This document shows positions 1 to 57,894 of a stretch of 57,894 nucleotides of DNA, piece by piece. The DNA is taken from assembly GCA_045634545.1 (NCBI GenBank), contig JAZRAL010000012.1, forward strand, positions 1-57,894, written 5' to 3'. The notes below the pieces were generated by a model. It was not told where the DNA came from, ran no database searches, and was given only the letters and a program-made list of their open reading frames with translations. The DNA comes from Alphaproteobacteria bacterium (GTDB lineage Bacteria > Pseudomonadota > Alphaproteobacteria > RF32 > CAG-239). The position numbers and the translations under genes were made by a program. Positions within the stretch are counted from its first letter, which is position 1. Each line of letters begins with the position of its first letter.

Positions 1-841
1 ATTGGTTAGGGTCAATATCTGCCACATTAGAGTTAATTTTTATATCACTAACTTTGTAGCGCTTACCTTCATCAATAGTAAATGTTAAAACAAAAGAAGT
101 TTTATCACGAGACAATTCAGCAATAGCAGATAATACTGCAAAATCTGCATAACCACGACTATTGTAAAAACGTCTCAATAACTCTTGGTCATAATTCATC
201 TTTTCTTTATCAAAAGATTCTGCACTAGAAAATAGTCTATACCAACGGCTTTCTTTACTCATGATTTCATTTTGTAAATCTTTGCCAGTGTAGTGTTTGT
301 TACCAATAAAGTTAATGGTATCAATTTTAGCTTCAGGACCTTCTTCAATTTCAAAAATCAAATCAACTCGGTTATCAGATTTTTTAATGATTTTAGGCTC
401 AACTTCTACGCCATAGCGTCCTGCTCTTTTATAAACATCAAGAATGCGTTGAACATCTTGTTGAACTTTAGCTTTACTAAATACAGAACGAGGTTGAGAT
501 TGAACTTCCGATTCTAAAATTTTATCATCAATTTTATTGTTACCATCAAAAGCTCTAACCCCAATCACTGGATTCTCTGTAACATTGATAACAAGAGTAT
601 TGCCTTTAGTGTCAAAGCTTACATCACTAAACAATCCAGTATCATATAATCTACGCAAAGCACTGTTTAGATCATCAGAAGAAACAACACTTCCTGTTTT
701 AATACCAGCATAAGAAAGAGCGGTTTCTTTTTCTACTCTTTGAAGCCCTGATATATCAATAGAGTTAACGATTTCCTGAGCCATAGCATTAGAGCAGATA
801 GACAATGCTAGCAATGAAATCCCTGTTAATTTTAACTTCAT
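1..841 (-). CDS. bamA: Outer membrane protein assembly factor BamA, 5' part (runs off window)
   Basis: Read manually: ATG at 841, signal peptide MKLKLTGISLLALSICSNAMA, POTRA-type sequence (GLQRVEKET...LYDTGLFSDVS...VTENP; FYNSRGYADF). Directly downstream of rseP. Confidence 0.93.
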   Translation of the reverse strand, partial: MKLKLTGISLLALSICSNAMAQEIVNSIDISGLQRVEKETALSYAGIKTGSVVSSDDLNSALRRLYDTGLFSDVSFDTKGNTLVINVTENPVIGVRAFDGNNKIDDKILESEVQSQPRSVFSKAKVQQDVQRILDVYKRAGRYGVEVEPKIIKKSDNRVDLIFEIEEGPEAKIDTINFIGNKHYTGKDLQNEIMSKESRWYRLFSSAESFDKEKMNYDQELLRRFYNSRGYADFAVLSAIAELSRDKTSFVLTFTIDEGKRYKVSDIKINSNVADIDPNQ

Positions 842-858
842 TTTTTAATCCCCAAAAG

Positions 859-1995
859 TTATTCAAACCAACGTTCAATAAGATGTTTTATATCATTCCA
901 TGTGGCAAAAACCATTAAAAACAAAATAAAACCAACACCTACTTTTAGCAAATATTCTTTTATTTTTGCATTAAGTTCACGTCTTGTTACTATTTCTAAC
1001 AAATAAAATACAACATGTCCACCATCAAGTAATGGGATTGGGAATAAGTTTATTAAACCCAAATTAATTGAAAGCAAAGCCATGAAAGATATAAAATCCC
1101 AAATGCCTCTAGATTTAGAAATATCGCCTGACATTTCTGCGATTCTTATAATGCCACCCACATCCTCACTTGATCGTTCTCCTCTTATAATTTGTCCGAG
1201 CCCACGCAAGGTCATATCAGTTACATTATACACTTCCAAAGCTGCTTTTTTTACAGATAATAAAAAGTTAAAATCGCTTTTGGCATCTTTAAAGCGTTTT
1301 GCTTCGCCTTTAATGCCAATCATTCTTCTTTTAATTGGCTTTTCTGTCTCGTCAAAAGCATATTCCATATCAACTAAAGGTACATTTATATTTATCTTTT
1401 CACCCTTTCTATCGATTAATAAATTAACATTATTATTAGATACGCTAACCTCTCTTGATATATCGGCCCATTCATTTATTTTTGTTCCATTAATCTCTAA
1501 GATTAGGTCATCTTTCATAATGCCAGCTTTTTCTGCAGGAGAGTCTTCAATAACGTCAGATACAACAGGAGGAATATCGTAACTGCCAATAAAGAAAAAT
1601 AATCCAAAAAATACAACAAAGGCAAAAAGATAATTAAAAAACGGTCCAGCAATTGCTATTGCTAATTTCTTTATGGGCTTTTGTGTTGCAAAAAGATGCT
1701 TTTGCTCTTCTTCGGAATATTTTGATAAATCAACTTCACTAGTGGAGGATGATTCGTCAGCATCACCCAAAAATTGGCAATAACCCCCAAGAGGTATTGC
1801 AGATATTTTCCAAACAGTTCCTTGCTTGTCTGTTACGCTCCATAGTTCTTTTCCAAATCCAATTGAAAAAGCGCTAACATTTACACCAAGTTTTCTTGCT
1901 ACAATAAAGTGTCCAAATTCATGAACAAAAACCAATACCCCTAATAAAACAATAAAAGGTACAACATAATGAATTGTGTTTAATAACCACTCCAT
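859..1995 (-). CDS. rseP: RIP metalloprotease RseP (M50 family, PDZ domain)
   Basis: HEFGH zinc motif, NLFPIPLLDGGH, PDZ-like middle region, conserved synteny. Confidence 0.95.
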   Translation of the reverse strand: MEWLLNTIHYVVPFIVLLGVLVFVHEFGHFIVARKLGVNVSAFSIGFGKELWSVTDKQGTVWKISAIPLGGYCQFLGDADESSSTSEVDLSKYSEEEQKHLFATQKPIKKLAIAIAGPFFNYLFAFVVFFGLFFFIGSYDIPPVVSDVIEDSPAEKAGIMKDDLILEINGTKINEWADISREVSVSNNNVNLLIDRKGEKININVPLVDMEYAFDETEKPIKRRMIGIKGEAKRFKDAKSDFNFLLSVKKAALEVYNVTDMTLRGLGQIIRGERSSEDVGGIIRIAEMSGDISKSRGIWDFISFMALLSINLGLINLFPIPLLDGGHVVFYLLEIVTRRELNAKIKEYLLKVGVGFILFLMVFATWNDIKHLIERWFE

Positions 1996-2018
1996 AATCT
2001 TTTATTTCCTTTATAAAA

Positions 2019-2858
2019 TTATTTGAAAGAAACCAATGAAAAGTAACAATAAATAATAGGCGCAGCAAAAATTAGCCCATCAATTCTATCAAAAACTCCA
2101 CCATGGCCAGGAATTAATGAACTGCTATCTTTAACACCTAAATAACGTTTTATTGACGATTCTACAAGGTCTCCTATTTGTGCAACAACAGCAATAAGAG
2201 CGCCTAAAAGTGCAAACTTGAATTGGTCACTGCTTGTAAGAATTATATCAAAAACTTTTCTAGTTACATACATATAAATCAAACTAACAGAAACAGATAG
2301 AATAACGCCTCCAATTAAGCCTGACCAAGTTTTGTTAGGGCTGATTTTGGGTGCAAGTTTTGGTCCCTTAAGAGAAGATCCAACAACATATCCTCCAATA
2401 TCAACACTCCAAACCATTAATATGAACCAAAGTGTCATTACAAAACTACCTTTTTCTCCAGGAATACTGCCAAAGGCGTCAAACAAAAAGTACATCCAAT
2501 ATAAAGCCCCAACGCCTATAGAAATATAAGGAGAACCTAGAGCTAACAAATATCGGTGTTCTTCATCGTTTGCTTTGAAAAATACAAATAAAGCACTAGC
2601 AAGTAGAGTAAAAAACAAAACAGTCCTATCAAATATCATTAATGAACATCCAAGTGCAAAAATATAACAAACAGCATATGTTGTAGGGCGTTTGTTAGGA
2701 ACCATTGTTGACCACTCCCAAGAAAGCATTGCTCCAACAATAAAGATAAGAATGTCAACATATGGATGACCAGAGCGAAGAGCTCCTATTGCAATAGGTA
2801 TCATAACAAGTGATGTTAAAACTCTCTTTTGCAAAGATGTTAGGTTAGTTTTTTCCAT
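2019..2858 (-). CDS. cdsA: Phosphatidate cytidylyltransferase
   Basis: ISPNKTWSG and KRYLGVKDSSSLIPGHGGVFDRIDG signatures. Confidence 0.96.
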   Translation of the reverse strand: MEKTNLTSLQKRVLTSLVMIPIAIGALRSGHPYVDILIFIVGAMLSWEWSTMVPNKRPTTYAVCYIFALGCSLMIFDRTVLFFTLLASALFVFFKANDEEHRYLLALGSPYISIGVGALYWMYFLFDAFGSIPGEKGSFVMTLWFILMVWSVDIGGYVVGSSLKGPKLAPKISPNKTWSGLIGGVILSVSVSLIYMYVTRKVFDIILTSSDQFKFALLGALIAVVAQIGDLVESSIKRYLGVKDSSSLIPGHGGVFDRIDGLIFAAPIIYCYFSLVSFK

Positions 2859-3552
2859 ATCTTCTCTCCCTATTATTAAATTGTTCGATAATAGCCATTA
2901 ATTCATCTTTATTAAAGTCTGGCCATAATGTGTTGGTGAAAAATAATTCAGTGTAAGCAAGTTGCCACAAAAGATAATTGCTAATTCTTTGTTCGCCACT
3001 GGTCCTAATTAGAATATCAGGGTCCGGAATATCTTTTGTATAAAGATTGTTTGAAATCAAATCAAAAGAAATATCATCTAAACTTATCTCGTTATTTGCA
3101 TAAGCTTTTGCTATATTTTTTGTCGCATTTACGATTTCGTGTCTAGAACCATAAGAAAGTGCAATACACAATGTTAAATCAGTGTTGTCTTTAGATGCGT
3201 TTTCTAGATACTCAATTTTTTCTTTAATGTCATCAGATAGCATATATCTTTCGCCAATAAATACAAGTTTAACGTTGTTATCCATAATCTCTTTAAACTC
3301 TTTATCGAGATATTCTCTAAGTAAATCCATTAAAGCTTTTACTTCATCTTCAGACCTTTGCCAGTTTTCAGTAGAAAAGGCATATAGTGTTAAATACTTT
3401 ACGCCAGATTCTTTCATTGCTCTAGTTATATTAACAACATTTTCAGCACCTTTTTTGTGACCAAAAGTTCTAGGCATTCCTCTTTTTTTTGCCCATCTAC
3501 CATTACCATCCATAATGATGGCGATATGCTTGCACGAATTATCCTTAATCAT
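2845..3552 (-). CDS. uppS: Undecaprenyl diphosphate synthase
   Basis: HIAIIMDGNGRWA, YAFSTENW, IRTSGEQRISNYLLWQ. Confidence 0.97.
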   Translation of the reverse strand: MIKDNSCKHIAIIMDGNGRWAKKRGMPRTFGHKKGAENVVNITRAMKESGVKYLTLYAFSTENWQRSEDEVKALMDLLREYLDKEFKEIMDNNVKLVFIGERYMLSDDIKEKIEYLENASKDNTDLTLCIALSYGSRHEIVNATKNIAKAYANNEISLDDISFDLISNNLYTKDIPDPDILIRTSGEQRISNYLLWQLAYTELFFTNTLWPDFNKDELMAIIEQFNNRERRYGKN

Positions 3553-3557
3553 AATAA

Positions 3558-4121
3558 CTACACTTGCAAAATGTCTTTTTCTTTCTGAGCTAATAGGTCA
3601 TCAATTTTTTTGATGGATTCGTCAGTTAGTTTTTGAATTTCGTTGCCATATTTCTTTTCATCATCTTCAGAAATTAGGTTGTCTTTTTTTAATTTTTTTA
3701 CTTCATCTAAAGCATCTCTTCTGATGTTTCTAATTGCTATTTTGTTTTGTTCTGCATATTTACCAGCAATTTTTACAAGCTCTTTTCTTCTTTCTTCAGA
3801 AAGAGGAGGAATAGGAATACGGATTAGCTGACCATCAGAAACAGGGTTTAAGCCTAAATCGGATTCTCTTAAAGCTTTTTCAACAGATTTAGCTAATCCC
3901 TTATCCCAAACGCTAACAGATAATGTTCTAGCATCAGGCACGCTAATTGTACCAACTTGAGCAATAGGAGTAGGGCTGCCATAAGCTTCAACCATAATAT
4001 TGTCTAATAAGCTTGCATGAGCTCTTCCTGCTCTCAAACCACCAAAATCATTTCTTAGAGTGTCGAGAGTTTTTTCCATGCGTTCAATAGTGTCTTTTTT
4101 TATTTCATTAAAATCAGTCAT
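3558..4121 (-). CDS. frr: Ribosome recycling factor
   Basis: LRAGRA, IPPLSEERRKEL, IRNIRRDA. Confidence 0.97.
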   Translation of the reverse strand: MTDFNEIKKDTIERMEKTLDTLRNDFGGLRAGRAHASLLDNIMVEAYGSPTPIAQVGTISVPDARTLSVSVWDKGLAKSVEKALRESDLGLNPVSDGQLIRIPIPPLSEERRKELVKIAGKYAEQNKIAIRNIRRDALDEVKKLKKDNLISEDDEKKYGNEIQKLTDESIKKIDDLLAQKEKDILQV

Positions 4122-4127
4122 GTTGCC

Positions 4128-4838
4128 TCACTTAATTGTTGTAAAGTTACTCTTTTTCTTTAGCGCATTAGAAAGAGAGTCTACAGATTCTTGTTTGAAT
4201 ATAACAATTTCCAAATTGTTTTCTCTAGCCATAGATATAGCCGTCATATCCATAACTTTTAGTTCTTTTTCTATAACTTCATCATAAGATACTGTTTCGT
4301 ATCTTTTTGCGTTAGGATTCTTTTTAGGGTCGCTATCATAAACACCGTCAACTTGAGTTGCCTTAAATAGTGCATCACAGTTTGTTTCTAAAGCTCTAAG
4401 GGTTGCTCCTGTATCTGTTGTAAAATATGGGTTACCTGTACCACCTGCAAAAATGATTACATATCCTTTGCTGAGCAATTCTTGTGCTCTTCTATATGAA
4501 TATCTTTCAACAATTTGTGGTGCATCAACACCAGATAATATTTCGCAATTAATTCCTTTTGCAATAAGTGCACTTTTTAAGAATAGGGCATTAATAATAG
4601 TTGCGAGCATTCCTGCTTGGTCAGCAATAGAACGGTCTACATATTTGTTTTTATTATTCACCCCTCTATAAAAATTTCCACCACCAATAACAATGCATAA
4701 TTCAATTTTTTTACTATGAACTTTTTTAATGCTATCGGTTACCATAGATAATACATTTTCATCAATACCAAAAGCTTGGGTACCCATTAAGCCTTCGCCA
4801 GAAAGTTTTAAAAGTATTCTCTTATAAGTTTTGCTCAT
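4128..4838 (-). CDS. pyrH: UMP kinase
   Basis: RILLKLSGE, GGGN, GTGNPYFTTD, DGVYDSDP. Confidence 0.96.
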   Translation of the reverse strand: MSKTYKRILLKLSGEGLMGTQAFGIDENVLSMVTDSIKKVHSKKIELCIVIGGGNFYRGVNNKNKYVDRSIADQAGMLATIINALFLKSALIAKGINCEILSGVDAPQIVERYSYRRAQELLSKGYVIIFAGGTGNPYFTTDTGATLRALETNCDALFKATQVDGVYDSDPKKNPNAKRYETVSYDEVIEKELKVMDMTAISMARENNLEIVIFKQESVDSLSNALKKKSNFTTIK

Positions 4839-5015
4839 AACAATCCCTTTGCCTAAAAACTATTCGCTACCATATTAATCAATTAATTAATTTTGTCATT
4901 ATTTTTTTTATCAAAAATGTGTAAATAAGGATAAATATACAATTAATTACAAAACTAGTTGAATTTTTGAATGATTTATATATTATTACCCCAAATGAAC
5001 TTTAGGAGAAAAGAT

Positions 5016-5642
5016 ATGTCATCAGAACAGATTTATATTATTAGTGCTTTATTTGGTTATTTGATTGGGTCGATTCCTTTTGGTCTTATATTAACTCGTA
5101 TGGCAGGTTATGGAGATATCAGAAAAATCGGTTCCGGTAACATTGGTGCTACCAATGTTTTAAGAACAGGTAACAAAAAATTAGCGCTATTAACTGTTTT
5201 GTGTGATGCTTTTAAGGCAGGTATTGCAGCATTTGTTGCAGGTAAGGTTTTTTCAGGTGATCATTCTGTTCTTGCATCATTAATTGCTGGTGCGTCAGGT
5301 GTCCTTGGTCACAACTTTCCTGTGTGGTTAAAGTTTAAAGGTGGTAAAGGCGTTGCTTCAACATTTGGTTTTATTTTGATGACTTGTTGGCCTCTTGCTG
5401 TAATTGCTTTAGTTATATGGTTAGCAATGGCGTTCACATTTAAATATTCTTCTCTATCAGCTTTAACTGCCGCAGCTCTAGTTCCATTTGCAGCATATTT
5501 TATAGCTCCATCTTGTGAATATACATATGTGTACACAGCAATTGCTATCTTGGTAATAGTTCGTCACCATGCAAATATCAGAAGATTGTTAAAAGGTGAA
5601 GAAAGCAAAATTAAACTAAAAAAAGAAGAAAAAAGTGCATAA
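5016..5642 (+). CDS. plsY: Glycerol-3-phosphate acyltransferase PlsY
   Basis: YLIGSIPFG, GSGNIGATNVLR, GHNFPVWLKFKGGKGVA. Start moved to ATG 5016, which follows an AGGAG RBS. Confidence 0.95.
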   Translation: MSSEQIYIISALFGYLIGSIPFGLILTRMAGYGDIRKIGSGNIGATNVLRTGNKKLALLTVLCDAFKAGIAAFVAGKVFSGDHSVLASLIAGASGVLGHNFPVWLKFKGGKGVASTFGFILMTCWPLAVIALVIWLAMAFTFKYSSLSALTAAALVPFAAYFIAPSCEYTYVYTAIAILVIVRHHANIRRLLKGEESKIKLKKEEKSA

Positions 5643-6741
5643 AGAAAGAATAATATCATATATTCAGCTAATAAACACATCAGGTATCGGTCCTATAAGT
5701 TTCAAAAAGTTGATGAACCAATATCAAGATGTAGATAAGGCTCTATCAGAGCTCTCTCAAAAAAGAGAGCTCTTTAGTCGTAAAAAGGCAGAAGAAGAGC
5801 TTATGAAAGCTGAGATAAAAGGTGTTAAAATTATCACCTTAGAAGACGAGTATTATCCATACAACTTAAAGCAAATAGAAGATTGTCCACCAGTACTCTA
5901 TGCGCTAGGAAATATTAAGCTATTAAAGGATGATAATGCTCTAGCAGTTGTTGGCTCAAGAAGTGCATCTTTAGGTGCAACCAAAATGGCAAAAAACATT
6001 TCAGCTGAGCTTTCAAAATCAGGTATAACAATTGTTTCTGGTCTAGCAAGAGGAATAGATGCTCTTTCGCATGAAGGTGCATTAAGTGTAGGCGGAAATA
6101 CAATCGCCGTACTTGGCACGGGGGTAGATGTTGTTTATCCAAAAGAAAATGATTCTTTATATAAACAAATATCACAAAAAGGTTTAATCATATCAGATTA
6201 TCTATTAGGAACAAAACCACAAGCATCAAATTTTCCTCGTCGCAATCGCATAGTTTCCGGTTTGAGTAAAGGTGTTTTAGTTGTAGAAGCAGGAGTGAAA
6301 TCTGGTTCATTAATTACCGCAAATCTTGCTCTAGAACAAGGAAGAGATGTTTATGCTATTCCAGGAGCGCCATTTGATGGTAGAACATCAGGTTGTAACA
6401 AATTACTAAAAGATGGAGCAATCTTTGTTGAAACTTATAAAGACATCTTAGATAACTTTTGTTTTACACCAAAAGAATTTGTTTCAACCAAACCTAAAAA
6501 AATTGAAACAACAGAATTATTTGAATATTCGCTTGACAATAACAAAATTAATTCAGATAGTGCAAGCAATGTTGATTCTGATTCTGTGCTATTATCATTA
6601 TTGTCAGAAACAGGTGTTGATATAGATGAGCTAATTCGCCAAATATCCGCTCCTGCAGAAGATGTTTTGATGCAAATAATGGAATTAGAACTAGAGGGAA
6701 AAGTTGTTCGTCTTCCGGGCAATAAAATAGCTAAAGCTTAA
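5635..6741 (+). CDS. dprA: DNA-processing protein DprA
   Basis: AVVGSR, IVSGLARGID, FPRRNRIVSGLS, SGSLITA; C-terminal winged-helix-like segment. Confidence 0.95.
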   Translation: MHKERIISYIQLINTSGIGPISFKKLMNQYQDVDKALSELSQKRELFSRKKAEEELMKAEIKGVKIITLEDEYYPYNLKQIEDCPPVLYALGNIKLLKDDNALAVVGSRSASLGATKMAKNISAELSKSGITIVSGLARGIDALSHEGALSVGGNTIAVLGTGVDVVYPKENDSLYKQISQKGLIISDYLLGTKPQASNFPRRNRIVSGLSKGVLVVEAGVKSGSLITANLALEQGRDVYAIPGAPFDGRTSGCNKLLKDGAIFVETYKDILDNFCFTPKEFVSTKPKKIETTELFEYSLDNNKINSDSASNVDSDSVLLSLLSETGVDIDELIRQISAPAEDVLMQIMELELEGKVVRLPGNKIAKA

Positions 6742-6754
6742 AGGGTTATGAGAA

Positions 6755-9208
6755 ATGAAATTAGTTGTAGTAGAGTCACCAGCAAAAGCCAAAACAATTA
6801 ATAAATACCTTGGTAAAGATTATAAAGTTTTAGCAAGTTACGGACATATTCGTGACCTTCCAAGTAAAGATGGTTCAGTTGACCCAAACGAAGATTTTAA
6901 AATGGTTTGGGAGTTAAGCTCTGGCGGTAAAAAACGCTTGACCGATATAATGACATCTCTTAAAGATTGTGATACGTTAGTCCTCGCATCCGACCCGGAT
7001 AGAGAAGGAGAAGCCATTGCTTGGCACATCTTAGAAGAATTGCATTCAAAAAAGAAGTTAAAAGACAAAAAAATCGAACGTGTAGTCTTTCATGAAATAA
7101 CCAAAAATGCTGTAACAGATGCAATTAAAAATCCTCGTCAAATAGATGATAATTTAGTATCTGCATACATGGCACGTCGTGCATTAGACTATTTAGTAGG
7201 ATTTACATTATCGCCAGTATTATGGCGTAAACTTCCAGGTTCAAAATCAGCTGGTCGTGTTCAATCAGTTGCTCTTCGTTTAATCTGCGAAAGAGAAATG
7301 GAAATAGAAAAATTTAAACCAGAGGAATACTGGACAATAGATGTAGATTTAGGCACAAAAACAGATGCTTTAATTCCATCACATTTAATAAATTTAGATG
7401 GCAAAAAATTAGAAAAGTTTGATATCAATACAAAAGAAAAAGCAGATATAGCAAAAGCAAAAATTGAATCAGCAGATTTTGAGATAGCAAAGATTGAGCG
7501 CAAAAAAGCAAATCGTTATCCTGCTCCTCCGTTTACAACATCAACTCTTCAACAAGAGGCGGCACGTAAACTTCGATTTCCTGCTAAAAAGACAATGCAA
7601 GTTGCTCAAAAGCTTTATGAATCAGGTTTTATTACCTATATGAGAACAGACGCTGTAAACTTATCAGCAGAAGCAATCGCATCATGTCGTGAAGCAATCA
7701 AAAAATACTTTGGTGAAGACTATCTTCCAAAGCAACCAAAAGAATACAAAACCAAATCCAAAAATGCTCAAGAAGCTCACGAGGCAATTCGTCCAGCAGA
7801 TATAATGAATACTCCAAAGAAAATGGAAGAAAAGCTTGATGCAGATTCTCATAAGCTTTACGAACTTATTTGGAAGCGTACGGTTGCCTGCCAAATGGAG
7901 CCAGCTGTAATGGATAGAGTTGTTATCGATTCTATTTCAAAAGATAAACAAATTTTACTTCGTGCCAATGGTCAAGTAATAGCGTTTGACGGTTTCTTAA
8001 AACTTTACCAAGAAGGTAAAGATGATGCAGATGATGATGACGAAAATAGACTTCTTCCAAACGTAGAAGTTGGTGAAGCTGTTTCTAAAAAAGCTATCAA
8101 GCCAGAACAACACTTCACAACTCCACCTCCACGTTTTACTGAAGCAAGTTTAGTTAAAAAACTAGAAGAATTAGGTATTGGTCGTCCATCAACATATGCT
8201 TCAATTATCGCTGTTCTTCAAGAGCGTAAATACGTTAAGGTAGAAAAGCTTCGCTTCATACCAGAAGATAGAGGTCGTATCGTAACTATCTTCTTAGAAA
8301 ACTATTTCAAAAAATATGTTGAATATGATTTTACTGCTCAAATGGAAGAATTTCTAGATGATGTTTCAGCCGGTTCAATGGAGTGGAAAAAACTCCTAAC
8401 AGGTTTCTGGACTAAGTTTAATAATAACATACAAGCAGTACAACCACTTCAAGTAAGCGAAGTTATCGATAAAATTGATGAGGTTTTAGCTTATCACCTT
8501 TTCCCAGAAAAAGAAGATGGCTCAGATCCTCGTTTGTGTCCAGAATGTGGTAAAGGTCATTTAAGTATCAAGCTAGGTAAATTTGGTGCATTTTTAGGTT
8601 GTTCAAATTATCCTGAGTGCAAATATACAATGCCTCTAACAGATGTTAAGGATGAGGAAGAAAGTGCAACAGAAAAAGCTCCAAATCCAGAAGATAAATT
8701 ACTTGGAGAGCATCAAGGATTGAATGTTTATCTCAAAAAAGGACCTTATGGTTTTTACATTCAATTAGGAGAAGATGCAACAGCGTTAACAGAAAAACCA
8801 AAGCGCATAGCTCTACCAAAATTCCTTGCGCCAGAAGATGTAACTTTTGAGCATGCAGACACACTTGTTAGTCTTCCAAAAGACGTCGGAAACGGCATAA
8901 CAGTTAATATTGGAAAGTTTGGTCCATACATCAAACAAGGTAATAAATCTCGCTCATTAACAGGTAATGATAATATCTTTAACATCACACAAGAAAGAGC
9001 AGAAGAGTTGCTTCAAAATGTTACAGAAAAGCCAGAGGCAAAATCACTTGGTCAACATCCAAAATTAAAAGCAGATATTTTGCTAGCAACAGGTCGCTAT
9101 GGCGAGTACTTAAAGTGTGGTAAAAATAACTATCGCATACCAAAAGGAGTGGTAACCAAAGACCTAACTTTTGAAGAAGCAGTAAAAATAATAGATAGCG
9201 CAAAATAA
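6755..9208 (+). CDS. topA: DNA topoisomerase I
   Basis: VESPAKAKTI, DPDREGEAIAWH, SAGRVQS, ITYMRTD, one zinc ribbon (CPECG...CSNYPEC) and C-terminal GxYG/FG repeats. Confidence 0.97.
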   Translation: MKLVVVESPAKAKTINKYLGKDYKVLASYGHIRDLPSKDGSVDPNEDFKMVWELSSGGKKRLTDIMTSLKDCDTLVLASDPDREGEAIAWHILEELHSKKKLKDKKIERVVFHEITKNAVTDAIKNPRQIDDNLVSAYMARRALDYLVGFTLSPVLWRKLPGSKSAGRVQSVALRLICEREMEIEKFKPEEYWTIDVDLGTKTDALIPSHLINLDGKKLEKFDINTKEKADIAKAKIESADFEIAKIERKKANRYPAPPFTTSTLQQEAARKLRFPAKKTMQVAQKLYESGFITYMRTDAVNLSAEAIASCREAIKKYFGEDYLPKQPKEYKTKSKNAQEAHEAIRPADIMNTPKKMEEKLDADSHKLYELIWKRTVACQMEPAVMDRVVIDSISKDKQILLRANGQVIAFDGFLKLYQEGKDDADDDDENRLLPNVEVGEAVSKKAIKPEQHFTTPPPRFTEASLVKKLEELGIGRPSTYASIIAVLQERKYVKVEKLRFIPEDRGRIVTIFLENYFKKYVEYDFTAQMEEFLDDVSAGSMEWKKLLTGFWTKFNNNIQAVQPLQVSEVIDKIDEVLAYHLFPEKEDGSDPRLCPECGKGHLSIKLGKFGAFLGCSNYPECKYTMPLTDVKDEEESATEKAPNPEDKLLGEHQGLNVYLKKGPYGFYIQLGEDATALTEKPKRIALPKFLAPEDVTFEHADTLVSLPKDVGNGITVNIGKFGPYIKQGNKSRSLTGNDNIFNITQERAEELLQNVTEKPEAKSLGQHPKLKADILLATGRYGEYLKCGKNNYRIPKGVVTKDLTFEEAVKIIDSAK

Positions 9209-9212
9209 AAAT

Positions 9213-9239
9213 AAAAGCACCAACTTCGGTGCTTTTTTT
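9213..9239. terminator. Bidirectional intrinsic terminator between topA and sufB
   Basis: aaaagcacc-aacttc-ggtgctttttt hairpin flanked by A and T tracts, between convergent genes. Confidence 0.8.
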
Positions 9240-9256
9240 ATTTCAAAATTTCATCT

Positions 9257-10702
9257 CTACCCCACGCTTCCCTCAAGCGAAATCTCAATAAGTTTCGTTG
9301 CCTCAATAGCAAATTCCATTGGCAACTTTTGCATAACTTCTTTGCAAAAACCATTAACAATGAGCCCTACAGCATCTTCTTCATCAAGTCCTCTTTGTTT
9401 GCAATAAAAAAGTTGCTCATCACTAATTTTAGAAGTAGTAGCCTCGTGTTCCAAAATTGCACTTTTAGAGGCATTTTCAATATAAGGCACAGTATGAGAG
9501 CCACAGGTTGTACCAATAAGCAAGCTATCGCATTGTGAATAGTTGCGAGCATTACTAGCTTTTTTAGCAACCTTAACAAGGCCTCTATATGTTTGATCAG
9601 AAAAACCGGCTGATATTCCCTTAGATATAATTCTAGAACTGGTATTTTTCCCTAAATGAATCATCTTAGTACCAGTATCAGCTTGCTGATAATTATTTGT
9701 TAATGCAACAGAATAAAACTCGCCTTTAGAACCGTCCCCTTTTAATACGCAAGACGGGTACTTCCAGGTAACGGCCGAACCAGTTTCCACTTGTGTCCAA
9801 GAAACTTTAGAGTTTTCACCATCACAAAGCGCTCTTTTAGTAACAAAGTTATAAACACCGCCTTTACCTTCTTTATCTCCAGGATACCAGTTTTGAACGG
9901 TAGAATATTTAACTTCAGCATCTTTATGAATAAAAATTTCAACAATCGCCGCATGAAGTTGGTTTTCATCTCTTTGAGGAGCAGTGCATCCCTCGAGATA
10001 AGAAACATAACTTCCCTCATCAGCAATGATAAGAGTTCTTTCAAATTGCCCTGTATTTTTAGCATTGATACGGAAATAAGTAGATAATTCCATCGGGCAC
10101 TTAACCCCTTTAGGGATATAAACAAAACTACCATCAGTAAACACAGCCGAATTTAGCGCCGCAAAAAAATTATCAGTATAAGGAACAACAGAACCTAAAT
10201 ATTTTTTTACCAAATCAGGATACTCTTTAACCGCTTCAGAAATAGAGCAAAAAATAACCCCGTGTTTTTTAAGTTGAGCCTTATAAGTAGTTGCCACAGA
10301 AACACTATCAAATACCGCATCAACCGCCACAACTCCTGCCAAAACTTCTTGTTCTTTAAGCGGAATTCCTAGTTTGTTATATGTTTCAAGAAGTTTAGGA
10401 TCAACTTCATCTAAACTTTGTGGTGCAACCTTTTGTTTTGGTGCAGAGTAATAGTATAAATCTTGATAATCAATCTTGTCATACTTAACTTTTGCCCATG
10501 TTGGCTCAGTCATTGTTTGCCATTTTCTAAAGGCTTTTAACCTAGCTTCAAGCAACCACTCAGGCTCATCTTTTTTTTGAGAAATAAGCTTAATAATATC
10601 TTCATTTAATCCTTTTGGTACAACTTCAGAATCAATGTCAGTTACAAATCCAAATTTGTAATTTTCACCGCTTTCATCAATTATTTCAGGTTTATTTCCC
10701 AT
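9257..10702 (-). CDS. sufB: Fe-S cluster assembly protein SufB
   Basis: [58 protein letters not shown]. Confidence 0.97.
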
Positions 10703-10842
10703 TATTATAAATTCCTCAATTAAATAATGCTAACTTATAGAGTAATCAAATATAAAAATCAAGCAACTAAATTAAGCTTTTTAACGATTATTTAGGTATT
10801 TAGTATTAAATTAAAAATAATAACAATAACAAAGGAATATAT

Positions 10843-11790
10843 ATGAAAAAGTTCTGGTTTATATTTTTAATATTGCCACTACTTACTGGGTGCTATGCAT
10901 TTAGTAATGGTATTCCTTTGTATGATGATTACGGATATTTTTATACACCACAAAGTGTAGAAGTTCAAAAAGGCGACACTCTTTACAAAATTTCTCGCAT
11001 ATATAAAGTTCCTTTACGTGGCATAATTGAAGAAAATAACCTTTCTGCTCCATATGCTCTAAACGAAGGTCAAATCTTAAAATTGCCTCACAAAAAAACA
11101 CATATCGTGCAAAAGGGCGAAACACTATATGCTATTTCAAAAAAATATAACGTAGATATTACATCTCTAAGTCGTTTAAATGATTTAGAAGCTCCATATG
11201 CCTTAAATGTAGGTCAAGCATTAGAGCTTCCAGGTAGTATTGTAAAATCATCTTCATCAACTAAAGATATATCAGGTGGTTCATCTAGATTTTCTTTCAA
11301 AAGATCATCACCAAAATCAACTCCAGACACCAAAGTTACTAATACAAAAAACATAGCAAAAACAAGTAAAAAAGTTGCATCTACAACTCCTCGAAAAAAG
11401 GTGTCAGCTTATCGCAAAACAAAATTCGTATGGCCTGTAAATGGTTCTGTTGTATCAAACTTTGGTTTTGTGGGGAAAGGTCGCAAAAATGACGGTATAA
11501 ACATAAAAGCAGCACTTGGTACAAACATAAAGGCAGCAGACAAAGGTGTTGTGGCATATGCAGGAAACGAGCTAAAAGGGTTTGGAAATCTCGTTCTTAT
11601 AAAACACTCAGATGGCTATATCACGGCATATGCGCATGCAGATAAAATATACGTTAAAAAAGGTCAAAAAGTATTACGTGGAGAAAAGATAGCAACAGTG
11701 GGTAATACCGGTAGTGTAAACTCTCCGCAACTTCATTTTGAGGTTCGTGCAGGTAAAAAGGCGGTAAATCCTCGTAAATATTTACCATAA
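10843..11790 (+). CDS. Lipoprotein with two LysM domains and an M23 peptidase-like domain (NlpD-like)
   Basis: Lipobox LTGC; VQKGDTLY and VQKGETLY LysM starts; NDGINI, YAHA, PQLHFEVR (first zinc His replaced by N, as in non-catalytic NlpD-type proteins). Confidence 0.88.
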   Translation: MKKFWFIFLILPLLTGCYAFSNGIPLYDDYGYFYTPQSVEVQKGDTLYKISRIYKVPLRGIIEENNLSAPYALNEGQILKLPHKKTHIVQKGETLYAISKKYNVDITSLSRLNDLEAPYALNVGQALELPGSIVKSSSSTKDISGGSSRFSFKRSSPKSTPDTKVTNTKNIAKTSKKVASTTPRKKVSAYRKTKFVWPVNGSVVSNFGFVGKGRKNDGINIKAALGTNIKAADKGVVAYAGNELKGFGNLVLIKHSDGYITAYAHADKIYVKKGQKVLRGEKIATVGNTGSVNSPQLHFEVRAGKKAVNPRKYLP

Positions 11791-11876
11791 AATATAAAAT
11801 TTCGTTGTAAATCTTTGTTATTTAGGTTGTATAGCAATTTTTTTTAAGCTAAAATCTGCACACAAATTAATTTTTA

Positions 11877-12221
11877 ATGGAGAAAAATATGTTTATATCA
11901 GAAGCTATGGCTGCAACAAGTGCAACCGCTGCGCAAGCTCCAATGGCTGGTTTCTTTACGCAGTTAATTCTTGTATTTGCAATTTTTTACTTTGTGCTTA
12001 TTCGTCCTCAACAAAAAAAGATGAAAGAGCATGAAAATATGTTAAATGCAATAAAGCCAAAAGATGAGATAATAACCGGCGGTGGTATCTATGGAAAAGT
12101 TGTTGAAACTTATCCAGATGCCTTGGTTGTTGAAATTTCAAAAGGTGTAGAAATCAGAGTTTTACGTTCAAGCGTAAGAGACGTAGTTTCTGGACAAGAA
12201 AAACCATTAGAAAAGAAATAA
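11877..12221 (+). CDS. yajC: Preprotein translocase subunit YajC
   Basis: FYFVLIRPQQKK, ITGGGIYG; upstream of secD. True start may be the second Met (11889). Confidence 0.93.
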   Translation: MEKNMFISEAMAATSATAAQAPMAGFFTQLILVFAIFYFVLIRPQQKKMKEHENMLNAIKPKDEIITGGGIYGKVVETYPDALVVEISKGVEIRVLRSSVRDVVSGQEKPLEKK

Positions 12222-12241
12222 CTTAAAAAAGAGAGAGATAA

Positions 12242-13786
12242 ATGTATAAACTATCACTAAAAAGAGTAATTATGATTTTGGTTGTTTGTGCACTAGGTGT
12301 TTTCTATTCTGTGCCAAACTTTGTAAAAGATGCCAAAACAACCCTTCCTTCATGGTGGCAACCTGTAAACCTAGGTCTAGATTTACAAGGTGGTTCAAGC
12401 TTATTGTTAGAAGTTGATTTAAATACAGCTCTAAAAGACAGAATGGAAAGCTTAGAAGATTCTGCTCGTGCTGCATTAAGAGAAACAAAAATTCGTTATC
12501 AATCAATCACATCTAATGAAAATGGTTTAAGAGTAAAGATAGAAAATCCAAATACTCGTACCAAAGCACATACTCCACTAAGAAGAATGGATGAAGGCTT
12601 AAAAGTAACAGAAGAGGGTGATACTCTAGTTGTTATGTATGATGAGCAAGCTCTAAACAATATCAAACTTAAGCTTGTTGATCAATCAATCGAAATCGTT
12701 CGTAAACGTATTGATGAATATGGTACAAACGAGCCAAGTATCCAAAGCCAAGGATATGGCCGTATCTTAGTTCAATTACCTGGTATTCAAAACCCTGAAG
12801 AGGTAAAAGCATTACTTGGTAAAACAGCTAAAATGACATTCCATTTAGTAGATAGTTCAACAACAGCTGTAGAGGCAAAACGTGGTAAGTTAAAAACTTC
12901 ATCACGTGTAATTCGTGGCTCTTTAGGTGAACAATATGTTATTGTTAAAAAACCAGCAGTTGGTGGTGAAACTCTAACAGATGCATCTGTATCTTTCCAA
13001 GATGGTGCTCCAGCTGTAAGCTTCAAGTTCAACAATCTTGGTGCTAAAAAGTTTGGCGAAGTTACTAAAAACAACATAGGTGAACAACTAGCTATTGTTT
13101 TAGATAACGAAGTTATTTCAGCACCAACAATCCAATCTGCAATCACAGGTGGTTCAGGTGTAATTACTGGTAACTACACAGCAGAAACAGCACAAGAATT
13201 AGCATTGTTACTACGTTCAGGTGCGCTTCCAGCTCCATTAAATATTCTAGAAGAAAGAACAGTTGGTGCAGGACTTGGTGCAGACTCAATTGAAGCTGGT
13301 ATTTTTGCATCAATCATCGGTTTTGTAGGTGTTGTTGTCTTCTTAATAGTTGCATATGGTTTGTTTGGTTTATTTACAACAATCACAGTGTTCTTCAACT
13401 TGTTCCTAATGCTTGGTGCATTAAGTATCATGGGCGCAACATTAACTCTTCCAGGTATTGCTGGTATTATCTTAACTATTGGTATGGCAGTAGATGCAAA
13501 CGTTTTAATTTTCGAACGTATGCGTGAAGAAGTAAAAGGTGGACGTTCAATTAAAGATGCAATAGAATCAGGCTTTACAATCGCATGGGGTACAATTATT
13601 GACTCAAACTTAACAACCCTAATCGCAGCCGGCGTATTATTCTATTTTGGTAGTGGTCCAGTTCGTGGCTTTGCTGTAACATTGGTTGTTGGTATTGTTA
13701 CATCTCTATTCACATCAGTAACAGTAACACGTTTGTTTATTACTGCTTGGTTTAATAAATACAAACCAAAAGTATTACCAATATAA
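12242..13786 (+). CDS. secD: Protein translocase subunit SecD
   Basis: LGLDLQGG, LLRSGALPAPL, LTLPGIAGIILTIGMAVDANVLIFER. Confidence 0.97.
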   Translation: MYKLSLKRVIMILVVCALGVFYSVPNFVKDAKTTLPSWWQPVNLGLDLQGGSSLLLEVDLNTALKDRMESLEDSARAALRETKIRYQSITSNENGLRVKIENPNTRTKAHTPLRRMDEGLKVTEEGDTLVVMYDEQALNNIKLKLVDQSIEIVRKRIDEYGTNEPSIQSQGYGRILVQLPGIQNPEEVKALLGKTAKMTFHLVDSSTTAVEAKRGKLKTSSRVIRGSLGEQYVIVKKPAVGGETLTDASVSFQDGAPAVSFKFNNLGAKKFGEVTKNNIGEQLAIVLDNEVISAPTIQSAITGGSGVITGNYTAETAQELALLLRSGALPAPLNILEERTVGAGLGADSIEAGIFASIIGFVGVVVFLIVAYGLFGLFTTITVFFNLFLMLGALSIMGATLTLPGIAGIILTIGMAVDANVLIFERMREEVKGGRSIKDAIESGFTIAWGTIIDSNLTTLIAAGVLFYFGSGPVRGFAVTLVVGIVTSLFTSVTVTRLFITAWFNKYKPKVLPI

Positions 13787-13806
13787 TTTGATAAGGAATA
13801 AAGAAA

Positions 13807-14742
13807 ATGACAATGTTAAAATGGATTACAAAAGACACTCATATCGACTTTATGAAAGCAAGTGTTTTTACCTATATTCTTTCTACAGTTTTGGTAGTGT
13901 TATCATTCTTAAGTATGTACTACAAAGGTTTTAACTTTGGTATAGATTTTTCTGGTGGTGTTCTTATGGAAATTAAGTCAGAAAAAGCAATTGATGTAGA
14001 AGAAATTCGTTCAAAATTAAGCGTCTTAAAATTAGACGAATTAAATTTACAAACAATTGGTTCAGAAGGTAATGAACTAATGATACGTGCTCAAGCAGAA
14101 AATGCTGATGAAGAAGCTCAAAGAAAAGCTGTTATCGAAATCAAAAAGATTTTAGGCAATGATTATGAGTATCGTCGTGTAGAAAACGTTGGACCTCAAG
14201 TAGGTGACGAACTAAAAACAGCTGGTATAGTAGCATCAGTATTAGCTATGCTTGCTATTGCAATATACATTTGGGTTCGTTTTGAATGGCAATTTGCTTT
14301 AGGTGCATTAGTTGGTTTATTCCACGATATCATCATAACAATTGGTTTGTTATCATATTTTCGTTTTGATTTCAGCTTAACAACTGTTGCAGCAATTTTA
14401 ACTCTAGTTGGTTATTCAATTAACGATACCGTTGTAACATACGATCGCATTCGTGAAAATTTGAAGAAATATCGCAAAATGCCACAAACAGAGTTGCTAA
14501 ACAAGAGTATTAATGATATTTTCTCACGCACAATTTTAACAGGTGTAACAACACTATGTGCGGTTATTCCTTTGTACTTGTGGGGTGGTGAAGCATTAGC
14601 AAGTTTTGCATTCACAATTTTAGCAGGTCTTATCATTGGTACATATTCATCTATTTATGTATGTACAACATTCTTAAATCTCTTTGATTTAAGAGCTGTA
14701 AATCACAAAGATGAAGACAATGTATTTGCAACAATTGGTTAA
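13807..14742 (+). CDS. secF: Protein translocase subunit SecF
   Basis: FGIDFSGG, VGPQVGDEL, GYSINDTVVTYDRIREN, GTYSSI. Confidence 0.97.
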   Translation: MTMLKWITKDTHIDFMKASVFTYILSTVLVVLSFLSMYYKGFNFGIDFSGGVLMEIKSEKAIDVEEIRSKLSVLKLDELNLQTIGSEGNELMIRAQAENADEEAQRKAVIEIKKILGNDYEYRRVENVGPQVGDELKTAGIVASVLAMLAIAIYIWVRFEWQFALGALVGLFHDIIITIGLLSYFRFDFSLTTVAAILTLVGYSINDTVVTYDRIRENLKKYRKMPQTELLNKSINDIFSRTILTGVTTLCAVIPLYLWGGEALASFAFTILAGLIIGTYSSIYVCTTFLNLFDLRAVNHKDEDNVFATIG

Positions 14743-14755
14743 TTCTAAGCCAAAC

Positions 14756-14795
14756 AAAAACACCCCTACAGATTATTCTGCAGGGGTGTTTTTTT
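14756..14795. terminator. Bidirectional intrinsic terminator
   Basis: aaaaacacccct(a)cag...ctg(c)aggggtgtttttt hairpin between secF and a convergent ORF. Confidence 0.8.
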
Positions 14796-15048
14796 AATTA
14801 TAAGCGCTCTTTGTATCTTGTTTATTTTTATTGCAGTTAGGTATAATATCGTAGTCAATAAAATCTTTATCAGCTTGCTTAAAAACTTCTTCAGCAAAAG
14901 CTAATTTTGCCACATGAGTAATAAAAAGAGGTCGTTCAAGTTTTAGTTTTCCGAGAGTTTCTTCTAATGCTTCAAAGCTATCATAAATAGTTCCAACAAA
15001 AATCATATTTTCTCTTAAGCTATTTAAATCTCTTCTATTCATTTTCAT
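14794..15048 (-). CDS. Small hypothetical protein
   Basis: 84-aa ORF in an otherwise empty gap; GAGG RBS best fits the second ATG (15042); ends at a terminator. Confidence 0.55.
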   Translation of the reverse strand: MKMNRRDLNSLRENMIFVGTIYDSFEALEETLGKLKLERPLFITHVAKLAFAEEVFKQADKDFIDYDIIPNCNKNKQDTKSAYN

Positions 15049-15147
15049 ACCTCATAATGCTGTTAAGCCAACGTATAAAAAATATAATTTAGAAGACAAA
15101 TTTAAACCTCAAAATAAAGCTATATTGACAATATTTTTTTACCGATT

Positions 15148-15342
15148 CTAACTTAAAAAATTTTGTTTTATGTTATTATTTTTTCTATGTTTAATGGTTT
15201 TATCATGACCAGTAATGAAATGTCTTTTATTCCAGTTATCAGCAACTAATCCAATTATATCATCCATATTGCCACATTCATTAACATTAAATTTGCTAGA
15301 TAAATCATAAACAACATAGTTTGCAATATTTACTCTGTTCAT
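15148..15342 (-). CDS. Small hypothetical protein
   Basis: 64-aa ORF with a strong AGAGGAGG RBS. Confidence 0.55.
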   Translation of the reverse strand: MNRVNIANYVVYDLSSKFNVNECGNMDDIIGLVADNWNKRHFITGHDKTIKHRKNNNIKQNFLS

Positions 15343-15437
15343 CTGCGCCTCCTCTTAAAAACAAAAAAAATATAACTCAATATCTTTTTCATATAAAGTG
15401 GATATAAAACTAATGTCTATGTTAATAAGGGGGTCTA

Positions 15438-15472
15438 TATGCTAGACACCCTACTAAAGTTTTATAATAACT
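15438..15472 (-). terminator. Probable terminator hairpin downstream of gatB
   Basis: aggg(g)gtcta-tatgc-tagac(a)ccct imperfect hairpin. Confidence 0.45.
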
Positions 15473-15491
15473 TAATTTATTCTTAAAAAGA

Positions 15492-16955
15492 CTAATTGTC
15501 TAATTTTTCTTTCAAAAGTTTATTTACAACACCAGGGTTTGCTTTACCTTGAGTTTGTTTCAAAACTTGCCCTACAAACCAACCAAGCAAATTGTTTTTA
15601 CCAGCTTTGTAGCTTTCAACATTTTGAGGATTGTTTGCAATTATTTCATCAACAATAGCCTCAATTTGAGAAGTATCAGAAACTTGTTTTAGTCCCTTTT
15701 CTTCAACGATTACCTCTGGGTCGCCACCTGTTTCAACCATAATCTCAAAAACATCTTTAGCAATTTTTCCAGATATAACGTCTTTAGAAATAAGCTCAAC
15801 AAGTTTACCTAAATTTTTAGCACTAACAGGTGAGTTTTTAATATCGACATTCTTCTTATTAAGCATTGCAAAAAAGTCGCCCATAAGCCAGTTAGCAACC
15901 TTCTTAGCATCATGTCCATCAGATGCTTCTTCAAAAAACTCTGCAACTTCTTTGTTTTCACAAATAACACTAGCATCATATGCTGTTAGCCCCATGTTAT
16001 CCATATAGCGTTTTTTCTTAGCATCAGGAAGCTCAATTAGTTCGCTTCTAATTTTCTCAATAAATTCATCAGACAAAATAAGCGGTGGTAAATCAGGCTC
16101 AGGAAATTGTCTATATTCATGAGCATACTCTTTTCTACGCATATATTTAGTTTCACCAGTAACTTGGTCAAACTGTCTTGTTTCCTGCTCAAAGCTACCG
16201 CCATTTTCATAGATTTCTAATTGTCTCTTTGCTTCAGCTTCAATTGCTTGCATTGCAAATCTAACACTATTAACGTTCTTTACTTCGCATCTAGGTCTAA
16301 AACCTGTTTCGCCAATTTTTCTAATAGAAACACTGGCATCACATCTCATAGAACCTTCTTCCATATTTCCGTCGCAAGTTCCAAGATATCTAACAATAGA
16401 ACGTAATTTTTTCAAAAAAGCACCTGCTTCTTCTGGGCTTCTAAAGTCAGGTTTAGTAACAAGTTCCATCAAACCAACACCAGCTCTATTGTAGTCAATA
16501 AAGCTTTTTCTTGGGTCAATGTCATGGATAGATTTACCGGTATCTTGCTCTATGTGGATTCTCTCAATACCTATTTCTTTTGTTGTTCCATCACTAAGGT
16601 CTATGCTAACTCTACCTTCACCAACTAAAGGATGTTTTTCTTGAGTTATTTGATATCCTTGAGGAAGGTCTGGGTAAAAGTAATTCTTACGAGAAAATTC
16701 TGAATAATTATTTATTTTGGCATTTAATCCAAGGCCAGTTTTAACCGCTTGCTTAACGCATTCCATATTGAGCACAGGAAGCATTCCAGGCATAGCAACG
16801 TCAACAAACGAAACGCACTCATTTGCATCTTCACCAAATTTAGTAGATGCACTACTAAAAATTTTAGATTTAGATATAATTTGGCAGTGGATTTCAAGAC
16901 CACAAATTACTTCCCATTTTTCGCCATTAGATGCTGTTAAAATATATTCTGCCAT
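15492..16955 (-). CDS. gatB: Asp/Glu-tRNA amidotransferase subunit B
   Basis: GLEIH, RKNYFYPDLPQGYQITQ, GNMEEGSMRCD, FPEPDLPP, GKANP. Confidence 0.97.
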   Translation of the reverse strand: MAEYILTASNGEKWEVICGLEIHCQIISKSKIFSSASTKFGEDANECVSFVDVAMPGMLPVLNMECVKQAVKTGLGLNAKINNYSEFSRKNYFYPDLPQGYQITQEKHPLVGEGRVSIDLSDGTTKEIGIERIHIEQDTGKSIHDIDPRKSFIDYNRAGVGLMELVTKPDFRSPEEAGAFLKKLRSIVRYLGTCDGNMEEGSMRCDASVSIRKIGETGFRPRCEVKNVNSVRFAMQAIEAEAKRQLEIYENGGSFEQETRQFDQVTGETKYMRRKEYAHEYRQFPEPDLPPLILSDEFIEKIRSELIELPDAKKKRYMDNMGLTAYDASVICENKEVAEFFEEASDGHDAKKVANWLMGDFFAMLNKKNVDIKNSPVSAKNLGKLVELISKDVISGKIAKDVFEIMVETGGDPEVIVEEKGLKQVSDTSQIEAIVDEIIANNPQNVESYKAGKNNLLGWFVGQVLKQTQGKANPGVVNKLLKEKLDN

Positions 16956-16958
16956 GTT

Positions 16959-18413
16959 TTATACCCTCTTAAAATTAGCACTAAGTTCTAATTGATATGC
17001 TGCCTTAAATATTGTTTCTTCATCAAAAGACTTACCAATAAATTGCATACCCAAAGGAAGTCCATTTTTTGATAATCCAATAGGTAAGCTCATAGCAGGA
17101 AGTCCAGCCAAGTTAACAGAAACAGTAAACACATCATTTAAATACATATTAATAGGGCTCTCGTTCATCTTTTTATCGCCAATAGCAAATGCTTCAATAG
17201 GGCTAGTTGGTGTTAAAATAACATCACATTTTTTGAAAGCTTCATCAAAATCGTTTTTAATTAAACGTCTAACTTTTTGAGCTTTCAAATAATATGCGTC
17301 ATAAAATCCTGCAGAAAGCACATATGTACCAACTAAAATTCTTCTTTTAACTTCTTTGCCAAATCCATTTGTTCTTGTGTTGATATGAAGCTCTTCCATA
17401 CTAGCGCCATTAACTCTATTGCCGTATCTAATGCCGTCATATCTAGCTAAATTAGAAGAGGCCTCAGCAGGTGCAATTACATAGTAAGCAGGTAGCGCAT
17501 ATTTAGTATGAGGAAGGCTGATATTTACAATTTCTGCTCCCTTTTCCTTCATCATTTCAATTGCTTTATCCCAATATTTTGCAATCTCTTCATTTAGTCC
17601 ATCAGGTCTATATTCATTTGGAATACCTATTTTTAATCCTTTAATATCTTGCCCTAAAAAGCTTTCAAAATTAGGTACAGTTTTTCTAGCAGATGTAGAG
17701 TCTTTTTCATCAAATCCAGCCATACTATTTAGCATTAAAGCGCAGTCTCTAACATCTTTACAAATAGGACCAGCTTGGTCTAAAGATGAAGCAAATGCGA
17801 TTACACCATATCTAGAACATCTACCATATGTAGGTTTAATACCTGTAACACCACAAAAAGCAGAAGGTTGACGTATAGAGCCACCTGTATCAGTACCAGT
17901 TGCACCTGCGCACATGTTTGCACTAACAGCAGCCGCAGAACCACCAGAGCTACCACCTGCCACAAGTTTAACATCTTTACTCCATGGGTTAACAACAGGG
18001 CCAAAATAACTAGTTTCATTACTTCCACCCATTGCAAACTCATCAAGATTTAATTTACCTAAAAAAACAGCCCCATCATTGAGCAAATTTTGTGTAACAG
18101 TAGATTCGTATTGTGGTACAAAATTATCAATAATCCTAGAGCAAGCAGTGGTTCTAATATCCTTTGTGCAAAACAAATCTTTAATACCAAGAGGTATACC
18201 ATCTAAAGCCTTGTTAGTTCCATTTATGTATCTTTTTTCAGATTCTTTTGCTTGTTCCAAAGCCTTATCTTCAGACATAGTTACATAAGCATTATATTTT
18301 TTATTATCCTCTAATTTTTTAATATAAGCGTCTGTAAGCTCAACAGGAGAAATTTCTTTTGCTTTTAGTTTAGCAAGAGATTCGCTAATAGTTAATCTTG
18401 TTAAATCTGTCAT
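16959..18413 (-). CDS. gatA: Asp/Glu-tRNA amidotransferase subunit A
   Basis: Amidase signature [31 protein letters not shown]. Start set at MTDLT, just after the gatC stop. Confidence 0.96.
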
Positions 18414-18417
18414 ATTA

Positions 18418-18705
18418 TTACTCCACAACCTTAGGTACTGCAAAATATCCAAATTCCTTTTGAGGAGCATTGGCTAATATTTTTTGGCTTTGGCATCCTT
18501 CAACAACTTCATCTTCACGTAAAAAGATAGGCTCATTATGTGGAGAAACCAAAGGTTCAACCCCATCAGTATTTACTTCACCCAATTCTTCAACCCATGC
18601 CAAAATTTTATTAAATTCTTTTTGTGTTTCTTCTAATTTATCTTCTTCAACACCAAGTCTTGCCAAGTATGCAATTTGTTTTACTGCATCATTATCAATA
18701 GCCAT
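18418..18705 (-). CDS. gatC: Asp/Glu-tRNA amidotransferase subunit C
   Basis: [25 protein letters not shown]...YFAVPKVVE. Confidence 0.96.
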
Positions 18706-18852
18706 TACGATTCTCCTATTAAAATTCTAAAAACTTCTACCATAATTACACTTATTTTCAAGTTTAAATTTTACAAAACAAAAGAGTATAGAAATGCTTT
18801 TTTTACTGCAAATAATTTTTTTTCTGTCATTATGTAACACAAGAGGTGTAAG

Positions 18853-19320
18853 ATGATAGTAAAGCTATATAAAAATATAGAAAAAATATGGTTCAAAATA
18901 GATCAAAAAATAAGATTTATTCTTGTTGGAGGTTTTAATACTGCTGTTTCTTTTTTGATATATTATATGTTTTTATATTTTACATCAGGCAAGGAGCAAC
19001 TATCACTTTTGTTGATGAATTTGGTTAACATCAACATCTCTATTGCAACTATGCGTTATTATGTTTTTCAAGGTACAGGACCTATCTTAAAAGAATACAC
19101 TAAAGCATTTTCATCATATATTGTTTTGTATTTTATAAATATGGGATTGTTAGCAATGTTTGTTCATTTAATTCATGTACAAGAAACATTATCTCCAAAT
19201 AGTATGTTATTGGCAATTCCTAATCTAAACAAAGCTATTGCGCAACTTTGCTCGGTTGTAATAATCACTATTATGACATTCTTTGTTCATAAATATTTTT
19301 CATTTAGAAAAGAAAATTAA
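18853..19320 (+). CDS. GtrA family membrane protein
   Basis: RFILVGGFNTAV at the N-terminus, four hydrophobic segments, HKYFSF end. Confidence 0.8.
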   Translation: MIVKLYKNIEKIWFKIDQKIRFILVGGFNTAVSFLIYYMFLYFTSGKEQLSLLLMNLVNINISIATMRYYVFQGTGPILKEYTKAFSSYIVLYFINMGLLAMFVHLIHVQETLSPNSMLLAIPNLNKAIAQLCSVVIITIMTFFVHKYFSFRKEN

Positions 19321-19959
19321 TTATTGCACCAAATTTTTAACAGCCAAAAACTTTTCTAAAATACTTTTATCAGAATAGTAGTCTGGAACAATTCTATTGT
19401 GGGTTAATGTTATGTTAGAAACATATTTTCCACTTCTTGATACTTTATCAAGAACCATCTCATTTGCTCTTATGCTCTGTACTTCTTTGGTTAATAACTT
19501 TAAGTAATCATCAATATTAACCTCAATAATAGATTTTACCTCACCATCTGATTTACTAAAATCCATATCCTTTAGTTCTTTATCAATTTTTAGCGCATAA
19601 AAGTGCTGGAATTCTCTAATTTTATAAGTTTCAGATGGGTTGATATTACAGATTCTAATTCCTAAAAAGCTCCAATCTTTTTCATCAATATCAAACCCAA
19701 GCTCTTCTTTGATTTCTCTTTTTCCTGCATCAGCAACGCTTTCATTGTCTTCAATGTGTCCACCAACTGCAAAATCAATATAATCGTCCCTTTCAAAGGT
19801 GTACGATTCTTTAGGATAAATGGTCTGAAAATATACGGTTTTCTTATTAGGATTATATAAAACACCACCAAAAACTTTGTGCCACAACCCTTTTTGATGT
19901 ACTACTTTTTTATCTTCCATACCAATAGAAGTCATTTGCTCATTATATATTTTTAACAT
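19321..19959 (-). CDS. NUDIX hydrolase (IDI-like N-terminus)
   Basis: Nudix box GGHIEDNESVADAGKREIKEELG; HQKGLWHK; start overlaps the end of the helicase gene. Confidence 0.85.
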   Translation of the reverse strand: MLKIYNEQMTSIGMEDKKVVHQKGLWHKVFGGVLYNPNKKTVYFQTIYPKESYTFERDDYIDFAVGGHIEDNESVADAGKREIKEELGFDIDEKDWSFLGIRICNINPSETYKIREFQHFYALKIDKELKDMDFSKSDGEVKSIIEVNIDDYLKLLTKEVQSIRANEMVLDKVSRSGKYVSNITLTHNRIVPDYYSDKSILEKFLAVKNLVQ

Positions 19960-22355
19960 TTTTGTAAATAGCTCCCCATAATTTTCTTTTTACCAACTTT
20001 GTCAAAAAATACTTCGCATTTTTCTCCGTCAACATTGATGATTTTACCGTATCCAAAGCTTGGATGGTATACTCTAATTCCAACTAAAGGACTAGTCTTT
20101 TTTGTTTGATAAAAATAATCATTTTGTGCTTTTTTATTATAGTATCCATTGCTAGAATAGCCATCATAACCAGCATCTTCATAGCTATCAAAATATCCAC
20201 TTTTTTCCTTTTTCTTGTATTGTGAACCATAGCTAGAATATCCATTATCATAAGAAGATGATTTGTTATAATAATCCCTGCCTCCGCCATAACTATAGTT
20301 GTAGTTATTACCATAGTTACTAGTTTTAGGTTTTGCATACCCAGTGTTATTAATTAACTCAATGCAAGAAGGAGGTAGCTCGTTTAAAAATCTTGAAGGA
20401 TTATATGTTTGCCATTGTCCATAGAGTTTTCTATTAAAAGACATGGTGATATACAAAATCTTTTTAGCTCTAGTAATAGCCACATAAGCAAGTCTTCTTT
20501 CTTCTTCAAGTCCTTCATCTTCACTACAATCTAAGCATTTTTGATGAGGGAAAATACCTTCTTCCCATCCAGGGAGAAACACCGCATCAAATTCCAAACC
20601 TTTAGCAGCATGAAGTGTAGATATAATAACCTTATTCTCATTGCTATTGTATTCATTATCAATAACAAGGCTAACATGCTCTAAAAATGTTCCCAAATTT
20701 GGATAAGTTTCACTATCACTCATCACATTAAGAAGTTCTTTTATATTTTCGATTCTACCTGGAGCTTCAACGGATTTGTCATTTTCTAGCATCTCCATAT
20801 AGCCAGATTCATTTACAACTTGTTCAGCAAATTCTCCAAGGCTAATTGCTTGCATAACCTTGCGCCATTCCGTCATAAGGTTGATTACATTATCAAGTGC
20901 GCTTTTTGTTTTTCCGCTAAATAATCCTTCGTCAACCATATTAACCATTGTTTGATACAATGGTGTTTTATCAAACTTTGCTCTATCTCTAATTTTATCA
21001 ACTGTTTTGTCGCCAATTCCTCTTGCAGGTTTGTTGATTATTCTCTCAAAAGCCAAATCATCACTAGGTTGTAAAATAAGCCTAAAATAAGCAAGCATAT
21101 CTCTAATTTCAGCTCGTTCATAGAACTTTAATCCGCCAACAACTTTGTAAGGAATAGATTCTTTGATGAAAATTTCTTCAAAACTTCTTGTTTGAGATGC
21201 AGTTCTAACCAAAATAGCCATTTCTTCATAATCATAACCATCATATCTTAGGCTATGTATTCTTTCAGCAATATATTTAGCTTCATCATCACCACTATAA
21301 GTGCTAACAACTTTAATCTTTTCATTTTTGCATCCAGAAATAGGGCTATGCTCAGCAACTCTTAAAGTTTTTCCTAGTCTTTTAGAGTTATGTTTAATTA
21401 CTGCACTAGCCGCTGTTAAAATATTTTCAGTAGAGCGGTAATTTCTTTCTAGCCTAATTGTTTCAGCCTCAGGAAAGTCGCTATTAAATTTCAAAATATT
21501 TTCAATTTCAGCGCCTCTCCAAGAATAAATAGATTGGTCGTCATCACCAACACAGCAAATATTTCTATACTTTTGAGAAAGAAGTCTTAAAAGCAAATAT
21601 TGAGTAATATTTGTGTCTTGATATTCATCAACCATTATATACTTAAATCTTTCTTGGTATTCATTTAGTATTTCAGGATTCTTAAGCAAAATATCCAAAA
21701 CATAGAGCAATATATCGCCAAAATCCACGCAGTTAAGCTCAATCAAACGATTTTGATATTCTTTATAAATAAAAGTTGTCATATTGTTTTTATATTCATT
21801 TACAACTTTATCAGCTGTTAAGCCCTTGTCTTTAAAGCGAGAAATTTTCTCTAATACTGCTTGAGGAGTAAATTGCTTTTCATCAATATTGTTGTCTTGT
21901 AAAATTTTTTTAATAACTCTCTTTTGGTCGTCTTCGCCAAGTATTGTAAAATTGTCTTTTAATCCTGCTTTTTCAGGAAATCTTCTCAATATTTTAACGC
22001 AAATACTATGAAATGTTCCAAGCCAAACAGAATTTACTGTATCGCCAATAAACCCTCTAACACGTTCTTTCATTTCATTAGCAGCTCTGTTAGTAAAAGT
22101 AACTACCAAGCAATTCCAAGGTCTTGCAATGTTGTTGTTTAAAATATATGCAAGTCTAGTTGTTAAAACCTTTGTTTTACCTGTTCCAGCACCAGCTAAA
22201 ACAAGTAAAGGTCCTTCTGTTTTAAGGACGGCTTGTTTTTGTTCGGGATTAAGCCCATCAACAAAACTAGGTTCTGGTCTTAAAGCGCTAATATTATCAA
22301 AAATATTAGGAGCTAATTCGTTTTCATTATCGTCAAAATCAAAAATGTTACTCAT
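19953..22355 (-). CDS. uvrD: ATP-dependent DNA helicase UvrD/PcrA
   Basis: LAGAGTGKT, VDEYQD, VGDDDQSIY, LERNYRST, STLHAAKGLEF, EERRLAYVAITRA; C-terminal Tudor-like HPSFGYG. Confidence 0.94.
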   Translation of the reverse strand: MSNIFDFDDNENELAPNIFDNISALRPEPSFVDGLNPEQKQAVLKTEGPLLVLAGAGTGKTKVLTTRLAYILNNNIARPWNCLVVTFTNRAANEMKERVRGFIGDTVNSVWLGTFHSICVKILRRFPEKAGLKDNFTILGEDDQKRVIKKILQDNNIDEKQFTPQAVLEKISRFKDKGLTADKVVNEYKNNMTTFIYKEYQNRLIELNCVDFGDILLYVLDILLKNPEILNEYQERFKYIMVDEYQDTNITQYLLLRLLSQKYRNICCVGDDDQSIYSWRGAEIENILKFNSDFPEAETIRLERNYRSTENILTAASAVIKHNSKRLGKTLRVAEHSPISGCKNEKIKVVSTYSGDDEAKYIAERIHSLRYDGYDYEEMAILVRTASQTRSFEEIFIKESIPYKVVGGLKFYERAEIRDMLAYFRLILQPSDDLAFERIINKPARGIGDKTVDKIRDRAKFDKTPLYQTMVNMVDEGLFSGKTKSALDNVINLMTEWRKVMQAISLGEFAEQVVNESGYMEMLENDKSVEAPGRIENIKELLNVMSDSETYPNLGTFLEHVSLVIDNEYNSNENKVIISTLHAAKGLEFDAVFLPGWEEGIFPHQKCLDCSEDEGLEEERRLAYVAITRAKKILYITMSFNRKLYGQWQTYNPSRFLNELPPSCIELINNTGYAKPKTSNYGNNYNYSYGGGRDYYNKSSSYDNGYSSYGSQYKKKEKSGYFDSYEDAGYDGYSSNGYYNKKAQNDYFYQTKKTSPLVGIRVYHPSFGYGKIINVDGEKCEVFFDKVGKKKIMGSYLQKC

Positions 22356-22476
22356 CTTATAATATTTCTTGTTTTTTTATCCTATGAATCTTATATATAT
22401 CTCTATAAAGTATCTTTTCATAAATAAAAAGTATTTTGTTTTAATTTAGAACAGAAATAAAACATTGGGGGATTTT

Positions 22477-23466
22477 ATGAGCGACGTAAAAGAAAAAATC
22501 ATAGCTTTGCAAAAATATCTAGATAGCAAAATCATAGGTCAAAAAGACTTAGTAGAAAAGCTTATAATAACATTATTGGCAGATGGTCATGCGTTGTTAG
22601 AAGGTGCTCCTGGTCTTGCAAAAACAAAAGCCATAAAAACTCTTTCAGAATGTATCAAAGCAACTTTTAATCGTATTCAGTTCACCCCAGACTTGTTGCC
22701 ATCAGATATAACCGGAAGTGAAATTTATGTGGCAGAACGTTGCGATTTTGATTTTAGAAAAGGTCCAATCTTTGCAAATCTAGTTTTGGCAGATGAAATA
22801 AATCGTGCGCCAGCAAAAGTTCAATCTGCGTTGTTAGAATCAATGGCAGAGCGTCAAGTAAGTGTTGGCGGTAAACAATATAAACTTCAAGAACCATTTA
22901 TGGTTTTAGCTACCCAAAACCCAATCGAACAAGAAGGAACATACAATCTTCCAGAAGCTCAATTAGATAGATTTTTAATGTATATCAAAATAGATCATCC
23001 AAATGCCGAAACAGAGCACAAAATTCTAAAATTAGTAAGGTCAGAGCAATTAGGAACTAAAGAGCAAGACCTAAGTTGGCAAGAATTCTCTAAAACTGTA
23101 GGTAAGCTAGAAATAGCAGATATCTTAAATGCTAGAAGGGAAGTTTTATCTATTCACATGAGTGATGCTTTAGAAGAATATCTCGTTCAGTTAGTTGTTG
23201 CAACACGTAGCCCTGAAAAATACGATTCTTCACTAAAAAATAGTATTCTATTTGGAGCAAGCCCACGTGCAACAATTGCTTTAGATAAGTGTTCTAAAAT
23301 TCATGCATGGCTTGATGGACGAGATTTTGTAACTCCAGATGATGTTCATGCTGTAATATATGATGTTCTTCGTCACAGAATAATCTTAAGCTTTGAAGCT
23401 CAAGCAGAAGGCATTACAACAGATGATGTAATAACATCATTATTAAAAACAGTTCCATTACCATAA
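22477..23466 (+). CDS. MoxR family AAA+ ATPase
   Basis: EGAPGLAKT, RIQFTPDLLPSD, ADEINRAPAKVQSALLE, ATQNPIEQEGTY, GASPRA. Start placed at the ATG after a GGGGA RBS. Confidence 0.93.
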   Translation: MSDVKEKIIALQKYLDSKIIGQKDLVEKLIITLLADGHALLEGAPGLAKTKAIKTLSECIKATFNRIQFTPDLLPSDITGSEIYVAERCDFDFRKGPIFANLVLADEINRAPAKVQSALLESMAERQVSVGGKQYKLQEPFMVLATQNPIEQEGTYNLPEAQLDRFLMYIKIDHPNAETEHKILKLVRSEQLGTKEQDLSWQEFSKTVGKLEIADILNARREVLSIHMSDALEEYLVQLVVATRSPEKYDSSLKNSILFGASPRATIALDKCSKIHAWLDGRDFVTPDDVHAVIYDVLRHRIILSFEAQAEGITTDDVITSLLKTVPLP

Positions 23467-23483
23467 TATAATGGCATAAAAGA

Positions 23484-24413
23484 ATGATATTTTTTAAAAA
23501 GAAAATAGAAGAAAAGCAAAAATCTAATGGCTTATATGCAAGCCTAGATGATTTGTTTGAGCAAAAAAAATATCTTCCATACATAAAACAACATCACAAT
23601 AACGTTACATCAGATAATGTTGGTAATATTCGCTCAGCCTTTAAGGGAAGAGGTATAGAGTTTGAAGAAGTTCGCTTATATAGCTTTGGAGATGATGTAA
23701 GAGACATAGACTGGCGTGTGACGGCAAGACTTGGAAATACTTTCACAAAAGTATTCTCTGAAGAAAAAGACCGTGAAGTATATGTTGTTCTAGATTTGTC
23801 GCCATACATGGTTTTCGGTACAAAAAAGGAGCTAAAATCAGTTTCGGCCTCCAAAATCTCTGCTTTGCTTGGTTGGCAAAGCTTGTCCAATAAAGACCGC
23901 TTTGGTTTGATGTTATATGATGGTAAAACAACAAAACTATACAAGCCGCAAAGCAATCAAAAAAATCTAATGGCAATTTTAAAAGCAATATCAAGTACAA
24001 GCAAAAAGATACTAAACAACAAACAATACACAAAATCAGACCTAAAAGATCCACTAGAACTTTTGCAATATAGTATAAAATCAAGAGCAATGGTTTTTGT
24101 TGTAAGTGATTTTAAAAACACATCAGAAGAAGCGCTAAAATCATTAGTTGCATTAACAAAAAAATGCCGAGTATATTGCATAAATGTCTACGATTACGTA
24201 GAAGAAATACCACCATCAAATGGAGAATATGTAGCAGAATATAATGGCAAAAGATTATTTTTTAATACTATGTCATCAGATTTTAAAGATACATATTATG
24301 AATATTTTGCAAAAAAACGCCAAACAATGGAAAAGTTCTGCAAAAAATTTAATTGCCAATACATAAACATCAGAACCGACAAACCACTACATAAACAATT
24401 AAAAATTTTATAA
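23484..24413 (+). CDS. DUF58 family protein (MoxR partner)
   Basis: GRGIEFEEVRLY..GDDVRDIDWRVTAR, DLSPYM.FG, VVSDF. Confidence 0.9.
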   Translation: MIFFKKKIEEKQKSNGLYASLDDLFEQKKYLPYIKQHHNNVTSDNVGNIRSAFKGRGIEFEEVRLYSFGDDVRDIDWRVTARLGNTFTKVFSEEKDREVYVVLDLSPYMVFGTKKELKSVSASKISALLGWQSLSNKDRFGLMLYDGKTTKLYKPQSNQKNLMAILKAISSTSKKILNNKQYTKSDLKDPLELLQYSIKSRAMVFVVSDFKNTSEEALKSLVALTKKCRVYCINVYDYVEEIPPSNGEYVAEYNGKRLFFNTMSSDFKDTYYEYFAKKRQTMEKFCKKFNCQYINIRTDKPLHKQLKIL

Positions 24414-24462
24414 TTCTTTAACTATCGCATATTACAATACCTCATAAATAAAGAGGGTTATT

Positions 24463-25530
24463 ATGAAAAAAATATCAATCATATTAAGTATAGCAGTCAT
24501 ATCACTTTTAAGTATATGGTATTATCATTTAAACAAAATAACTATAAGTGTTATTGTTCCGGTATATAATTCAGAAAAATATATCTCTCGTTGTCTAGAT
24601 AGTATACTTAAGCAAAAAGGTAATTTTGAAATTGTAATAGTTGATGATGGTTCAACAGATTTAAGTCCCAAAATCCTTAAAGAATATCAAAAAAATAATT
24701 CCAATATAAAAATAATTACTCAAAAAAACGAAGGGGTATCATCCGCACGAAACAAAGGACTAAAGGCCTCAACCTCAAAATACATAACTTTTGTAGATAG
24801 TGATGATTGGTTAGAGCCAAATGCTTTCAAAACAGCAATAAACATAATAAAAAAAGATTCTCCAGATGTTTTACTAACTGGATACTATGATGTATATGAT
24901 AGGGAGTGGGTAAAAAATGTAAGAGGAGAGGCGGATGCTAAAAAAGCCCCAGAAATAAAAAAATATCCAACACGTTCATTAGATAAATTACAAATATTTT
25001 CTCCATTCAAAGCAAAAGAAGCATATAGTGATTTATATTATTCAGGAACAGATATTCGAGGTAAGTTTTTCTTAAAAACCTTTATAGATAAGCATAATTT
25101 ATTCTTTACCGAAGATATAAATTGCGCAGAGGATATAATTTTTATATTCCAAGCATTTCTAAATGATTCGCTCGTATCTGTAACAACAGAGCCGATATAT
25201 AATTACTATAACAGAATAGATAGCGTATCCAAGAGTGAAAATATTATAAATTGGGCTCAAAAAAGCACTCAAAAAATGAAAGAAAAACCAGAATATAAAA
25301 ACGCAAACCGAAAAACTCAAATGCTAATAGATGATAGCTTCTTATTTTTGACAACTTTAGGTATAACAAATATATTGCGATATAAATCAACATTAGATGA
25401 AGTTAAAGCCCCCATAATGGAGGCTTACAATAGTTTCTCAATATATAACTCGACCGAGAAAAAAAGTTTAAGAAATTTGAAACAACTTCATAAACTTATT
25501 TTTGGTAGCAATCTTAATCAGCCTCTTTGA
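24463..25530 (+). CDS. Glycosyltransferase family 2 with N-terminal membrane anchor
   Basis: ISVIVPVYN, VDDGSTD, GVSSARNKG, FVDSDD, ED motif. Confidence 0.9.
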   Translation: MKKISIILSIAVISLLSIWYYHLNKITISVIVPVYNSEKYISRCLDSILKQKGNFEIVIVDDGSTDLSPKILKEYQKNNSNIKIITQKNEGVSSARNKGLKASTSKYITFVDSDDWLEPNAFKTAINIIKKDSPDVLLTGYYDVYDREWVKNVRGEADAKKAPEIKKYPTRSLDKLQIFSPFKAKEAYSDLYYSGTDIRGKFFLKTFIDKHNLFFTEDINCAEDIIFIFQAFLNDSLVSVTTEPIYNYYNRIDSVSKSENIINWAQKSTQKMKEKPEYKNANRKTQMLIDDSFLFLTTLGITNILRYKSTLDEVKAPIMEAYNSFSIYNSTEKKSLRNLKQLHKLIFGSNLNQPL

Positions 25531-26806
25531 TGCGCTCAATATTTGCGCCAACAGCTTTTAGTTTTTCTTCCAATTTTTCATAGCCTCTATCAAGGTGATA
25601 AACTCTATTAACAATAGTTTCTCCTTCAGCAACAAGGCCAGCTAAAACAAGAGCAAAAGAAGCTCTTAAATCTGTTGCCATAACTGGAGCACCAGAAAGT
25701 TTTTCAACACCTCTAACAATAGCAGAAGCTCTACCATGAATATTTATGTTTGCCCCCATTCTGCAAAGCTCAGGAACATGCATAAAACGATTCTCCCAAA
25801 TACTTTCAGTAACCAAAGATGCACCTCCAGCAACAGTCATCAAGGCCATATATTGAGCTTGTAAATCTGTTGGAAAGCCTGGGTAGTAGTCTGTATAAAT
25901 GTCTTCACCAACTAAGCTCTTGCCTCTAGCGTCAACAATAATAGAGTTATCTAAGTATTCAATACTAACACCCATCTTCTCTAAAACTCTTAAAGGTTGT
26001 TGAAGGTGTTCTGCATTAGCATTAACAAGCTCGATTCTACCTTTTGTAATAGCAGCCGCAATTGCATAAGAACCAGCTTCGATTCTATCAGCAACAACTC
26101 CATGAGTCGTCCCATTAAGCTCTGTAACGCCTTCAATAGTCAAAATAGAAGTACCGCGTCCTTGAATCTTTGCGCCCATAGAATTAAGCATATCAATCAA
26201 ATCAGTAATTTCAGGCTCTTTAGCCGCATTTTCTATCTTTGTAGTACCTTGCGCAAGGGTTGCAGCCATAAGAATATTGCAAGTAGCTCCAACAGAAGCC
26301 TTGCTAAATATAATATGCGCACCTTTTAATCCATTAGGAGCATCAGCAATAACATAACCATTTTTGATTTCAATATTAGCGCCCATTTGCTCTAAAGAAT
26401 TTAAGTGAATATCAATAGGTCTAGCACCAATTGCACAACCTCCAGGAAGAGAAAATTCAACATGTTTAAATCTAGCAAGCAAAGGACCCAAAACATAGTA
26501 AGAAGCTCTCATCTTTCTAACATAGTCATAAGGTGCAATAAGTTCTTTTATTTCGTCAGCTTTATAAACATAAGATGTTGAAGGCATTCCATTATATGTG
26601 TCATCTCTTTTTTCAACCTTATGTCCCATAAATTGAAGCAATCCATTAAGGAAAGTTATGTCAGAAAGATTAGGGATATTTCGTAAAACAACTTCTTTAT
26701 TAGTCAATAATGATGCGCAAACCAAAGGAAGTGCCGCATTTTTTGCACCGCTAATGTTAATTTTTCCTTCTAAAACATTTCCGCCAATAATTTTAATCTT
26801 ATCCAT
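25514..26806 (-). CDS. murA: UDP-N-acetylglucosamine 1-carboxyvinyltransferase
   Basis: SGAKNAALP, LPGGCAIGARP, PGFPTDLQAQ, ATDLRA, YHLDRGYE. Confidence 0.97.
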   Translation of the reverse strand: MDKIKIIGGNVLEGKINISGAKNAALPLVCASLLTNKEVVLRNIPNLSDITFLNGLLQFMGHKVEKRDDTYNGMPSTSYVYKADEIKELIAPYDYVRKMRASYYVLGPLLARFKHVEFSLPGGCAIGARPIDIHLNSLEQMGANIEIKNGYVIADAPNGLKGAHIIFSKASVGATCNILMAATLAQGTTKIENAAKEPEITDLIDMLNSMGAKIQGRGTSILTIEGVTELNGTTHGVVADRIEAGSYAIAAAITKGRIELVNANAEHLQQPLRVLEKMGVSIEYLDNSIIVDARGKSLVGEDIYTDYYPGFPTDLQAQYMALMTVAGGASLVTESIWENRFMHVPELCRMGANINIHGRASAIVRGVEKLSGAPVMATDLRASFALVLAGLVAEGETIVNRVYHLDRGYEKLEEKLKAVGANIERIKEAD

Positions 26807-26829
26807 AGTAGTCTCTTTCTTTCATAAGG

Positions 26830-26964
26830 TTATTTAGATTGTAAGGTTTTATTTTTTTGCTTTAGTTCTGCTTCTTGCTTTTTTCTTTTCTCAAGATTCT
26901 TTTTCAAAGCTTTAGCTTCTTTTTCAAAGCGAATATCTTTTTGCTTTTTTTGTGCGCACGTCAT
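26830..26964 (-). CDS. Small basic helical protein upstream of murA
   Basis: AGGGGA RBS before ATG 26964. The ALKKNLEKRKKQ motif recalls the small ORF often found upstream of murA in alphaproteobacteria (from memory, not searched). Confidence 0.65.
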   Translation of the reverse strand: MTCAQKKQKDIRFEKEAKALKKNLEKRKKQEAELKQKNKTLQSK

Positions 26965-27100
26965 AACATATCCCCTAAAATAAAATTGATGACTATATAT
27001 AAACCCCAAACTTTTAAAGAACGCAAGCATAATTTTACTTATTTTTTATAAATTAAAAACAATATGTTAAAAAAAAATCACAAAAAAACGAATTTTTTTG

Positions 27101-27128
27101 TTGCATTTACAAAAAACTATGTTATAAA
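27101..27128 (+). promoter_or_regulatory. Probable sigma70 promoter of the tRNA gene
   Basis: TTGCAT-N16-TATAAA with A/T tracts upstream. Confidence 0.5.
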
Positions 27129-27146
27129 ACACCCTTGTTAAGTGAT

Positions 27147-27221
27147 GCGGGCGTAGCTCAGGGGTAGAGCGCACCCTGGCCAAGGTTGATGTCGAGGGTT
27201 CAAACCCCTCCACCCGCTCCA
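27147..27221 (+). tRNA. tRNA-Gly (GCC), with non-canonical positions
   Basis: 75-nt cloverleaf GCGGGCG...GCTC/GAGC D-stem, anticodon GCC, GGTTCAAAC T-loop, U73 discriminator and encoded CCA. Confidence 0.85.
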
Positions 27222-27253
27222 ATCAAAAGGGCCACCGAAAGGTGTTCTTTTTC

Positions 27254-27385
27254 ATTGGCTAAGAGGGTGTGGTATTTGAACCCGAAAAGAGGGTTCGACT
27301 ACCAGCGAAAGGCGAACGGAAGTGCGCCGGTAAGCGTTAGCTTATGAGCGCCTGTGCGATAGAGCAAAGCGAAAATCAATCCCTT
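27254..27385 (+). other. GC-rich structured element linked to the tRNA 3' end
   Basis: Degenerate inverted copy of the tRNA 3' end, internal hairpins, and a split T-arm-like pair gagggttcga...aatccctt. Confidence 0.55.
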
Positions 27386-27391
27386 AAAAAC

Positions 27392-27421
27392 AAAAAAGCA
27401 CCTTTATTTAGGTGCTTTTTT
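27392..27421. terminator. Bidirectional intrinsic terminator
   Basis: aaaaaagcacct-ttattt-aggtgctttttt perfect stem. Confidence 0.8.
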
Positions 27422-27428
27422 ATTAGAA

Positions 27429-27671
27429 CTATTTGTGAAAATATCCTTTTAAATAATAATAGGCGAACCTACATAAAAAGAAGAAAATCACAAAGGGGGC
27501 AAAAACTGCAGAACAGAGCACAGCTAGTCCAAAAAATAAAACATTTGGAAATATTTCTAGCAATCCCCAACCAGCAAAAAACATTATCAAGAAAGCAAGA
27601 GCAACCGAACCAGCATCTATTAGCTTATCTCTAGAATAACGCCATGCTTTACTAAGTTTTTTATTCTTCAT
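27429..27671 (-). CDS. Small two-TM membrane protein
   Basis: 80 aa, two hydrophobic stretches, followed by a terminator. Confidence 0.55.
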   Translation of the reverse strand: MKNKKLSKAWRYSRDKLIDAGSVALAFLIMFFAGWGLLEIFPNVLFFGLAVLCSAVFAPFVIFFFLCRFAYYYLKGYFHK

Positions 27672-27743
27672 AATTTAATAATTATAAGTGTTTTCCTAAA
27701 AGACAATATTACAACTGATTATTTTTGTCAATATTTTAAAGTG

Positions 27744-27772
27744 TTGACAAAAAGGTCAAGGTGTGTTACATT
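27744..27772 (+). promoter_or_regulatory. sigma70 promoter
   Basis: TTGACA-N17-TACATT upstream of the 27805 ORF. Confidence 0.65.
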
Positions 27773-27804
27773 ATTAAACAAACCAAATTATATAGATATA
27801 CATT

Positions 27805-28548
27805 ATGAAAAAAGACGTAAAAATCACAAATGTGGTTGTTGATGAGGATGGATTTCACATCTCAACCGAGGAAGATATTCACTTCTTCATGGAAAAGAAA
27901 CTTATCGGAGACATTGTCCCTAAGACCGGCGATATTGTAACCCTTCACACATACGGTGGTAGCTGTATTAGGGGAATGGATATAAACTCTAAGCCAATCT
28001 ACTACAAAACAGATGAAGACCTTGAAAAGGATGCTGAAGCTTTCAGAGAGCAAGAAAAAAAGAGAAAACAGGCAAGTTTTGAGAAAAACAAGCCAACTTT
28101 AGACAGGCTCTTTTCACTTCTCCCAAAGCTTCTTCAGCATCGTATCGAGATGTTTAGGACATTTGTTCCTAACTATCGCATCGAGTGGGAGATGTATGAG
28201 CTCACCGCCGTTTTTCTTGGCTACAAGGTTTACCTTAACTGCAAAGCTCAGAGTTATGACGAGTTTTGCCAAAAGGTTGATAAATTCGACATTGGCAAAT
28301 ATGTTCGTACCCACAAAGAGCTTAAGACCTTTGGTATGTCCTTAAATCAGGGAGACTTTGCCCGCTACCTTGCAAAAGGAATTTTTGGAGATGTGTACAA
28401 CAGAAACATTGACATTAACAATCCAAAGCTAGACGATTTGAAAGAAGCTTGGGTTATGTATGCTCCTGATGCCATTTCTCCAATCACTGGAGGTACCCTC
28501 CATCCAAGAGGAAAGTATGTAGAAGAATACATCACCAAAAATCGCTAA
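27805..28548 (+). CDS. Hypothetical protein with atypical codon usage
   Basis: 247-aa ORF with its own promoter and terminator; more C/G-ending codons than its neighbours. Confidence 0.75.
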   Translation: MKKDVKITNVVVDEDGFHISTEEDIHFFMEKKLIGDIVPKTGDIVTLHTYGGSCIRGMDINSKPIYYKTDEDLEKDAEAFREQEKKRKQASFEKNKPTLDRLFSLLPKLLQHRIEMFRTFVPNYRIEWEMYELTAVFLGYKVYLNCKAQSYDEFCQKVDKFDIGKYVRTHKELKTFGMSLNQGDFARYLAKGIFGDVYNRNIDINNPKLDDLKEAWVMYAPDAISPITGGTLHPRGKYVEEYITKNR

Positions 28549-28550
28549 TT

Positions 28551-28589
28551 AAAAAACAGCTCTAAGCCCGTCTTAGGGCTGTTTTTTTT
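28551..28589 (+). terminator. Intrinsic terminator
   Basis: aaaaaacagctctaag-cccgt-cttagggctgtttttttt. Confidence 0.8.
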
Positions 28590-28669
28590 ATTTTAAATCA
28601 TAGATTAACCAAATCTTCAAGACTATATAATATAGTAATATATATTACATAACAACAAAGGGGTGAACA

Positions 28670-29770
28670 ATGGCGATATTTGGTAAAGATAAAGAACAAG
28701 AAGAACAAACACAACAAGCTCAACCTAAACCATCAGTTATGAGTAGTGCAGCCCTCCTAAAAAAAGAGGCAACAATCCCTCAAAAGGTTATTGAAGATAG
28801 TCTTCCTAAAACAACCAATGATGCAAAATTTTCAGATTTATACATAACCCCAGATAAAACTTGCTACATATGGAGTGGCAAATCTAATAGTGGATTAAAA
28901 GTTGCAAAATTCGTTGACTTGCAAGAGTTTATCAATGCCGTAATCGAAAAATATGATGGTCATAATGCTAGTTATTCTCTTCAGTTCAAAGGGAGAGATT
29001 ATCGTATAGAAAGAACCGTTGCACTAAAAGGTGAACAATATTGTGCTCGCAAAATGCCAACCTCAATTCCAAATTTAGAAAAATTAGGCTTACCAGGTGG
29101 AATATATCGTCAACTATTAACCTTAGCAGATAAAAGTGGCTTAATTCTAATTGCCGGAGCCACTGGAACAGGAAAAAGCACAACCATTTCAGCTCTCTTA
29201 AAAAAATACCTCCAAACCGAAGGAGGATATGCATTCACAATTGAAGATCCAATAGAAATGCCTCTAGATGGTATATATGAAACAGTAAATGGTGATTTAG
29301 GACTTTGCAAACAAACAACACCACCAAATGGTAAATGGGAAGAGGGCATCAAATCAGCACTTCGCTCAAAGCCTCGCTATATTTATCTAGGGGAGATACG
29401 CTCTCCTGAAGCCGCCGAAGAGCTACTTCGTGCCGCAACATCAGGACACCTTGTATTTTCAACCATACATGCAAACAATGTTGCAGATGCTGTAAATGCC
29501 TTAGCTAAATATGCCGCATCAAGTGGTATAAGTGAAGAATTAGCATATGGATTAATGGCAAACGGGTTGCTTGCATGCATACATCAAAATCTTGTAGGTT
29601 CACCTAAACGTTTACGAGCAGAAGCTTTATTTGCAAATCCAAACATACATGGGGGATGTGCTGTTCGAACAATGCTAAAAAGTGGAAAACTAAGCATAGC
29701 AACACTACTTGAACAGCAAAAAACTAAAATGGAAAAAGGTTTGCCATTGTTTGAAACCCCGCAACCATAG
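28670..29770 (+). CDS. PilT/DotB-family secretion or pilus ATPase
   Basis: SDLYI, Walker A GATGTGKSTT, Asp box TIEDPIE, Walker B YLGEIR, His box SGHLVFSTIHAN; AVRTMLKSG at the position of the PilT AIRNLIRE motif. Confidence 0.88.
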   Translation: MAIFGKDKEQEEQTQQAQPKPSVMSSAALLKKEATIPQKVIEDSLPKTTNDAKFSDLYITPDKTCYIWSGKSNSGLKVAKFVDLQEFINAVIEKYDGHNASYSLQFKGRDYRIERTVALKGEQYCARKMPTSIPNLEKLGLPGGIYRQLLTLADKSGLILIAGATGTGKSTTISALLKKYLQTEGGYAFTIEDPIEMPLDGIYETVNGDLGLCKQTTPPNGKWEEGIKSALRSKPRYIYLGEIRSPEAAEELLRAATSGHLVFSTIHANNVADAVNALAKYAASSGISEELAYGLMANGLLACIHQNLVGSPKRLRAEALFANPNIHGGCAVRTMLKSGKLSIATLLEQQKTKMEKGLPLFETPQP

Positions 29771-29819
29771 TTTAGCACAAGCCCCAAAAAGCTATCCTCG
29801 ATTGAGTTTAGCTTCTTTT

Positions 29820-29860
29820 GTCATCCCTCGTTTTGCCTTAGCAAAACGTCAAGGGATCTC
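29820..29860. repeat. Bulged palindromic intergenic element, copy 1
   Basis: gtcatccct-cgttttgc-ctta-gcaaaacg-tca-agggat-ctc. Confidence 0.9.
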
Positions 29861-29863
29861 ATT

Positions 29864-30916
29864 CTAGTCTCCCATTTCTAAACATTTTTTAATTTTATAA
29901 AGAAGACTATTCTTATTTCTAGGATCCTCTAGCATTTCCCTTATTTTATCATTTCTTGCCAAATCAATAGCAGTTCTTCCATCTACATCTTTAGCTAAAA
30001 TATCCGCCCCTCTTTCTAATAACAATTTTACAATTTCACTATAACCCCATCTAGAAGCCAATATAAGCGAAGTATCTCCATCATTATCTTTAGCTTCAAT
30101 ATCCGCCCCCTTTCCTAATAATAATTTTACAACTTCACTATGACCATCATAAGAAGCCGCCATAAGCGACGTCCATCCAGATATAGATTTAGCCTCAATA
30201 TTTGCCCCTCTTTCTAATAATAATTTTACAACTTCACTATGACCATCACCAGAAGCCCCCATAAGCGACGTCCATCCAGAGTTATCTTTAGCTTCAATAT
30301 CTGCCCCTTTTTCTAATAATAATTTTACAACTTCACTATGACCTCTACGAGAAGCCCCCATAAGCGACGTCCATCCAGCTCTATCTTTAGCTTCAATATC
30401 CGCCCCTTTTTCTAATAACATTTTTACAACTTCAGTATGCCCAAACAAAGAAGCCCACATAAGCGACGTCCTTCCATCTACATCTTTAGCTTCAATATCC
30501 GCCCCCTTTTCTAATAATAATTTTACAACCTCACTATGACCTTTATAAGAAGCCCACATAAGCGAAGTACTTCCATAATCATTCTTAGCCACAATATCCG
30601 CCCCTTTATTTATTAACTCTTTTACTTTTTCAAAATTTATTTCATTCTTTATACATTCCTTAATCAACTCTTCCTCTAATTCTTTAGCTCTTTTTTCATC
30701 AATAAACTCTTTAGCACCATTTTCCTCTAAAAACTCGCAAACATTACTTAAACCTTTTTCTTTGGCTACAAATAGAGCAGACTTTGCGCCATACAAAGCA
30801 TTCACATCTCCCCCTAATTTAACAAGCATATCAAGCTTAGCAAGCTTAATATGTTCTGCCATTTCTTCATCTTTGATAATCTCTATCAATTGGCTTTCTA
30901 ACGTTACTTCACTCAT
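29864..30916 (-). CDS. Ankyrin repeat protein ank1 (subtype A: six near-identical 33-aa repeats plus cap)
   Basis: Repeats ADIEAKDxxGxTSLMxASxxGHSEVVKLLLEKG; shared N-terminal module and C-terminal tail. Confidence 0.95.
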   Translation of the reverse strand: MSEVTLESQLIEIIKDEEMAEHIKLAKLDMLVKLGGDVNALYGAKSALFVAKEKGLSNVCEFLEENGAKEFIDEKRAKELEEELIKECIKNEINFEKVKELINKGADIVAKNDYGSTSLMWASYKGHSEVVKLLLEKGADIEAKDVDGRTSLMWASLFGHTEVVKMLLEKGADIEAKDRAGWTSLMGASRRGHSEVVKLLLEKGADIEAKDNSGWTSLMGASGDGHSEVVKLLLERGANIEAKSISGWTSLMAASYDGHSEVVKLLLGKGADIEAKDNDGDTSLILASRWGYSEIVKLLLERGADILAKDVDGRTAIDLARNDKIREMLEDPRNKNSLLYKIKKCLEMGD

Positions 30917-30948
30917 ATTTGCCTCATTTCTTCTAAAAAATATAGCCT

Positions 30949-30977
30949 ATTTTATCACAAAATTCCCAGCTTTGCAA
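30949..30977 (-). promoter_or_regulatory. Duplicated sigma70 promoter of ank1
   Basis: TTGCAA-N17-TAAAAT with TGn extension; GAGG RBS downstream. Confidence 0.7.
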
Positions 30978-31020
30978 TAAATATCTCCCCAGACGTCATC
31001 CTTGATTACATTCCTAACCT

Positions 31021-31060
31021 GTCATCCCTCGATTGCGTTTAGCAATCGTCAAGGGATCTC
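31021..31060. repeat. Bulged palindromic intergenic element, copy 2
   Basis: gtcatccct-cgattgc-gttta-gcaatcg-tca-agggat-ctc; half copy at ~30995. Confidence 0.9.
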
Positions 31061-31073
31061 CAAATTAAACCAT

Positions 31074-31961
31074 TTATTTATCCATGCTAAACACTTGCTT
31101 AATCTTACTAGCCAAAGACATTTTTCCACTATTCTCTTTTTCATTTCTCTTATCAATAGCGTCAATTATTGTCTTTTTTGTTTTTTCATCTCGCGCCATT
31201 GTTATTGCGTTATAGCCTTCATCATCTCTAATAAGAACATTAGCTCTATTTTCTATTAAAATTTTAATAGCCTTAACAGAGCCATGAGTAGAAGCAAGCA
31301 TTAATGCCGTCAATCCTTCTTTATTTTTAACATCAATATTGGCATCATTTTTTATCAAATATTCAACAATTTCTGCATTGTCATAACGAGAAGCCCATAT
31401 CAAAGCTGTGCAGTCTTCTTTGTTTTTAATATTAACATCAGCATTGTTTTTTACTAAACATTTAACTATTTCAATATGATTATACGCGGATGCCCACATT
31501 AATGCCGTAGCTCCATGATTATTTGTTTCATTAACGTCAGCTCCATTTTTGATTAAAAGCTCAACAACATCTAAATGACCATTAAATGATGCTTCCATCA
31601 AAGCTGTATAGCCAGAATCATCTTCTGCATTAACATCCGCCCCCATATCAATCAATTCATTAATTTCAGCAATATTTATATTTTCAGCTTCACTTGCACA
31701 AATTTTATATAATTTTTCACCAAGTTCATTTACTTTTTCTTCATCAATAAAATCTCTAGCCTTGTTGTCTTCCAATATTTTTGCAATTTTTTCTTCTTTT
31801 ACTTCATTTGCGAGCTTTAAGGCAGACTTTGCGCCATACAAAGTATTAACATCAACGCCAAGTCTAACCAACATATCAAGCTTAGCAAGCTTAATCTTTT
31901 CCTCCATCTCTTTATTTTGAATTATCTCAAACAACTGCTTTTCTAAAATATTCTCACTCAT
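31074..31961 (-). CDS. Ankyrin repeat protein ank2 (subtype B)
   Basis: GxTALMxAS repeats. Start moved to MSENILE by homology with the paralogues; GGGAGA RBS lies inside the end of ank3. Confidence 0.93.
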   Translation of the reverse strand: MSENILEKQLFEIIQNKEMEEKIKLAKLDMLVRLGVDVNTLYGAKSALKLANEVKEEKIAKILEDNKARDFIDEEKVNELGEKLYKICASEAENINIAEINELIDMGADVNAEDDSGYTALMEASFNGHLDVVELLIKNGADVNETNNHGATALMWASAYNHIEIVKCLVKNNADVNIKNKEDCTALIWASRYDNAEIVEYLIKNDANIDVKNKEGLTALMLASTHGSVKAIKILIENRANVLIRDDEGYNAITMARDEKTKKTIIDAIDKRNEKENSGKMSLASKIKQVFSMDK

Positions 31962-31962
31962 T

Positions 31963-33015
31963 TTAGTCTCCCATTCCAAAACCTCTTTTAATTTTATAAA
32001 GAAAACTATTCTTATTTCTAGCATCCTTTAATATTTTCTTTGTGTCATCATATTTTGCCAAATCAAGAGCTGTTTTTCCATAATCATTTTTAGCCTCAAT
32101 ATCCGCCCCTTTTTCTAATAATACCTTAACTACATCACTATGACCATTTGATGAAGCCCACATAAGCGAAGTATTTCCTTTATTATCTTTAGCTTCAATA
32201 TCCGCCCCTTTTTCTAATAACAATTTTACTATTTCACTATACCCTTTGTAAGAAGCCCATATAAGCGAAGTATCTCCATCTACATTTTTAGCATCAATAT
32301 TAGCCCCTTTTTCTAATAATACCTTAACTACATCACTATGCCCCCCTTCTGAAGCACATATAAGCGAAGTATCTCCATCTACATTTTTAGCCTCAATATT
32401 AGCCCCTTTTTCTAATAACAGTTTTACAACTTCACTTTTACCATTTGATGAAGCCAACATAAGCGACGTCCTTCCATCATTATTTTTAGCCTCAATATTC
32501 GCCCATTTTTCTAATAACAGTTCTACAACTTCACTATGACCATTATGAGAAGCAAACATAAGCGAAGTCCATCCAATTATATTTTTAGCCTCAATATTTG
32601 CCCCTCTTTCTAATAATACCTTAACTACATCACTATGACCTCTACGAGATGCCCACATAAGCGACGTCCTTCCATCTACATCTTTAGCTTCAATATCCGC
32701 CCCTTTATTTATTAACTCTTTTACTTTTTCAAAATTTATTTCTTTCTGACCACATTCTTTAATCAACACTTGCCTTAATTCTTCTGCCTTTTCTTCATCA
32801 AAAAACTCTTTAGCACCATTTTCTTCTAAAAATTTTGCAACTTTTTCTAATCTAATATCTTTTGCATTCCTTAATGCTGACCTTGCTCCATACAAAGCAT
32901 TCACATCTACCCCTAATTTAACAAGCATATCAACCTTAGCAAATTTTATCTCCTCGCTCATCTTTTTATCGTTAATTATCTCAAACAACTGACTTTCTAA
33001 CGTTACTTCGCCCAT
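31963..33015 (-). CDS. Ankyrin repeat protein ank3 (subtype A)
   Basis: Same length and repeat framework as ank1. Confidence 0.95.
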   Translation of the reverse strand: MGEVTLESQLFEIINDKKMSEEIKFAKVDMLVKLGVDVNALYGARSALRNAKDIRLEKVAKFLEENGAKEFFDEEKAEELRQVLIKECGQKEINFEKVKELINKGADIEAKDVDGRTSLMWASRRGHSDVVKVLLERGANIEAKNIIGWTSLMFASHNGHSEVVELLLEKWANIEAKNNDGRTSLMLASSNGKSEVVKLLLEKGANIEAKNVDGDTSLICASEGGHSDVVKVLLEKGANIDAKNVDGDTSLIWASYKGYSEIVKLLLEKGADIEAKDNKGNTSLMWASSNGHSDVVKVLLEKGADIEAKNDYGKTALDLAKYDDTKKILKDARNKNSFLYKIKRGFGMGD

Positions 33016-33017
33016 TT

Positions 33018-33770
33018 TTATTTCCCAATTCCAAATCCTTTTTTAATCTTGTCTAATAAAACTTTTTTACTTTTTTTACTAACAGCTCTTTTTATTATTT
33101 TCTCTGTTTTGCTATTAGAAGCCAGCATCAAAGCTGTTTCCCCTTTATTATTCTCTATATCAATATCCGCTCCATGTTGAATTAATAATTCAACAATTTC
33201 CCCATAACCACGCTCTGAAGTATTTATCAAGGCTGTCTCACCATAATAATCTCGAGCATTAATATTTACACCATTTTGAATTAGAAGCTTCACAATTTCC
33301 TTATGATTACGTGTTGAAGCACTCATTAAAGCTGTCCACCCATCATTATTCTCAGCATTAATATCAGCCCCGTTTTGAATTAATAATTCAACAATTTCCT
33401 TATCTCCTTCATGAGAAGCATTCATCAAAGCAGTCCAACCATCAGAAGTTTTTGCATTAACATTTGCGCCATTTTTAATTAATATCTCAGCAATTTCTTT
33501 ATGACCATAATTTAAAGCCATTATCAAAGCTGTATAGCCATAATCATCTTCTGCATGAACATCTGCGCCACTAGAAATTAAAACTTCCGCAATTTCCTTA
33601 TAACCATTTTGACAAGCCAATATCAATGCTGTTTTATCATACATATCTTTATAATTAACATCAACGCCAAGCTTAACAAGCATATCAAGTTTAGCAACCT
33701 TAATATGCTCGGCCATTTCTTTATCTTTAATTATATCAAACAATTGGCTTTCTAATGTTACTTCACTCAT
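33018..33770 (-). CDS. Ankyrin repeat protein ank4 (subtype B, short linker)
   Basis: MSEVTLESQL module fused directly to the TALM/I repeats. Confidence 0.95.
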   Translation of the reverse strand: MSEVTLESQLFDIIKDKEMAEHIKVAKLDMLVKLGVDVNYKDMYDKTALILACQNGYKEIAEVLISSGADVHAEDDYGYTALIMALNYGHKEIAEILIKNGANVNAKTSDGWTALMNASHEGDKEIVELLIQNGADINAENNDGWTALMSASTRNHKEIVKLLIQNGVNINARDYYGETALINTSERGYGEIVELLIQHGADIDIENNKGETALMLASNSKTEKIIKRAVSKKSKKVLLDKIKKGFGIGK

Positions 33771-33801
33771 TTTTGCCCCGTTTTTCTAAAAAACATAGCT
33801 T

Positions 33802-33830
33802 ATTTTATCACAAAATCCCCCACTTTGCAA
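33802..33830 (-). promoter_or_regulatory. Duplicated sigma70 promoter of ank4-ank3-ank2
   Basis: TTGCAA-agtgggggattttgtga-TAAAAT. Confidence 0.7.
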
Positions 33831-33883
33831 CAAATATCTACCTCGTCATCCCTTAATTGCTCTCTCCCCATACTCCTTACCCC

Positions 33884-33924
33884 GTCATCCCTCGTTTTGC
33901 CTTAGCAAAACGTCAAGGGATTTC
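33884..33924. repeat. Bulged palindromic intergenic element, copy 3
   Basis: Core identical to copy 1; half copy at ~33845. Confidence 0.9.
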
Positions 33925-33937
33925 CAAATTAAAACCA

Positions 33938-35014
33938 CTACATATCAATTCCTAATCTTCTTTTTATTTTACTGAAAAAAGAAGCACCATTCTCTTTTTC
34001 ATTTCTCTTTTTAACAGCATCCATTATAGCTTTTTGTGTTCTATTACCATATGCAACCATCATTGCATTTTGACCTTTATTATTTTTTTGATTAACATCT
34101 GCCCCATTTTGAATTAAAAGTTCCACAATTTCTTTATATCCTTTTTCTGAAGCCCACATTAAAGCTGTCTTACCATCATTACTCTGAGCATTAACATTTG
34201 CACCTTTTTGAATTAATAATTCCACAACTTCCTTACAACCATATTCTGAAGCCCACATCAAAGCACTTCCTCTCATTTTATCTCTTATATTAACATCTGC
34301 TCCATTTTTAATTAAAATTTCAACTACTTCCTTATAACCTTTTATTGAAGCCCTCATCAAAGCTGTCTTACCATACTTATCTTGTTCATTAATATTAGCT
34401 CCTTTTTGAAGCAGTAATTCCACAACTTCTTTATTTCCAAATTCTGAAGCCCATATCAAAGCTGTTACTTTAGACACATTATTCTTCACATTAATGTTAG
34501 CCTCATTTTGAATTAAAAACTCCGCAATTTCTTTATGACCTTTACATGAAGCATATATCAAAGCTGTATCTCCCTGAGAATTTTCAACATTAATATTTGC
34601 TCCATTTTTTATCAAAAGCTCCACAATTTCCTTATGTCCTTCATATGATGCTCCCATCAAGGCTGTAAAACCATTATCTAATTTTGCATTAACATCAGCC
34701 CCCATATCAACTAATTCATTAACCTTTTCAATATCCCCATCTTTTTTATTACAAACCTCTATTAAATCCCAACCAAGCTTTTGTGCAGTTTCTTCATCAA
34801 AAATATCTTTTCCACCTTTTTCTTTTAGAAATTCTATAATTTTCGGCTCATCTACCTCATTTGCAAGCTTTAATGCAGACTTCGCTCCATACATAGCATT
34901 AACATCAACGCCAAGTCTAACTAGCATATCAATCTTGGCAAGCTTAATATTTTCCGCCATTTCTTCGTCTTTAATAATCTCAATCAATTGGCTTTCTAAC
35001 GTTACTTCACTCAT
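33938..35014 (-). CDS. Ankyrin repeat protein ank5 (subtype B)
   Basis: GxTALMxASxxGxKEIVELLIxxGA repeats; termini most similar to ank2. Confidence 0.95.
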   Translation of the reverse strand: MSEVTLESQLIEIIKDEEMAENIKLAKIDMLVRLGVDVNAMYGAKSALKLANEVDEPKIIEFLKEKGGKDIFDEETAQKLGWDLIEVCNKKDGDIEKVNELVDMGADVNAKLDNGFTALMGASYEGHKEIVELLIKNGANINVENSQGDTALIYASCKGHKEIAEFLIQNEANINVKNNVSKVTALIWASEFGNKEVVELLLQKGANINEQDKYGKTALMRASIKGYKEVVEILIKNGADVNIRDKMRGSALMWASEYGCKEVVELLIQKGANVNAQSNDGKTALMWASEKGYKEIVELLIQNGADVNQKNNKGQNAMMVAYGNRTQKAIMDAVKKRNEKENGASFFSKIKRRLGIDM

Positions 35015-35042
35015 TTTGCCTCATTTTCTAAAAACATAACCT

Positions 35043-35071
35043 ATTTTATCACAAAATCCCCCACTTTGCAA
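35043..35071 (-). promoter_or_regulatory. Duplicated sigma70 promoter of ank5
   Basis: Same -35, spacer and -10 as the 33802 copy. Confidence 0.7.
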
Positions 35072-35088
35072 CAAATATCTTCTCAAGC

Positions 35089-35128
35089 GTCATCCCTCGA
35101 TTGCCTTAGCAAAACGTCAAGGGATATC
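35089..35128. repeat. Bulged palindromic intergenic element, copy 4 (hybrid arms)
   Basis: gtcatccct-cgattgc-ctta-gcaaaacg-tca-agggat. Confidence 0.88.
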
Positions 35129-35134
35129 CCAAAT

Positions 35135-35165
35135 AAAAAAAGCCACTGTAATAAAACAGTGGCTT
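35135..35165 (-). terminator. Terminator of the nitroreductase gene
   Basis: aaaaaaagccactgt-aataaa-acagtggctt. Confidence 0.75.
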
Positions 35166-35186
35166 AAAAATCAAAACTTAAAACTT

Positions 35187-35786
35187 TTACGGTCTAACAA
35201 TAAGACTTTCATTAATATATTTAACTTCATGAGCTTTAGGTTCTTCAACCACGCCTCCAAAAGGCATTTGAGCAACAAGTTTCCAATCTTGATTAATTTT
35301 AAATTGTTGCTTAATAATATTGTCAATTAATGGATTGTAATGTTGTAAACTTGCACCAATATTTTTTTGGGCAAAAGATGTCCAAATCATAAATTGCAAC
35401 ATCGCATTACTATGTTCTGCCCACACGGGGAAATTGGGGGCATATTGGGGGTAATTTTTTGCTAAATCTGAGGCAATTTGGGGGTCAATAAAGAACAAAA
35501 TAGTGCCAAAACCGGCCTCAAAAGAGGCTATTTTTTGCTCAATTTGCTCTTTTTTTGTGATTTCAGACACTCTAAAAAGCTCTTTTTTTACCAATTCCCA
35601 AAAGTATTTATGGTGCTCCCCCATAAGCAAAATAAGCCTTGCATCTTGTGAGTTAAAAGAGCTTGGATAAAGCTCCAAACACCCTCTAATTAATTCTTCA
35701 ACATCATGTTCTGATAAGTCTAACTTGTTGTTTATATTATAAAAACTATGACGCTTGGAAAACGCCTGCAAAACATTACAATCCAT
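35187..35786 (-). CDS. Nitroreductase family protein
   Basis: RHSFY, PSSFNSQ, GASLQHYNPLID, WKLVAQMPFG. Confidence 0.9.
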   Translation of the reverse strand: MDCNVLQAFSKRHSFYNINNKLDLSEHDVEELIRGCLELYPSSFNSQDARLILLMGEHHKYFWELVKKELFRVSEITKKEQIEQKIASFEAGFGTILFFIDPQIASDLAKNYPQYAPNFPVWAEHSNAMLQFMIWTSFAQKNIGASLQHYNPLIDNIIKQQFKINQDWKLVAQMPFGGVVEEPKAHEVKYINESLIVRP

Positions 35787-35798
35787 CGATTTCTCCTT

Positions 35799-35829
35799 AA
35801 AAAACCGGCACTTTTGCTTAGTGCCGGTT
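35799..35829 (-). terminator. Terminator of the BI-1/YccA gene
   Basis: aaaaaaccggcact...agtgccggtt. Confidence 0.7.
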
Positions 35830-35849
35830 AAAATTAAACCACAAAATGT

Positions 35850-36569
35850 TTATCTTCTATCGCCAAACAATCTAAGTAGCGCCATAAACATATTGATAAA
35901 GTCTAAATACAAAGACAAAGCCCCAGAAATTGCCACTTTTCCTTGCATTTCATCATCTGCTGGCACTGAATAATATATTGATTTCAATGCTTTAGTATCA
36001 TACACGGTTAAGCCTGCAAATATAAATACAGTAATGTATGAAAGAGCATAAGAAAGTCCAGAACTCTTTAAAAAGATGTTAACAATAGAAGCAATTATAA
36101 GGCCAAATAAACCAATAAATAAAAAGCTTCTCCAACCACTTAAATCTTTTTTTGTTGTGTATCCATAAATGCTTAAAGAACCAAAGGTTGCAGCTGTAAT
36201 CAAGAAAACTCTAGCAATACTTGTTCCTGTATAAACTAAAAAGATTGGAGCAAGAGATATGCCCATCAAAGCAGAGTATCCCCAAAACATAGCTTTTACC
36301 TGTGATAAAGTACCTTTATTTAATACCCAACTAAAAGCAAAAACTAAAATAAGAGGCGAAAATAAAGCTAAATAACCAAATCCAGTATATCCCATCTCAT
36401 TGAAAAATAATCTAAAAATTGATGGATTTGTAATAACTAAATAAGCAACTAAAGCTGTTGCACTTAAGCCTCCAGCCATATAATTGTATACCTTTAGCAT
36501 ATAGCTTCTAAGACCTTCATCAACCAATTGTGAACTACTATAACTAGCAAATTCTCTATTCTCAATCAT
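35850..36569 (-). CDS. Bax inhibitor-1/YccA family membrane protein
   Basis: DEGLRSYMLKVYNYM, GYTTKKDLS, ALSLYLDFINMF. Confidence 0.93.
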   Translation of the reverse strand: MIENREFASYSSSQLVDEGLRSYMLKVYNYMAGGLSATALVAYLVITNPSIFRLFFNEMGYTGFGYLALFSPLILVFAFSWVLNKGTLSQVKAMFWGYSALMGISLAPIFLVYTGTSIARVFLITAATFGSLSIYGYTTKKDLSGWRSFLFIGLFGLIIASIVNIFLKSSGLSYALSYITVFIFAGLTVYDTKALKSIYYSVPADDEMQGKVAISGALSLYLDFINMFMALLRLFGDRR

Positions 36570-36655
36570 AATAAAATATTCCCTTCTTAAAGTTTGTTCT
36601 TCTACTAATATAGGAAGTAATTTTTAAAAAATCAATAATTCAAAATAAAATTAAT

Positions 36656-36684
36656 AAAAAACAGGCACCATTCAGGTGCCTGTT
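36656..36684 (-). terminator. Terminator of the aminotransferase gene
   Basis: aaaaaacaggcacc-attca-ggtgcctgtt. Confidence 0.75.
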
Positions 36685-36704
36685 GGGGTTTAATAAAAGT
36701 TTGA

Positions 36705-37865
36705 TTATGCTACTTTTTTAGCTTTTTTAGCTGCAAATTCATTCATTTTTGCAATAACATAATTTTGAGCATCAATTTCCAAATATGGATGCATTGGAAT
36801 ACTGATAACTGTTTTAGATAATTTTTCACAAACAGGAAGTTTTCTTGTATTCCATTTAGCATATGCTGTTTGAGTATTTACAGGGCGAGGATAGTATGCA
36901 CCACATGGAATATTGCATTCTTTTAAGAAATTCATTAATTCATCTCTATCTTCGCAATCTACTGTATATAAACCATAAGCAGAAACAGCATTATCTAGGA
37001 TTCTTTGTTTGCCATAATAAGCATCAAGATTATCATCATATCTCTTTGCAATTTCAGCTCTTTTAACGAGTTCATCATCAAAAACAGTAAGTTTTTGTAA
37101 TACAACAGCACCTTGGAATGAGTCTAAACGTCCAGTTAAACCTAAACGAACATTGTCATATCTGTCTGTAGAGCTCATACCGTGTACACGACAAGATTTT
37201 AATAGTTCAAATTCTTCTTCTGAATTTGTAAACACAGCACCGCCATCGCCATAACAACCTAAAGGTTTTGTTGGGTAGAAAGATGTTGCAACCATATCAG
37301 CAACTGCGCCAGCTTTCTTGCCATTGTAAACTGAACCATATGATTGAGCAGCATCTTGTAAAACTTTCATGCCATTGTCGTGAGCGATTTTCATAATGCT
37401 ATCATAGTCGCAAGGAGAACCAAAGATATCAACAGCAATAATAGCTTTAAGATTTAATTTTCCTTCTCTTTTAACTTCATCAATTGCTCTTTGTAGGTCG
37501 TTTGGATCCATGTTGTATGTGTGTGGATCTGAATCAACAAATACTGGGGTTGCGCCAAGAATTGCAACGCATTCTGCAGAAGCAACAAAAGTAAATGATG
37601 AAACAAAAACAGCATCGCCAGGTTTAACACCCCATGCCATTAAAGCAAGAATAAGAGCATCTGTACCAGAAGCACAAGTAGCGCAGTAATTAACATTTGA
37701 ATATTTTGCTAATTTTTCTTCTAATTCTCTTGTTTCAGGGCCTTGGCAGTATGCGCCGTGATCTAAAACAGCTTTAAAAGCATTTAAAAAATTTTCTTGT
37801 CCAATTACTTTTTGAGCTGTTGCGCAATCAAATAAGTTAATTTTACCATTGTATGTGTTTGTCAT
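36705..37865 (-). CDS. DegT/DnrJ/EryC1/StrS family sugar aminotransferase
   Basis: SGTDAL, FTFVASAE, DAAQS, SFYPTKPLGCYGDGGA (PLP lysine). Confidence 0.93.
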   Translation of the reverse strand: MTNTYNGKINLFDCATAQKVIGQENFLNAFKAVLDHGAYCQGPETRELEEKLAKYSNVNYCATCASGTDALILALMAWGVKPGDAVFVSSFTFVASAECVAILGATPVFVDSDPHTYNMDPNDLQRAIDEVKREGKLNLKAIIAVDIFGSPCDYDSIMKIAHDNGMKVLQDAAQSYGSVYNGKKAGAVADMVATSFYPTKPLGCYGDGGAVFTNSEEEFELLKSCRVHGMSSTDRYDNVRLGLTGRLDSFQGAVVLQKLTVFDDELVKRAEIAKRYDDNLDAYYGKQRILDNAVSAYGLYTVDCEDRDELMNFLKECNIPCGAYYPRPVNTQTAYAKWNTRKLPVCEKLSKTVISIPMHPYLEIDAQNYVIAKMNEFAAKKAKKVA

Positions 37866-38052
37866 TGATATCTACCTCTAAAAAATTATCACATGAAGCG
37901 ATACTACTCGTCAAAAATTGTATTTGCAAAACACAAAAAATTTCTAAATTGTAACATTCTTATACGAAATACATTCAAAATATCAAAAAATAGAGTTGAT
38001 TTATCTAATAAAGTTGTTATATTGCAATAAGTTTTTAAATAAAGAGGTTGAA

Positions 38053-38802
38053 TTGAAAAAAAGTATTTTTGCATTTTTTTTATTGATTGTTTTAGGTTTA
38101 TGTGGTTGTTCAACGACTTCAACATCGGGTAATGGAGGCTTAGAAACCTACAATAGGGCGATGTTTTCTTTTAATAATAAGGTTGACAAATTTGTTATTA
38201 GACCAGTCGCTAAAGGTTATAAAAAAATTACCAATAAATACATAAGAAGTCGTGTTTCTAATTTTTTCAATAATATAGGTGAGCCTATATCTGCTGCAAA
38301 CCATATTTTACAGGGGGATTTTTTGTCATCTGGTGAAAATTTAGGGCGCTTCGTGTTAAATACAACATTAGGTGTTGTTGGTCTATACGATGTTGCGTCA
38401 TCACTAGGTTTGGAAAAAAATAAAACAGGTTTTGATGAAACTATGGCTACATGGTGTATGCCTGATGGACCATTTGTTGTGTTGCCTTTCTTTGGTCCTA
38501 GTACGCCACGCGCTGCTCTAGGATTTGTTGCAGATGCTTATTCTTCTCCTGCTTATTGGGTGGCTCATGAATCTGGTGATGATGGCGCTATGACAATATA
38601 TTATGCTTCATCGGGTCTTAAATACCTGAATTTAATGGCGGAAAATTTAGGCTTTTTGGAGAGTTTGGAAGAGGGAAGTGTAGATTATTATGAGGCAGTT
38701 AAATCTGCGTATCTACAAAATCGTAACAAAATAATGGTGTGTGGAAAGAAAGATGATATAGCGCCGAGCTACGATTTTGATATGGATGATATGGATTATT
38801 AA
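38053..38802 (+). CDS. mlaA: MlaA/VacJ family lipoprotein
   Basis: Lipobox LCGC, ETYNRAMFSFN, RFVLNTTLG, GPFVVLPFFGPST. TTG start after a GAGG RBS. Confidence 0.9.
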   Translation: MKKSIFAFFLLIVLGLCGCSTTSTSGNGGLETYNRAMFSFNNKVDKFVIRPVAKGYKKITNKYIRSRVSNFFNNIGEPISAANHILQGDFLSSGENLGRFVLNTTLGVVGLYDVASSLGLEKNKTGFDETMATWCMPDGPFVVLPFFGPSTPRAALGFVADAYSSPAYWVAHESGDDGAMTIYYASSGLKYLNLMAENLGFLESLEEGSVDYYEAVKSAYLQNRNKIMVCGKKDDIAPSYDFDMDDMDY

Positions 38803-38831
38803 TTGTTTTTTGTAAAGAAAAGGGACTGAAT

Positions 38832-39425
38832 ATGAAAAAGATTTTAGTTTGTTTTTTTGCTTTTATGACTTTTGTTCAATCTGCTGTAGCTGCGATAGAT
38901 AAAGACAATGCTGTTGTAATGGTAGAGAATTTAACAAAAGAAGGAATTGAAAAAATTATAAATTCAAATTCTTCTGCAGAAGAGAAGAATAATGTTTTTC
39001 GTAAACTTTTTACAGAGAATTTGGATTTAGATTTTATTGGTAAATATGTTTTAGGTCGCTATTGGAGAATTGCTACACCTGCTCAGCAAAAAGAGTTTGT
39101 TAAGCTGTATAAAGAATTTAACGTGAAGACATGGTCAAAAAGGTTTGATGAATTTAAAGGAAAGAAATTTTCTTTTTTAGGTACAAGTTCTTCAAATAAT
39201 CCAGATCAAGTTTTTGTGGATACAGAGGTTCCTATGGATGGGACAAAGCCAGTTAGCGTTAAATGGCGAGTTAGTGAGAAAAAAGGCCAAATGAAAATTA
39301 TTGATATAATTATTGAAAATGTTAGTTTGGCCCAGACTGCTCGTAATGAATATACATCTTTTATTGCTAAGTCTCCAAAAGGAATTGAGGGGCTTTTGGA
39401 TAATTTGCGACAAAAAGTAAATTAA
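38832..39425 (+). CDS. mlaC: MlaC/Ttg2D phospholipid shuttle protein
   Basis: Signal peptide, VLGRYWR, IIDIIIENVSL...RNEY; adjacent to mlaA. Confidence 0.88.
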   Translation: MKKILVCFFAFMTFVQSAVAAIDKDNAVVMVENLTKEGIEKIINSNSSAEEKNNVFRKLFTENLDLDFIGKYVLGRYWRIATPAQQKEFVKLYKEFNVKTWSKRFDEFKGKKFSFLGTSSSNNPDQVFVDTEVPMDGTKPVSVKWRVSEKKGQMKIIDIIIENVSLAQTARNEYTSFIAKSPKGIEGLLDNLRQKVN

Positions 39426-39480
39426 AGTAAAAATATCCACTAATTTAATACTTTTTTTACACTTCTTGTGTATAAAATGG

Positions 39481-39509
39481 TTGACAATTGTCTAAAATAA
39501 TGCTATCCT
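39481..39509 (+). promoter_or_regulatory. sigma70 promoter of the giant gene
   Basis: TTGACA-N17-TATCCT with TGn extension. Confidence 0.65.
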
Positions 39510-39541
39510 AATAAGGATATTATTCTATTTAAAGTGGGTAT

Positions 39542-42500
39542 GTGATGACTAGGAAACTAATATTTGTAGTGGCTGCCGCGCTAGGTATTGTGTGGTCCGG
39601 GGTCTCAGAAGCTAAGGTTTGCCGACTCGGTGATGAAGGCTGTGAGACTAGTGAATTTTTTGGTACAGGAGATGGTCAATGTGACGCATCTTATAAACCT
39701 TGTCTAGATCCACGTGCAGGTGCTACGTATTGTTATGGAGTTTATGGCGGCGGAGATACTCCTCAAGCGTTGTATCGTGATGAAGATTGTTGTTCTAGTC
39801 TAGCGGCAAATGGTTATCAGGAATGTCTTATAAATGAAGGGAAGGCAGGGTATGGTCTTTCTTGTCGTGGTGCTGTAAGTAATACTACATATTGGCAGTA
39901 TTGTGGTTGTTCTTACGGTTTTGTTGAAGTTGATGAAAGTGGTCTTATTAATGGAGGTATTGTTGAAGACTTAATCAGCGGAGATTTAGTTCCTTATGAA
40001 TCTAGGTGTGGAGAAGCTGGATGGGGAATTGGTGAATGTCAGTTTGCTCAATGTAATGAAGATAGACGATTTTTCTATGAAAATGGTGGGGAGCATTGTA
40101 AATATAGATTAGGTACTCGTTGTGGTGGTTTTGGGTGTATGCAAGTATATGATTGTAACCACGATGAAGAAGTTATAGATACAGGTAAAGAATATTACAG
40201 AAATGAAAATCATTTCTTGGCAGATGGTGTGCAAAACTTTATTCCTTTTTATGGGGAAGATCTTGTTTCTAATGAGCGTCTTTCTGATGACGTTGTTAAA
40301 TTAATTCTTGCTACATCAAATAGACAGGTGCCACCTTTTGTGGAAGGGGTTCATTATGAGGATTACAATGTTGTAAATCGCTATGTTTGTAGATATATCA
40401 AGGAAGATGGAAATAAAACCACTCATGATGTAGAAGATACTGGAGGTGGTTTTAGCTGTAATACTGTTCCAAATTATTGCTATTTGTGGGATGGATGTAA
40501 TGAAGATAGACGTTGGTATAATAGTGGAGCATCAACAGAGCCTGTAAACGCAGGTGCTATATATAATAGTGACTTATATTATCAAATTTGGCTTAACGTT
40601 GTTGAAAAAGACGCAGATTACCATCCTGAAAATGTTCATGCTGGTGAAATACCTCAGCATCTTAATTTTTATAGAGATGGTGATGTAAATCCTACATATG
40701 GCTTATACGAGCCGATAGAAGGTTCTATTGATGGAAAAAACTTATCTCTTTGTACTTTAGAAAACGGATGTATTAGAGATGATAAGGGATGTACATATAT
40801 TAGAGGCGACTGCCATCAAGACGGTGTTGAATATCCAAGTCACCGTTGTTGGAAAAAAGTTTCATGTACAGAAGAAAATCGTTTCTATGCATCATTTATG
40901 AATGCCGCAACAATTTCTGTAGATAGTGATGGTAATATTACAGGGGAAACAAATAATTTATATGAATCATCTTTAAGTGAGCCATATTATACTGGTTTTT
41001 ATGGCGCTTTAGAAGACCCTGAGACAGAAATATATCCAGCTTGCGTATATGAAATAAATAACTGTAATGACGCAACAGGTTGTTATCGCAAATCATTAGC
41101 AACTGGATGTATAGAGGATTTTGAAGATGTTAGAGAACATTTAACAATTGAGGATGACTGGACACCTTGGTTTGAGTTCTTGTGGCCACTATGTAATGAC
41201 AATACTCGTTGTTATAAAGCAACATCTTGTGATTTATCAATGGGTGCATATTCATCAGAACCAAACACTTTATTCTTCCAAACCATTAGCTCAACCGCTA
41301 CTGGTTTAACATGTTATAAAGGTGTAGATTGTTATTATGAATATGGTGCATATTCATCAGAACCAAATACATCATTCTTTAGTGCTATAAATTCACATGC
41401 AACAAGTTCTATTTGTTATCGAGGAGAAAGTTGTCATTTAGAAGCTGGTGCTTATTCATCTGTTCCAAACCTTTATTTCTTTAAAATAGATGAATCTATA
41501 GCATCAGGCTCTACTTGCTATCGTGGTGTAGAATGTTTAGGTTTAGATAGCGGCGCATATACATCAGAACCAAACACGTCATTCTTTAATACAATTGGTT
41601 CAGCAGCGTCAAGCTCTACATGTTATCGTGGTACAAGTTGTAATATAGATGCAGGTGCTTATTCTTCTATTCCAAATACCTTATTCTTTGAATTAAGTGA
41701 TTCTTCTGCATCTGGTTCTATTTGTTATCGTGGTGATAGTTGTTACTTTGAAATAGGTGTATATTCATCAGAACCAAATACTTCATTCTTTGAAAATATA
41801 GACTCACTTGCGTCAGGTTCTACATGTTATAGAGGACAAAATTGTAATTTTGACAGTGGTGCATATACATCAGAACCAAACACATTGTTCTTTGATGCTA
41901 TTAGCTCAATAGCCACAGGTTCTACATGTTATAGAGGACAAGGTTGTGATATCGAAATAGGTGCATATTCATCAGAACCAAATACCTTGTTCTTTAAGAC
42001 TATTTCTTCTTTAGCAACAGGTTCAACATGTTACCGCGGTGAAGCTTGTAATGTAGAAATGGGTGCATATACATCAGAACCAAACACATCATTCTTTGAA
42101 TTAATAGATTCTCATGCAACAGGTTCAACATGTTATCGTGGAGATTCTTGTCATATAGATGCTGGTGCTTATTCATCAACACCAAACACATTGTTCTTTG
42201 CTGTATTTTCATCAACGGCATCAGGTAGTACTTGCTACAGAGGTGTAGAGTGTTTGGACAAAGATGGAGGTGTTTATACATCAAGTCCAAATACAGAATT
42301 CTTTAACGTTATACATTCGCTTGCATCAAGTTCAGGATGCTATCGTGGTGAATCATGTAACATAGAACAAGGTTCATATTCATCAGAGCCAAATACTTCA
42401 TTTTTTGAAGTTATCAATTCTTCTGCGTCTGGTTCAATCTGCTATCGTGGTAAAGACTGCTATATTGAAGCAGGTGCTTACGGGACAACTCCTAATGAAG

Positions 42501-45500
42501 AATTCTTTAATGTAATTGAATCTGTTGCTACAGGATTGACCTGTTACAGGGGGGAAGATTGTAATCTAGAAAAAGGTTCATATTCATCAGAACCAAACAC
42601 AGTATTCTTTATTGCAATTAACTCTATAGCTTCAGGTAGTACATGTTATAGAGCAGAAGATTGCGCAGAAACAGCTATAAGCGAGGAATTAAAGAACACA
42701 AGTTTCTTTGTATTTATATCATCGGCAGCAACTGGTTCTACATGTTATCGTTCAACATCTTGTCGTTTTGATGTTGGTGCATACTCTTCAACACCAAATA
42801 CATCATTCTTTGATGTTCTAAATTCTATGAATGCATTACAAGACTCAACATGTTATCGTGGCGGTGGGTGCAATATTAAAGCAGGCGCATATACATCAGA
42901 ACCAAATACATCATTCTTTACATTTATAACATCCCTAGCATCAGGAAGTACATCATATCGTGTAGATGGATATTGTGCTGATTGCGGTGCGTATACATCA
43001 ACACCAAACACATCATTCTTTGATGTTATAACATCTTTAGGCTCTGGCTCTATAGTCTACAGGGCTCAAGGTGAGCATCTAGCAGCAGGATCTTACAAAT
43101 CAGAACCAAATACATCGTTCTTTATGAATATTTCATCAATAGCTTCAGGAAGTGTTGCATACCGAAGTGAAGAATCACACATTGCGGCTGGTGCATATTC
43201 ATCAAGTCCTAACCCATTGTTCTTTAATGTAATTGTGTCACACTCATCAGGCAGTATTTCTTATCGTGCAGATAGAGCAAGTTCTGATACAATAGAAACA
43301 AATACATCATTCTTCCTTGGTATTCATTCTTTAGCATCAGGCAGTATTGCTTATCGTAGTGAAAAAGCACACCTTGCAGCCGGTGCTTACTCATCAACAC
43401 CAAATACATCATTCTTCTATGTGATTTCATCATATGGATCAGGTTCTATTGCTTACCGTGCTGAGAATACACACTTTGCAGCGGGTGCATATACATCAGA
43501 ACCAAATACGACATTCTTTAATACAATACATTCTGTTGCATCAGGTAGTATTGCATATCGTGCAGATAAACATTGTGAAGATTGCGGATCTTATGGAACA
43601 TCTCCAAATACATCATTCTTCTTGAATATTTATTCTGTGGCATCTGGTAGCACATCATATCGTGTGATAGATCAACATATAGCTGCTGGTGCATACAAAT
43701 CAGAGCCAAATACATCATTCTTTGATGTAATAAAATCTCTTGGTACTGGTATTGAAGCATATAGAGCTCAAGGAGCACACCTAAAAGCAGGTGCATATTC
43801 ATCAGCTCCAAATACATCATTCTTCTTAAATAGTACATCAGAAGCATCTGGTAGTACTGCATATCGAGGAGATGCAGCTCATATTAAAGCAGGTGCATAC
43901 ACATCAGAACCAAACTTAGCATTCTTTATTGTTGATAAATCATTAGCTTCTGGTTCTACATGTTATCGTGGAGCAGAATGTGCAATAAGTGCTGTTTCAG
44001 GAGAAAGAACCAACTCTAGCTTCTTTGTATATACACAATCTGCAGCATCAGGTTCTACATGTTATCGCTCATCAGCATGCCGTCTTGATATTGGTGCATA
44101 CTCTTCTGCACCAAATACATCATTCTTTAATGTATTAACATCAACCAATGCTCAAAATGACTCAACTTGTTACCGTACAGATGGTTGCAATATTAAAGCT
44201 GGTGCTTATAGTGCAGCTCCAAATACATCATTCTTTAAGTATGTAACATCTGAAGCATCTGGTAGTATATCATATCGTGCAGAACAACATTGTGCTGATT
44301 GTGGTGCATACACATCAAAACCAAATACATCATTCTTTATTGTGATATCATCTCATTCATCAGGTAGTATTTCTTACCGTGCAGAGTCTTCACATCTTAG
44401 AGCCGGTGCATATACCTCAAGTCCTAATACATTATTCTTTAATGTTATAAAATCAGTATCATCTGGAAGTACATCATATCGTGCAGAAAGTGTAGATTGG
44501 TTAAAAGGTAACTATTCATCAAGTCCAAATACATTATTCTTCAGCACAATTAGATCACATGCATCAGGTTCATCTGCGTATCGTGCGGATACAGCTAAGC
44601 TCTTAGAGGGTGCTTATACTTCAGCTCCAAATACATCATTCTTTATCTATAGCTATTCTCATGCATCAGGTATATATGCATATCGTGGAGATGAAATTCA
44701 CCTTAAAGCAGGTGCTTATACTTCTGCGCCAAACACAATGTTCTTTAACACTATAAGATCTCTTGCTAGTGGAACAATATCTTATAGAGCAGATGGAATC
44801 TGTAAAGCAGATGTATGCGGTGGAGGTACACCACATGTTTATACTAAAGAACCAAATACATCATTCTTTAATGTATTAGAATCATCAGCATCTGGAAGTA
44901 AAGCATACCGTTCAGATGGTCCTGGAATAGGTGCATACAGCTCATCACCAAATACATCGTTCTTTATCGTGATAAGTTCAAAAGCTTCAGGAAGTGTCGC
45001 TTATCGTGGTGAAAAATCACATATTGCAGCAGGTGCATATTCATCAACACCAAACCCATTGTTCTTTGATATAGTTATATCACTTGCTTCAGGTAGTATA
45101 TCTTATCGTGCTGTTGAAGCAAACTTTAATCGTGGTGCTTATACTTCTAAGCCTAATACATCATTCTTTATAGGTTTATCATCACATGCGTCTGGTTCTA
45201 CATCGTATCGTACAGGTCCTGTAAACCTACAAGCAGGTGCTTATACATCAAGTCCAAATACATTATTCTTCTATGTAATTAACTCAAAAGCTAGTGGCTC
45301 TATTGCATACAGAGGTGAAAGAGTACATATTGAGGCAGGTGCTTATACTTCTGCACCAAACACTATGTTCTTTAGCACCATAAAATCACTTGCTTCAGGA
45401 AGTACATCATATCGTGCAAGTGGCCAAGGTGGTGGCGGTTATTCTGAAAAACCAAATACATCATTCTTTAATCTTGTTGATTCAAAAGCCAGTGGTTTAA

Positions 45501-48500
45501 CCTGTTACAGAGGAACAAGTTGTCGTGAAAATGTAGGTACATATACATCGACACCAAACACATCTTTCTTTAAGGTTATAAAATCTACTGCTTCTGGTTC
45601 TGCATGTTATCGTGGTCAAGAATGTGCTACATCTGCTAAAACACAAAAACAAATGAATGAACCTTTCTATATTTCAAGTATAAGTAATAGAGAATACTAT
45701 TATACATATTTCTTTGGATTTGTTAACTCAAAAGCATCAGGTTCAACATGTTACAGAGCAAAAACATATTGTCCGACAGTTTCTGCGTTTGCTAACTATA
45801 CTACAGCACCAAATACATCATACTTTGTAAACGTATCACTTAAGGATACAACATTAGACGGATATACTGGTACATGTTATATTGCAGACCATTGTCATAC
45901 AGCCGCTGGTGCATATTCATTTAAGCCAAATGAATTATTCTTTGTAAATTCAAGCGCAGTAGCATCAGACGTTGGTTGTTATAGAGGAAATAAGTGTGTA
46001 AATGCTGCTTATGACACAACACCAAACACATTGTTCTTTACCGTGATAAGTTCTAAAGCATCTGGTAGTACATGTTTTAGATCTACAGGATGTAATACCA
46101 AAGTTGGTGCATACACAGCAAAACCAAATACAATGTATTTTGATGTGATAGAATCATCTGCATCAGGAAAGACATGTTACAGAGCAAAAGAATGTTCAGA
46201 AAATGCTATTGATACTAAATTAAGTTCATCATTCTTTGTTACTTCATTCTCTAACTCTTCTGGTACCGATTGTTATCGTGGTGATGTTTGTCACCAAAAA
46301 GCAGGTGCATATACAGATGCTCCAAATGCATACTTCTTTGAAGTTGCAGAATCTCATTCGCCAACAGAGAGTTGCTATAGAGGTACAGCATGTAGTAGCA
46401 CTGCTGCTCCAAGCCAAAATACATCATTCTTTAGAAAAGATACATATCAATTATCCATTGCATCAGGTTCAAGATGTTATCGAGGTAAAGATTGTAATGC
46501 CGCTGCTGGAGCGCATACATCAGAGCCAGATAGATTATACTTCAATACATCAAAGAAAACTGAAGGAACAACATGTTATCGTGCAACAAGTTGTAACAAA
46601 TCAGAGGGTGCAGTAACTGAAGCTGAACATAATACAGCATACTTTAATTATACATCAAAAACAGCTTCTAGTTCAACATGTTATCGTGCAACAAGTTGTA
46701 ATACAGCAGCTGGCGCTTTAACCAATGCAAATATAAATACTGTATTCTTTAAATATTCGCAATTAACTCATACAGGTAACACATGTTATAGAGTAAGTAG
46801 TTGTTCTGAAAAAGCATCAGACCCTAAGAATACATCATATTTCACAGGAAGTTTTGATCAAAGTACACAATCAGGTAAAACATGTTATCGTGGTAAAGAA
46901 TGTCATATAGCTGCTGGTGCATACACATCAAAACCAAATGCATCATTCTTTAATGTGGGTGAAAAAGTGGAAGGTACTACATGTTATAGAGGAACATCAT
47001 GTAACTCTTCAGCGGGTGCTTATAAAACTTCAGAAACAGAGATATACTTTAACTATATTAGTTCTACAGCAAGTAAATCAACATGTTATCGTGCAACAAG
47101 TTGTAATGAAGAAAATAGTTCACCAACTGAGCCATATTTTGATAACGTAGGTGATGATGGTGTTGATGCATTCTGCGGTATAAGCACTACTATTCAAACA
47201 GGTATTAAATGTTATTATCCAACGAAATGTAAAGAAGATCCTTGTTCAAATCCTCCTTGTAGTGCACCTGATTATAGTTGTGGTGATGTAACAGATTATA
47301 GGCAATATTGTAACTGTTGTGAAGCAAAATTGATACATGAGGAACTACCGGGGCTAAATACAACATATTCAAAAGCTAAAGAATATTATATAACTAAAGT
47401 AACAAAGGAATTTGCTGGTAAAAAATGTTATGGTATTGCAGGATGTGCAAGTGGAGAGGAATATCCTGAAGGTTGTGATACAAAATACTTTAAACCAGAA
47501 TATGGTCCTTATTGCAATGTATCTTGTGGAAACCCTCAAAGAAAAGATGAGTGTCACTTAGATGAGGAAGAGATAGGTACTTATAGTCATGCTAAAATCT
47601 ACATATGGGGTAATGAAAAAACTTGTGGATATTTAACTCTAAAAGAAGCAATAGGTTGTAATGAAGCAAATAATTCATATCCATTAGGTACAGTATTTGA
47701 CAGAGTTAAAAACCAATATGGGCAATACTATGACTTTGATGAAGTGTTTAAGGCTTACTCAAATATTTCAAAATGTGAAGGTACAGCGGGTAAATGTTTA
47801 CACCTATGTTCTTGCCGTGGTGATTTAGGATGGAGCTCAAGCAAAGTTAACGGCAAACCATATATAGAAGTTACAACAGATCAATTTAGTAGCGGTCAAT
47901 TAGGAAATGATACTACAACATCATCAATAATTCCTACATTAAGCAATACTACACCATTTGGTCCAACTATTAGAGAAGGTATGTTGGTATCTGAGATGAC
48001 ACCAATTGATGTGTATGCTAATACTACATCACTTTCATCAAGTAAACAGCTTCTTGCATCAACAGAGGGTAAGGCAACATGCTATAAATCTGTAGATTGT
48101 CCAGATGGTTATGTATTCTTTGGAAAAGGTAAAGACTATTATACTCAACGTGCAGGTACTGCGCATAGATGGATTTGGGCAAATACAGGTGACCCAGTAA
48201 AAGATAACTATTGTGCTATTAAACAATGTTCATCTGAATATTTTGTGCCAGAAGATGATGGAAGTTACGACTGCTCAGATATAGACGGCTTCAGCTGTTG
48301 TAAAGAACGAGATGAAGATAAGGTTTGTCCTGATTACTTTGTATTTAACTTTAACTATTCACTATCATTGCAAATGGCATCGGAAAACTGTTTCTCACCA
48401 GATATTAATAATTGTGCTGAAAAGTTGAATAACCTTACGGTGACATATTCATTTGCTCACCCAGATGCTTCAGTTAATACAAATGGTATATCTGTGGAGG

Positions 48501-51500
48501 ATAGCGATGATTTCCTTGATGTAGATGCATTTGGTTTCATGTATAATTTGAGGAATACTTCAACTGGTGCAATATCAGAAACGGATAGCATGCCTCATCA
48601 TGCAACATGTAAAAACATTAACTATTCTGGGACTCAAGGTATATGCGCTACAGATATTAATAGTTCAACACTTACAATATATAATGTAGAATCAACAGGA
48701 GGTAATTATTATACAACAACTGGTTGTAGTGGTTCAGGTAGTATATGCCGTACATTTGATGGGTTTGATGGAATTATAGTTAAAGGCAAAACATACAGAG
48801 ATGGAAGTAAAATAAAAATAAAATTAAATAACCATTATCAAGGTATTACAAAAGAATGTGAGCCAACAGTAAGATTTAATGAACCAGAAAAATGTCCAGA
48901 CGGCTACTTTGTAGATAAACCAGATGGAAATTACTTCTCATATGATACAAAAACACTTTCTGATGGAACTAAGTGTTACAAAGCAAGATGCGGTGGTAAC
49001 TATGGCCTATCATCTACAGAGAGCGGTCAATCACTAGCAACATATCATGATATAAACTGTTACTGCCCAAGTGGTACATACTACTACTCTGATCCAGAAG
49101 AAGCATACAGAGGCGTTGATCAATTCTACTTTAAGGAAGGACGTGTTCCTGGGTGTTATGAAGCTGCATGTAAATATCCACAAGGTAGAGCAGATCTGCT
49201 ATTTAGTGGCTATGGCGTAGTGAATTGTCCAGGAGCTCCATGTTATACAGGTGGTGGGAGTATGCCTGCAGACCAAATGAGTAAGCCTTCTAATGCAGAT
49301 ACGTACTTTGACTATGATTCTGTAACACATGAATATGATGGAAAAACATGTTACTATAATATAGATTGTAATAGTGATAGAGGGTACACAAGTACTGACA
49401 CAAGAATAGGTTGTAGAACATGGGGTAGTAAAACATGTTGCCAAGATTGTCCTACAAATTCATTCTATAGTGAAACAAAACCTGAAGATGATACCGCTCA
49501 TATCTTTACAAACTCAGTATCTGGCTCTAACTGCTGGAAAATAGAATGTAATGAGGAAAATGGATATTATTTAGGGGGACCTAATGATGTTCATTCATTA
49601 GGAAGTAGTTTTGGGGTTGATTCTGTAAGTTGCGGTAAAGGTGGTTGTCCAGAAGGATACTATACAACAAAGCCAAATCTTGATTATTTTGTAATTATAG
49701 ATCAAAAGGAAATAGGTGACTATATTTGTTACAAAGCAGATTGTGCTTCAGGATACTCATCATCTGCTAAAAATACTCCAAACTCAGTTGGTGGAACATG
49801 GCATGGTCATGCGTGTTATAAAGAGATGGAAACAGAGTGTCCTCAATACATCAAGTACTTCATAAGTTACAATAGAGATACTGGTACAAATCTACAAGGT
49901 CAATATACTAAAATAAATAATTTCTCTGTTAGATATGAAATAGATGGAGATGGAGATAGTATAACAGTTAAAGGTCCTCATCAAGAATTTGGTATTCAGG
50001 CTTCGATTGAAGGATGGAGTAATTCAACAAGTTTACCATACGTACTAGATTGTCCTTTAACCTCAAGTACTCTAAATCAATGTGTTGATAAAAGTGATGA
50101 AACTGATTATGGACTAGATGAATCCGGATCATTAGATGTATGCCAGTATGATGGTGCAAGCATTTGTGATTGTTCATCATGTGTGTTTACTGAAATTACA
50201 GGTATCTACATTAATGGTAACTACATAGGTGAGAATAATGGTTCTAACACTACAATAATTAGCATAGATAATGGAGCAGGAGGCAAAGATTGCAATGTTC
50301 CTGTATATTATGAGATAAATGGAGATGGTGGAGACCTTCCAGAACCTGAAGAAGAATGTCCTGCAGGATATTACGAATATACAATGGATCCAGATACCAG
50401 ATACTTTAATGTTGTAGATAGTGGTGTTACAATAAATGGTAATAAATGCTTACAGGTAAATGGTTGTCAAGCAGGATATGTAAATGCACAAGCTTACACA
50501 GCTAAAAACTTACCATTACCTAGTCCTGTTAGTGGAGTTTCTGGTCCTCAAGGAACTTGGTATTGTTATAATGATGTGATTACAGTTGGTTACTACTTCT
50601 ACTGCGATGGTGGATTTGAAGGAGAAACTGATGCAGCTCTACAACAATACAATGGTACATATAATAAACTAAGTTCAGTATCATATATCAATCAACAAAC
50701 ATGTGATTTTTATTATGGTGTAGGTGGAACCAGTTATCCAGAATGTAACATTGCTGGATGGGTTGGAACACTTTCCGGTGCGGTACCTGTTGCTAATGAC
50801 GAAATAGAAATTAATTTTGATGGTTACCAAGCTTATACTTCTCAGATAACAGGTTGTGGAGATACAGCTACTCTTACTACAACATATAAATGTACATATC
50901 AAACACAAAATGGTGAATCAAGATACTTCTGTACGATGCCTGGTGGTACAGCAATTGGTGGAAATGATTTTGCTAATCCATTTAAAGATGAAAATAGTGG
51001 TGTAGTGCCATATTGCAGCCAAAATGGTCAGACAGGTAGTTATACTTGTGAACTAAACAGAGCTGGTACAAATAGCCTAATTTCATCAAGTACGGAGGTA
51101 TTATCTGGTTTGAAATTGAGATATCCTGCAAATGGATTAGTTGCAGACATTCCAAATAGTAAGATTACTTATCTCCCATTGAACTATAATACAAATACTG
51201 GCAATTTGAGGATTCACCACCTATATTATAATGGTAGTTCATATGTTTCAGCAGCAAGTACAGCCTTCAATAAAGGTAGTGTAGTAAGTTGTCCATCTGG
51301 TTCTTACTACTATGGATATGCATCTCCATTAAGAGATGATTCTATATATGAATATACCGAAGTTGGTGGTAATGGTTCTGGTTGTTACAAAGTAGCATGT
51401 GATGAGACCATAGAACTAGGTGTATATAGTGCCGCAATGGATACTACTAAATCTATAGCATCACCACTTCTAACAAGCCCTGCTGCAGGTGAAACCAATC

Positions 51501-54500
51501 CTATATATACAACACCATTAAAGACATGGGATACAATAGCTACAGCTAATGGAATAAAATGTTATTTATCACCTCAACCAACACATATTGTAAAATATTA
51601 TGAGCCATATTATAGTGGTTCAGGTACTTCATCAGGTGACGAAACATGTTACAATGTTGTAGGTGTTGACTTTATCCGTGGTGGAATAGAGCGCTATAAT
51701 AGTTATACCGGCGAACTTTTCGATACTATTGAAGCAGAAGATGTTTCTGATAGATTTACAATAGATAGTATCAATTCTGTTGGCTATGGAACAACTAAAT
51801 GTAGTGGAGGCTATCTAGACAGTGGTTCTACAAATTATCTATTTAACCACCTCCGTTCTAATAGAAGCTTAGAGAGTAATTACATGAGTGCTGTCTACAC
51901 CTGTGATAGTCAAGGAAGAGCAACAGCTTGTATTGATAAATTCAATGATTATCGTACAAATGTATTCTCTGGAGATACACTTAATAGAACTTTATTAACT
52001 CCATCCATAGGTAACTGCCATTACTCTCAATATGAATTCCAAAATATGTCGCCTTACCAACAGGAGGAAGAGTATTCGTTCTATCATAGTAAGAGTAGCA
52101 CAATATATGCCGGCAGAACTTTAACATTAATTGAACAGAATGATTATACAAGACGAAATGCTATATTTAATGATGATAATGGTTTTGTTACAGTATCACT
52201 TCCAACAAAAGAAACCAAAACCACTGCTCCGGGAGTTCCAGGTAATTCTGTAACAATAGACACTCAACCAGCAGAAGTGAGAGTCCCATCAGGGGTATCT
52301 ATAAGTGACGTTCATTTTACTGCTACATATAAAGTAGATTGTTATGCAAATAATTCAACATCACCAACAAGTAGTGCAAACATAACCCATACATTTAATG
52401 GTACAAATACAGAAGTATTAGGAACACATACTTGTGGAACAGCTAACGGCAATGCGCCTTACAGTGCAAAAGTAACTCTTAAAGGCATTTCTATACAATC
52501 TATTCCTTCTGGATATGGATTACGTTATCAACACAAGAATAAGAATATAGGATCTAGTGTTACATACGATGATAAAACTAGCGGTATTATAACAGCACCA
52601 ACAGGATATGGGGTAGCTACAAAATCTTCTAATAAATGGGGTGGAAGATGTACATCACCACTTATCTATGATGTAGATATTCCAGTTCCAGATGATGATG
52701 AGTGTCCTGATGGATTGTACTATTATGACGAAGATCCAAATGATACATATGCAAATGATGAAACAAACCCATATGTATATACACAAGACGATTCTAATCC
52801 AAATTGTTATAGCATAAGTTGTGGATTTGTTACACATGATTTTGCTAATTATACTGTAACGAGAAATTTAGCGACAGTAGCTCCAGCAATAGCAGGATTT
52901 AATGAGCCAATTAAATCAAAAGATACAAAAGCTAACTCCGTAAAACAATGTTATTTATCACCAGAACCAACACACTGGGTACTCTATTATGATACCTATA
53001 AGAGTGGTAGCTATAAATGTTATGAACCAGTGGGTACTGATTATCTACTAGGTGAATCATATTTTAACGGTGGACGCAGGGGAGTGTATAAAGATACAAT
53101 AGATGTATCTCGTTACTATAGAATAACAGACGTTAATAGCCAAAATATGATGGCAACAGAAGAGAATTGTACAGATGAAATGCTAAAAGATAATGAGTTT
53201 ACTGCAATAGATTACTATGATAGTTATCCTAGTAGCAAATTAAAAACAATTAATTCATATCTAAACTGCACAGGATCAGGGCAAAATTATGAGGCAGATG
53301 CTTGTATTTATACGGTAGATGAGTATCAAACTGATCTTAACGTCTTTAGTAACATGACTGAAAATCACGTTGGAAACTGCACTAAATTAAATAGCATAGC
53401 CACAGAACTTGCTACTAGTTTAGTATATGGCGTGACAATTAAAGATACTAACGGAGAAGTAATAAAGTATAACCGAATAACACATCCAGATGATGCCGCA
53501 GAGGATAGCGATACTGATAAAACCTTATTTATTATATCTGAAGAAGTTTATGAAGATCATCATATAAATATAAAATCAAATGATGATGAAGGGTTTGTTA
53601 CTGCACAATTTGGATATGAATATAATATTAGTGGAAATAATAAAACGCTAGAACTTAGCAACAAAGCAACTTATTTCCCAGATACAAACTCTGAAACAAA
53701 CACATCATTTATGTTTGTGATGAATGTAAGTAAGTGCATGCTTGATGGTTCAGATAACTATAGCTATGTATATAAATATGAAAATGGTACAGGATACTGG
53801 ACAGAGAAGATAAATGGTAATGTTAACAGAACTGAATATGGCTCTTCAATTAGTAAAACATTTTATACTACAAAAAGTTGGAATTCACCTAAATATGAGT
53901 CATCCGCAGAATGTGCTCCTACATATTACCTAACCGCTAATGGAATAGGTGATTATGGTTTCCGTTGGACAATGGGGTCAATAAAAGATTCAGGAATTTT
54001 AGGTGGAGGTGTATTGAAAACACCTAAGAGCTATGGAAGAGTAAAACAAGGTGACTGGGGTGGTAGATGTGAAGAAAACAAAGGAACAACATCTGGTATT
54101 GTAGCAGAATGTCCTCAAGGTGATATAGTATTTGATAGAACTGATCCTGATGTAGATAGATTATTCTATAGCGAAACTATTGATGGCAGAAGCTATAGCC
54201 CAATAACAGATTTCTATGATTTAACACGCGCTAATAGTCAATTGTATTGCTTATCACCTACAGCTACATGTAAAACAACATTAACGACGTATGATGAATG
54301 GCTCGATAGTGAAGAATGGGTTGGTGAATTCTCCGAGGCAATTTATGATGAAACTGGCAATGAAAATATAATTGACATATACGATGGATTAGGTGTGATG
54401 GCTGATAATAATGGGTATTGTGTAAAATCAGCTGATAATTCTTGTCCAGATGGATATGTATCATCACAAACATCACCTGCTCCAAGCACACAGTATTTTG

Positions 54501-55903
54501 ATGTTTCATATACTTCTACAGCTAATGGAACAATGTGTTGGAAATCTGACGACTGTAATAATAGTAATCGTTACTATGCATACAGTAGTAGCGCAAACCT
54601 AGATTGTCATGAAGCATATAGTTCTAAAGGCAATTTGATGAAATGTTGCCAACAAGAATACTATTTAAATTGTACTTATAAAGTACCAGAAACACCTAGT
54701 GGACAAACTTATATATTAACAGAAAATATTAATGGGATGTCTGGATTGTATGGTGAAGTGAGTTGTTCATGGTTAGATGGAAAGTTCCCAATAAGCAATT
54801 ATTGCAACCCTCTAAATAGAACTCTATATATCAAAGATAAGGAAGTTCACTATGGTGCAAATCCAACATCAATAAACACAGTAAATAAAAATTATAAGCT
54901 TTATAATGATATTATTTATCAAAGTACCTTAAACTCAACATTTGTTGTTGGAGCTGGTCAAGTACCATTATCAACAAGTTCTGTGTCAGGTGTGTATGTA
55001 TATGACTACATTGATAATGGTAGTTTATATGCAACAGCTAAGATTGTAAATGAAGGTACATTATATGCATGTGATTCTAACGGAAATAATTGTAAAACAA
55101 GCGCAACTACAACATGTAGTGGAGGTGAAACTGTTACTGTAAATTACAATTCTAATTATGTAACACCTCCGGATACTGAAACTACAGGTTGCGATATCGG
55201 ATATACAAGTACGTCAAGCTTGATATTAGAGCGAGCTCAATGGGATGTAACAAAATATACCTTAAGTGATGGAACTACTTGTGCTAAAGCAAGTTGCAAA
55301 AGTGATGCAATAAGTAGTACTACTCTAAAAACTGGATATACTTGCACAATGAACCCTGTTACAGGAACAACACCATATTGTTGTATGGAATCAACTACTG
55401 AATATCCAAATAGTTATGAAATCACTATTATTCAAGATTGTGATACTATTAATGATGTGTGCTCAGTAAAAGTAACAGGCCTAAATTTTGTACTTGACAG
55501 CGGATCTATGATATTGCCAGATGATAGTACCATAAATCCTACAACTTTTGATGTTTATGTTTCTCCATACGTAAATAATATAAGACATGTAAGTTATAGC
55601 GGAACTTTTAATACATTAACGGAAGTATATTACAAAACCAATAGCCTTACAGGCTGGAGTACATGTTTTGATTCTCTTGGACAAAACGAGTGCACAAGAC
55701 CTTCTGAAATAACAGGTTGTGAAACAGCATTAACAAATAGCACTTATATTAAAGCTCCTGATGGTAGTATAGATGCTGATAATCCGCTAGGAAAGATTAC
55801 ATTCACAATAAATGGAGTATCAAAGACAGTGGGGATACATGAACTAAATGTGCTTTGTACTGTAGCTGGCTCTGGTTCTTCAACGCTTCAGCCTATGAAT
55901 TAA
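39542..55903 (+). CDS. Giant (5453 aa) secreted cysteine-rich tandem-repeat protein of unknown function
   Basis: Uninterrupted ORF; Sec-type signal peptide ending ...VSEA; own promoter and terminator. GTG 39542 and ATG 39545 are both possible starts. Confidence 0.9.
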   Translation: MMTRKLIFVVAAALGIVWSGVSEAKVCRLGDEGCETSEFFGTGDGQCDASYKPCLDPRAGATYCYGVYGGGDTPQALYRDEDCCSSLAANGYQECLINEGKAGYGLSCRGAVSNTTYWQYCGCSYGFVEVDESGLINGGIVEDLISGDLVPYESRCGEAGWGIGECQFAQCNEDRRFFYENGGEHCKYRLGTRCGGFGCMQVYDCNHDEEVIDTGKEYYRNENHFLADGVQNFIPFYGEDLVSNERLSDDVVKLILATSNRQVPPFVEGVHYEDYNVVNRYVCRYIKEDGNKTTHDVEDTGGGFSCNTVPNYCYLWDGCNEDRRWYNSGASTEPVNAGAIYNSDLYYQIWLNVVEKDADYHPENVHAGEIPQHLNFYRDGDVNPTYGLYEPIEGSIDGKNLSLCTLENGCIRDDKGCTYIRGDCHQDGVEYPSHRCWKKVSCTEENRFYASFMNAATISVDSDGNITGETNNLYESSLSEPYYTGFYGALEDPETEIYPACVYEINNCNDATGCYRKSLATGCIEDFEDVREHLTIEDDWTPWFEFLWPLCNDNTRCYKATSCDLSMGAYSSEPNTLFFQTISSTATGLTCYKGVDCYYEYGAYSSEPNTSFFSAINSHATSSICYRGESCHLEAGAYSSVPNLYFFKIDESIASGSTCYRGVECLGLDSGAYTSEPNTSFFNTIGSAASSSTCYRGTSCNIDAGAYSSIPNTLFFELSDSSASGSICYRGDSCYFEIGVYSSEPNTSFFENIDSLASGSTCYRGQNCNFDSGAYTSEPNTLFFDAISSIATGSTCYRGQGCDIEIGAYSSEPNTLFFKTISSLATGSTCYRGEACNVEMGAYTSEPNTSFFELIDSHATGSTCYRGDSCHIDAGAYSSTPNTLFFAVFSSTASGSTCYRGVECLDKDGGVYTSSPNTEFFNVIHSLASSSGCYRGESCNIEQGSYSSEPNTSFFEVINSSASGSICYRGKDCYIEAGAYGTTPNEEFFNVIESVATGLTCYRGEDCNLEKGSYSSEPNTVFFIAINSIASGSTCYRAEDCAETAISEELKNTSFFVFISSAATGSTCYRSTSCRFDVGAYSSTPNTSFFDVLNSMNALQDSTCYRGGGCNIKAGAYTSEPNTSFFTFITSLASGSTSYRVDGYCADCGAYTSTPNTSFFDVITSLGSGSIVYRAQGEHLAAGSYKSEPNTSFFMNISSIASGSVAYRSEESHIAAGAYSSSPNPLFFNVIVSHSSGSISYRADRASSDTIETNTSFFLGIHSLASGSIAYRSEKAHLAAGAYSSTPNTSFFYVISSYGSGSIAYRAENTHFAAGAYTSEPNTTFFNTIHSVASGSIAYRADKHCEDCGSYGTSPNTSFFLNIYSVASGSTSYRVIDQHIAAGAYKSEPNTSFFDVIKSLGTGIEAYRAQGAHLKAGAYSSAPNTSFFLNSTSEASGSTAYRGDAAHIKAGAYTSEPNLAFFIVDKSLASGSTCYRGAECAISAVSGERTNSSFFVYTQSAASGSTCYRSSACRLDIGAYSSAPNTSFFNVLTSTNAQNDSTCYRTDGCNIKAGAYSAAPNTSFFKYVTSEASGSISYRAEQHCADCGAYTSKPNTSFFIVISSHSSGSISYRAESSHLRAGAYTSSPNTLFFNVIKSVSSGSTSYRAESVDWLKGNYSSSPNTLFFSTIRSHASGSSAYRADTAKLLEGAYTSAPNTSFFIYSYSHASGIYAYRGDEIHLKAGAYTSAPNTMFFNTIRSLASGTISYRADGICKADVCGGGTPHVYTKEPNTSFFNVLESSASGSKAYRSDGPGIGAYSSSPNTSFFIVISSKASGSVAYRGEKSHIAAGAYSSTPNPLFFDIVISLASGSISYRAVEANFNRGAYTSKPNTSFFIGLSSHASGSTSYRTGPVNLQAGAYTSSPNTLFFYVINSKASGSIAYRGERVHIEAGAYTSAPNTMFFSTIKSLASGSTSYRASGQGGGGYSEKPNTSFFNLVDSKASGLTCYRGTSCRENVGTYTSTPNTSFFKVIKSTASGSACYRGQECATSAKTQKQMNEPFYISSISNREYYYTYFFGFVNSKASGSTCYRAKTYCPTVSAFANYTTAPNTSYFVNVSLKDTTLDGYTGTCYIADHCHTAAGAYSFKPNELFFVNSSAVASDVGCYRGNKCVNAAYDTTPNTLFFTVISSKASGSTCFRSTGCNTKVGAYTAKPNTMYFDVIESSASGKTCYRAKECSENAIDTKLSSSFFVTSFSNSSGTDCYRGDVCHQKAGAYTDAPNAYFFEVAESHSPTESCYRGTACSSTAAPSQNTSFFRKDTYQLSIASGSRCYRGKDCNAAAGAHTSEPDRLYFNTSKKTEGTTCYRATSCNKSEGAVTEAEHNTAYFNYTSKTASSSTCYRATSCNTAAGALTNANINTVFFKYSQLTHTGNTCYRVSSCSEKASDPKNTSYFTGSFDQSTQSGKTCYRGKECHIAAGAYTSKPNASFFNVGEKVEGTTCYRGTSCNSSAGAYKTSETEIYFNYISSTASKSTCYRATSCNEENSSPTEPYFDNVGDDGVDAFCGISTTIQTGIKCYYPTKCKEDPCSNPPCSAPDYSCGDVTDYRQYCNCCEAKLIHEELPGLNTTYSKAKEYYITKVTKEFAGKKCYGIAGCASGEEYPEGCDTKYFKPEYGPYCNVSCGNPQRKDECHLDEEEIGTYSHAKIYIWGNEKTCGYLTLKEAIGCNEANNSYPLGTVFDRVKNQYGQYYDFDEVFKAYSNISKCEGTAGKCLHLCSCRGDLGWSSSKVNGKPYIEVTTDQFSSGQLGNDTTTSSIIPTLSNTTPFGPTIREGMLVSEMTPIDVYANTTSLSSSKQLLASTEGKATCYKSVDCPDGYVFFGKGKDYYTQRAGTAHRWIWANTGDPVKDNYCAIKQCSSEYFVPEDDGSYDCSDIDGFSCCKERDEDKVCPDYFVFNFNYSLSLQMASENCFSPDINNCAEKLNNLTVTYSFAHPDASVNTNGISVEDSDDFLDVDAFGFMYNLRNTSTGAISETDSMPHHATCKNINYSGTQGICATDINSSTLTIYNVESTGGNYYTTTGCSGSGSICRTFDGFDGIIVKGKTYRDGSKIKIKLNNHYQGITKECEPTVRFNEPEKCPDGYFVDKPDGNYFSYDTKTLSDGTKCYKARCGGNYGLSSTESGQSLATYHDINCYCPSGTYYYSDPEEAYRGVDQFYFKEGRVPGCYEAACKYPQGRADLLFSGYGVVNCPGAPCYTGGGSMPADQMSKPSNADTYFDYDSVTHEYDGKTCYYNIDCNSDRGYTSTDTRIGCRTWGSKTCCQDCPTNSFYSETKPEDDTAHIFTNSVSGSNCWKIECNEENGYYLGGPNDVHSLGSSFGVDSVSCGKGGCPEGYYTTKPNLDYFVIIDQKEIGDYICYKADCASGYSSSAKNTPNSVGGTWHGHACYKEMETECPQYIKYFISYNRDTGTNLQGQYTKINNFSVRYEIDGDGDSITVKGPHQEFGIQASIEGWSNSTSLPYVLDCPLTSSTLNQCVDKSDETDYGLDESGSLDVCQYDGASICDCSSCVFTEITGIYINGNYIGENNGSNTTIISIDNGAGGKDCNVPVYYEINGDGGDLPEPEEECPAGYYEYTMDPDTRYFNVVDSGVTINGNKCLQVNGCQAGYVNAQAYTAKNLPLPSPVSGVSGPQGTWYCYNDVITVGYYFYCDGGFEGETDAALQQYNGTYNKLSSVSYINQQTCDFYYGVGGTSYPECNIAGWVGTLSGAVPVANDEIEINFDGYQAYTSQITGCGDTATLTTTYKCTYQTQNGESRYFCTMPGGTAIGGNDFANPFKDENSGVVPYCSQNGQTGSYTCELNRAGTNSLISSSTEVLSGLKLRYPANGLVADIPNSKITYLPLNYNTNTGNLRIHHLYYNGSSYVSAASTAFNKGSVVSCPSGSYYYGYASPLRDDSIYEYTEVGGNGSGCYKVACDETIELGVYSAAMDTTKSIASPLLTSPAAGETNPIYTTPLKTWDTIATANGIKCYLSPQPTHIVKYYEPYYSGSGTSSGDETCYNVVGVDFIRGGIERYNSYTGELFDTIEAEDVSDRFTIDSINSVGYGTTKCSGGYLDSGSTNYLFNHLRSNRSLESNYMSAVYTCDSQGRATACIDKFNDYRTNVFSGDTLNRTLLTPSIGNCHYSQYEFQNMSPYQQEEEYSFYHSKSSTIYAGRTLTLIEQNDYTRRNAIFNDDNGFVTVSLPTKETKTTAPGVPGNSVTIDTQPAEVRVPSGVSISDVHFTATYKVDCYANNSTSPTSSANITHTFNGTNTEVLGTHTCGTANGNAPYSAKVTLKGISIQSIPSGYGLRYQHKNKNIGSSVTYDDKTSGIITAPTGYGVATKSSNKWGGRCTSPLIYDVDIPVPDDDECPDGLYYYDEDPNDTYANDETNPYVYTQDDSNPNCYSISCGFVTHDFANYTVTRNLATVAPAIAGFNEPIKSKDTKANSVKQCYLSPEPTHWVLYYDTYKSGSYKCYEPVGTDYLLGESYFNGGRRGVYKDTIDVSRYYRITDVNSQNMMATEENCTDEMLKDNEFTAIDYYDSYPSSKLKTINSYLNCTGSGQNYEADACIYTVDEYQTDLNVFSNMTENHVGNCTKLNSIATELATSLVYGVTIKDTNGEVIKYNRITHPDDAAEDSDTDKTLFIISEEVYEDHHINIKSNDDEGFVTAQFGYEYNISGNNKTLELSNKATYFPDTNSETNTSFMFVMNVSKCMLDGSDNYSYVYKYENGTGYWTEKINGNVNRTEYGSSISKTFYTTKSWNSPKYESSAECAPTYYLTANGIGDYGFRWTMGSIKDSGILGGGVLKTPKSYGRVKQGDWGGRCEENKGTTSGIVAECPQGDIVFDRTDPDVDRLFYSETIDGRSYSPITDFYDLTRANSQLYCLSPTATCKTTLTTYDEWLDSEEWVGEFSEAIYDETGNENIIDIYDGLGVMADNNGYCVKSADNSCPDGYVSSQTSPAPSTQYFDVSYTSTANGTMCWKSDDCNNSNRYYAYSSSANLDCHEAYSSKGNLMKCCQQEYYLNCTYKVPETPSGQTYILTENINGMSGLYGEVSCSWLDGKFPISNYCNPLNRTLYIKDKEVHYGANPTSINTVNKNYKLYNDIIYQSTLNSTFVVGAGQVPLSTSSVSGVYVYDYIDNGSLYATAKIVNEGTLYACDSNGNNCKTSATTTCSGGETVTVNYNSNYVTPPDTETTGCDIGYTSTSSLILERAQWDVTKYTLSDGTTCAKASCKSDAISSTTLKTGYTCTMNPVTGTTPYCCMESTTEYPNSYEITIIQDCDTINDVCSVKVTGLNFVLDSGSMILPDDSTINPTTFDVYVSPYVNNIRHVSYSGTFNTLTEVYYKTNSLTGWSTCFDSLGQNECTRPSEITGCETALTNSTYIKAPDGSIDADNPLGKITFTINGVSKTVGIHELNVLCTVAGSGSSTLQPMN
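41243..47104 (+). repeat. Intragenic tandem array, ~57 units of ~102 bp (34 aa)
   Basis: Manual count of units with consensus GAY(S/T)SxPNT(S/L)FFxxIxSxASGSTCYRGxxCxxxA. Confidence 0.92.
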
Positions 55904-55924
55904 AAGGAGTTGAAATAGTGAAGG

Positions 55925-55954
55925 AAGGCGCTGGCTGAGGCTAGCGCTTTTTTT
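55925..55954 (+). terminator. Terminator of the giant gene
   Basis: aaggcgctggc-tgag-gctagcgctttttttt. Confidence 0.8.
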
Positions 55955-55956
55955 GT

Positions 55957-56036
55957 GAGTTCCCATGACGTTTTGCTTGTCGCAAAACGAGGGATAACTG
56001 GTTTGGAGTATGAGGCGAAGTAAACGAGGGATGACG
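55957..56036 (-). repeat. Bulged palindromic element, copy 5 (inverted) with its half copy
   Basis: Reverse complement reads gtcatccctcgtttac...catactccaaacca-gttatccct-cgttttgc-gacaa-gcaaaacg-tca-tgggaactc. Confidence 0.85.
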
Positions 56037-56059
56037 GGGGGGAGAATAAGGTAAATAGA

Positions 56060-56155
56060 AAATAAAAAAGCCACTGCTGTGGGGGCAACAGTGGCACGGG
56101 TTTGTTAAGGTCTTATATATCTTTAGGTTATATTCTTATTCTTTATTACTATCTA
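56060..56155 (-). ncRNA. Candidate small RNA (~95 nt)
   Basis: Minus-strand promoter TTGAAT-N17-TATATT (56189-56161), terminator gccactgttg-ccccca-cagcagtggc-tttttt, no ATG in between. Confidence 0.45.
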
Positions 56156-56300
56156 ATATAAATATATCACAAAAAAGGGATGTATTCAAGTAAAATTTTT
56201 AAAAAAAATGAAAAAATTTAAAATAATTTCAATAAGTTCTTGAATCTTGAAATAACATTTTGTATCATCCCCAAGCTTATGCATAAAAGAGGAGAAGAAT

Positions 56301-57578
56301 ATGTATAATACTTTCTGTGGTATAGACTTTGGAACCACAAATTCCGCTGTGTCCGTTACAAAATTAAACCAAAATCCGAAACTTGTTTCTTTTGAGAATA
56401 ATAAATCAACGATTCCTTCTGCAATATTTTTTCCAGAAGAAAATACTTATTCGCCAATTTTTGGAAATAAAGCTATTAATCTATATATAAATGGCGAACA
56501 AGGAAGATTTATGAGGTCATTAAAAAGAATCCTCGGAACAGATTTAATGAACTTAAAGACAGAAGTTAATGATATTAGGCTAAGTTTTGAGGATATTATT
56601 CTTTATTTTATAAAATACTTAAAACAAACTGCAGAAATTGAAATAAACCAATCGCTAGATAGCGTTGTCTTGGGTAGACCAGTGCATTTTCAAGATTTCG
56701 CTCCAGATGAAGATGAAAAAGCCGAGTCTGTTTTAAGAAAAATAGCAAGGTCTGCAGGCTTTAAGAATATTGCCTTTCAATATGAGCCATTGGCGGCTGC
56801 TTTTTCTCATGAAGCAAAGCTAGAAAAAGAGTGTTTGGCTTGTGTTATCGATATTGGCGGTGGTACATCTGACTTTAGTATCGTTAGACTTGGTAAAAAT
56901 AATATCAAAAAACATGACAGATCAGATGATATCTTGGCAAATACCGGTATAAGAATTGGTGGAAACGATTTTGATAGCGATTTAGCTATAAAGTGTTTTA
57001 TGCAAGAATTTGGATATAAAACACTATTAAAACCAGATGATTATACTGGTCGAGTCTTGCCAGTGCCTTTTCAGCCTTATGTTATGCTTTCTGAGTGGAG
57101 TAGCATAAACTCCTTATATACTTATTCTTCTCAGAAAAATATAAAACAAATCTATGAACGTGCAAGTATGCCAGATAAAGTCTTTAATCTTTATGAGATT
57201 GTTAAAAAAGAACTTGGACATACACTATTAAATAAAGTAGAAGAAGCAAAAATTAAGCTAAGTAATATGGATGAAGTAGTGACGAGTCTCGATTTTTTAT
57301 CTAAAAAACCAGTTGTTGATTCTAATATTAAAGATTTTGAGAACGCAATAGCTAATAATACAGCAAAAATTGTAAACTCGTTAAATGAATGTGTGAAAGA
57401 AGCAAAAATAAATAATAATGATATAAAACTATTGATACTTACCGGAGGCTCTACGGAAATACCATATATAAAGAATACTATATTAAAATTGTTTCCTAAT
57501 GCAAAAATATCAGAAGACAATAAATTGTCATCTGTTGCTATGGGGCTGTCATATGATGCAAGAAGAATATATGGGTAG
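56301..57578 (+). CDS. Hsp70-family protein, YegD-like (no substrate-binding domain)
   Basis: GIDFGTTNS, GRFMRSLKRILG, VLGRPVHF, EPLAAA, DIGGGTSDFS, LTGGS; 425 aa. Confidence 0.9.
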   Translation: MYNTFCGIDFGTTNSAVSVTKLNQNPKLVSFENNKSTIPSAIFFPEENTYSPIFGNKAINLYINGEQGRFMRSLKRILGTDLMNLKTEVNDIRLSFEDIILYFIKYLKQTAEIEINQSLDSVVLGRPVHFQDFAPDEDEKAESVLRKIARSAGFKNIAFQYEPLAAAFSHEAKLEKECLACVIDIGGGTSDFSIVRLGKNNIKKHDRSDDILANTGIRIGGNDFDSDLAIKCFMQEFGYKTLLKPDDYTGRVLPVPFQPYVMLSEWSSINSLYTYSSQKNIKQIYERASMPDKVFNLYEIVKKELGHTLLNKVEEAKIKLSNMDEVVTSLDFLSKKPVVDSNIKDFENAIANNTAKIVNSLNECVKEAKINNNDIKLLILTGGSTEIPYIKNTILKLFPNAKISEDNKLSSVAMGLSYDARRIYG

Positions 57579-57729
57579 AGTCTTTATTTTATAAAAGAGT
57601 CTTATATATAAAAAATCATATAGCTAATATATATAGTGGTTTTTATCATGTTTTTACTTATAAATAATATATTTTAAAAACAAATGATTAAATTTTAAAT
57701 CAAGTAAAACAGGGGTTTAGAGATTTTTT

Positions 57730-57801
57730 GAAAAAAAAGTTTAAAAAAGTGAAATTTTTTTTAAAAAAAGTGTTGACTTCTGCAAAAGGTGGTTATATAA
57801 G
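57730..57801 (+). promoter_or_regulatory. Strong promoter, probably for a stable RNA (rRNA/tRNA) transcript beyond the window
   Basis: A/T tracts (UP-like), TTGACT-N17-TATAAG, GC-richer non-coding leader. Confidence 0.5.
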
Positions 57802-57894
57802 TTCGTTCACCGGAGCGATGCAAGATGATACAAAATCTTGACAAGTGGTTGCGGTCTCAAGCTAAGGTTTGAGTAGGTTATAAGAAAATAGTAA

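Follow-up and report, generated by a model that had tools for sequence, protein, structure and literature searches.

Ankyrin gene arrays with recurrent promoter blocks and bulged hairpins in a CAG-239 alphaproteobacterium

Five similar ankyrin genes lie in tandem within the window (the whole stretch of alphaproteobacterial DNA that was analysed, 57,894 nucleotides), and the recurrence of one promoter and one palindrome between them raises the question of what kind of locus this is and how it changes. A layout of four hairpins, three promoters and five ankyrin genes, all on the minus strand, had been proposed from the sequence alone, and it is exactly what is found. The upstream edge is an intrinsic terminator (35140..35165, minus strand; a 10-bp stem followed by a T run) belonging to a nitroreductase-family gene (35187-35786; Pfam Nitroreductase). 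Reading on along the minus strand, hairpin copy 1 (35086..35133; nhmmer E 5e-15, supported by the alignment) precedes a conserved promoter/leader block (35014..35089), which carries TTGCAA-N17-TAAAAT at 35071-35043 with a TG extended -10, and a GAGG ribosome-binding site ahead of the ATG of ank5 (33938..35014; 358 aa), an all-ankyrin gene by Pfam with a constant 40-residue start and a basic tail. Hairpin copy 2 (33881..33929; inner stem type A) begins 9 nt past the ank5 stop codon, and an orphan right arm lacking its left arm (33845..33860) lies 39 nt past the right arm of copy 2. The second conserved block (33769..33848; hexamers at 33830-33802) leads into ank4 (33018..33770; 250 aa), ank3 (31963..33015; 350 aa), starting 2 nt past the ank4 stop codon, and ank2 (31074..31961; 295 aa), starting 1 nt past that of ank3. 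Hairpin copy 3 (31017..31065; inner stem type B, CGATTGC/GCAATCG) follows 9 nt past the ank2 stop codon, then the third conserved block (30915..30996; hexamers at 30977-30949), ank1 (29864..30916; 350 aa) and, 2 nt past its stop codon, hairpin copy 4 (29818..29862; inner stem type A). A degenerate hairpin-arm remnant, conserved in the sister species (29796..29812, minus strand), separates copy 4 from the end of a convergent gene on the plus strand for a PilT/GspE-type (T2SSE) ATPase (28670..29770; Pfam), which is conserved in 35 of 36 genomes of the genus and served as synteny anchor. Outside the array, a further hairpin copy (55954..56000, plus strand) is found directly past a gene for a 5453-aa protein, with an orphan right arm at about 56020-56037.

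The TTGCAA-N17-TAAAAT motif with its TG extended -10 is present three times in the array. The claim that these promoters are nearly unchanged stands for the core, which is about 90% identical, and fails for the 66-nt copies as a whole, which are only 77-85% identical. They are putative promoters; promoter-like sites as a class are not enriched in the region (27 versus 24.4 +/- 5.5 in shuffles). About 21 copies were located in the 1.6-Mb genome, and the sister species retains the non-coding block as well, a profile built from the window finding 26 matches there. Each unit comprises one to several genes, 1-7 nt apart, behind a conserved leader and predicted sigma-70-type promoter, and many units close with a bulged REP-type hairpin 2-10 nt past the last stop codon.

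When the shared gene start and the hairpin are mapped across the genome, 51 genes prove to carry this start and the hairpin recurs 21 times; the five-gene locus belongs to a set of about a dozen arrays. As the assembly is 90% complete, is split into 65 contigs and has several arrays that reach contig ends, these counts are lower bounds. The proposed co-occurrence is borne out, since all but two of the hairpins (19 of 21) adjoin a family gene (binomial P 5e-13, assuming about 1500 genes) and the element is strongly enriched at family boundaries, 12 copies lying at most 60 nt past a family stop codon. Consecutive family genes are spaced bimodally, at either 1-7 nt or 99-186 nt. By hand count, only about 12 of some 27 family units end in a hairpin, about half having none at the 3' end, and the hairpin is therefore not required. 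The sister species (G022) has 52 family genes in the same architecture, and this version of the family is present in these two species; in the next relative (G041) the same head, diverged, is carried on ankyrin or LRR-like bodies. Among paralogs, bodies are 31-69% identical at the protein level (79% in one pair), and the DNA of the 5' module averages 74% identity. Labels of the sequencing runs indicate a dense animal-gut community as the habitat of this uncultured bacterium.

Pfam identifies all five products as ankyrin proteins (Ank, E 1e-38 to 1e-64), and the shared N-terminal stretch recognised in them from the sequence is real, with 23 of the first 42 residues invariant. It does not constitute a separate domain: in an AF2 model of ank5 (pLDDT 95), one continuous solenoid with helix pairs from residue 6 to the end, it forms the first helix pair, or capping end, of the ankyrin solenoid. 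As had been noticed, ank4 lacks a stretch of about 60 residues found in the other array proteins, namely the second and third degenerate repeats, and ank1 has ank3 as its best paralog (67% identity). The suggested pairing of ank2 with ank5 holds in one direction only, ank5 being the best paralog of ank2 (50.5%) and the best paralog of ank5 lying on another contig. The internal 99-nt repeats share 75-80% identity, those within ank3 76-80%. An RNA library yielded contigs that cover parts of ank5. Across the family, a constant capping repeat at the N-terminus is followed by a variable number of near-consensus repeats and by a basic C-terminal tail, with 1-12 recognisable repeats and two or three degenerate N-terminal ones.

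The predicted target-binding positions of these repeats are hypervariable. Entropy, computed on 65 ungapped repeats out of 253, reaches 3.35-3.54 bits at repeat positions 5, 10, 13 and 14 and stays at or below 2.3 bits elsewhere. In 11 ortholog pairs, dN/dS is 1.8 at positions 5, 10, 13 and 14 and 3.3 at positions 2, 3 and 16, as compared to 0.28 in the framework, on small counts (127 and 66 codons), with site classes defined from paralog variability and with some of the orthologs possibly being conversion products. The variable positions correspond to the set randomised in DARPins, which are the top PDB matches of the model (Foldseek E 4e-18 to 7e-14; e.g. 5leb, 6mol and 6moi). Like DARPins, the family combines a near-consensus framework and constant capping ends with variability concentrated in beta-turn and first-helix positions; unlike them, these are natural proteins of variable repeat number, which begin with degenerate repeats and end in a long basic helix or tail.

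Such a repertoire of binding surfaces might be aimed outwards or inwards. We tentatively entertain the first possibility, that the family proteins are exported binders directed at a eukaryotic or other foreign target. The N-terminus is acidic and has no signal-peptide-like start, and the net charge is +3.5 over the last 30 residues and -11 over the remainder of the protein, an only moderately unusual value for a tail, reached by 17.6% of background ORFs. The likeliest export route would be the conserved type IV secretion system encoded on the chromosome, for which the basic tail would serve as signal; the genome encodes three VirB2 pilins adjoining VirB4, and also a VirD4-type coupling protein. 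The tail codons double as ribosome-binding site for the gene that follows (GGGAG ahead of TAA-A-ATG), which could alone explain their conservation, and, as VirB4 is found in 34 of 36 genomes of the genus (79-92% identity) and this version of the family in two species, secretion system and family do not co-vary.

The inward alternative, which we consider unlikely, is a cytoplasmic defence repertoire of orphan immunity proteins against polymorphic toxins, or of sensors or neutralisers of phage proteins, the arrays being poly-immunity loci comparable to the AID/rAID clusters of gut Bacteroidales. The lack of a signal peptide, the dN/dS above 1 at the binding surface and the gut habitat would fit this reading, as would the use of one head on ankyrin or LRR-like bodies in G041, both repeat types being listed among polymorphic-toxin immunity proteins (PMC3482391); co-directional arrays with repeated intergenic sequences likewise recall rAID-1 (10.1101/471110). 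On the other hand, a scan of 13 neighbour proteins recognised neither a toxin gene or toxin fragment nor a recombinase: seven match families of housekeeping type (M24 peptidase, Lon-like protease, penicillin-binding protein, L17, U32 peptidase, YceG and TPR), one has a domain of unknown function and five are without a match. Moreover, all members belong to a single fold family, in contrast to heterogeneous poly-immunity loci, and immunity does not explain the constant head and basic tail.

The array hairpins fold at -18.6 (copy 1) to -23.3 kcal/mol (z -2.9 to -5.6) into a stem whose six outer and 7-8 inner pairs are separated by a 3-nt bulge. Copy 1 has a left inner arm of type A (CGTTTTGC) and a right one of type B (GCAATCG) and is thus a hybrid, with an imperfect inner stem; five hairpins have this A-left/B-right composition. 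This genome has 14 matches to the pattern CCCTTGACG-N12-22-CGAGGGATGA; the backwards control has none in any of the 36 genomes searched, and the pattern is hence not a product of chance. In 69 of 81 pattern copies from eight genomes the inner stem is perfect over at least 7 bp and is built from at least nine different sequences, indicating that the structure is kept by compensating changes. Six related species that lack this version of the family carry the hairpin too, for the most part next to non-ankyrin genes, and we therefore rejected it as an ankyrin-specific element in favour of a genus-wide REP-type repeat.

Matched to the text description of the class, the hairpin appears to belong, as a bulged variant, to the CGTC/TGTC-tagged REP repeats of Alphaproteobacteria, a class that takes in some Rickettsia RPE families (Di Nocera, De Gregorio and Rocco 2013, PMC3733652). 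As in that class, the palindrome is short and extragenic, bears a CGTC or TGTC tag at one end, has two A-T pairs opening the stem and a short CCA-like tail, and is located downstream of coding regions, in several stem variants per genome and with no dedicated transposase. It departs from the class (PMC3733652) in its bulged stem of 6 plus 7-8 pairs instead of 8-9 continuous pairs, in having only 14-32 exact-pattern copies per genome, most of them tied to one gene family in two species, and in occurring mostly as single copies or with orphan right arms rather than as head-to-head dimers. The hairpin matched no Rfam family, was not called by terminator prediction in the region, and a search for a RAYT (Y1/REP transposase) found none. 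In the transcript it would most likely act as a 3' stabiliser or boundary, a strong terminator being improbable because there is no U tract. This member of a genus-wide class may have been co-amplified with the ankyrin units.

Comparison with the sister species bears out the proposal that the locus is expandable. At the same site, beside the ATPase ortholog, G022 has at least eight family genes; ank2 is the sole array gene with a clear ortholog there (83.7% identity, reciprocal best hit, same position). Genome-wide, only 23 of the 51 genes have reciprocal best hits in G022, at 52-99% identity, and flanking DNA is 89% identical. The whole ank1 unit is absent from the G022 site, where the left flank of the ank2 hairpin is joined to the right flank of the ank1 hairpin, which places the crossover, as judged from the junction, inside the hairpin. 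The hairpin as a recombination point is thus supported by one unit difference, and the constant leader as a recombination substrate by further evidence. Over nt 1-120, gene C46:14634 matches a paralog at 100% and 92% identity; beyond nt 120 it is 90-100% identical to its G022 ortholog, and so reads as a clear mosaic whose first ~120 nt were apparently replaced from a paralog; in 12 of 20 ortholog pairs the 5' module is nearer to a paralog of the same genome. Genes are also gained and lost at hairpin-free junctions. From these changes we infer a mechanism of ordinary homologous recombination (unequal crossing-over, deletion and gene conversion), in which units and genes would be gained, lost and recombined through the DNA common to all copies, that is, hairpin, promoter and the first ~120 nt of coding sequence. 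At the corresponding empty sites of relatives the hairpin pattern is present at none of 28 ATPase-site loci and none of 28 rplQ-site loci, so that the proposed mechanism does not explain the spread of units to new places.

A site-specific event would account equally well for the crossover in the hairpin. In a true cassette system the hairpin would be an attC-like single-strand site, and hairpin-promoter-gene units would excise as circles and re-insert at other hairpins under an unlinked recombinase, for instance XerC/D or a 417-aa integrase-type protein on contig C52. Besides the ank1 unit, such a system would accommodate the isolated units with a same-orientation hairpin on both sides (C29, C46:21222-22265 and the window), the five hybrid hairpins, the units between housekeeping genes at many chromosomal sites, and the conserved 3-nt bulge and outer arms with a free inner stem, the pattern expected of a site recognised by its structure. 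We nevertheless deem it very unlikely. None of the three full-length tyrosine recombinases, two of XerC/D size, lies at an array, and this, together with the RAYT search that found none, leaves an integron-like, site-specific recombination unsupported. The hairpin occurs in species without such units, about half of the units lack it, the empty sites of relatives offer none for landing, and gain and loss proceed also at hairpin-free junctions and through the coding 5' module; 14-16 identical arm bases plus flanking homology would suffice for recombination without a dedicated enzyme. The arrays do share with integron cassette arrays and the rAID-1 arrays of gut Bacteroidales (10.1101/471110) co-directional small genes, a repeated structured intergenic sequence, gene content that varies between relatives and a gut habitat. 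They differ from these systems in that each unit has its own promoter, as integron cassettes do not, all genes belong to a single family, no integrase or XerD-like recombinase is found at an array, the repeat is a probable genus-wide REP, and the arrays lie scattered over about a dozen chromosomal sites.

Plain recent tandem duplication, with promoter, gene start and hairpin devoid of any role and conserved only through the youth of the copies, would account for the tandem layout, the 99-nt repeats and the ank1-ank3 similarity, but is already disfavoured and seems highly improbable, given the divergence of paralog bodies and 5' modules, the retention of the non-coding promoter block in the sister species, the compensated hairpin pairing, the swapping of 5' modules between paralogs after speciation and the survival of a diverged head on a different repeat body in G041.

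Expanded ankyrin gene families are a feature of the host-associated Wolbachia, Orientia and Legionella. F-box, BTB and LRR expansions have been reported in the Parachlamydiaceae (PMC4209131), and the present family resembles such repeat-effector expansions in its dozens of paralogs, restricted to the lineage and built on a eukaryote-like repeat fold, its tandem arrays and fast turnover, and its setting in a small AT-rich genome with a chromosomal type IV secretion system. It differs from them in its constant head, promoter and 3' hairpin, and in that no F-box or other effector domain is attached and both export and any host are putative. On balance, it seems reasonable to postulate that the five-gene locus is one array of a lineage-specific, rapidly turning over family of all-ankyrin binding proteins.

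The five ankyrin genes (ank1 to ank5), together with their hairpins and promoter blocks, are arranged on the minus strand at 29818-35133 much as the sequence-only reading had described them, and they share a common start. In the direction of transcription, a first hairpin (35086-35133) and a conserved promoter and leader block precede ank5 (358 aa), a second hairpin (33881-33929) separates ank5 from the promoter block ahead of ank4, ank3 and ank2 (250, 350 and 295 aa, with spacers of 2 and 1 nt), a third (31017-31065) stands between ank2 and the promoter block of ank1 (350 aa), and a fourth (29818-29862) lies 3' of ank1, all in minus orientation. The array is flanked on the ank1 side by a convergent gene for a PilT/GspE-type ATPase (28670-29770) and, upstream of the ank5 side, by the terminator of a nitroreductase-family gene; its genes are similar in GC content to the remaining window. 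Upstream of the ATPase gene, 27805-28548 (plus strand) encodes a 247-aa protein that matches neither Pfam nor NCBIfam, and both genes are conserved jointly in the sister species (genome G022), with 89% DNA identity over the block. All three promoter blocks carry TTGCAA-N17-TAAAAT with a TG extended -10, at a constant distance from the ATG. These had been called nearly unchanged: the three copies are there, but the wording is slightly generous, the 66-nt copies being 77-85% identical. Since promoter-like sites as a class show no enrichment in this region of the window (27 found, against 24.4 +/- 5.5 in shuffles), the case for three candidate promoters is built on their mutual identity and position.

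A profile of the first 40 residues retrieves 51 genes with the family start from the source genome (G000; 1.60 Mb, 65 contigs), which are spread over 14 contigs and form runs of at most six; matches to this start, or head, rise to 52 when a 19-residue remnant with stop codons is counted. That remnant, which holds two stop codons, lies directly 3' of a family gene (C18:13693-13749), and another family gene appears to be decaying, with an in-frame TAG at codon 9 (C25:30792-31625). The spacing of consecutive family genes is bimodal, at either 1-7 nt or 99-186 nt, which indicates operon-like runs alternating with boundaries that contain hairpin and promoter. The promoter profile finds about 21 copies in the genome, and by a hand count from the genome listing about 12 of some 27 units end in a 3' hairpin, the window array being the most regular of all. 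Family units sit among ordinary genes, as in the succession of U32 peptidase, unit, ribosomal protein L17, unit and YceG.

The distribution of the family is narrow. Among 41 genomes (G000, 24 further species of its genus, and 16 genomes from elsewhere), strong matches to the 42-residue start occur only in G000 and G022, with 52 each; four further genomes give one or two weak matches each (E 3e-5 to 8e-4), and the other 35 give none. Residues 1-72 match 43 of 5.8 billion proteins, all with ankyrin Pfam domains, and those that bear a name are hypothetical or "ankyrin repeat domain-containing" proteins from Alphaproteobacteria MAGs. In the available parts of the published literature on such repeat-protein families, no paper on this ankyrin family was found. 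The next relative according to the ATPase gene (G041, protein 92% identical) has a diverged form of the head (20 matches, best E 4e-9) which, with a second, degenerate repeat, is found on one of two bodies, ankyrin repeats or a leucine-rich-type repeat of 22 residues, the latter matched weakly by Pfam LRR_4 (E about 1e-3, below cut-off). At six loci of this genome (L130, L131, L133, L135, L136 and L137), genes with the head on such LRR-type repeats of about 22 residues stand in tandem with ankyrin-bodied genes, and their products end in ...SR, ...DR or ...ER. Because the head is found there on ankyrin or LRR-like bodies, it is older than the ankyrin family of G000 and G022 and independent of the ankyrin body, and the occurrence of one head with either body in a neighbouring species suggests a separate function for it.

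Metagenome runs that contain parts of the locus (13 studies, shares 0.23-0.46) are labelled animal gut, faeces or manure. Contigs from three DNA runs and one RNA run of animal gut, compared with 28600-36600, are 100-870 nt long and end at repeats; they present many apparent joints, the sides of which measure 24-54 nt (one 108) at 90% likeness and possibly derive from paralogs or other species. Error-free pieces from three studies bridge ATPase gene, hairpin and ank1 (run X1) and cover the ank4/ank3 boundary (runs X2 and X4). Contigs from the RNA library match ank5 (330 nt, 2 differences), which by itself is no proof of transcription.

All five window proteins are clear ankyrin proteins, scoring 128-209 bits against Ank (PF00023, cut-off 21.1) and 158-199 bits against Ank_2 (PF12796). 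The AlphaFold (AF2) model of ank5, for which 44 sequences of the family were used, has a mean pLDDT of 95 and consists of ten helix pairs (residues 6-302) and a long C-terminal helix, of which the last 14 residues are of low confidence; in the PDB it is matched best by DARPins and ankyrin-B. Pfam assigns residues 1-75, taken by themselves, to no family, and it is hence from the model that their repeat nature is read. The proposed N-terminal module is thus borne out as a shared start, with 23 of the first 42 residues invariant in all five proteins, but not as a separate module, since in the model it appears to be the first, capping repeat of one solenoid.

Variation within the repeats is concentrated at positions 5, 10, 13 and 14, where entropy peaks at 3.35-3.54 bits while the framework is nearly fixed, as calculated from the 65 ungapped repeats among the 253 that 50 proteins contain; these positions are the beta-turn and first-helix sites that contact targets. 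Across 11 equal-length ortholog pairs, dN/dS reaches 1.8 at these positions and 3.3 at positions 2, 3 and 16, against 0.28 in the framework and 0.40 outside the repeats, values that derive from small counts and from site classes defined by paralog variability. The ankyrin binding surface thus appears to evolve under diversifying selection.

The proteins of the family have an acidic start without signal peptide, and their last 30 residues carry a net charge of +3.5, as opposed to -11 for the rest of the protein; the tails finish with motifs resembling KIK-x-GFGMGD or IK-xx-FER. In ank3 and ank4 the last codons, which encode a G-M/I-G-D/K tail (31961-31975 and 33015-33030), contain a GGGAG/GGGAA-type ribosome-binding site for the next gene; GGGAG precedes TAA-A-ATG, and the next ATG follows the stop codon by 1-2 nt. 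Because these codons double as a ribosome-binding site, conservation of the tail is entangled with translational coupling, and this second role may partly explain it. At one locus of another genome (L059 of G011), two proteins outside the family (377 and 508 aa) are encoded beside a hairpin and have tails reading …SRIKKRL… and …SRIRNRLGTGG…; their likeness to the KIK-x-x-LG tail of the family may mean that the motif is wider than the family.

The hairpin itself consists of an outer stem of 6 bp (ATCCCT/AGGGAT), a 3-nt bulge on the 5' side, an inner stem of 7-8 bp and a loop of 4-6 nt, and the four window copies fold with energies of -18.6 to -23.3 kcal/mol (z -2.9 to -5.6). On the plus strand they begin with CGTC (the copies at 33881 and 35086) or TGTC (31017 and 29818), followed by ATCCCT; the stem opens with A-T and T-A pairs, and the tail after AGGGAT reads TTCCA, CTCCA, ATCCCA or CTCAT, CCA-like in three of the four at an offset of 1-3 nt. 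The exact pattern CCCTTGACG-N12-22-CGAGGGATGA is present in 8 of 36 genomes of the genus, with 14 copies in G000, 32 in G022, 16 in G024, 8 in G013, 7 in G041, 4 in G006, 2 in G011 and 1 in G003, and the pattern read backwards, as a control, yields no match in any of the 36. At least seven perfect inner-stem pairs, from at least nine different stems, are retained in 69 of 81 pattern copies across species; as the inner stem varies in sequence and yet keeps pairing, the structure is under selection. Orphan right arms, with no left arm, follow 8 of 20 full hairpins at 30-39 nt downstream, with a second one at 67-69 nt after two hairpin copies (window 33845-33860; C29:11816, C29:13941, C35, C40:10120 and 10158, C46:17209, C52).

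Repeated palindromes with a terminal CGTC, or TGTC/CCTC, have been described as a REP superfamily that prevails in Alphaproteobacteria, mostly downstream of genes and with no dedicated transposase, and whose members, in the part of that source available, have a stem of 8-9 bp with initial complementary A-T pairs, a loop of 4-5 nt and a short unpaired tail near the consensus CCA (PMC3733652). The hairpin resembles the class so described in its CGTC/TGTC tag, its extragenic position and the lack of a transposase, but it is longer than the 8-9 bp of the reference stem and bulged, and for this reason we regard it as a probable variant of the class (PMC3733652). It differs from GTAG-tagged REP/REPIN-RAYT systems in its tag, CGTC/TGTC instead of GTAG, and in being found without a RAYT: G000, which is 90% complete, has no match to PF01797 (Y1_Tnp), while the control was positive in 6 of 14 genomes. 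Rfam has no family for either hairpin or leader, the only two matches being at chance level. The hairpin is not followed by a T/U run and is not called by intrinsic-terminator prediction. In E. coli, REPs have been demonstrated to stabilise or delimit the 3' ends of transcripts, and the hairpin would act here as a similar 3' stabiliser or boundary.

The sequence-only reading had further suggested testing whether hairpin and module occur together, and genome-wide mapping shows that in G000 they mostly do. A hairpin profile (E below 1e-3) locates 21 copies in G000, all intergenic, and those adjoining a family gene all share its orientation. Twelve of them lie within 60 nt (mostly 2-10 nt) 3' of a family stop codon, where 0.7 would be expected (binomial P 5e-13, assuming about 1500 gene ends); 12 lie within 200 nt 5' of a family start codon, and 19 satisfy one or the other distance. 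The two away from family genes are C12:55954 and C41:19834. The former belongs to the window, where a 5453-aa open reading frame with a signal-peptide-like start and a Cys-rich sequence (39542-55903, plus strand) is followed by a hairpin copy and an orphan right arm (55954-56037); considered as a polymorphic toxin, its product showed by eye the signal peptide of a Cys-rich surface protein and no recognisable toxin tail. In six other species the neighbours of 31 hairpin loci are mostly unrelated genes, with a nearby ankyrin open reading frame at one and head-like genes at two G041 loci. On contig C29 (10527-13917, locus L093), rplQ, the gene for ribosomal protein L17, has a complete hairpin-promoter-gene-hairpin unit on either side, so that it must be expressed by read-through past a hairpin or from its own promoter; the gene upstream, considered as rpoA, is identified by Pfam as a U32 peptidase instead, and the unit between it and rplQ occurs only in G000 and G022.

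The locus had been proposed to be expandable, and when gene number and order are compared between relatives the array does differ from that of G022, in which the ank1 unit is absent. There, at least eight family genes come after the ATPase ortholog (89% identity at the DNA level), on a contig that begins inside the array. The sole window gene with a clear ortholog is ank2 (83.7%, reciprocal best hit, same hairpin-adjacent position); ank1, ank3, ank4 and ank5 find best matches of 63-66%, none reciprocal. A DNA search of G022 with 35140-39500, the right flank, gave no match among the 40 of 144 candidates scored, which leaves the far end of the orthologous array without an anchor. At the near end, the G022 junction runs from the 3' end of the ank2 ortholog and the left flank of the ank2 hairpin into an inner stem of the ank1-hairpin type, then through a 32-nt orphan arm to the right flank of the ank1 hairpin and the end of the ATPase gene. 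Since this junction combines the left flank of one hairpin with the right flank of the other, a crossover within the hairpin has added or removed one promoter-gene-hairpin unit. Hairpins with a type-A left arm and a type-B right arm are found five times, once at 35086 and four times in G022.

Only 23 of the 51 family genes have reciprocal best hits in G022, at 52-99% identity, and in the best conserved array (C46 in G000, C3 in G022) genes are inserted at junctions only 1-5 nt wide in G000, so that gain and loss occur away from hairpins as well. Over nt 1-60 the gene C46:14634 matches the leading gene of its array perfectly and over nt 61-120 at 92% identity, after which the two are unrelated; beyond nt 120 it agrees with its G022 ortholog at 90-100% identity. 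Of 20 ortholog pairs, 12 have a 5' stretch of 126 nt that is nearer to a paralog in the same genome than to the ortholog. The constant leader is thus exchanged between paralogs. The array sites are empty in 28 relatives. A pre-existing hairpin that might have served as landing site was found, by pattern, in none of 28 loci downstream of the ATPase gene (some with less than 1 kb available) and in none of the 28 relatives' loci around rplQ, and a genus-wide hotspot, considered because many assemblies have contig ends near the ATPase ortholog, gave way to ordinary genes in the downstream 1.5 kb.

On the whole, what the sequence-only reading observed is real and its interpretation is partly right: recombination at hairpin and leader is supported by the G022 junction and by C46:14634, but dedicated cassette machinery is not, there being no recombinase at any array of G000. 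The five matches to PF00589 in that genome fall on C6, C10, C52 and C36, none of them in the window or adjacent to an array, and the three full-length tyrosine recombinases, two of XerC/D size, are all on other contigs. Integrons are headed by an IntI-type tyrosine recombinase, together with attI and Pc, and their cassettes are mostly promoterless, each with a terminal attC that has conserved core sites; the units here own a conserved promoter, the hairpin does not separate genes inside a unit, and its CGTC/TGTC...CCA-like ends do not form an integron core. The rAID-1 arrays, as far as the available part of their description goes, comprise a 5' XerD-like recombinase and at least two co-directional, low-GC, heterogeneous immunity genes, whereas the present array lacks such a recombinase, contains genes of a single family and has the GC content of the window (10.1101/471110). 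Homologous recombination among shared segments, rather than dedicated cassette machinery, would therefore change the arrays.

As to function, the favoured though tentative prediction, still somewhat short of an even chance, is a role for the family as exported binders of a foreign target. G000 encodes three VirB2-type pilins next to VirB4, plus a VirD4-type coupling protein, and since VirB4 is present in 34 of 36 genomes of the genus (79-92% identity) the type IV system is chromosomal and inherited. The three pilin genes (VirB2/TrbC paralogs) lie in tandem upstream of VirB4 on contig C10 (about 24100-33000, locus L087), which also encodes a protein with a TcpQ domain and another ATPase of PilT/GspE type that shares 44% identity with the array-flanking one. 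Under export, the type IV signal would be the basic tail, and docking or capping would fall to the constant head. A search for an ATP/ADP translocase, which would mark an intracellular way of life, found none, but the control was likewise negative everywhere, which makes the search uninformative.

The main rival, which we consider unlikely, is a cytoplasmic repertoire for immunity or defence. Ankyrin and LRR repeats are both listed, in the part of the source available, as immunity proteins of polymorphic toxins (PMC3482391), and the portion consulted on gut Bacteroidales describes recombinase-linked immunity arrays with repeated intergenic sequences (10.1101/471110), but in the arrays scanned here no toxin gene, toxin fragment or recombinase was recognised alongside. 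A further reading, which we consider very unlikely, is that the hairpin-promoter-gene units are recombinase-independent cassettes, excised as circles by recombination between two hairpins and able to re-enter at any other REP or constant leader. Together with intragenic repeat shuffling, this would maintain a genome-wide, self-diversifying library of some 50 binders, with bodies that are ankyrin here and ankyrin or LRR-like in G041, all on one constant head that would dock them to a shared export or effector machine; if true, bacteria would possess an analogue of an innate, antibody-like repertoire against host, phage or toxin proteins.

About 3% of this 1.6-Mb gut bacterial genome is given over to some fifty near-consensus ankyrin proteins in small, uniform expression units. 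The family would constitute a natural DARPin-like library with identifiable targets, and it may provide a clean case of gene-family turnover that depends on REP hairpins and an invariant module at the 5' end of the coding sequence, with no dedicated recombinase. It also hints at close contact between an abundant, uncultured lineage of Alphaproteobacteria from the animal gut and some other organism, be it host epithelium, protists, competitors or phages.

Follow-up and report, generated by a model that had tools for sequence, protein, structure and literature searches.

A giant gene in the window, the 57,894-nt stretch of alphaproteobacterial DNA analyzed here, encodes a Cys-rich protein built from a predicted signal peptide, a conserved head, a stalk of about 57 tandem 34-residue repeats, and a long modular tail. 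Its head and stalk stay constant, the tail differs from species to species and from strain to strain, and three relatives carry silent alternative tails in inverted orientation downstream of the gene. Sequence comparisons support the conclusion that neither the repeat nor the protein as a whole fits a described family, and that their own family is real and lineage-restricted. The covariation of paired Cys residues, the division into constant and polymorphic parts, and the silent inverted tail cassettes of the relatives go beyond an earlier annotation made from the letters of this DNA (the sequence-only reading). One protein without a database name takes up 1% of a reduced 1.6-Mb genome, and the host lineage is a widespread uncultured gut and rumen group that also has ankyrin arrays, a T4SS, and a type IVb pilus.

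Integrity of the giant gene

The gene is a single open frame on the forward strand (39542..55903) of 5453 amino acids counted from a GTG. Codon 2 is an ATG (39545) and the orthologues begin with MTK or MSK, so the true start is probably 39545 and the product 5452 residues. The promoter-like site upstream matches the consensus at 10 of 12 positions, and three such sites were found against 0.9 expected. Feature coordinates are collected in Table 1.

The source is a metagenome-assembled genome (65 contigs, 90% complete, ~1.6 Mb, 32% GC), which raises the question whether the gene is an assembly chimera or a pseudogene in decay. No one contig from four other sequencing runs (four studies) covers the entire gene, and certain repeat-internal joints are present in the contigs of those runs. 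Against an artefact, the frame stays open for 16.4 kb despite the 32% GC, the longest exact repeat within the gene is 30 bp, and the array units are 69–75% alike at the DNA level. Metagenome contigs from all four runs overlap across the head and array with 0–5 differences each, and independent gut metagenomes tile the head, array, and start of the tail, with head and array identity of at least 99%. The same layout recurs in orthologues of 1,907–3,417 residues and in family proteins of up to 5,764 residues. The lack of close internal DNA repeats together with the overlapping independent contigs makes misassembly unlikely, and the idea that this is something other than one functional gene is barely credible.

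Table 1. Features of the giant gene and its upstream context
Feature	Position (nt)	Strand	Residues	Remark
mlaA	37996-38802	+		upstream context of the giant gene
mlaC	38832-39425	+		immediately upstream of the giant gene; context only
Promoter-like site TTGACA-17-TATCCT, TG-extended	39481..39509	+		in the 116-bp gap after mlaC; consensus match only
Signal peptide (predicted)	39542..39610	+		cleavage after SEA; only hydrophobic segment
Acidic Cys-rich head	39611..41242	+	24-567	conserved; mature N terminus KVC invariant
Array, about 57 tandem 34-aa units	41243..47092	+		[YF]R anchors, TRF
Post-array Cys-rich segment and Ser/Thr-rich linker	47093..48097	+		last part of the constant region
Junction motif C-x3-C-x-C-x5-GW	47795-47833	+	2752-2764	common to family members
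Variable modular tail	48098..55903	+	2853-5453 plus stop	Cys modules between unique bodies
Segment missing in one strain	48097..49644	+		1,548 nt, in-frame; run X4 contig
Internal duplication, first copy	51506..51991	+	~3989-4150	phmmer
Internal duplication, second copy	52898..53371	+	~4453-4610	phmmer
Tail Cys modules 1-5			2853-2896, 3118-3150, 3175-3210, 3303-3336, 3369-3401	
Tail Cys modules 6-10			3606-3642, 3917-3953, 4388-4427, 4968-5005, 5217-5252	

Domain organization

The predicted signal peptide (MTRKLIFVVAAALGIVWSGVSEA, then mature KVC) has a Sec-type n-h-c layout that is also found in the orthologues. It is the sole stretch in the protein with a Kyte-Doolittle value of at least 1.6, and no second hydrophobic segment was detected on this scale. 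The head contains 6.4% Cys and has a net charge of -53. In an alignment of 12 orthologues its mean column identity is 46%, with about 30 invariant Cys, and it was found in 22 of the 36 genomes of the genus. Since no other terminal part of the protein is conserved, the head is likely to be a cell-proximal module for anchoring or export recognition. The array contains 57 [YF]R anchors between residues ~561 and 2517, mostly 34 residues apart, and TRF reports a period of 102 nt. Ten modules with the pattern CP.GY...P..YF...C[YW]K..C lie in the tail (residues 2853–5252), separated by unique bodies of 24–540 residues each. These modules score against true array units, which identifies them as degenerate copies of the 34-residue repeat. 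Self-BLAST of the tail gave no matches, and the sole significant internal duplication was found by phmmer (E 3e-11).

These measurements bear out the architecture proposed in the sequence-only reading, namely a 5453-residue frame with a signal peptide, an acidic Cys-rich head of ~540 residues, ~57 tandem 34-residue repeats, and a roughly 2,900-residue tail joined by degenerate repeat copies. It had also proposed a search for paralogues that share the mature N terminus KVCxLG; neither this motif nor a second KVC-type head was found elsewhere in the genome.

A disulfide signature at the repeat junctions

The unit consensus is G-x-x-C-x-x-x-A-G-A-Y-S-S-x-P-N-T-S-F-F-x-x-I-x-S-x-A-S-G-S-T-C-Y-R. 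The two Cys residues that flank each junction are kept or lost together. Both are present at 20 junctions of this protein, neither at 20, and a single one at none (Fisher 1.5e-11). Of the junctions in 36 family proteins, 163 have both, 112 neither, and 3 only one. This covariation is the signature of a predicted disulfide across the junction. A middle block of the array (residues ~1140–1960) lacks the pair and contains His.

The pair 32-4' at the junction is also the top coupling by DCA (z 12.4). The alternative C5-C8 pair came out in each of the two unit copies (z 10.1 and 9.0). The couplings 14-22, 25-29, and 1-27, each likewise recovered in both units, suggest that the repeat is beta-rich, a beta-meander reading that rests on a small sample (Neff 221). 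Among its exported proteins the genome has three that are DsbA-like and bear a CGYC or CGHC motif, and neither DsbB nor VKOR, for re-oxidation of DsbA, was found in the 90% complete genome. The DsbA-like proteins speak for an oxidized protein, and the missing DsbB or VKOR speaks against it.

The family and its polymorphic tails

The repeat is present in only 36 clusters out of 1.84 billion proteins, and those that have a name are all hypothetical proteins from uncultured Alphaproteobacteria of the gut or rumen. All 18 family loci lie in gut or rumen alphaproteobacterial MAGs. The protein has the features that define the family, which are the signal peptide, a KVC-head with conserved Cys, and 34-residue units with PN-x-x-FF and C-Y-R. 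The sequence-only reading did not recognize the repeat. The array, head, and tail gave nothing against PDB sequences, PHROGs and PADLOC gave no match, and NCBIfam gave only far sub-threshold matches. The ESM Atlas had no usable match for the head or for one tail cassette. Pfam at E<=1 returned 0 families for residues 1–600, the head included, and no TPS, autotransporter, or RTX family in four pieces of the protein. A Pfam hit to DUF4278 (25.7 bits) was judged spurious, as no stretch passed on its own. A literature search found no description of this protein family.

Orthologues align over the signal peptide, head, and array only (36–59% identity); their tails are not alignable and their C termini differ. 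Tails in the family range from 270 to 2,900 residues. In a sister group, 31 close alleles are 92–98% identical in the head and proximal array but only 34–64% identical in the tail, where about 13 distinct C termini occur. The protein P0042 is 100% identical to that of genome G004 over 1,650 residues and then diverges. The tail of the protein studied here has no relatives in 40 related genomes or in the five closest relatives, and a 5.8-billion index held nothing besides the protein itself. Its domains gave no match to a known binding domain in Pfam, NCBIfam, PDB sequences, or the ESM Atlas. These data show that the head and stalk are constant and that the tail varies between species and strains.

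Strain variation occurs at the level of cassettes. In run X4, an in-frame deletion of 516 codons joins CPDGY (residue 2853) to CPEGY (residue 3369), exactly between two Cys modules; the joint is carried by one 3,272-nt contig with 255 nt on its shorter side, and 9 nt are shared. Coverage of the tail was patchy in the runs of other strains, and tail parts without coverage in some runs were not scored as absent.

Silent inverted cassettes in relatives

Downstream of the giant gene in G004 are two convergent, start-less open reading frames that are complete alternative tails, with a match to the tail of another allele (E 7.5e-210). Inverted repeats of 413, 187, 94, and 69 nt link the cassettes of G004, and the corresponding repeats are 228 nt in G072 and 45 nt in G021. 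Silent inverted cassettes are thus present in three of the five other loci with downstream sequence, and the G006 and G014 loci have no inverted repeats. Across the relatives the arms (45–413 nt) are 83–93% identical, and both arms and silent cassettes begin in the region of the post-array segment. Neither in G072 nor in G021 was a recombinase found between the arms, and the G004 contig ends. The open reading frames between the arms in G072 and G021 encode an AAA_14/DUF4143 ATPase and a 718-residue protein without a family. In the genome studied here, neither a silent cassette nor an inverted repeat with an arm in the giant gene is seen, on a contig that ends 2 kb downstream.

Export route and genomic context

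No GGxGxD or LPxTG motif occurs anywhere in the protein, and there is no lipobox in its first 40 residues. Motif, hydropathy, and Pfam checks thus agree with the sequence-only reading that RTX, TPS, lipobox, transmembrane helix, and autotransporter barrel are all lacking. TpsB (PF03865) had no match in the 90% complete genome, and the control genomes had none either. The genome has one secretin, within a type IVb-pilus-like cluster. Nothing ties this cluster to the giant protein. Of the 36 genomes, 34 have TcpQ of the cluster and 22 have the giant head, which makes co-occurrence uninformative on the export route. Of the claim for a new giant surface filament or adhesin, the parts that stand are that the protein fits no described family and has no known anchor or export domain; surface location, filament or adhesin function, and a new export route would follow only by inference.

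The order mlaA-mlaC-giant gene is kept in all nine orthologous loci inspected. The 23 genomes (of 36) with close mlaA and mlaC orthologues are precisely those that have the giant gene, with G225 in addition, and degT behaves alike; we judged this co-occurrence to be an assembly artefact and rejected it as a functional link. Presence and absence of the giant gene on a UvrD tree (30 of the 36 genomes; of the six omitted, one had no match) require at least 11 changes; positive and negative genomes do not cluster and form seven mixed sister pairs. The G020 contig ends inside a family-type tail, the G018 contig ends at the same spot, and the G022 contig starts in an ankyrin array. This scatter and these contig ends indicate that absences of the giant gene in the genus are probably due to its loss during assembly or binning. 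In G006, G014, G020, and G018 the giant gene adjoins PMT_2-like glycosyltransferase genes. These were set aside; they are not adjacent to it here.

Proposed model and alternatives

We favor, with moderate confidence, a model in which the protein is a Sec-exported, disulfide-bonded, elongated molecule with a conserved head, a 57-unit stalk, and a recombining variable tip that has a binding or antigenic role in the gut. The oxidized, extracytoplasmic protein would most likely be displayed on the cell surface or released from it, with the head and its invariant Cys proximal to the cell. The stalk would consist of beta-rich units whose junctions are closed by a C-Y-R-G-x-x-C disulfide loop, the Cys-less, His-containing middle block being the exception. 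The distal tail would be a series of cassettes, each with one degenerate repeat unit and one unique domain; recombination at the modules derived from the repeat and in the junction region would diversify it, and it would provide a variable ligand-binding and/or antigenic tip. Counting against the model are the lack of a known export or anchor module, of a tail match to a known binding domain, and of silent cassettes in this genome, as well as the two loci that have no inverted repeats and the two with no recombinase between their arms. A more ambitious form of this model is possible but doubtful. It would make the protein the bacterial equivalent of the variant surface proteins of protozoa, a disulfide-stapled fibre with a new fold whose head is recognized by an undescribed outer-membrane export or anchoring route and whose tip is reprogrammed by recombination among expressed and silent inverted cassettes, giving switchable binding or antigenic specificity.

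An exported fibre could also serve as a coat or be shed, with its tip selected to evade phage, host IgA, or protist grazers rather than to bind a ligand. Hypervariable tails among close alleles and strains, and the silent cassettes of relatives, are classic signs of variation in an antigen or receptor, and the tail has no recognizable binding domain. The present data do not separate a shield from an adhesin. A long stalk with a distant tip is more typical of proteins that reach out to bind, and the 57-unit stalk would hold the tip far out. We regard a pure shield or decoy as unlikely. Retention in the periplasm or at the inner face of the outer membrane, with a structural or lipid-homeostasis role linked to mlaA-mlaC, would account for the lack of an outer-membrane export module, for the TpsB result (shared by the control genomes), and for the constant gene order. 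It is quite improbable, because hypervariability between strains and switchable tails are hard to explain in the periplasm, a 5,450-residue fibre would not be expected to fit a normal one, and the mla co-occurrence is an assembly artefact.

The constant N-terminal part with polymorphic C termini bounded by a conserved junction motif, and the spare tail copies downstream in relatives, also recall a polymorphic toxin or contact-dependent effector of the CdiA or Rhs type that delivers a variable toxic domain. The tails are large, Cys-rich, and modular, however, and no toxin family matched this protein or 19 relatives. The spare cassettes are inverted and adjacent, without small immunity-type open reading frames between them, and Pfam detected no TPS domain and no Rhs or PT-VENN-type motif. 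Transport of the TpsB type takes an unfolded protein, which many disulfides preclude. These points make a toxin very improbable. The exported fibre with a variable tip remains the model that we favor. For structural work the protein provides a short disulfide-stapled repeat of a new kind; it is also a clean case of how very large folded Cys-rich proteins cross a Gram-negative outer membrane without a known module, and its relatives offer an undescribed cassette-inversion system on a giant secreted protein. A practical lesson is that such loci drop from metagenome bins and mimic gene loss.

Comparison with known systems

The marks of RTX/T1SS adhesins, which are C-terminal GGxGxD nonapeptide repeats, a T1SS signal, and no Sec signal, are not those of this protein, and HemolysinCabind had no match at E<=1. 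Lipoproteins and sortase-anchored proteins differ by their lipobox, LPxTG, or transmembrane tail. Autotransporters carry an outer-membrane beta-barrel at the C terminus or, in the intimin type, at the N terminus; Pfam found none here, the C termini differ among orthologues, and about 30 invariant head Cys would be atypical for a barrel protein. FHA and CdiA share the order of signal peptide, conserved N-terminal module, long repeat region, and variable C terminus; the giant protein differs in having no TPS domain, in its Cys richness with paired-Cys covariation, and in having no toxin or immunity modules.

Furin-like and ephrin-receptor-like CPxGY repeats and the Giardia VSPs are Cys-rich repeats of eukaryotic surface proteins. 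The likeness is at the level of motif (C-P-x-G-Y), high Cys density, and variable surface antigens. However, the tail pieces had no Pfam match at E<=1 to a VSP, furin-like, or GCC2_GCC3 family, the modules are degenerate bacterial 34-residue units, and the family is confined to alphaproteobacterial MAGs. Blastomyces BAD-1 is presented in PMC4600121 as an adhesin composed mostly of short tandem repeats with a disulfide-dependent fold. It shares short tandem repeats with disulfides; BAD-1 is fungal and its repeat sequence is unrelated.

Phage Mu switches its tail fibres with the G segment. Two reports describe the IncI plasmid shufflon, in which the Rci invertase acts on the PilV tip adhesin (PMC5430464, PMC9045228), and the former notes that shufflon loci break assemblies. 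Inversions of surface-protein genes in Mycoplasma and Ureaplasma are treated in PMC3047005. The arrangement in the relatives resembles a shufflon in that G004, G072, and G021 could join a constant N-terminal part to inverted, start-less tail cassettes that have a repeat in common with the expressed gene, and family loci likewise break assemblies. It differs in the length of the arms, shufflon sfx sites being short, in that no recombinase was found nearby, and in its product, a giant fibre rather than a pilin or tail fibre. The resemblance applies to the relatives, as cassettes and inverted repeats are found in neither this window nor this genome.

Giant repeat surface proteins that undergo intragenic recombination are described for Apilactobacillus kunkeei (Giant1-5) in PMC12863079, and MpIBP (PMC4083281), an RTX adhesin like LapA, is likewise a giant repeat surface protein. 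LapA, MpIBP, Giant1-5, and the protein described here are all very large and secreted, with a long tandem-repeat stalk and a distinct end region. Intragenic recombination and a cost of about 1% of a roughly 1.6-Mb genome are shared with Giant1-5. In contrast to these proteins, the giant protein has no RTX, T1SS signal, LPxTG, Ig-like, or beta-solenoid family match, and it combines a Sec signal in a diderm with a unique 34-residue Cys-pair repeat and a conserved Cys-rich N-terminal end.

Structure of the giant gene and its product

The giant gene is real and complete. It encodes a Sec-exported repeat protein stapled by disulfides, in which the head and stalk are constant and the modular tail recombines. 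The source genome (G000) is 1.60 Mb with 31.9% GC in 65 contigs, and the window is the entire contig C12. The true start is probably the ATG at 39545, because the codon after the GTG is ATG and the orthologues begin MTK or MSK. A short hairpin followed by a T-run was seen by eye 3' of the stop, where the terminator scanner made no call. Misassembly is unlikely because the longest exact repeat inside the gene is 30 bp, the DNA units of the array are just 69–75% alike, and contigs of four public gut metagenomes (four studies) overlap one another along the head and the entire array, each with 0–5 differences; the tiling is made up of several contigs, no one of which covers the whole gene.

Features of the window at and around the giant gene
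Feature	Position	Strand	Remarks
Stand-alone T2SSE-family ATPase gene (366 aa)	28670-29770	+	Adjoins an unassigned 247-aa ORF; away from the pilus cluster
Five tandem ankyrin-repeat genes	29864-35014	-	4 kb upstream of the giant locus
MlaA lipoprotein gene	37996-38802	+	Acidic C-terminal extension (...YDFDMD-D/E...), conserved across every inspected orthologue (L010-L020)
Promoter-like site TTGACA-17-TATCCT, TG-extended	39481-39509		Consensus match; in the 116-bp gap behind mlaC
Giant gene	39542-55903	+	Single open frame; 5453 aa counted from GTG
Mid-array block	42960-45420		Contiguous Cys-less units punctuated by units with local C-x-x-C
Strong terminator-like hairpin and T-run	56070-56095	-	In the intergenic space after the giant gene; no gene on this strand ends at it
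425-aa Hsp70/MreB-like (actin-fold ATPase) gene	56301-57578	+	Directly downstream; not the downstream neighbour in G006, G014, G020, or G021

The composition and layout described in the sequence-only reading hold: a single N-terminal hydrophobic segment, a Cys-rich head, 34-aa repeats, and a long tail. A scan of the whole protein found only one segment with a hydropathy of at least 1.6, the N-terminal one, which ends SEA/KVC. The head (residues 24–567) is 6.4% Cys and has a net charge of -53. The array contains 57 [YF]R anchors, mostly 34 residues apart, from residue ~561 to 2517, and the tail of ~2,900 residues carries ten modules of the form CP.GY...P..YF...C[YW]K..C. The post-array Cys-rich segment has the family-wide motif C-x3-C-x-C-x5-GW (residues 2752–2764), then a Ser/Thr-rich linker. 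GGxGxD, LPxTG, and lipobox motifs are all absent from the protein, in agreement with the earlier claim that it has no RTX motif or lipobox.

Paired cysteines at the repeat junctions

The consensus unit is G-x-x-C-x-x-x-A-G-A-Y-S-S-x-P-N-T-S-F-F-x-x-I-x-S-x-A-S-G-S-T-C-Y-R, and the 34 units that are exactly 34 aa long all share G9, Y11, F20, S25, Y33, and R34. The Cys that precedes Y-R and the Cys at the fourth position of the following unit make up the junction pair, and the two are retained or lost jointly. The 40 scorable junctions of the giant protein have both Cys in 20 cases, neither in 20, and one only in 0 (Fisher P 1.5e-11, which overstates the case because related sequences are non-independent; the pattern is nonetheless all-or-none). 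The corresponding counts in 36 family proteins are 163, 112, and 3. The Cys-less units form one block (residues ~1140–1960), usually with His after the lost Cys position; the same block structure is present in the family proteins P0002 and P0003.

Mean-field DCA of 307 distinct two-unit windows (Neff 221) gave 32-4' as the top coupling (z 12.4), the same pair as the junction Cys. The second coupling, 5-8, was seen in each of the two unit copies (z 10.1 and 9.0) and matches the occasional local C-x-x-C, and pairs 1-27, 14-22, and 25-29 were each recovered in both copies, which is an internal replication. From this small sample, we infer that the unit may be a small beta-meander with strands at ~9–14, 19–25, and 30–34 and turns at P-N-T and A-S-G, and that consecutive units would be tied by a seven-residue disulfide loop. 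Three exported DsbA-like proteins are encoded in G000 (contigs C25, C57, and C33; loci L021-L023); they have long N-terminal extensions and a CGYC or CGHC motif. No DsbB or VKOR that could re-oxidise them was found in this gut anaerobe-like, 90%-complete genome.

Family membership and range

Four overlapping pieces of the giant protein, scanned with Pfam and NCBIfam, gave nothing above noise, and PHROGs and PADLOC searches gave no match. In HMMER searches, neither the repeat profile, the head profile, nor the whole tail matched a PDB sequence at E<=1; the ESM Atlas had no usable match for the head or one tail cassette, and Pfam scans of 19 family proteins found no real domain. Two family-profile matches with HEAT and DUF346 hits are probably false members; they are the weakest repeat matches of the set. 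No description of the family was found in the published literature, and its proteins are recorded without exception as 'hypothetical protein'.

The repeat profile, built from 34 seven-unit blocks and scored against 1.84 billion representative proteins, matched only 36 proteins at E<=0.001, of which 22 reached E<=1e-30; the longest has 5,764 aa. The four largest share a plan of signal peptide, 'KVC.LG' head, array, and differing Cys-rich tail. The head profile (12 orthologues, ~30 invariant Cys) found 18 loci when searched against one genome for each of 185,579 species, all of them in MAGs whose titles read uncultured Alphaproteobacteria (some carry the label 'Acetobacter sp.'). The source guts were those of humans, ruminants, and other animals. 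The head is present in 22 of the 36 genomes of the genus and 16 of the 25 high-quality genomes, and the repeat matched weakly in 3 genomes from two other genera of the same taxonomic family. The search for paralogues sharing the mature N-terminus, proposed in the sequence-only reading, found none in G000. The giant protein belongs to an undescribed, lineage-restricted family.

Constant N-terminal part and polymorphic tail

BLASTP alignments with nine orthologues were confined to the signal peptide, head, and array (36–59% identity); complete orthologues are 1,907–3,417 aa with 21–35 strict PN..FF units each. Their tails have no significant similarity to the giant protein's tail or among themselves. 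No counterpart was found for tail residues 2521–4020 in 40 relatives or for residues 3988–5453 in the five closest relatives, and the tail matched the giant protein alone in a 5.8-billion-protein index. When the tail was cut at the Cys modules, the modules alone scored against family members. They also scored against true array units, so they are degenerate repeat units that serve as connectors. The bodies between them are unique, bar one internal duplication (E 3e-11).

A sister-group population of 31 close alleles (about 1,840–2,380 aa) has mean pairwise identities of 92–98% over the head and proximal array, an indel-rich distal array, and tail identities of 34–64%, with ~13 different C-terminal endings, one of them common to 14 alleles. 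Public metagenome contigs from other strains of the window's species match the head and array at >=99%, and their tail cover is patchy. One 3,272-nt contig from gut-metagenome run X4 joins 48096 to 49645, an in-frame loss of 516 codons that ends exactly at the 'CPDGY' of the module at residue 2853 and the 'CPEGY' of the module at residue 3369. The left end is the end of the junction linker; therefore, residues 1–2852 behave as the constant part and the tail modules behave as cassette borders.

Silent inverted tails in relatives

In the related genome G004, two convergent start-less ORFs (518 and 318 aa) lie downstream of the expressed gene; each begins at the junction motif and extends as far as a C-terminus of tail type. 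The longer one (518 aa) matches, over its whole length, the tail of another allele, the family protein P0049 (residues 1600–2129; E 7.5e-210; 61% identity, BLASTP). Inverted repeats of 413 nt (92%), 187, 94, and 69 nt connect the junction region of the expressed gene with the start-less ORFs and also with a third copy at the contig end. In G072, the tail shares a 228-nt (90%) inverted repeat with a tail-like ORF at the contig start; the repeat in G021, 45 nt long (93%), extends to the contig end, and the G006 and G014 loci have none. The family protein P0042 and the G004 protein are 100% identical over 1,650 aa and part just past the junction; P0041 shows a similar pattern at 97%. Such a pattern is what would be expected if expressed and silent tails underwent inversion or gene conversion. 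No recombinase was found between the inverted-repeat arms in G072 or G021. No second copy of any part of the giant gene was found in G000 at the DNA or protein level, and inverted repeats of the gene are chance-level AT-rich matches only. Because the contig ends 2 kb downstream, more distant silent cassettes are possible.

Apparent co-occurrence with mla genes

Close mlaA and mlaC orthologues are found in 23 of the 36 genomes: all those that are giant-positive, and G225, whose contig stops at mlaC. This distribution could be read as a dedicated mlaA-mlaC-giant module. Three results argue against that reading. First, degT is likewise 'missing' from the giant-negative genomes. Second, the presence/absence label, mapped on a UvrD tree that covers 30 of the 36 genomes, requires 11 or more changes; it splits seven sister pairs into positive and negative and shows no clustering. 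Third, the contig of 'negative' G020 breaks off within a minus-strand ORF that has Cys modules of the family type, the G018 contig ends at the same place, and the G022 contig starts in the ankyrin array. With ankyrin repeats as one border and the array and cassettes as the other, the giant locus probably drops out of assemblies or bins. The co-occurrence thus gives no evidence that the genes are functionally linked; what remains is the mlaA-mlaC-giant gene order, conserved in orthologous loci.

The degT-mlaA-mlaC-giant region seems to be lacking from 13 of the 36 MAGs, many rated 96–100% complete; these absences are most likely assembly or binning dropout and call for caution in pangenome studies of the lineage. 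The window's ankyrin sequence matches 121 places in G022, ending contigs there. MlaA with the acidic extension is single-copy in G000, and mlaC has just one paralogue (~20% identity, contig C39). The 1.6-Mb genome also encodes at least 10 PMT_2-like (GT-C) membrane glycosyltransferase paralogues (contigs C64, C53, C18, C41, C50, and C39), enzymes that could glycosylate Ser/Thr-rich exported proteins. A tandem pair adjoins the giant gene in G006, G014, G020, and G018, and not in G000.

Export and likely role

G000 has one secretin, within a type IVb-pilus-like cluster (TcpQ, PilO, T2SSE, and T2SSF; contig C10, locus L025, 3661-19799) that lies back to back with VirB2 and VirB4 T4SS genes. The cluster, traced by its TcpQ gene, is core (34 of 36 genomes of the genus) and therefore neither supports nor excludes a role in export of the giant protein. 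TpsB was not found in G000, and the control genomes were equally silent. We infer the location, polarity, ligand, and export route of the protein, and we lean toward a surface or secreted fibre with a variable binding or antigenic tip as its most likely role.

Giant repeat surface proteins with a variable tip, apparently switching by inversion in relatives, are a kind already known; the family, its 34-aa repeat, and the combination of features are new. The inversion-type pattern of expressed and silent tails in the relatives resembles shufflons, loci that PMC5430464 reports are known to break assemblies.
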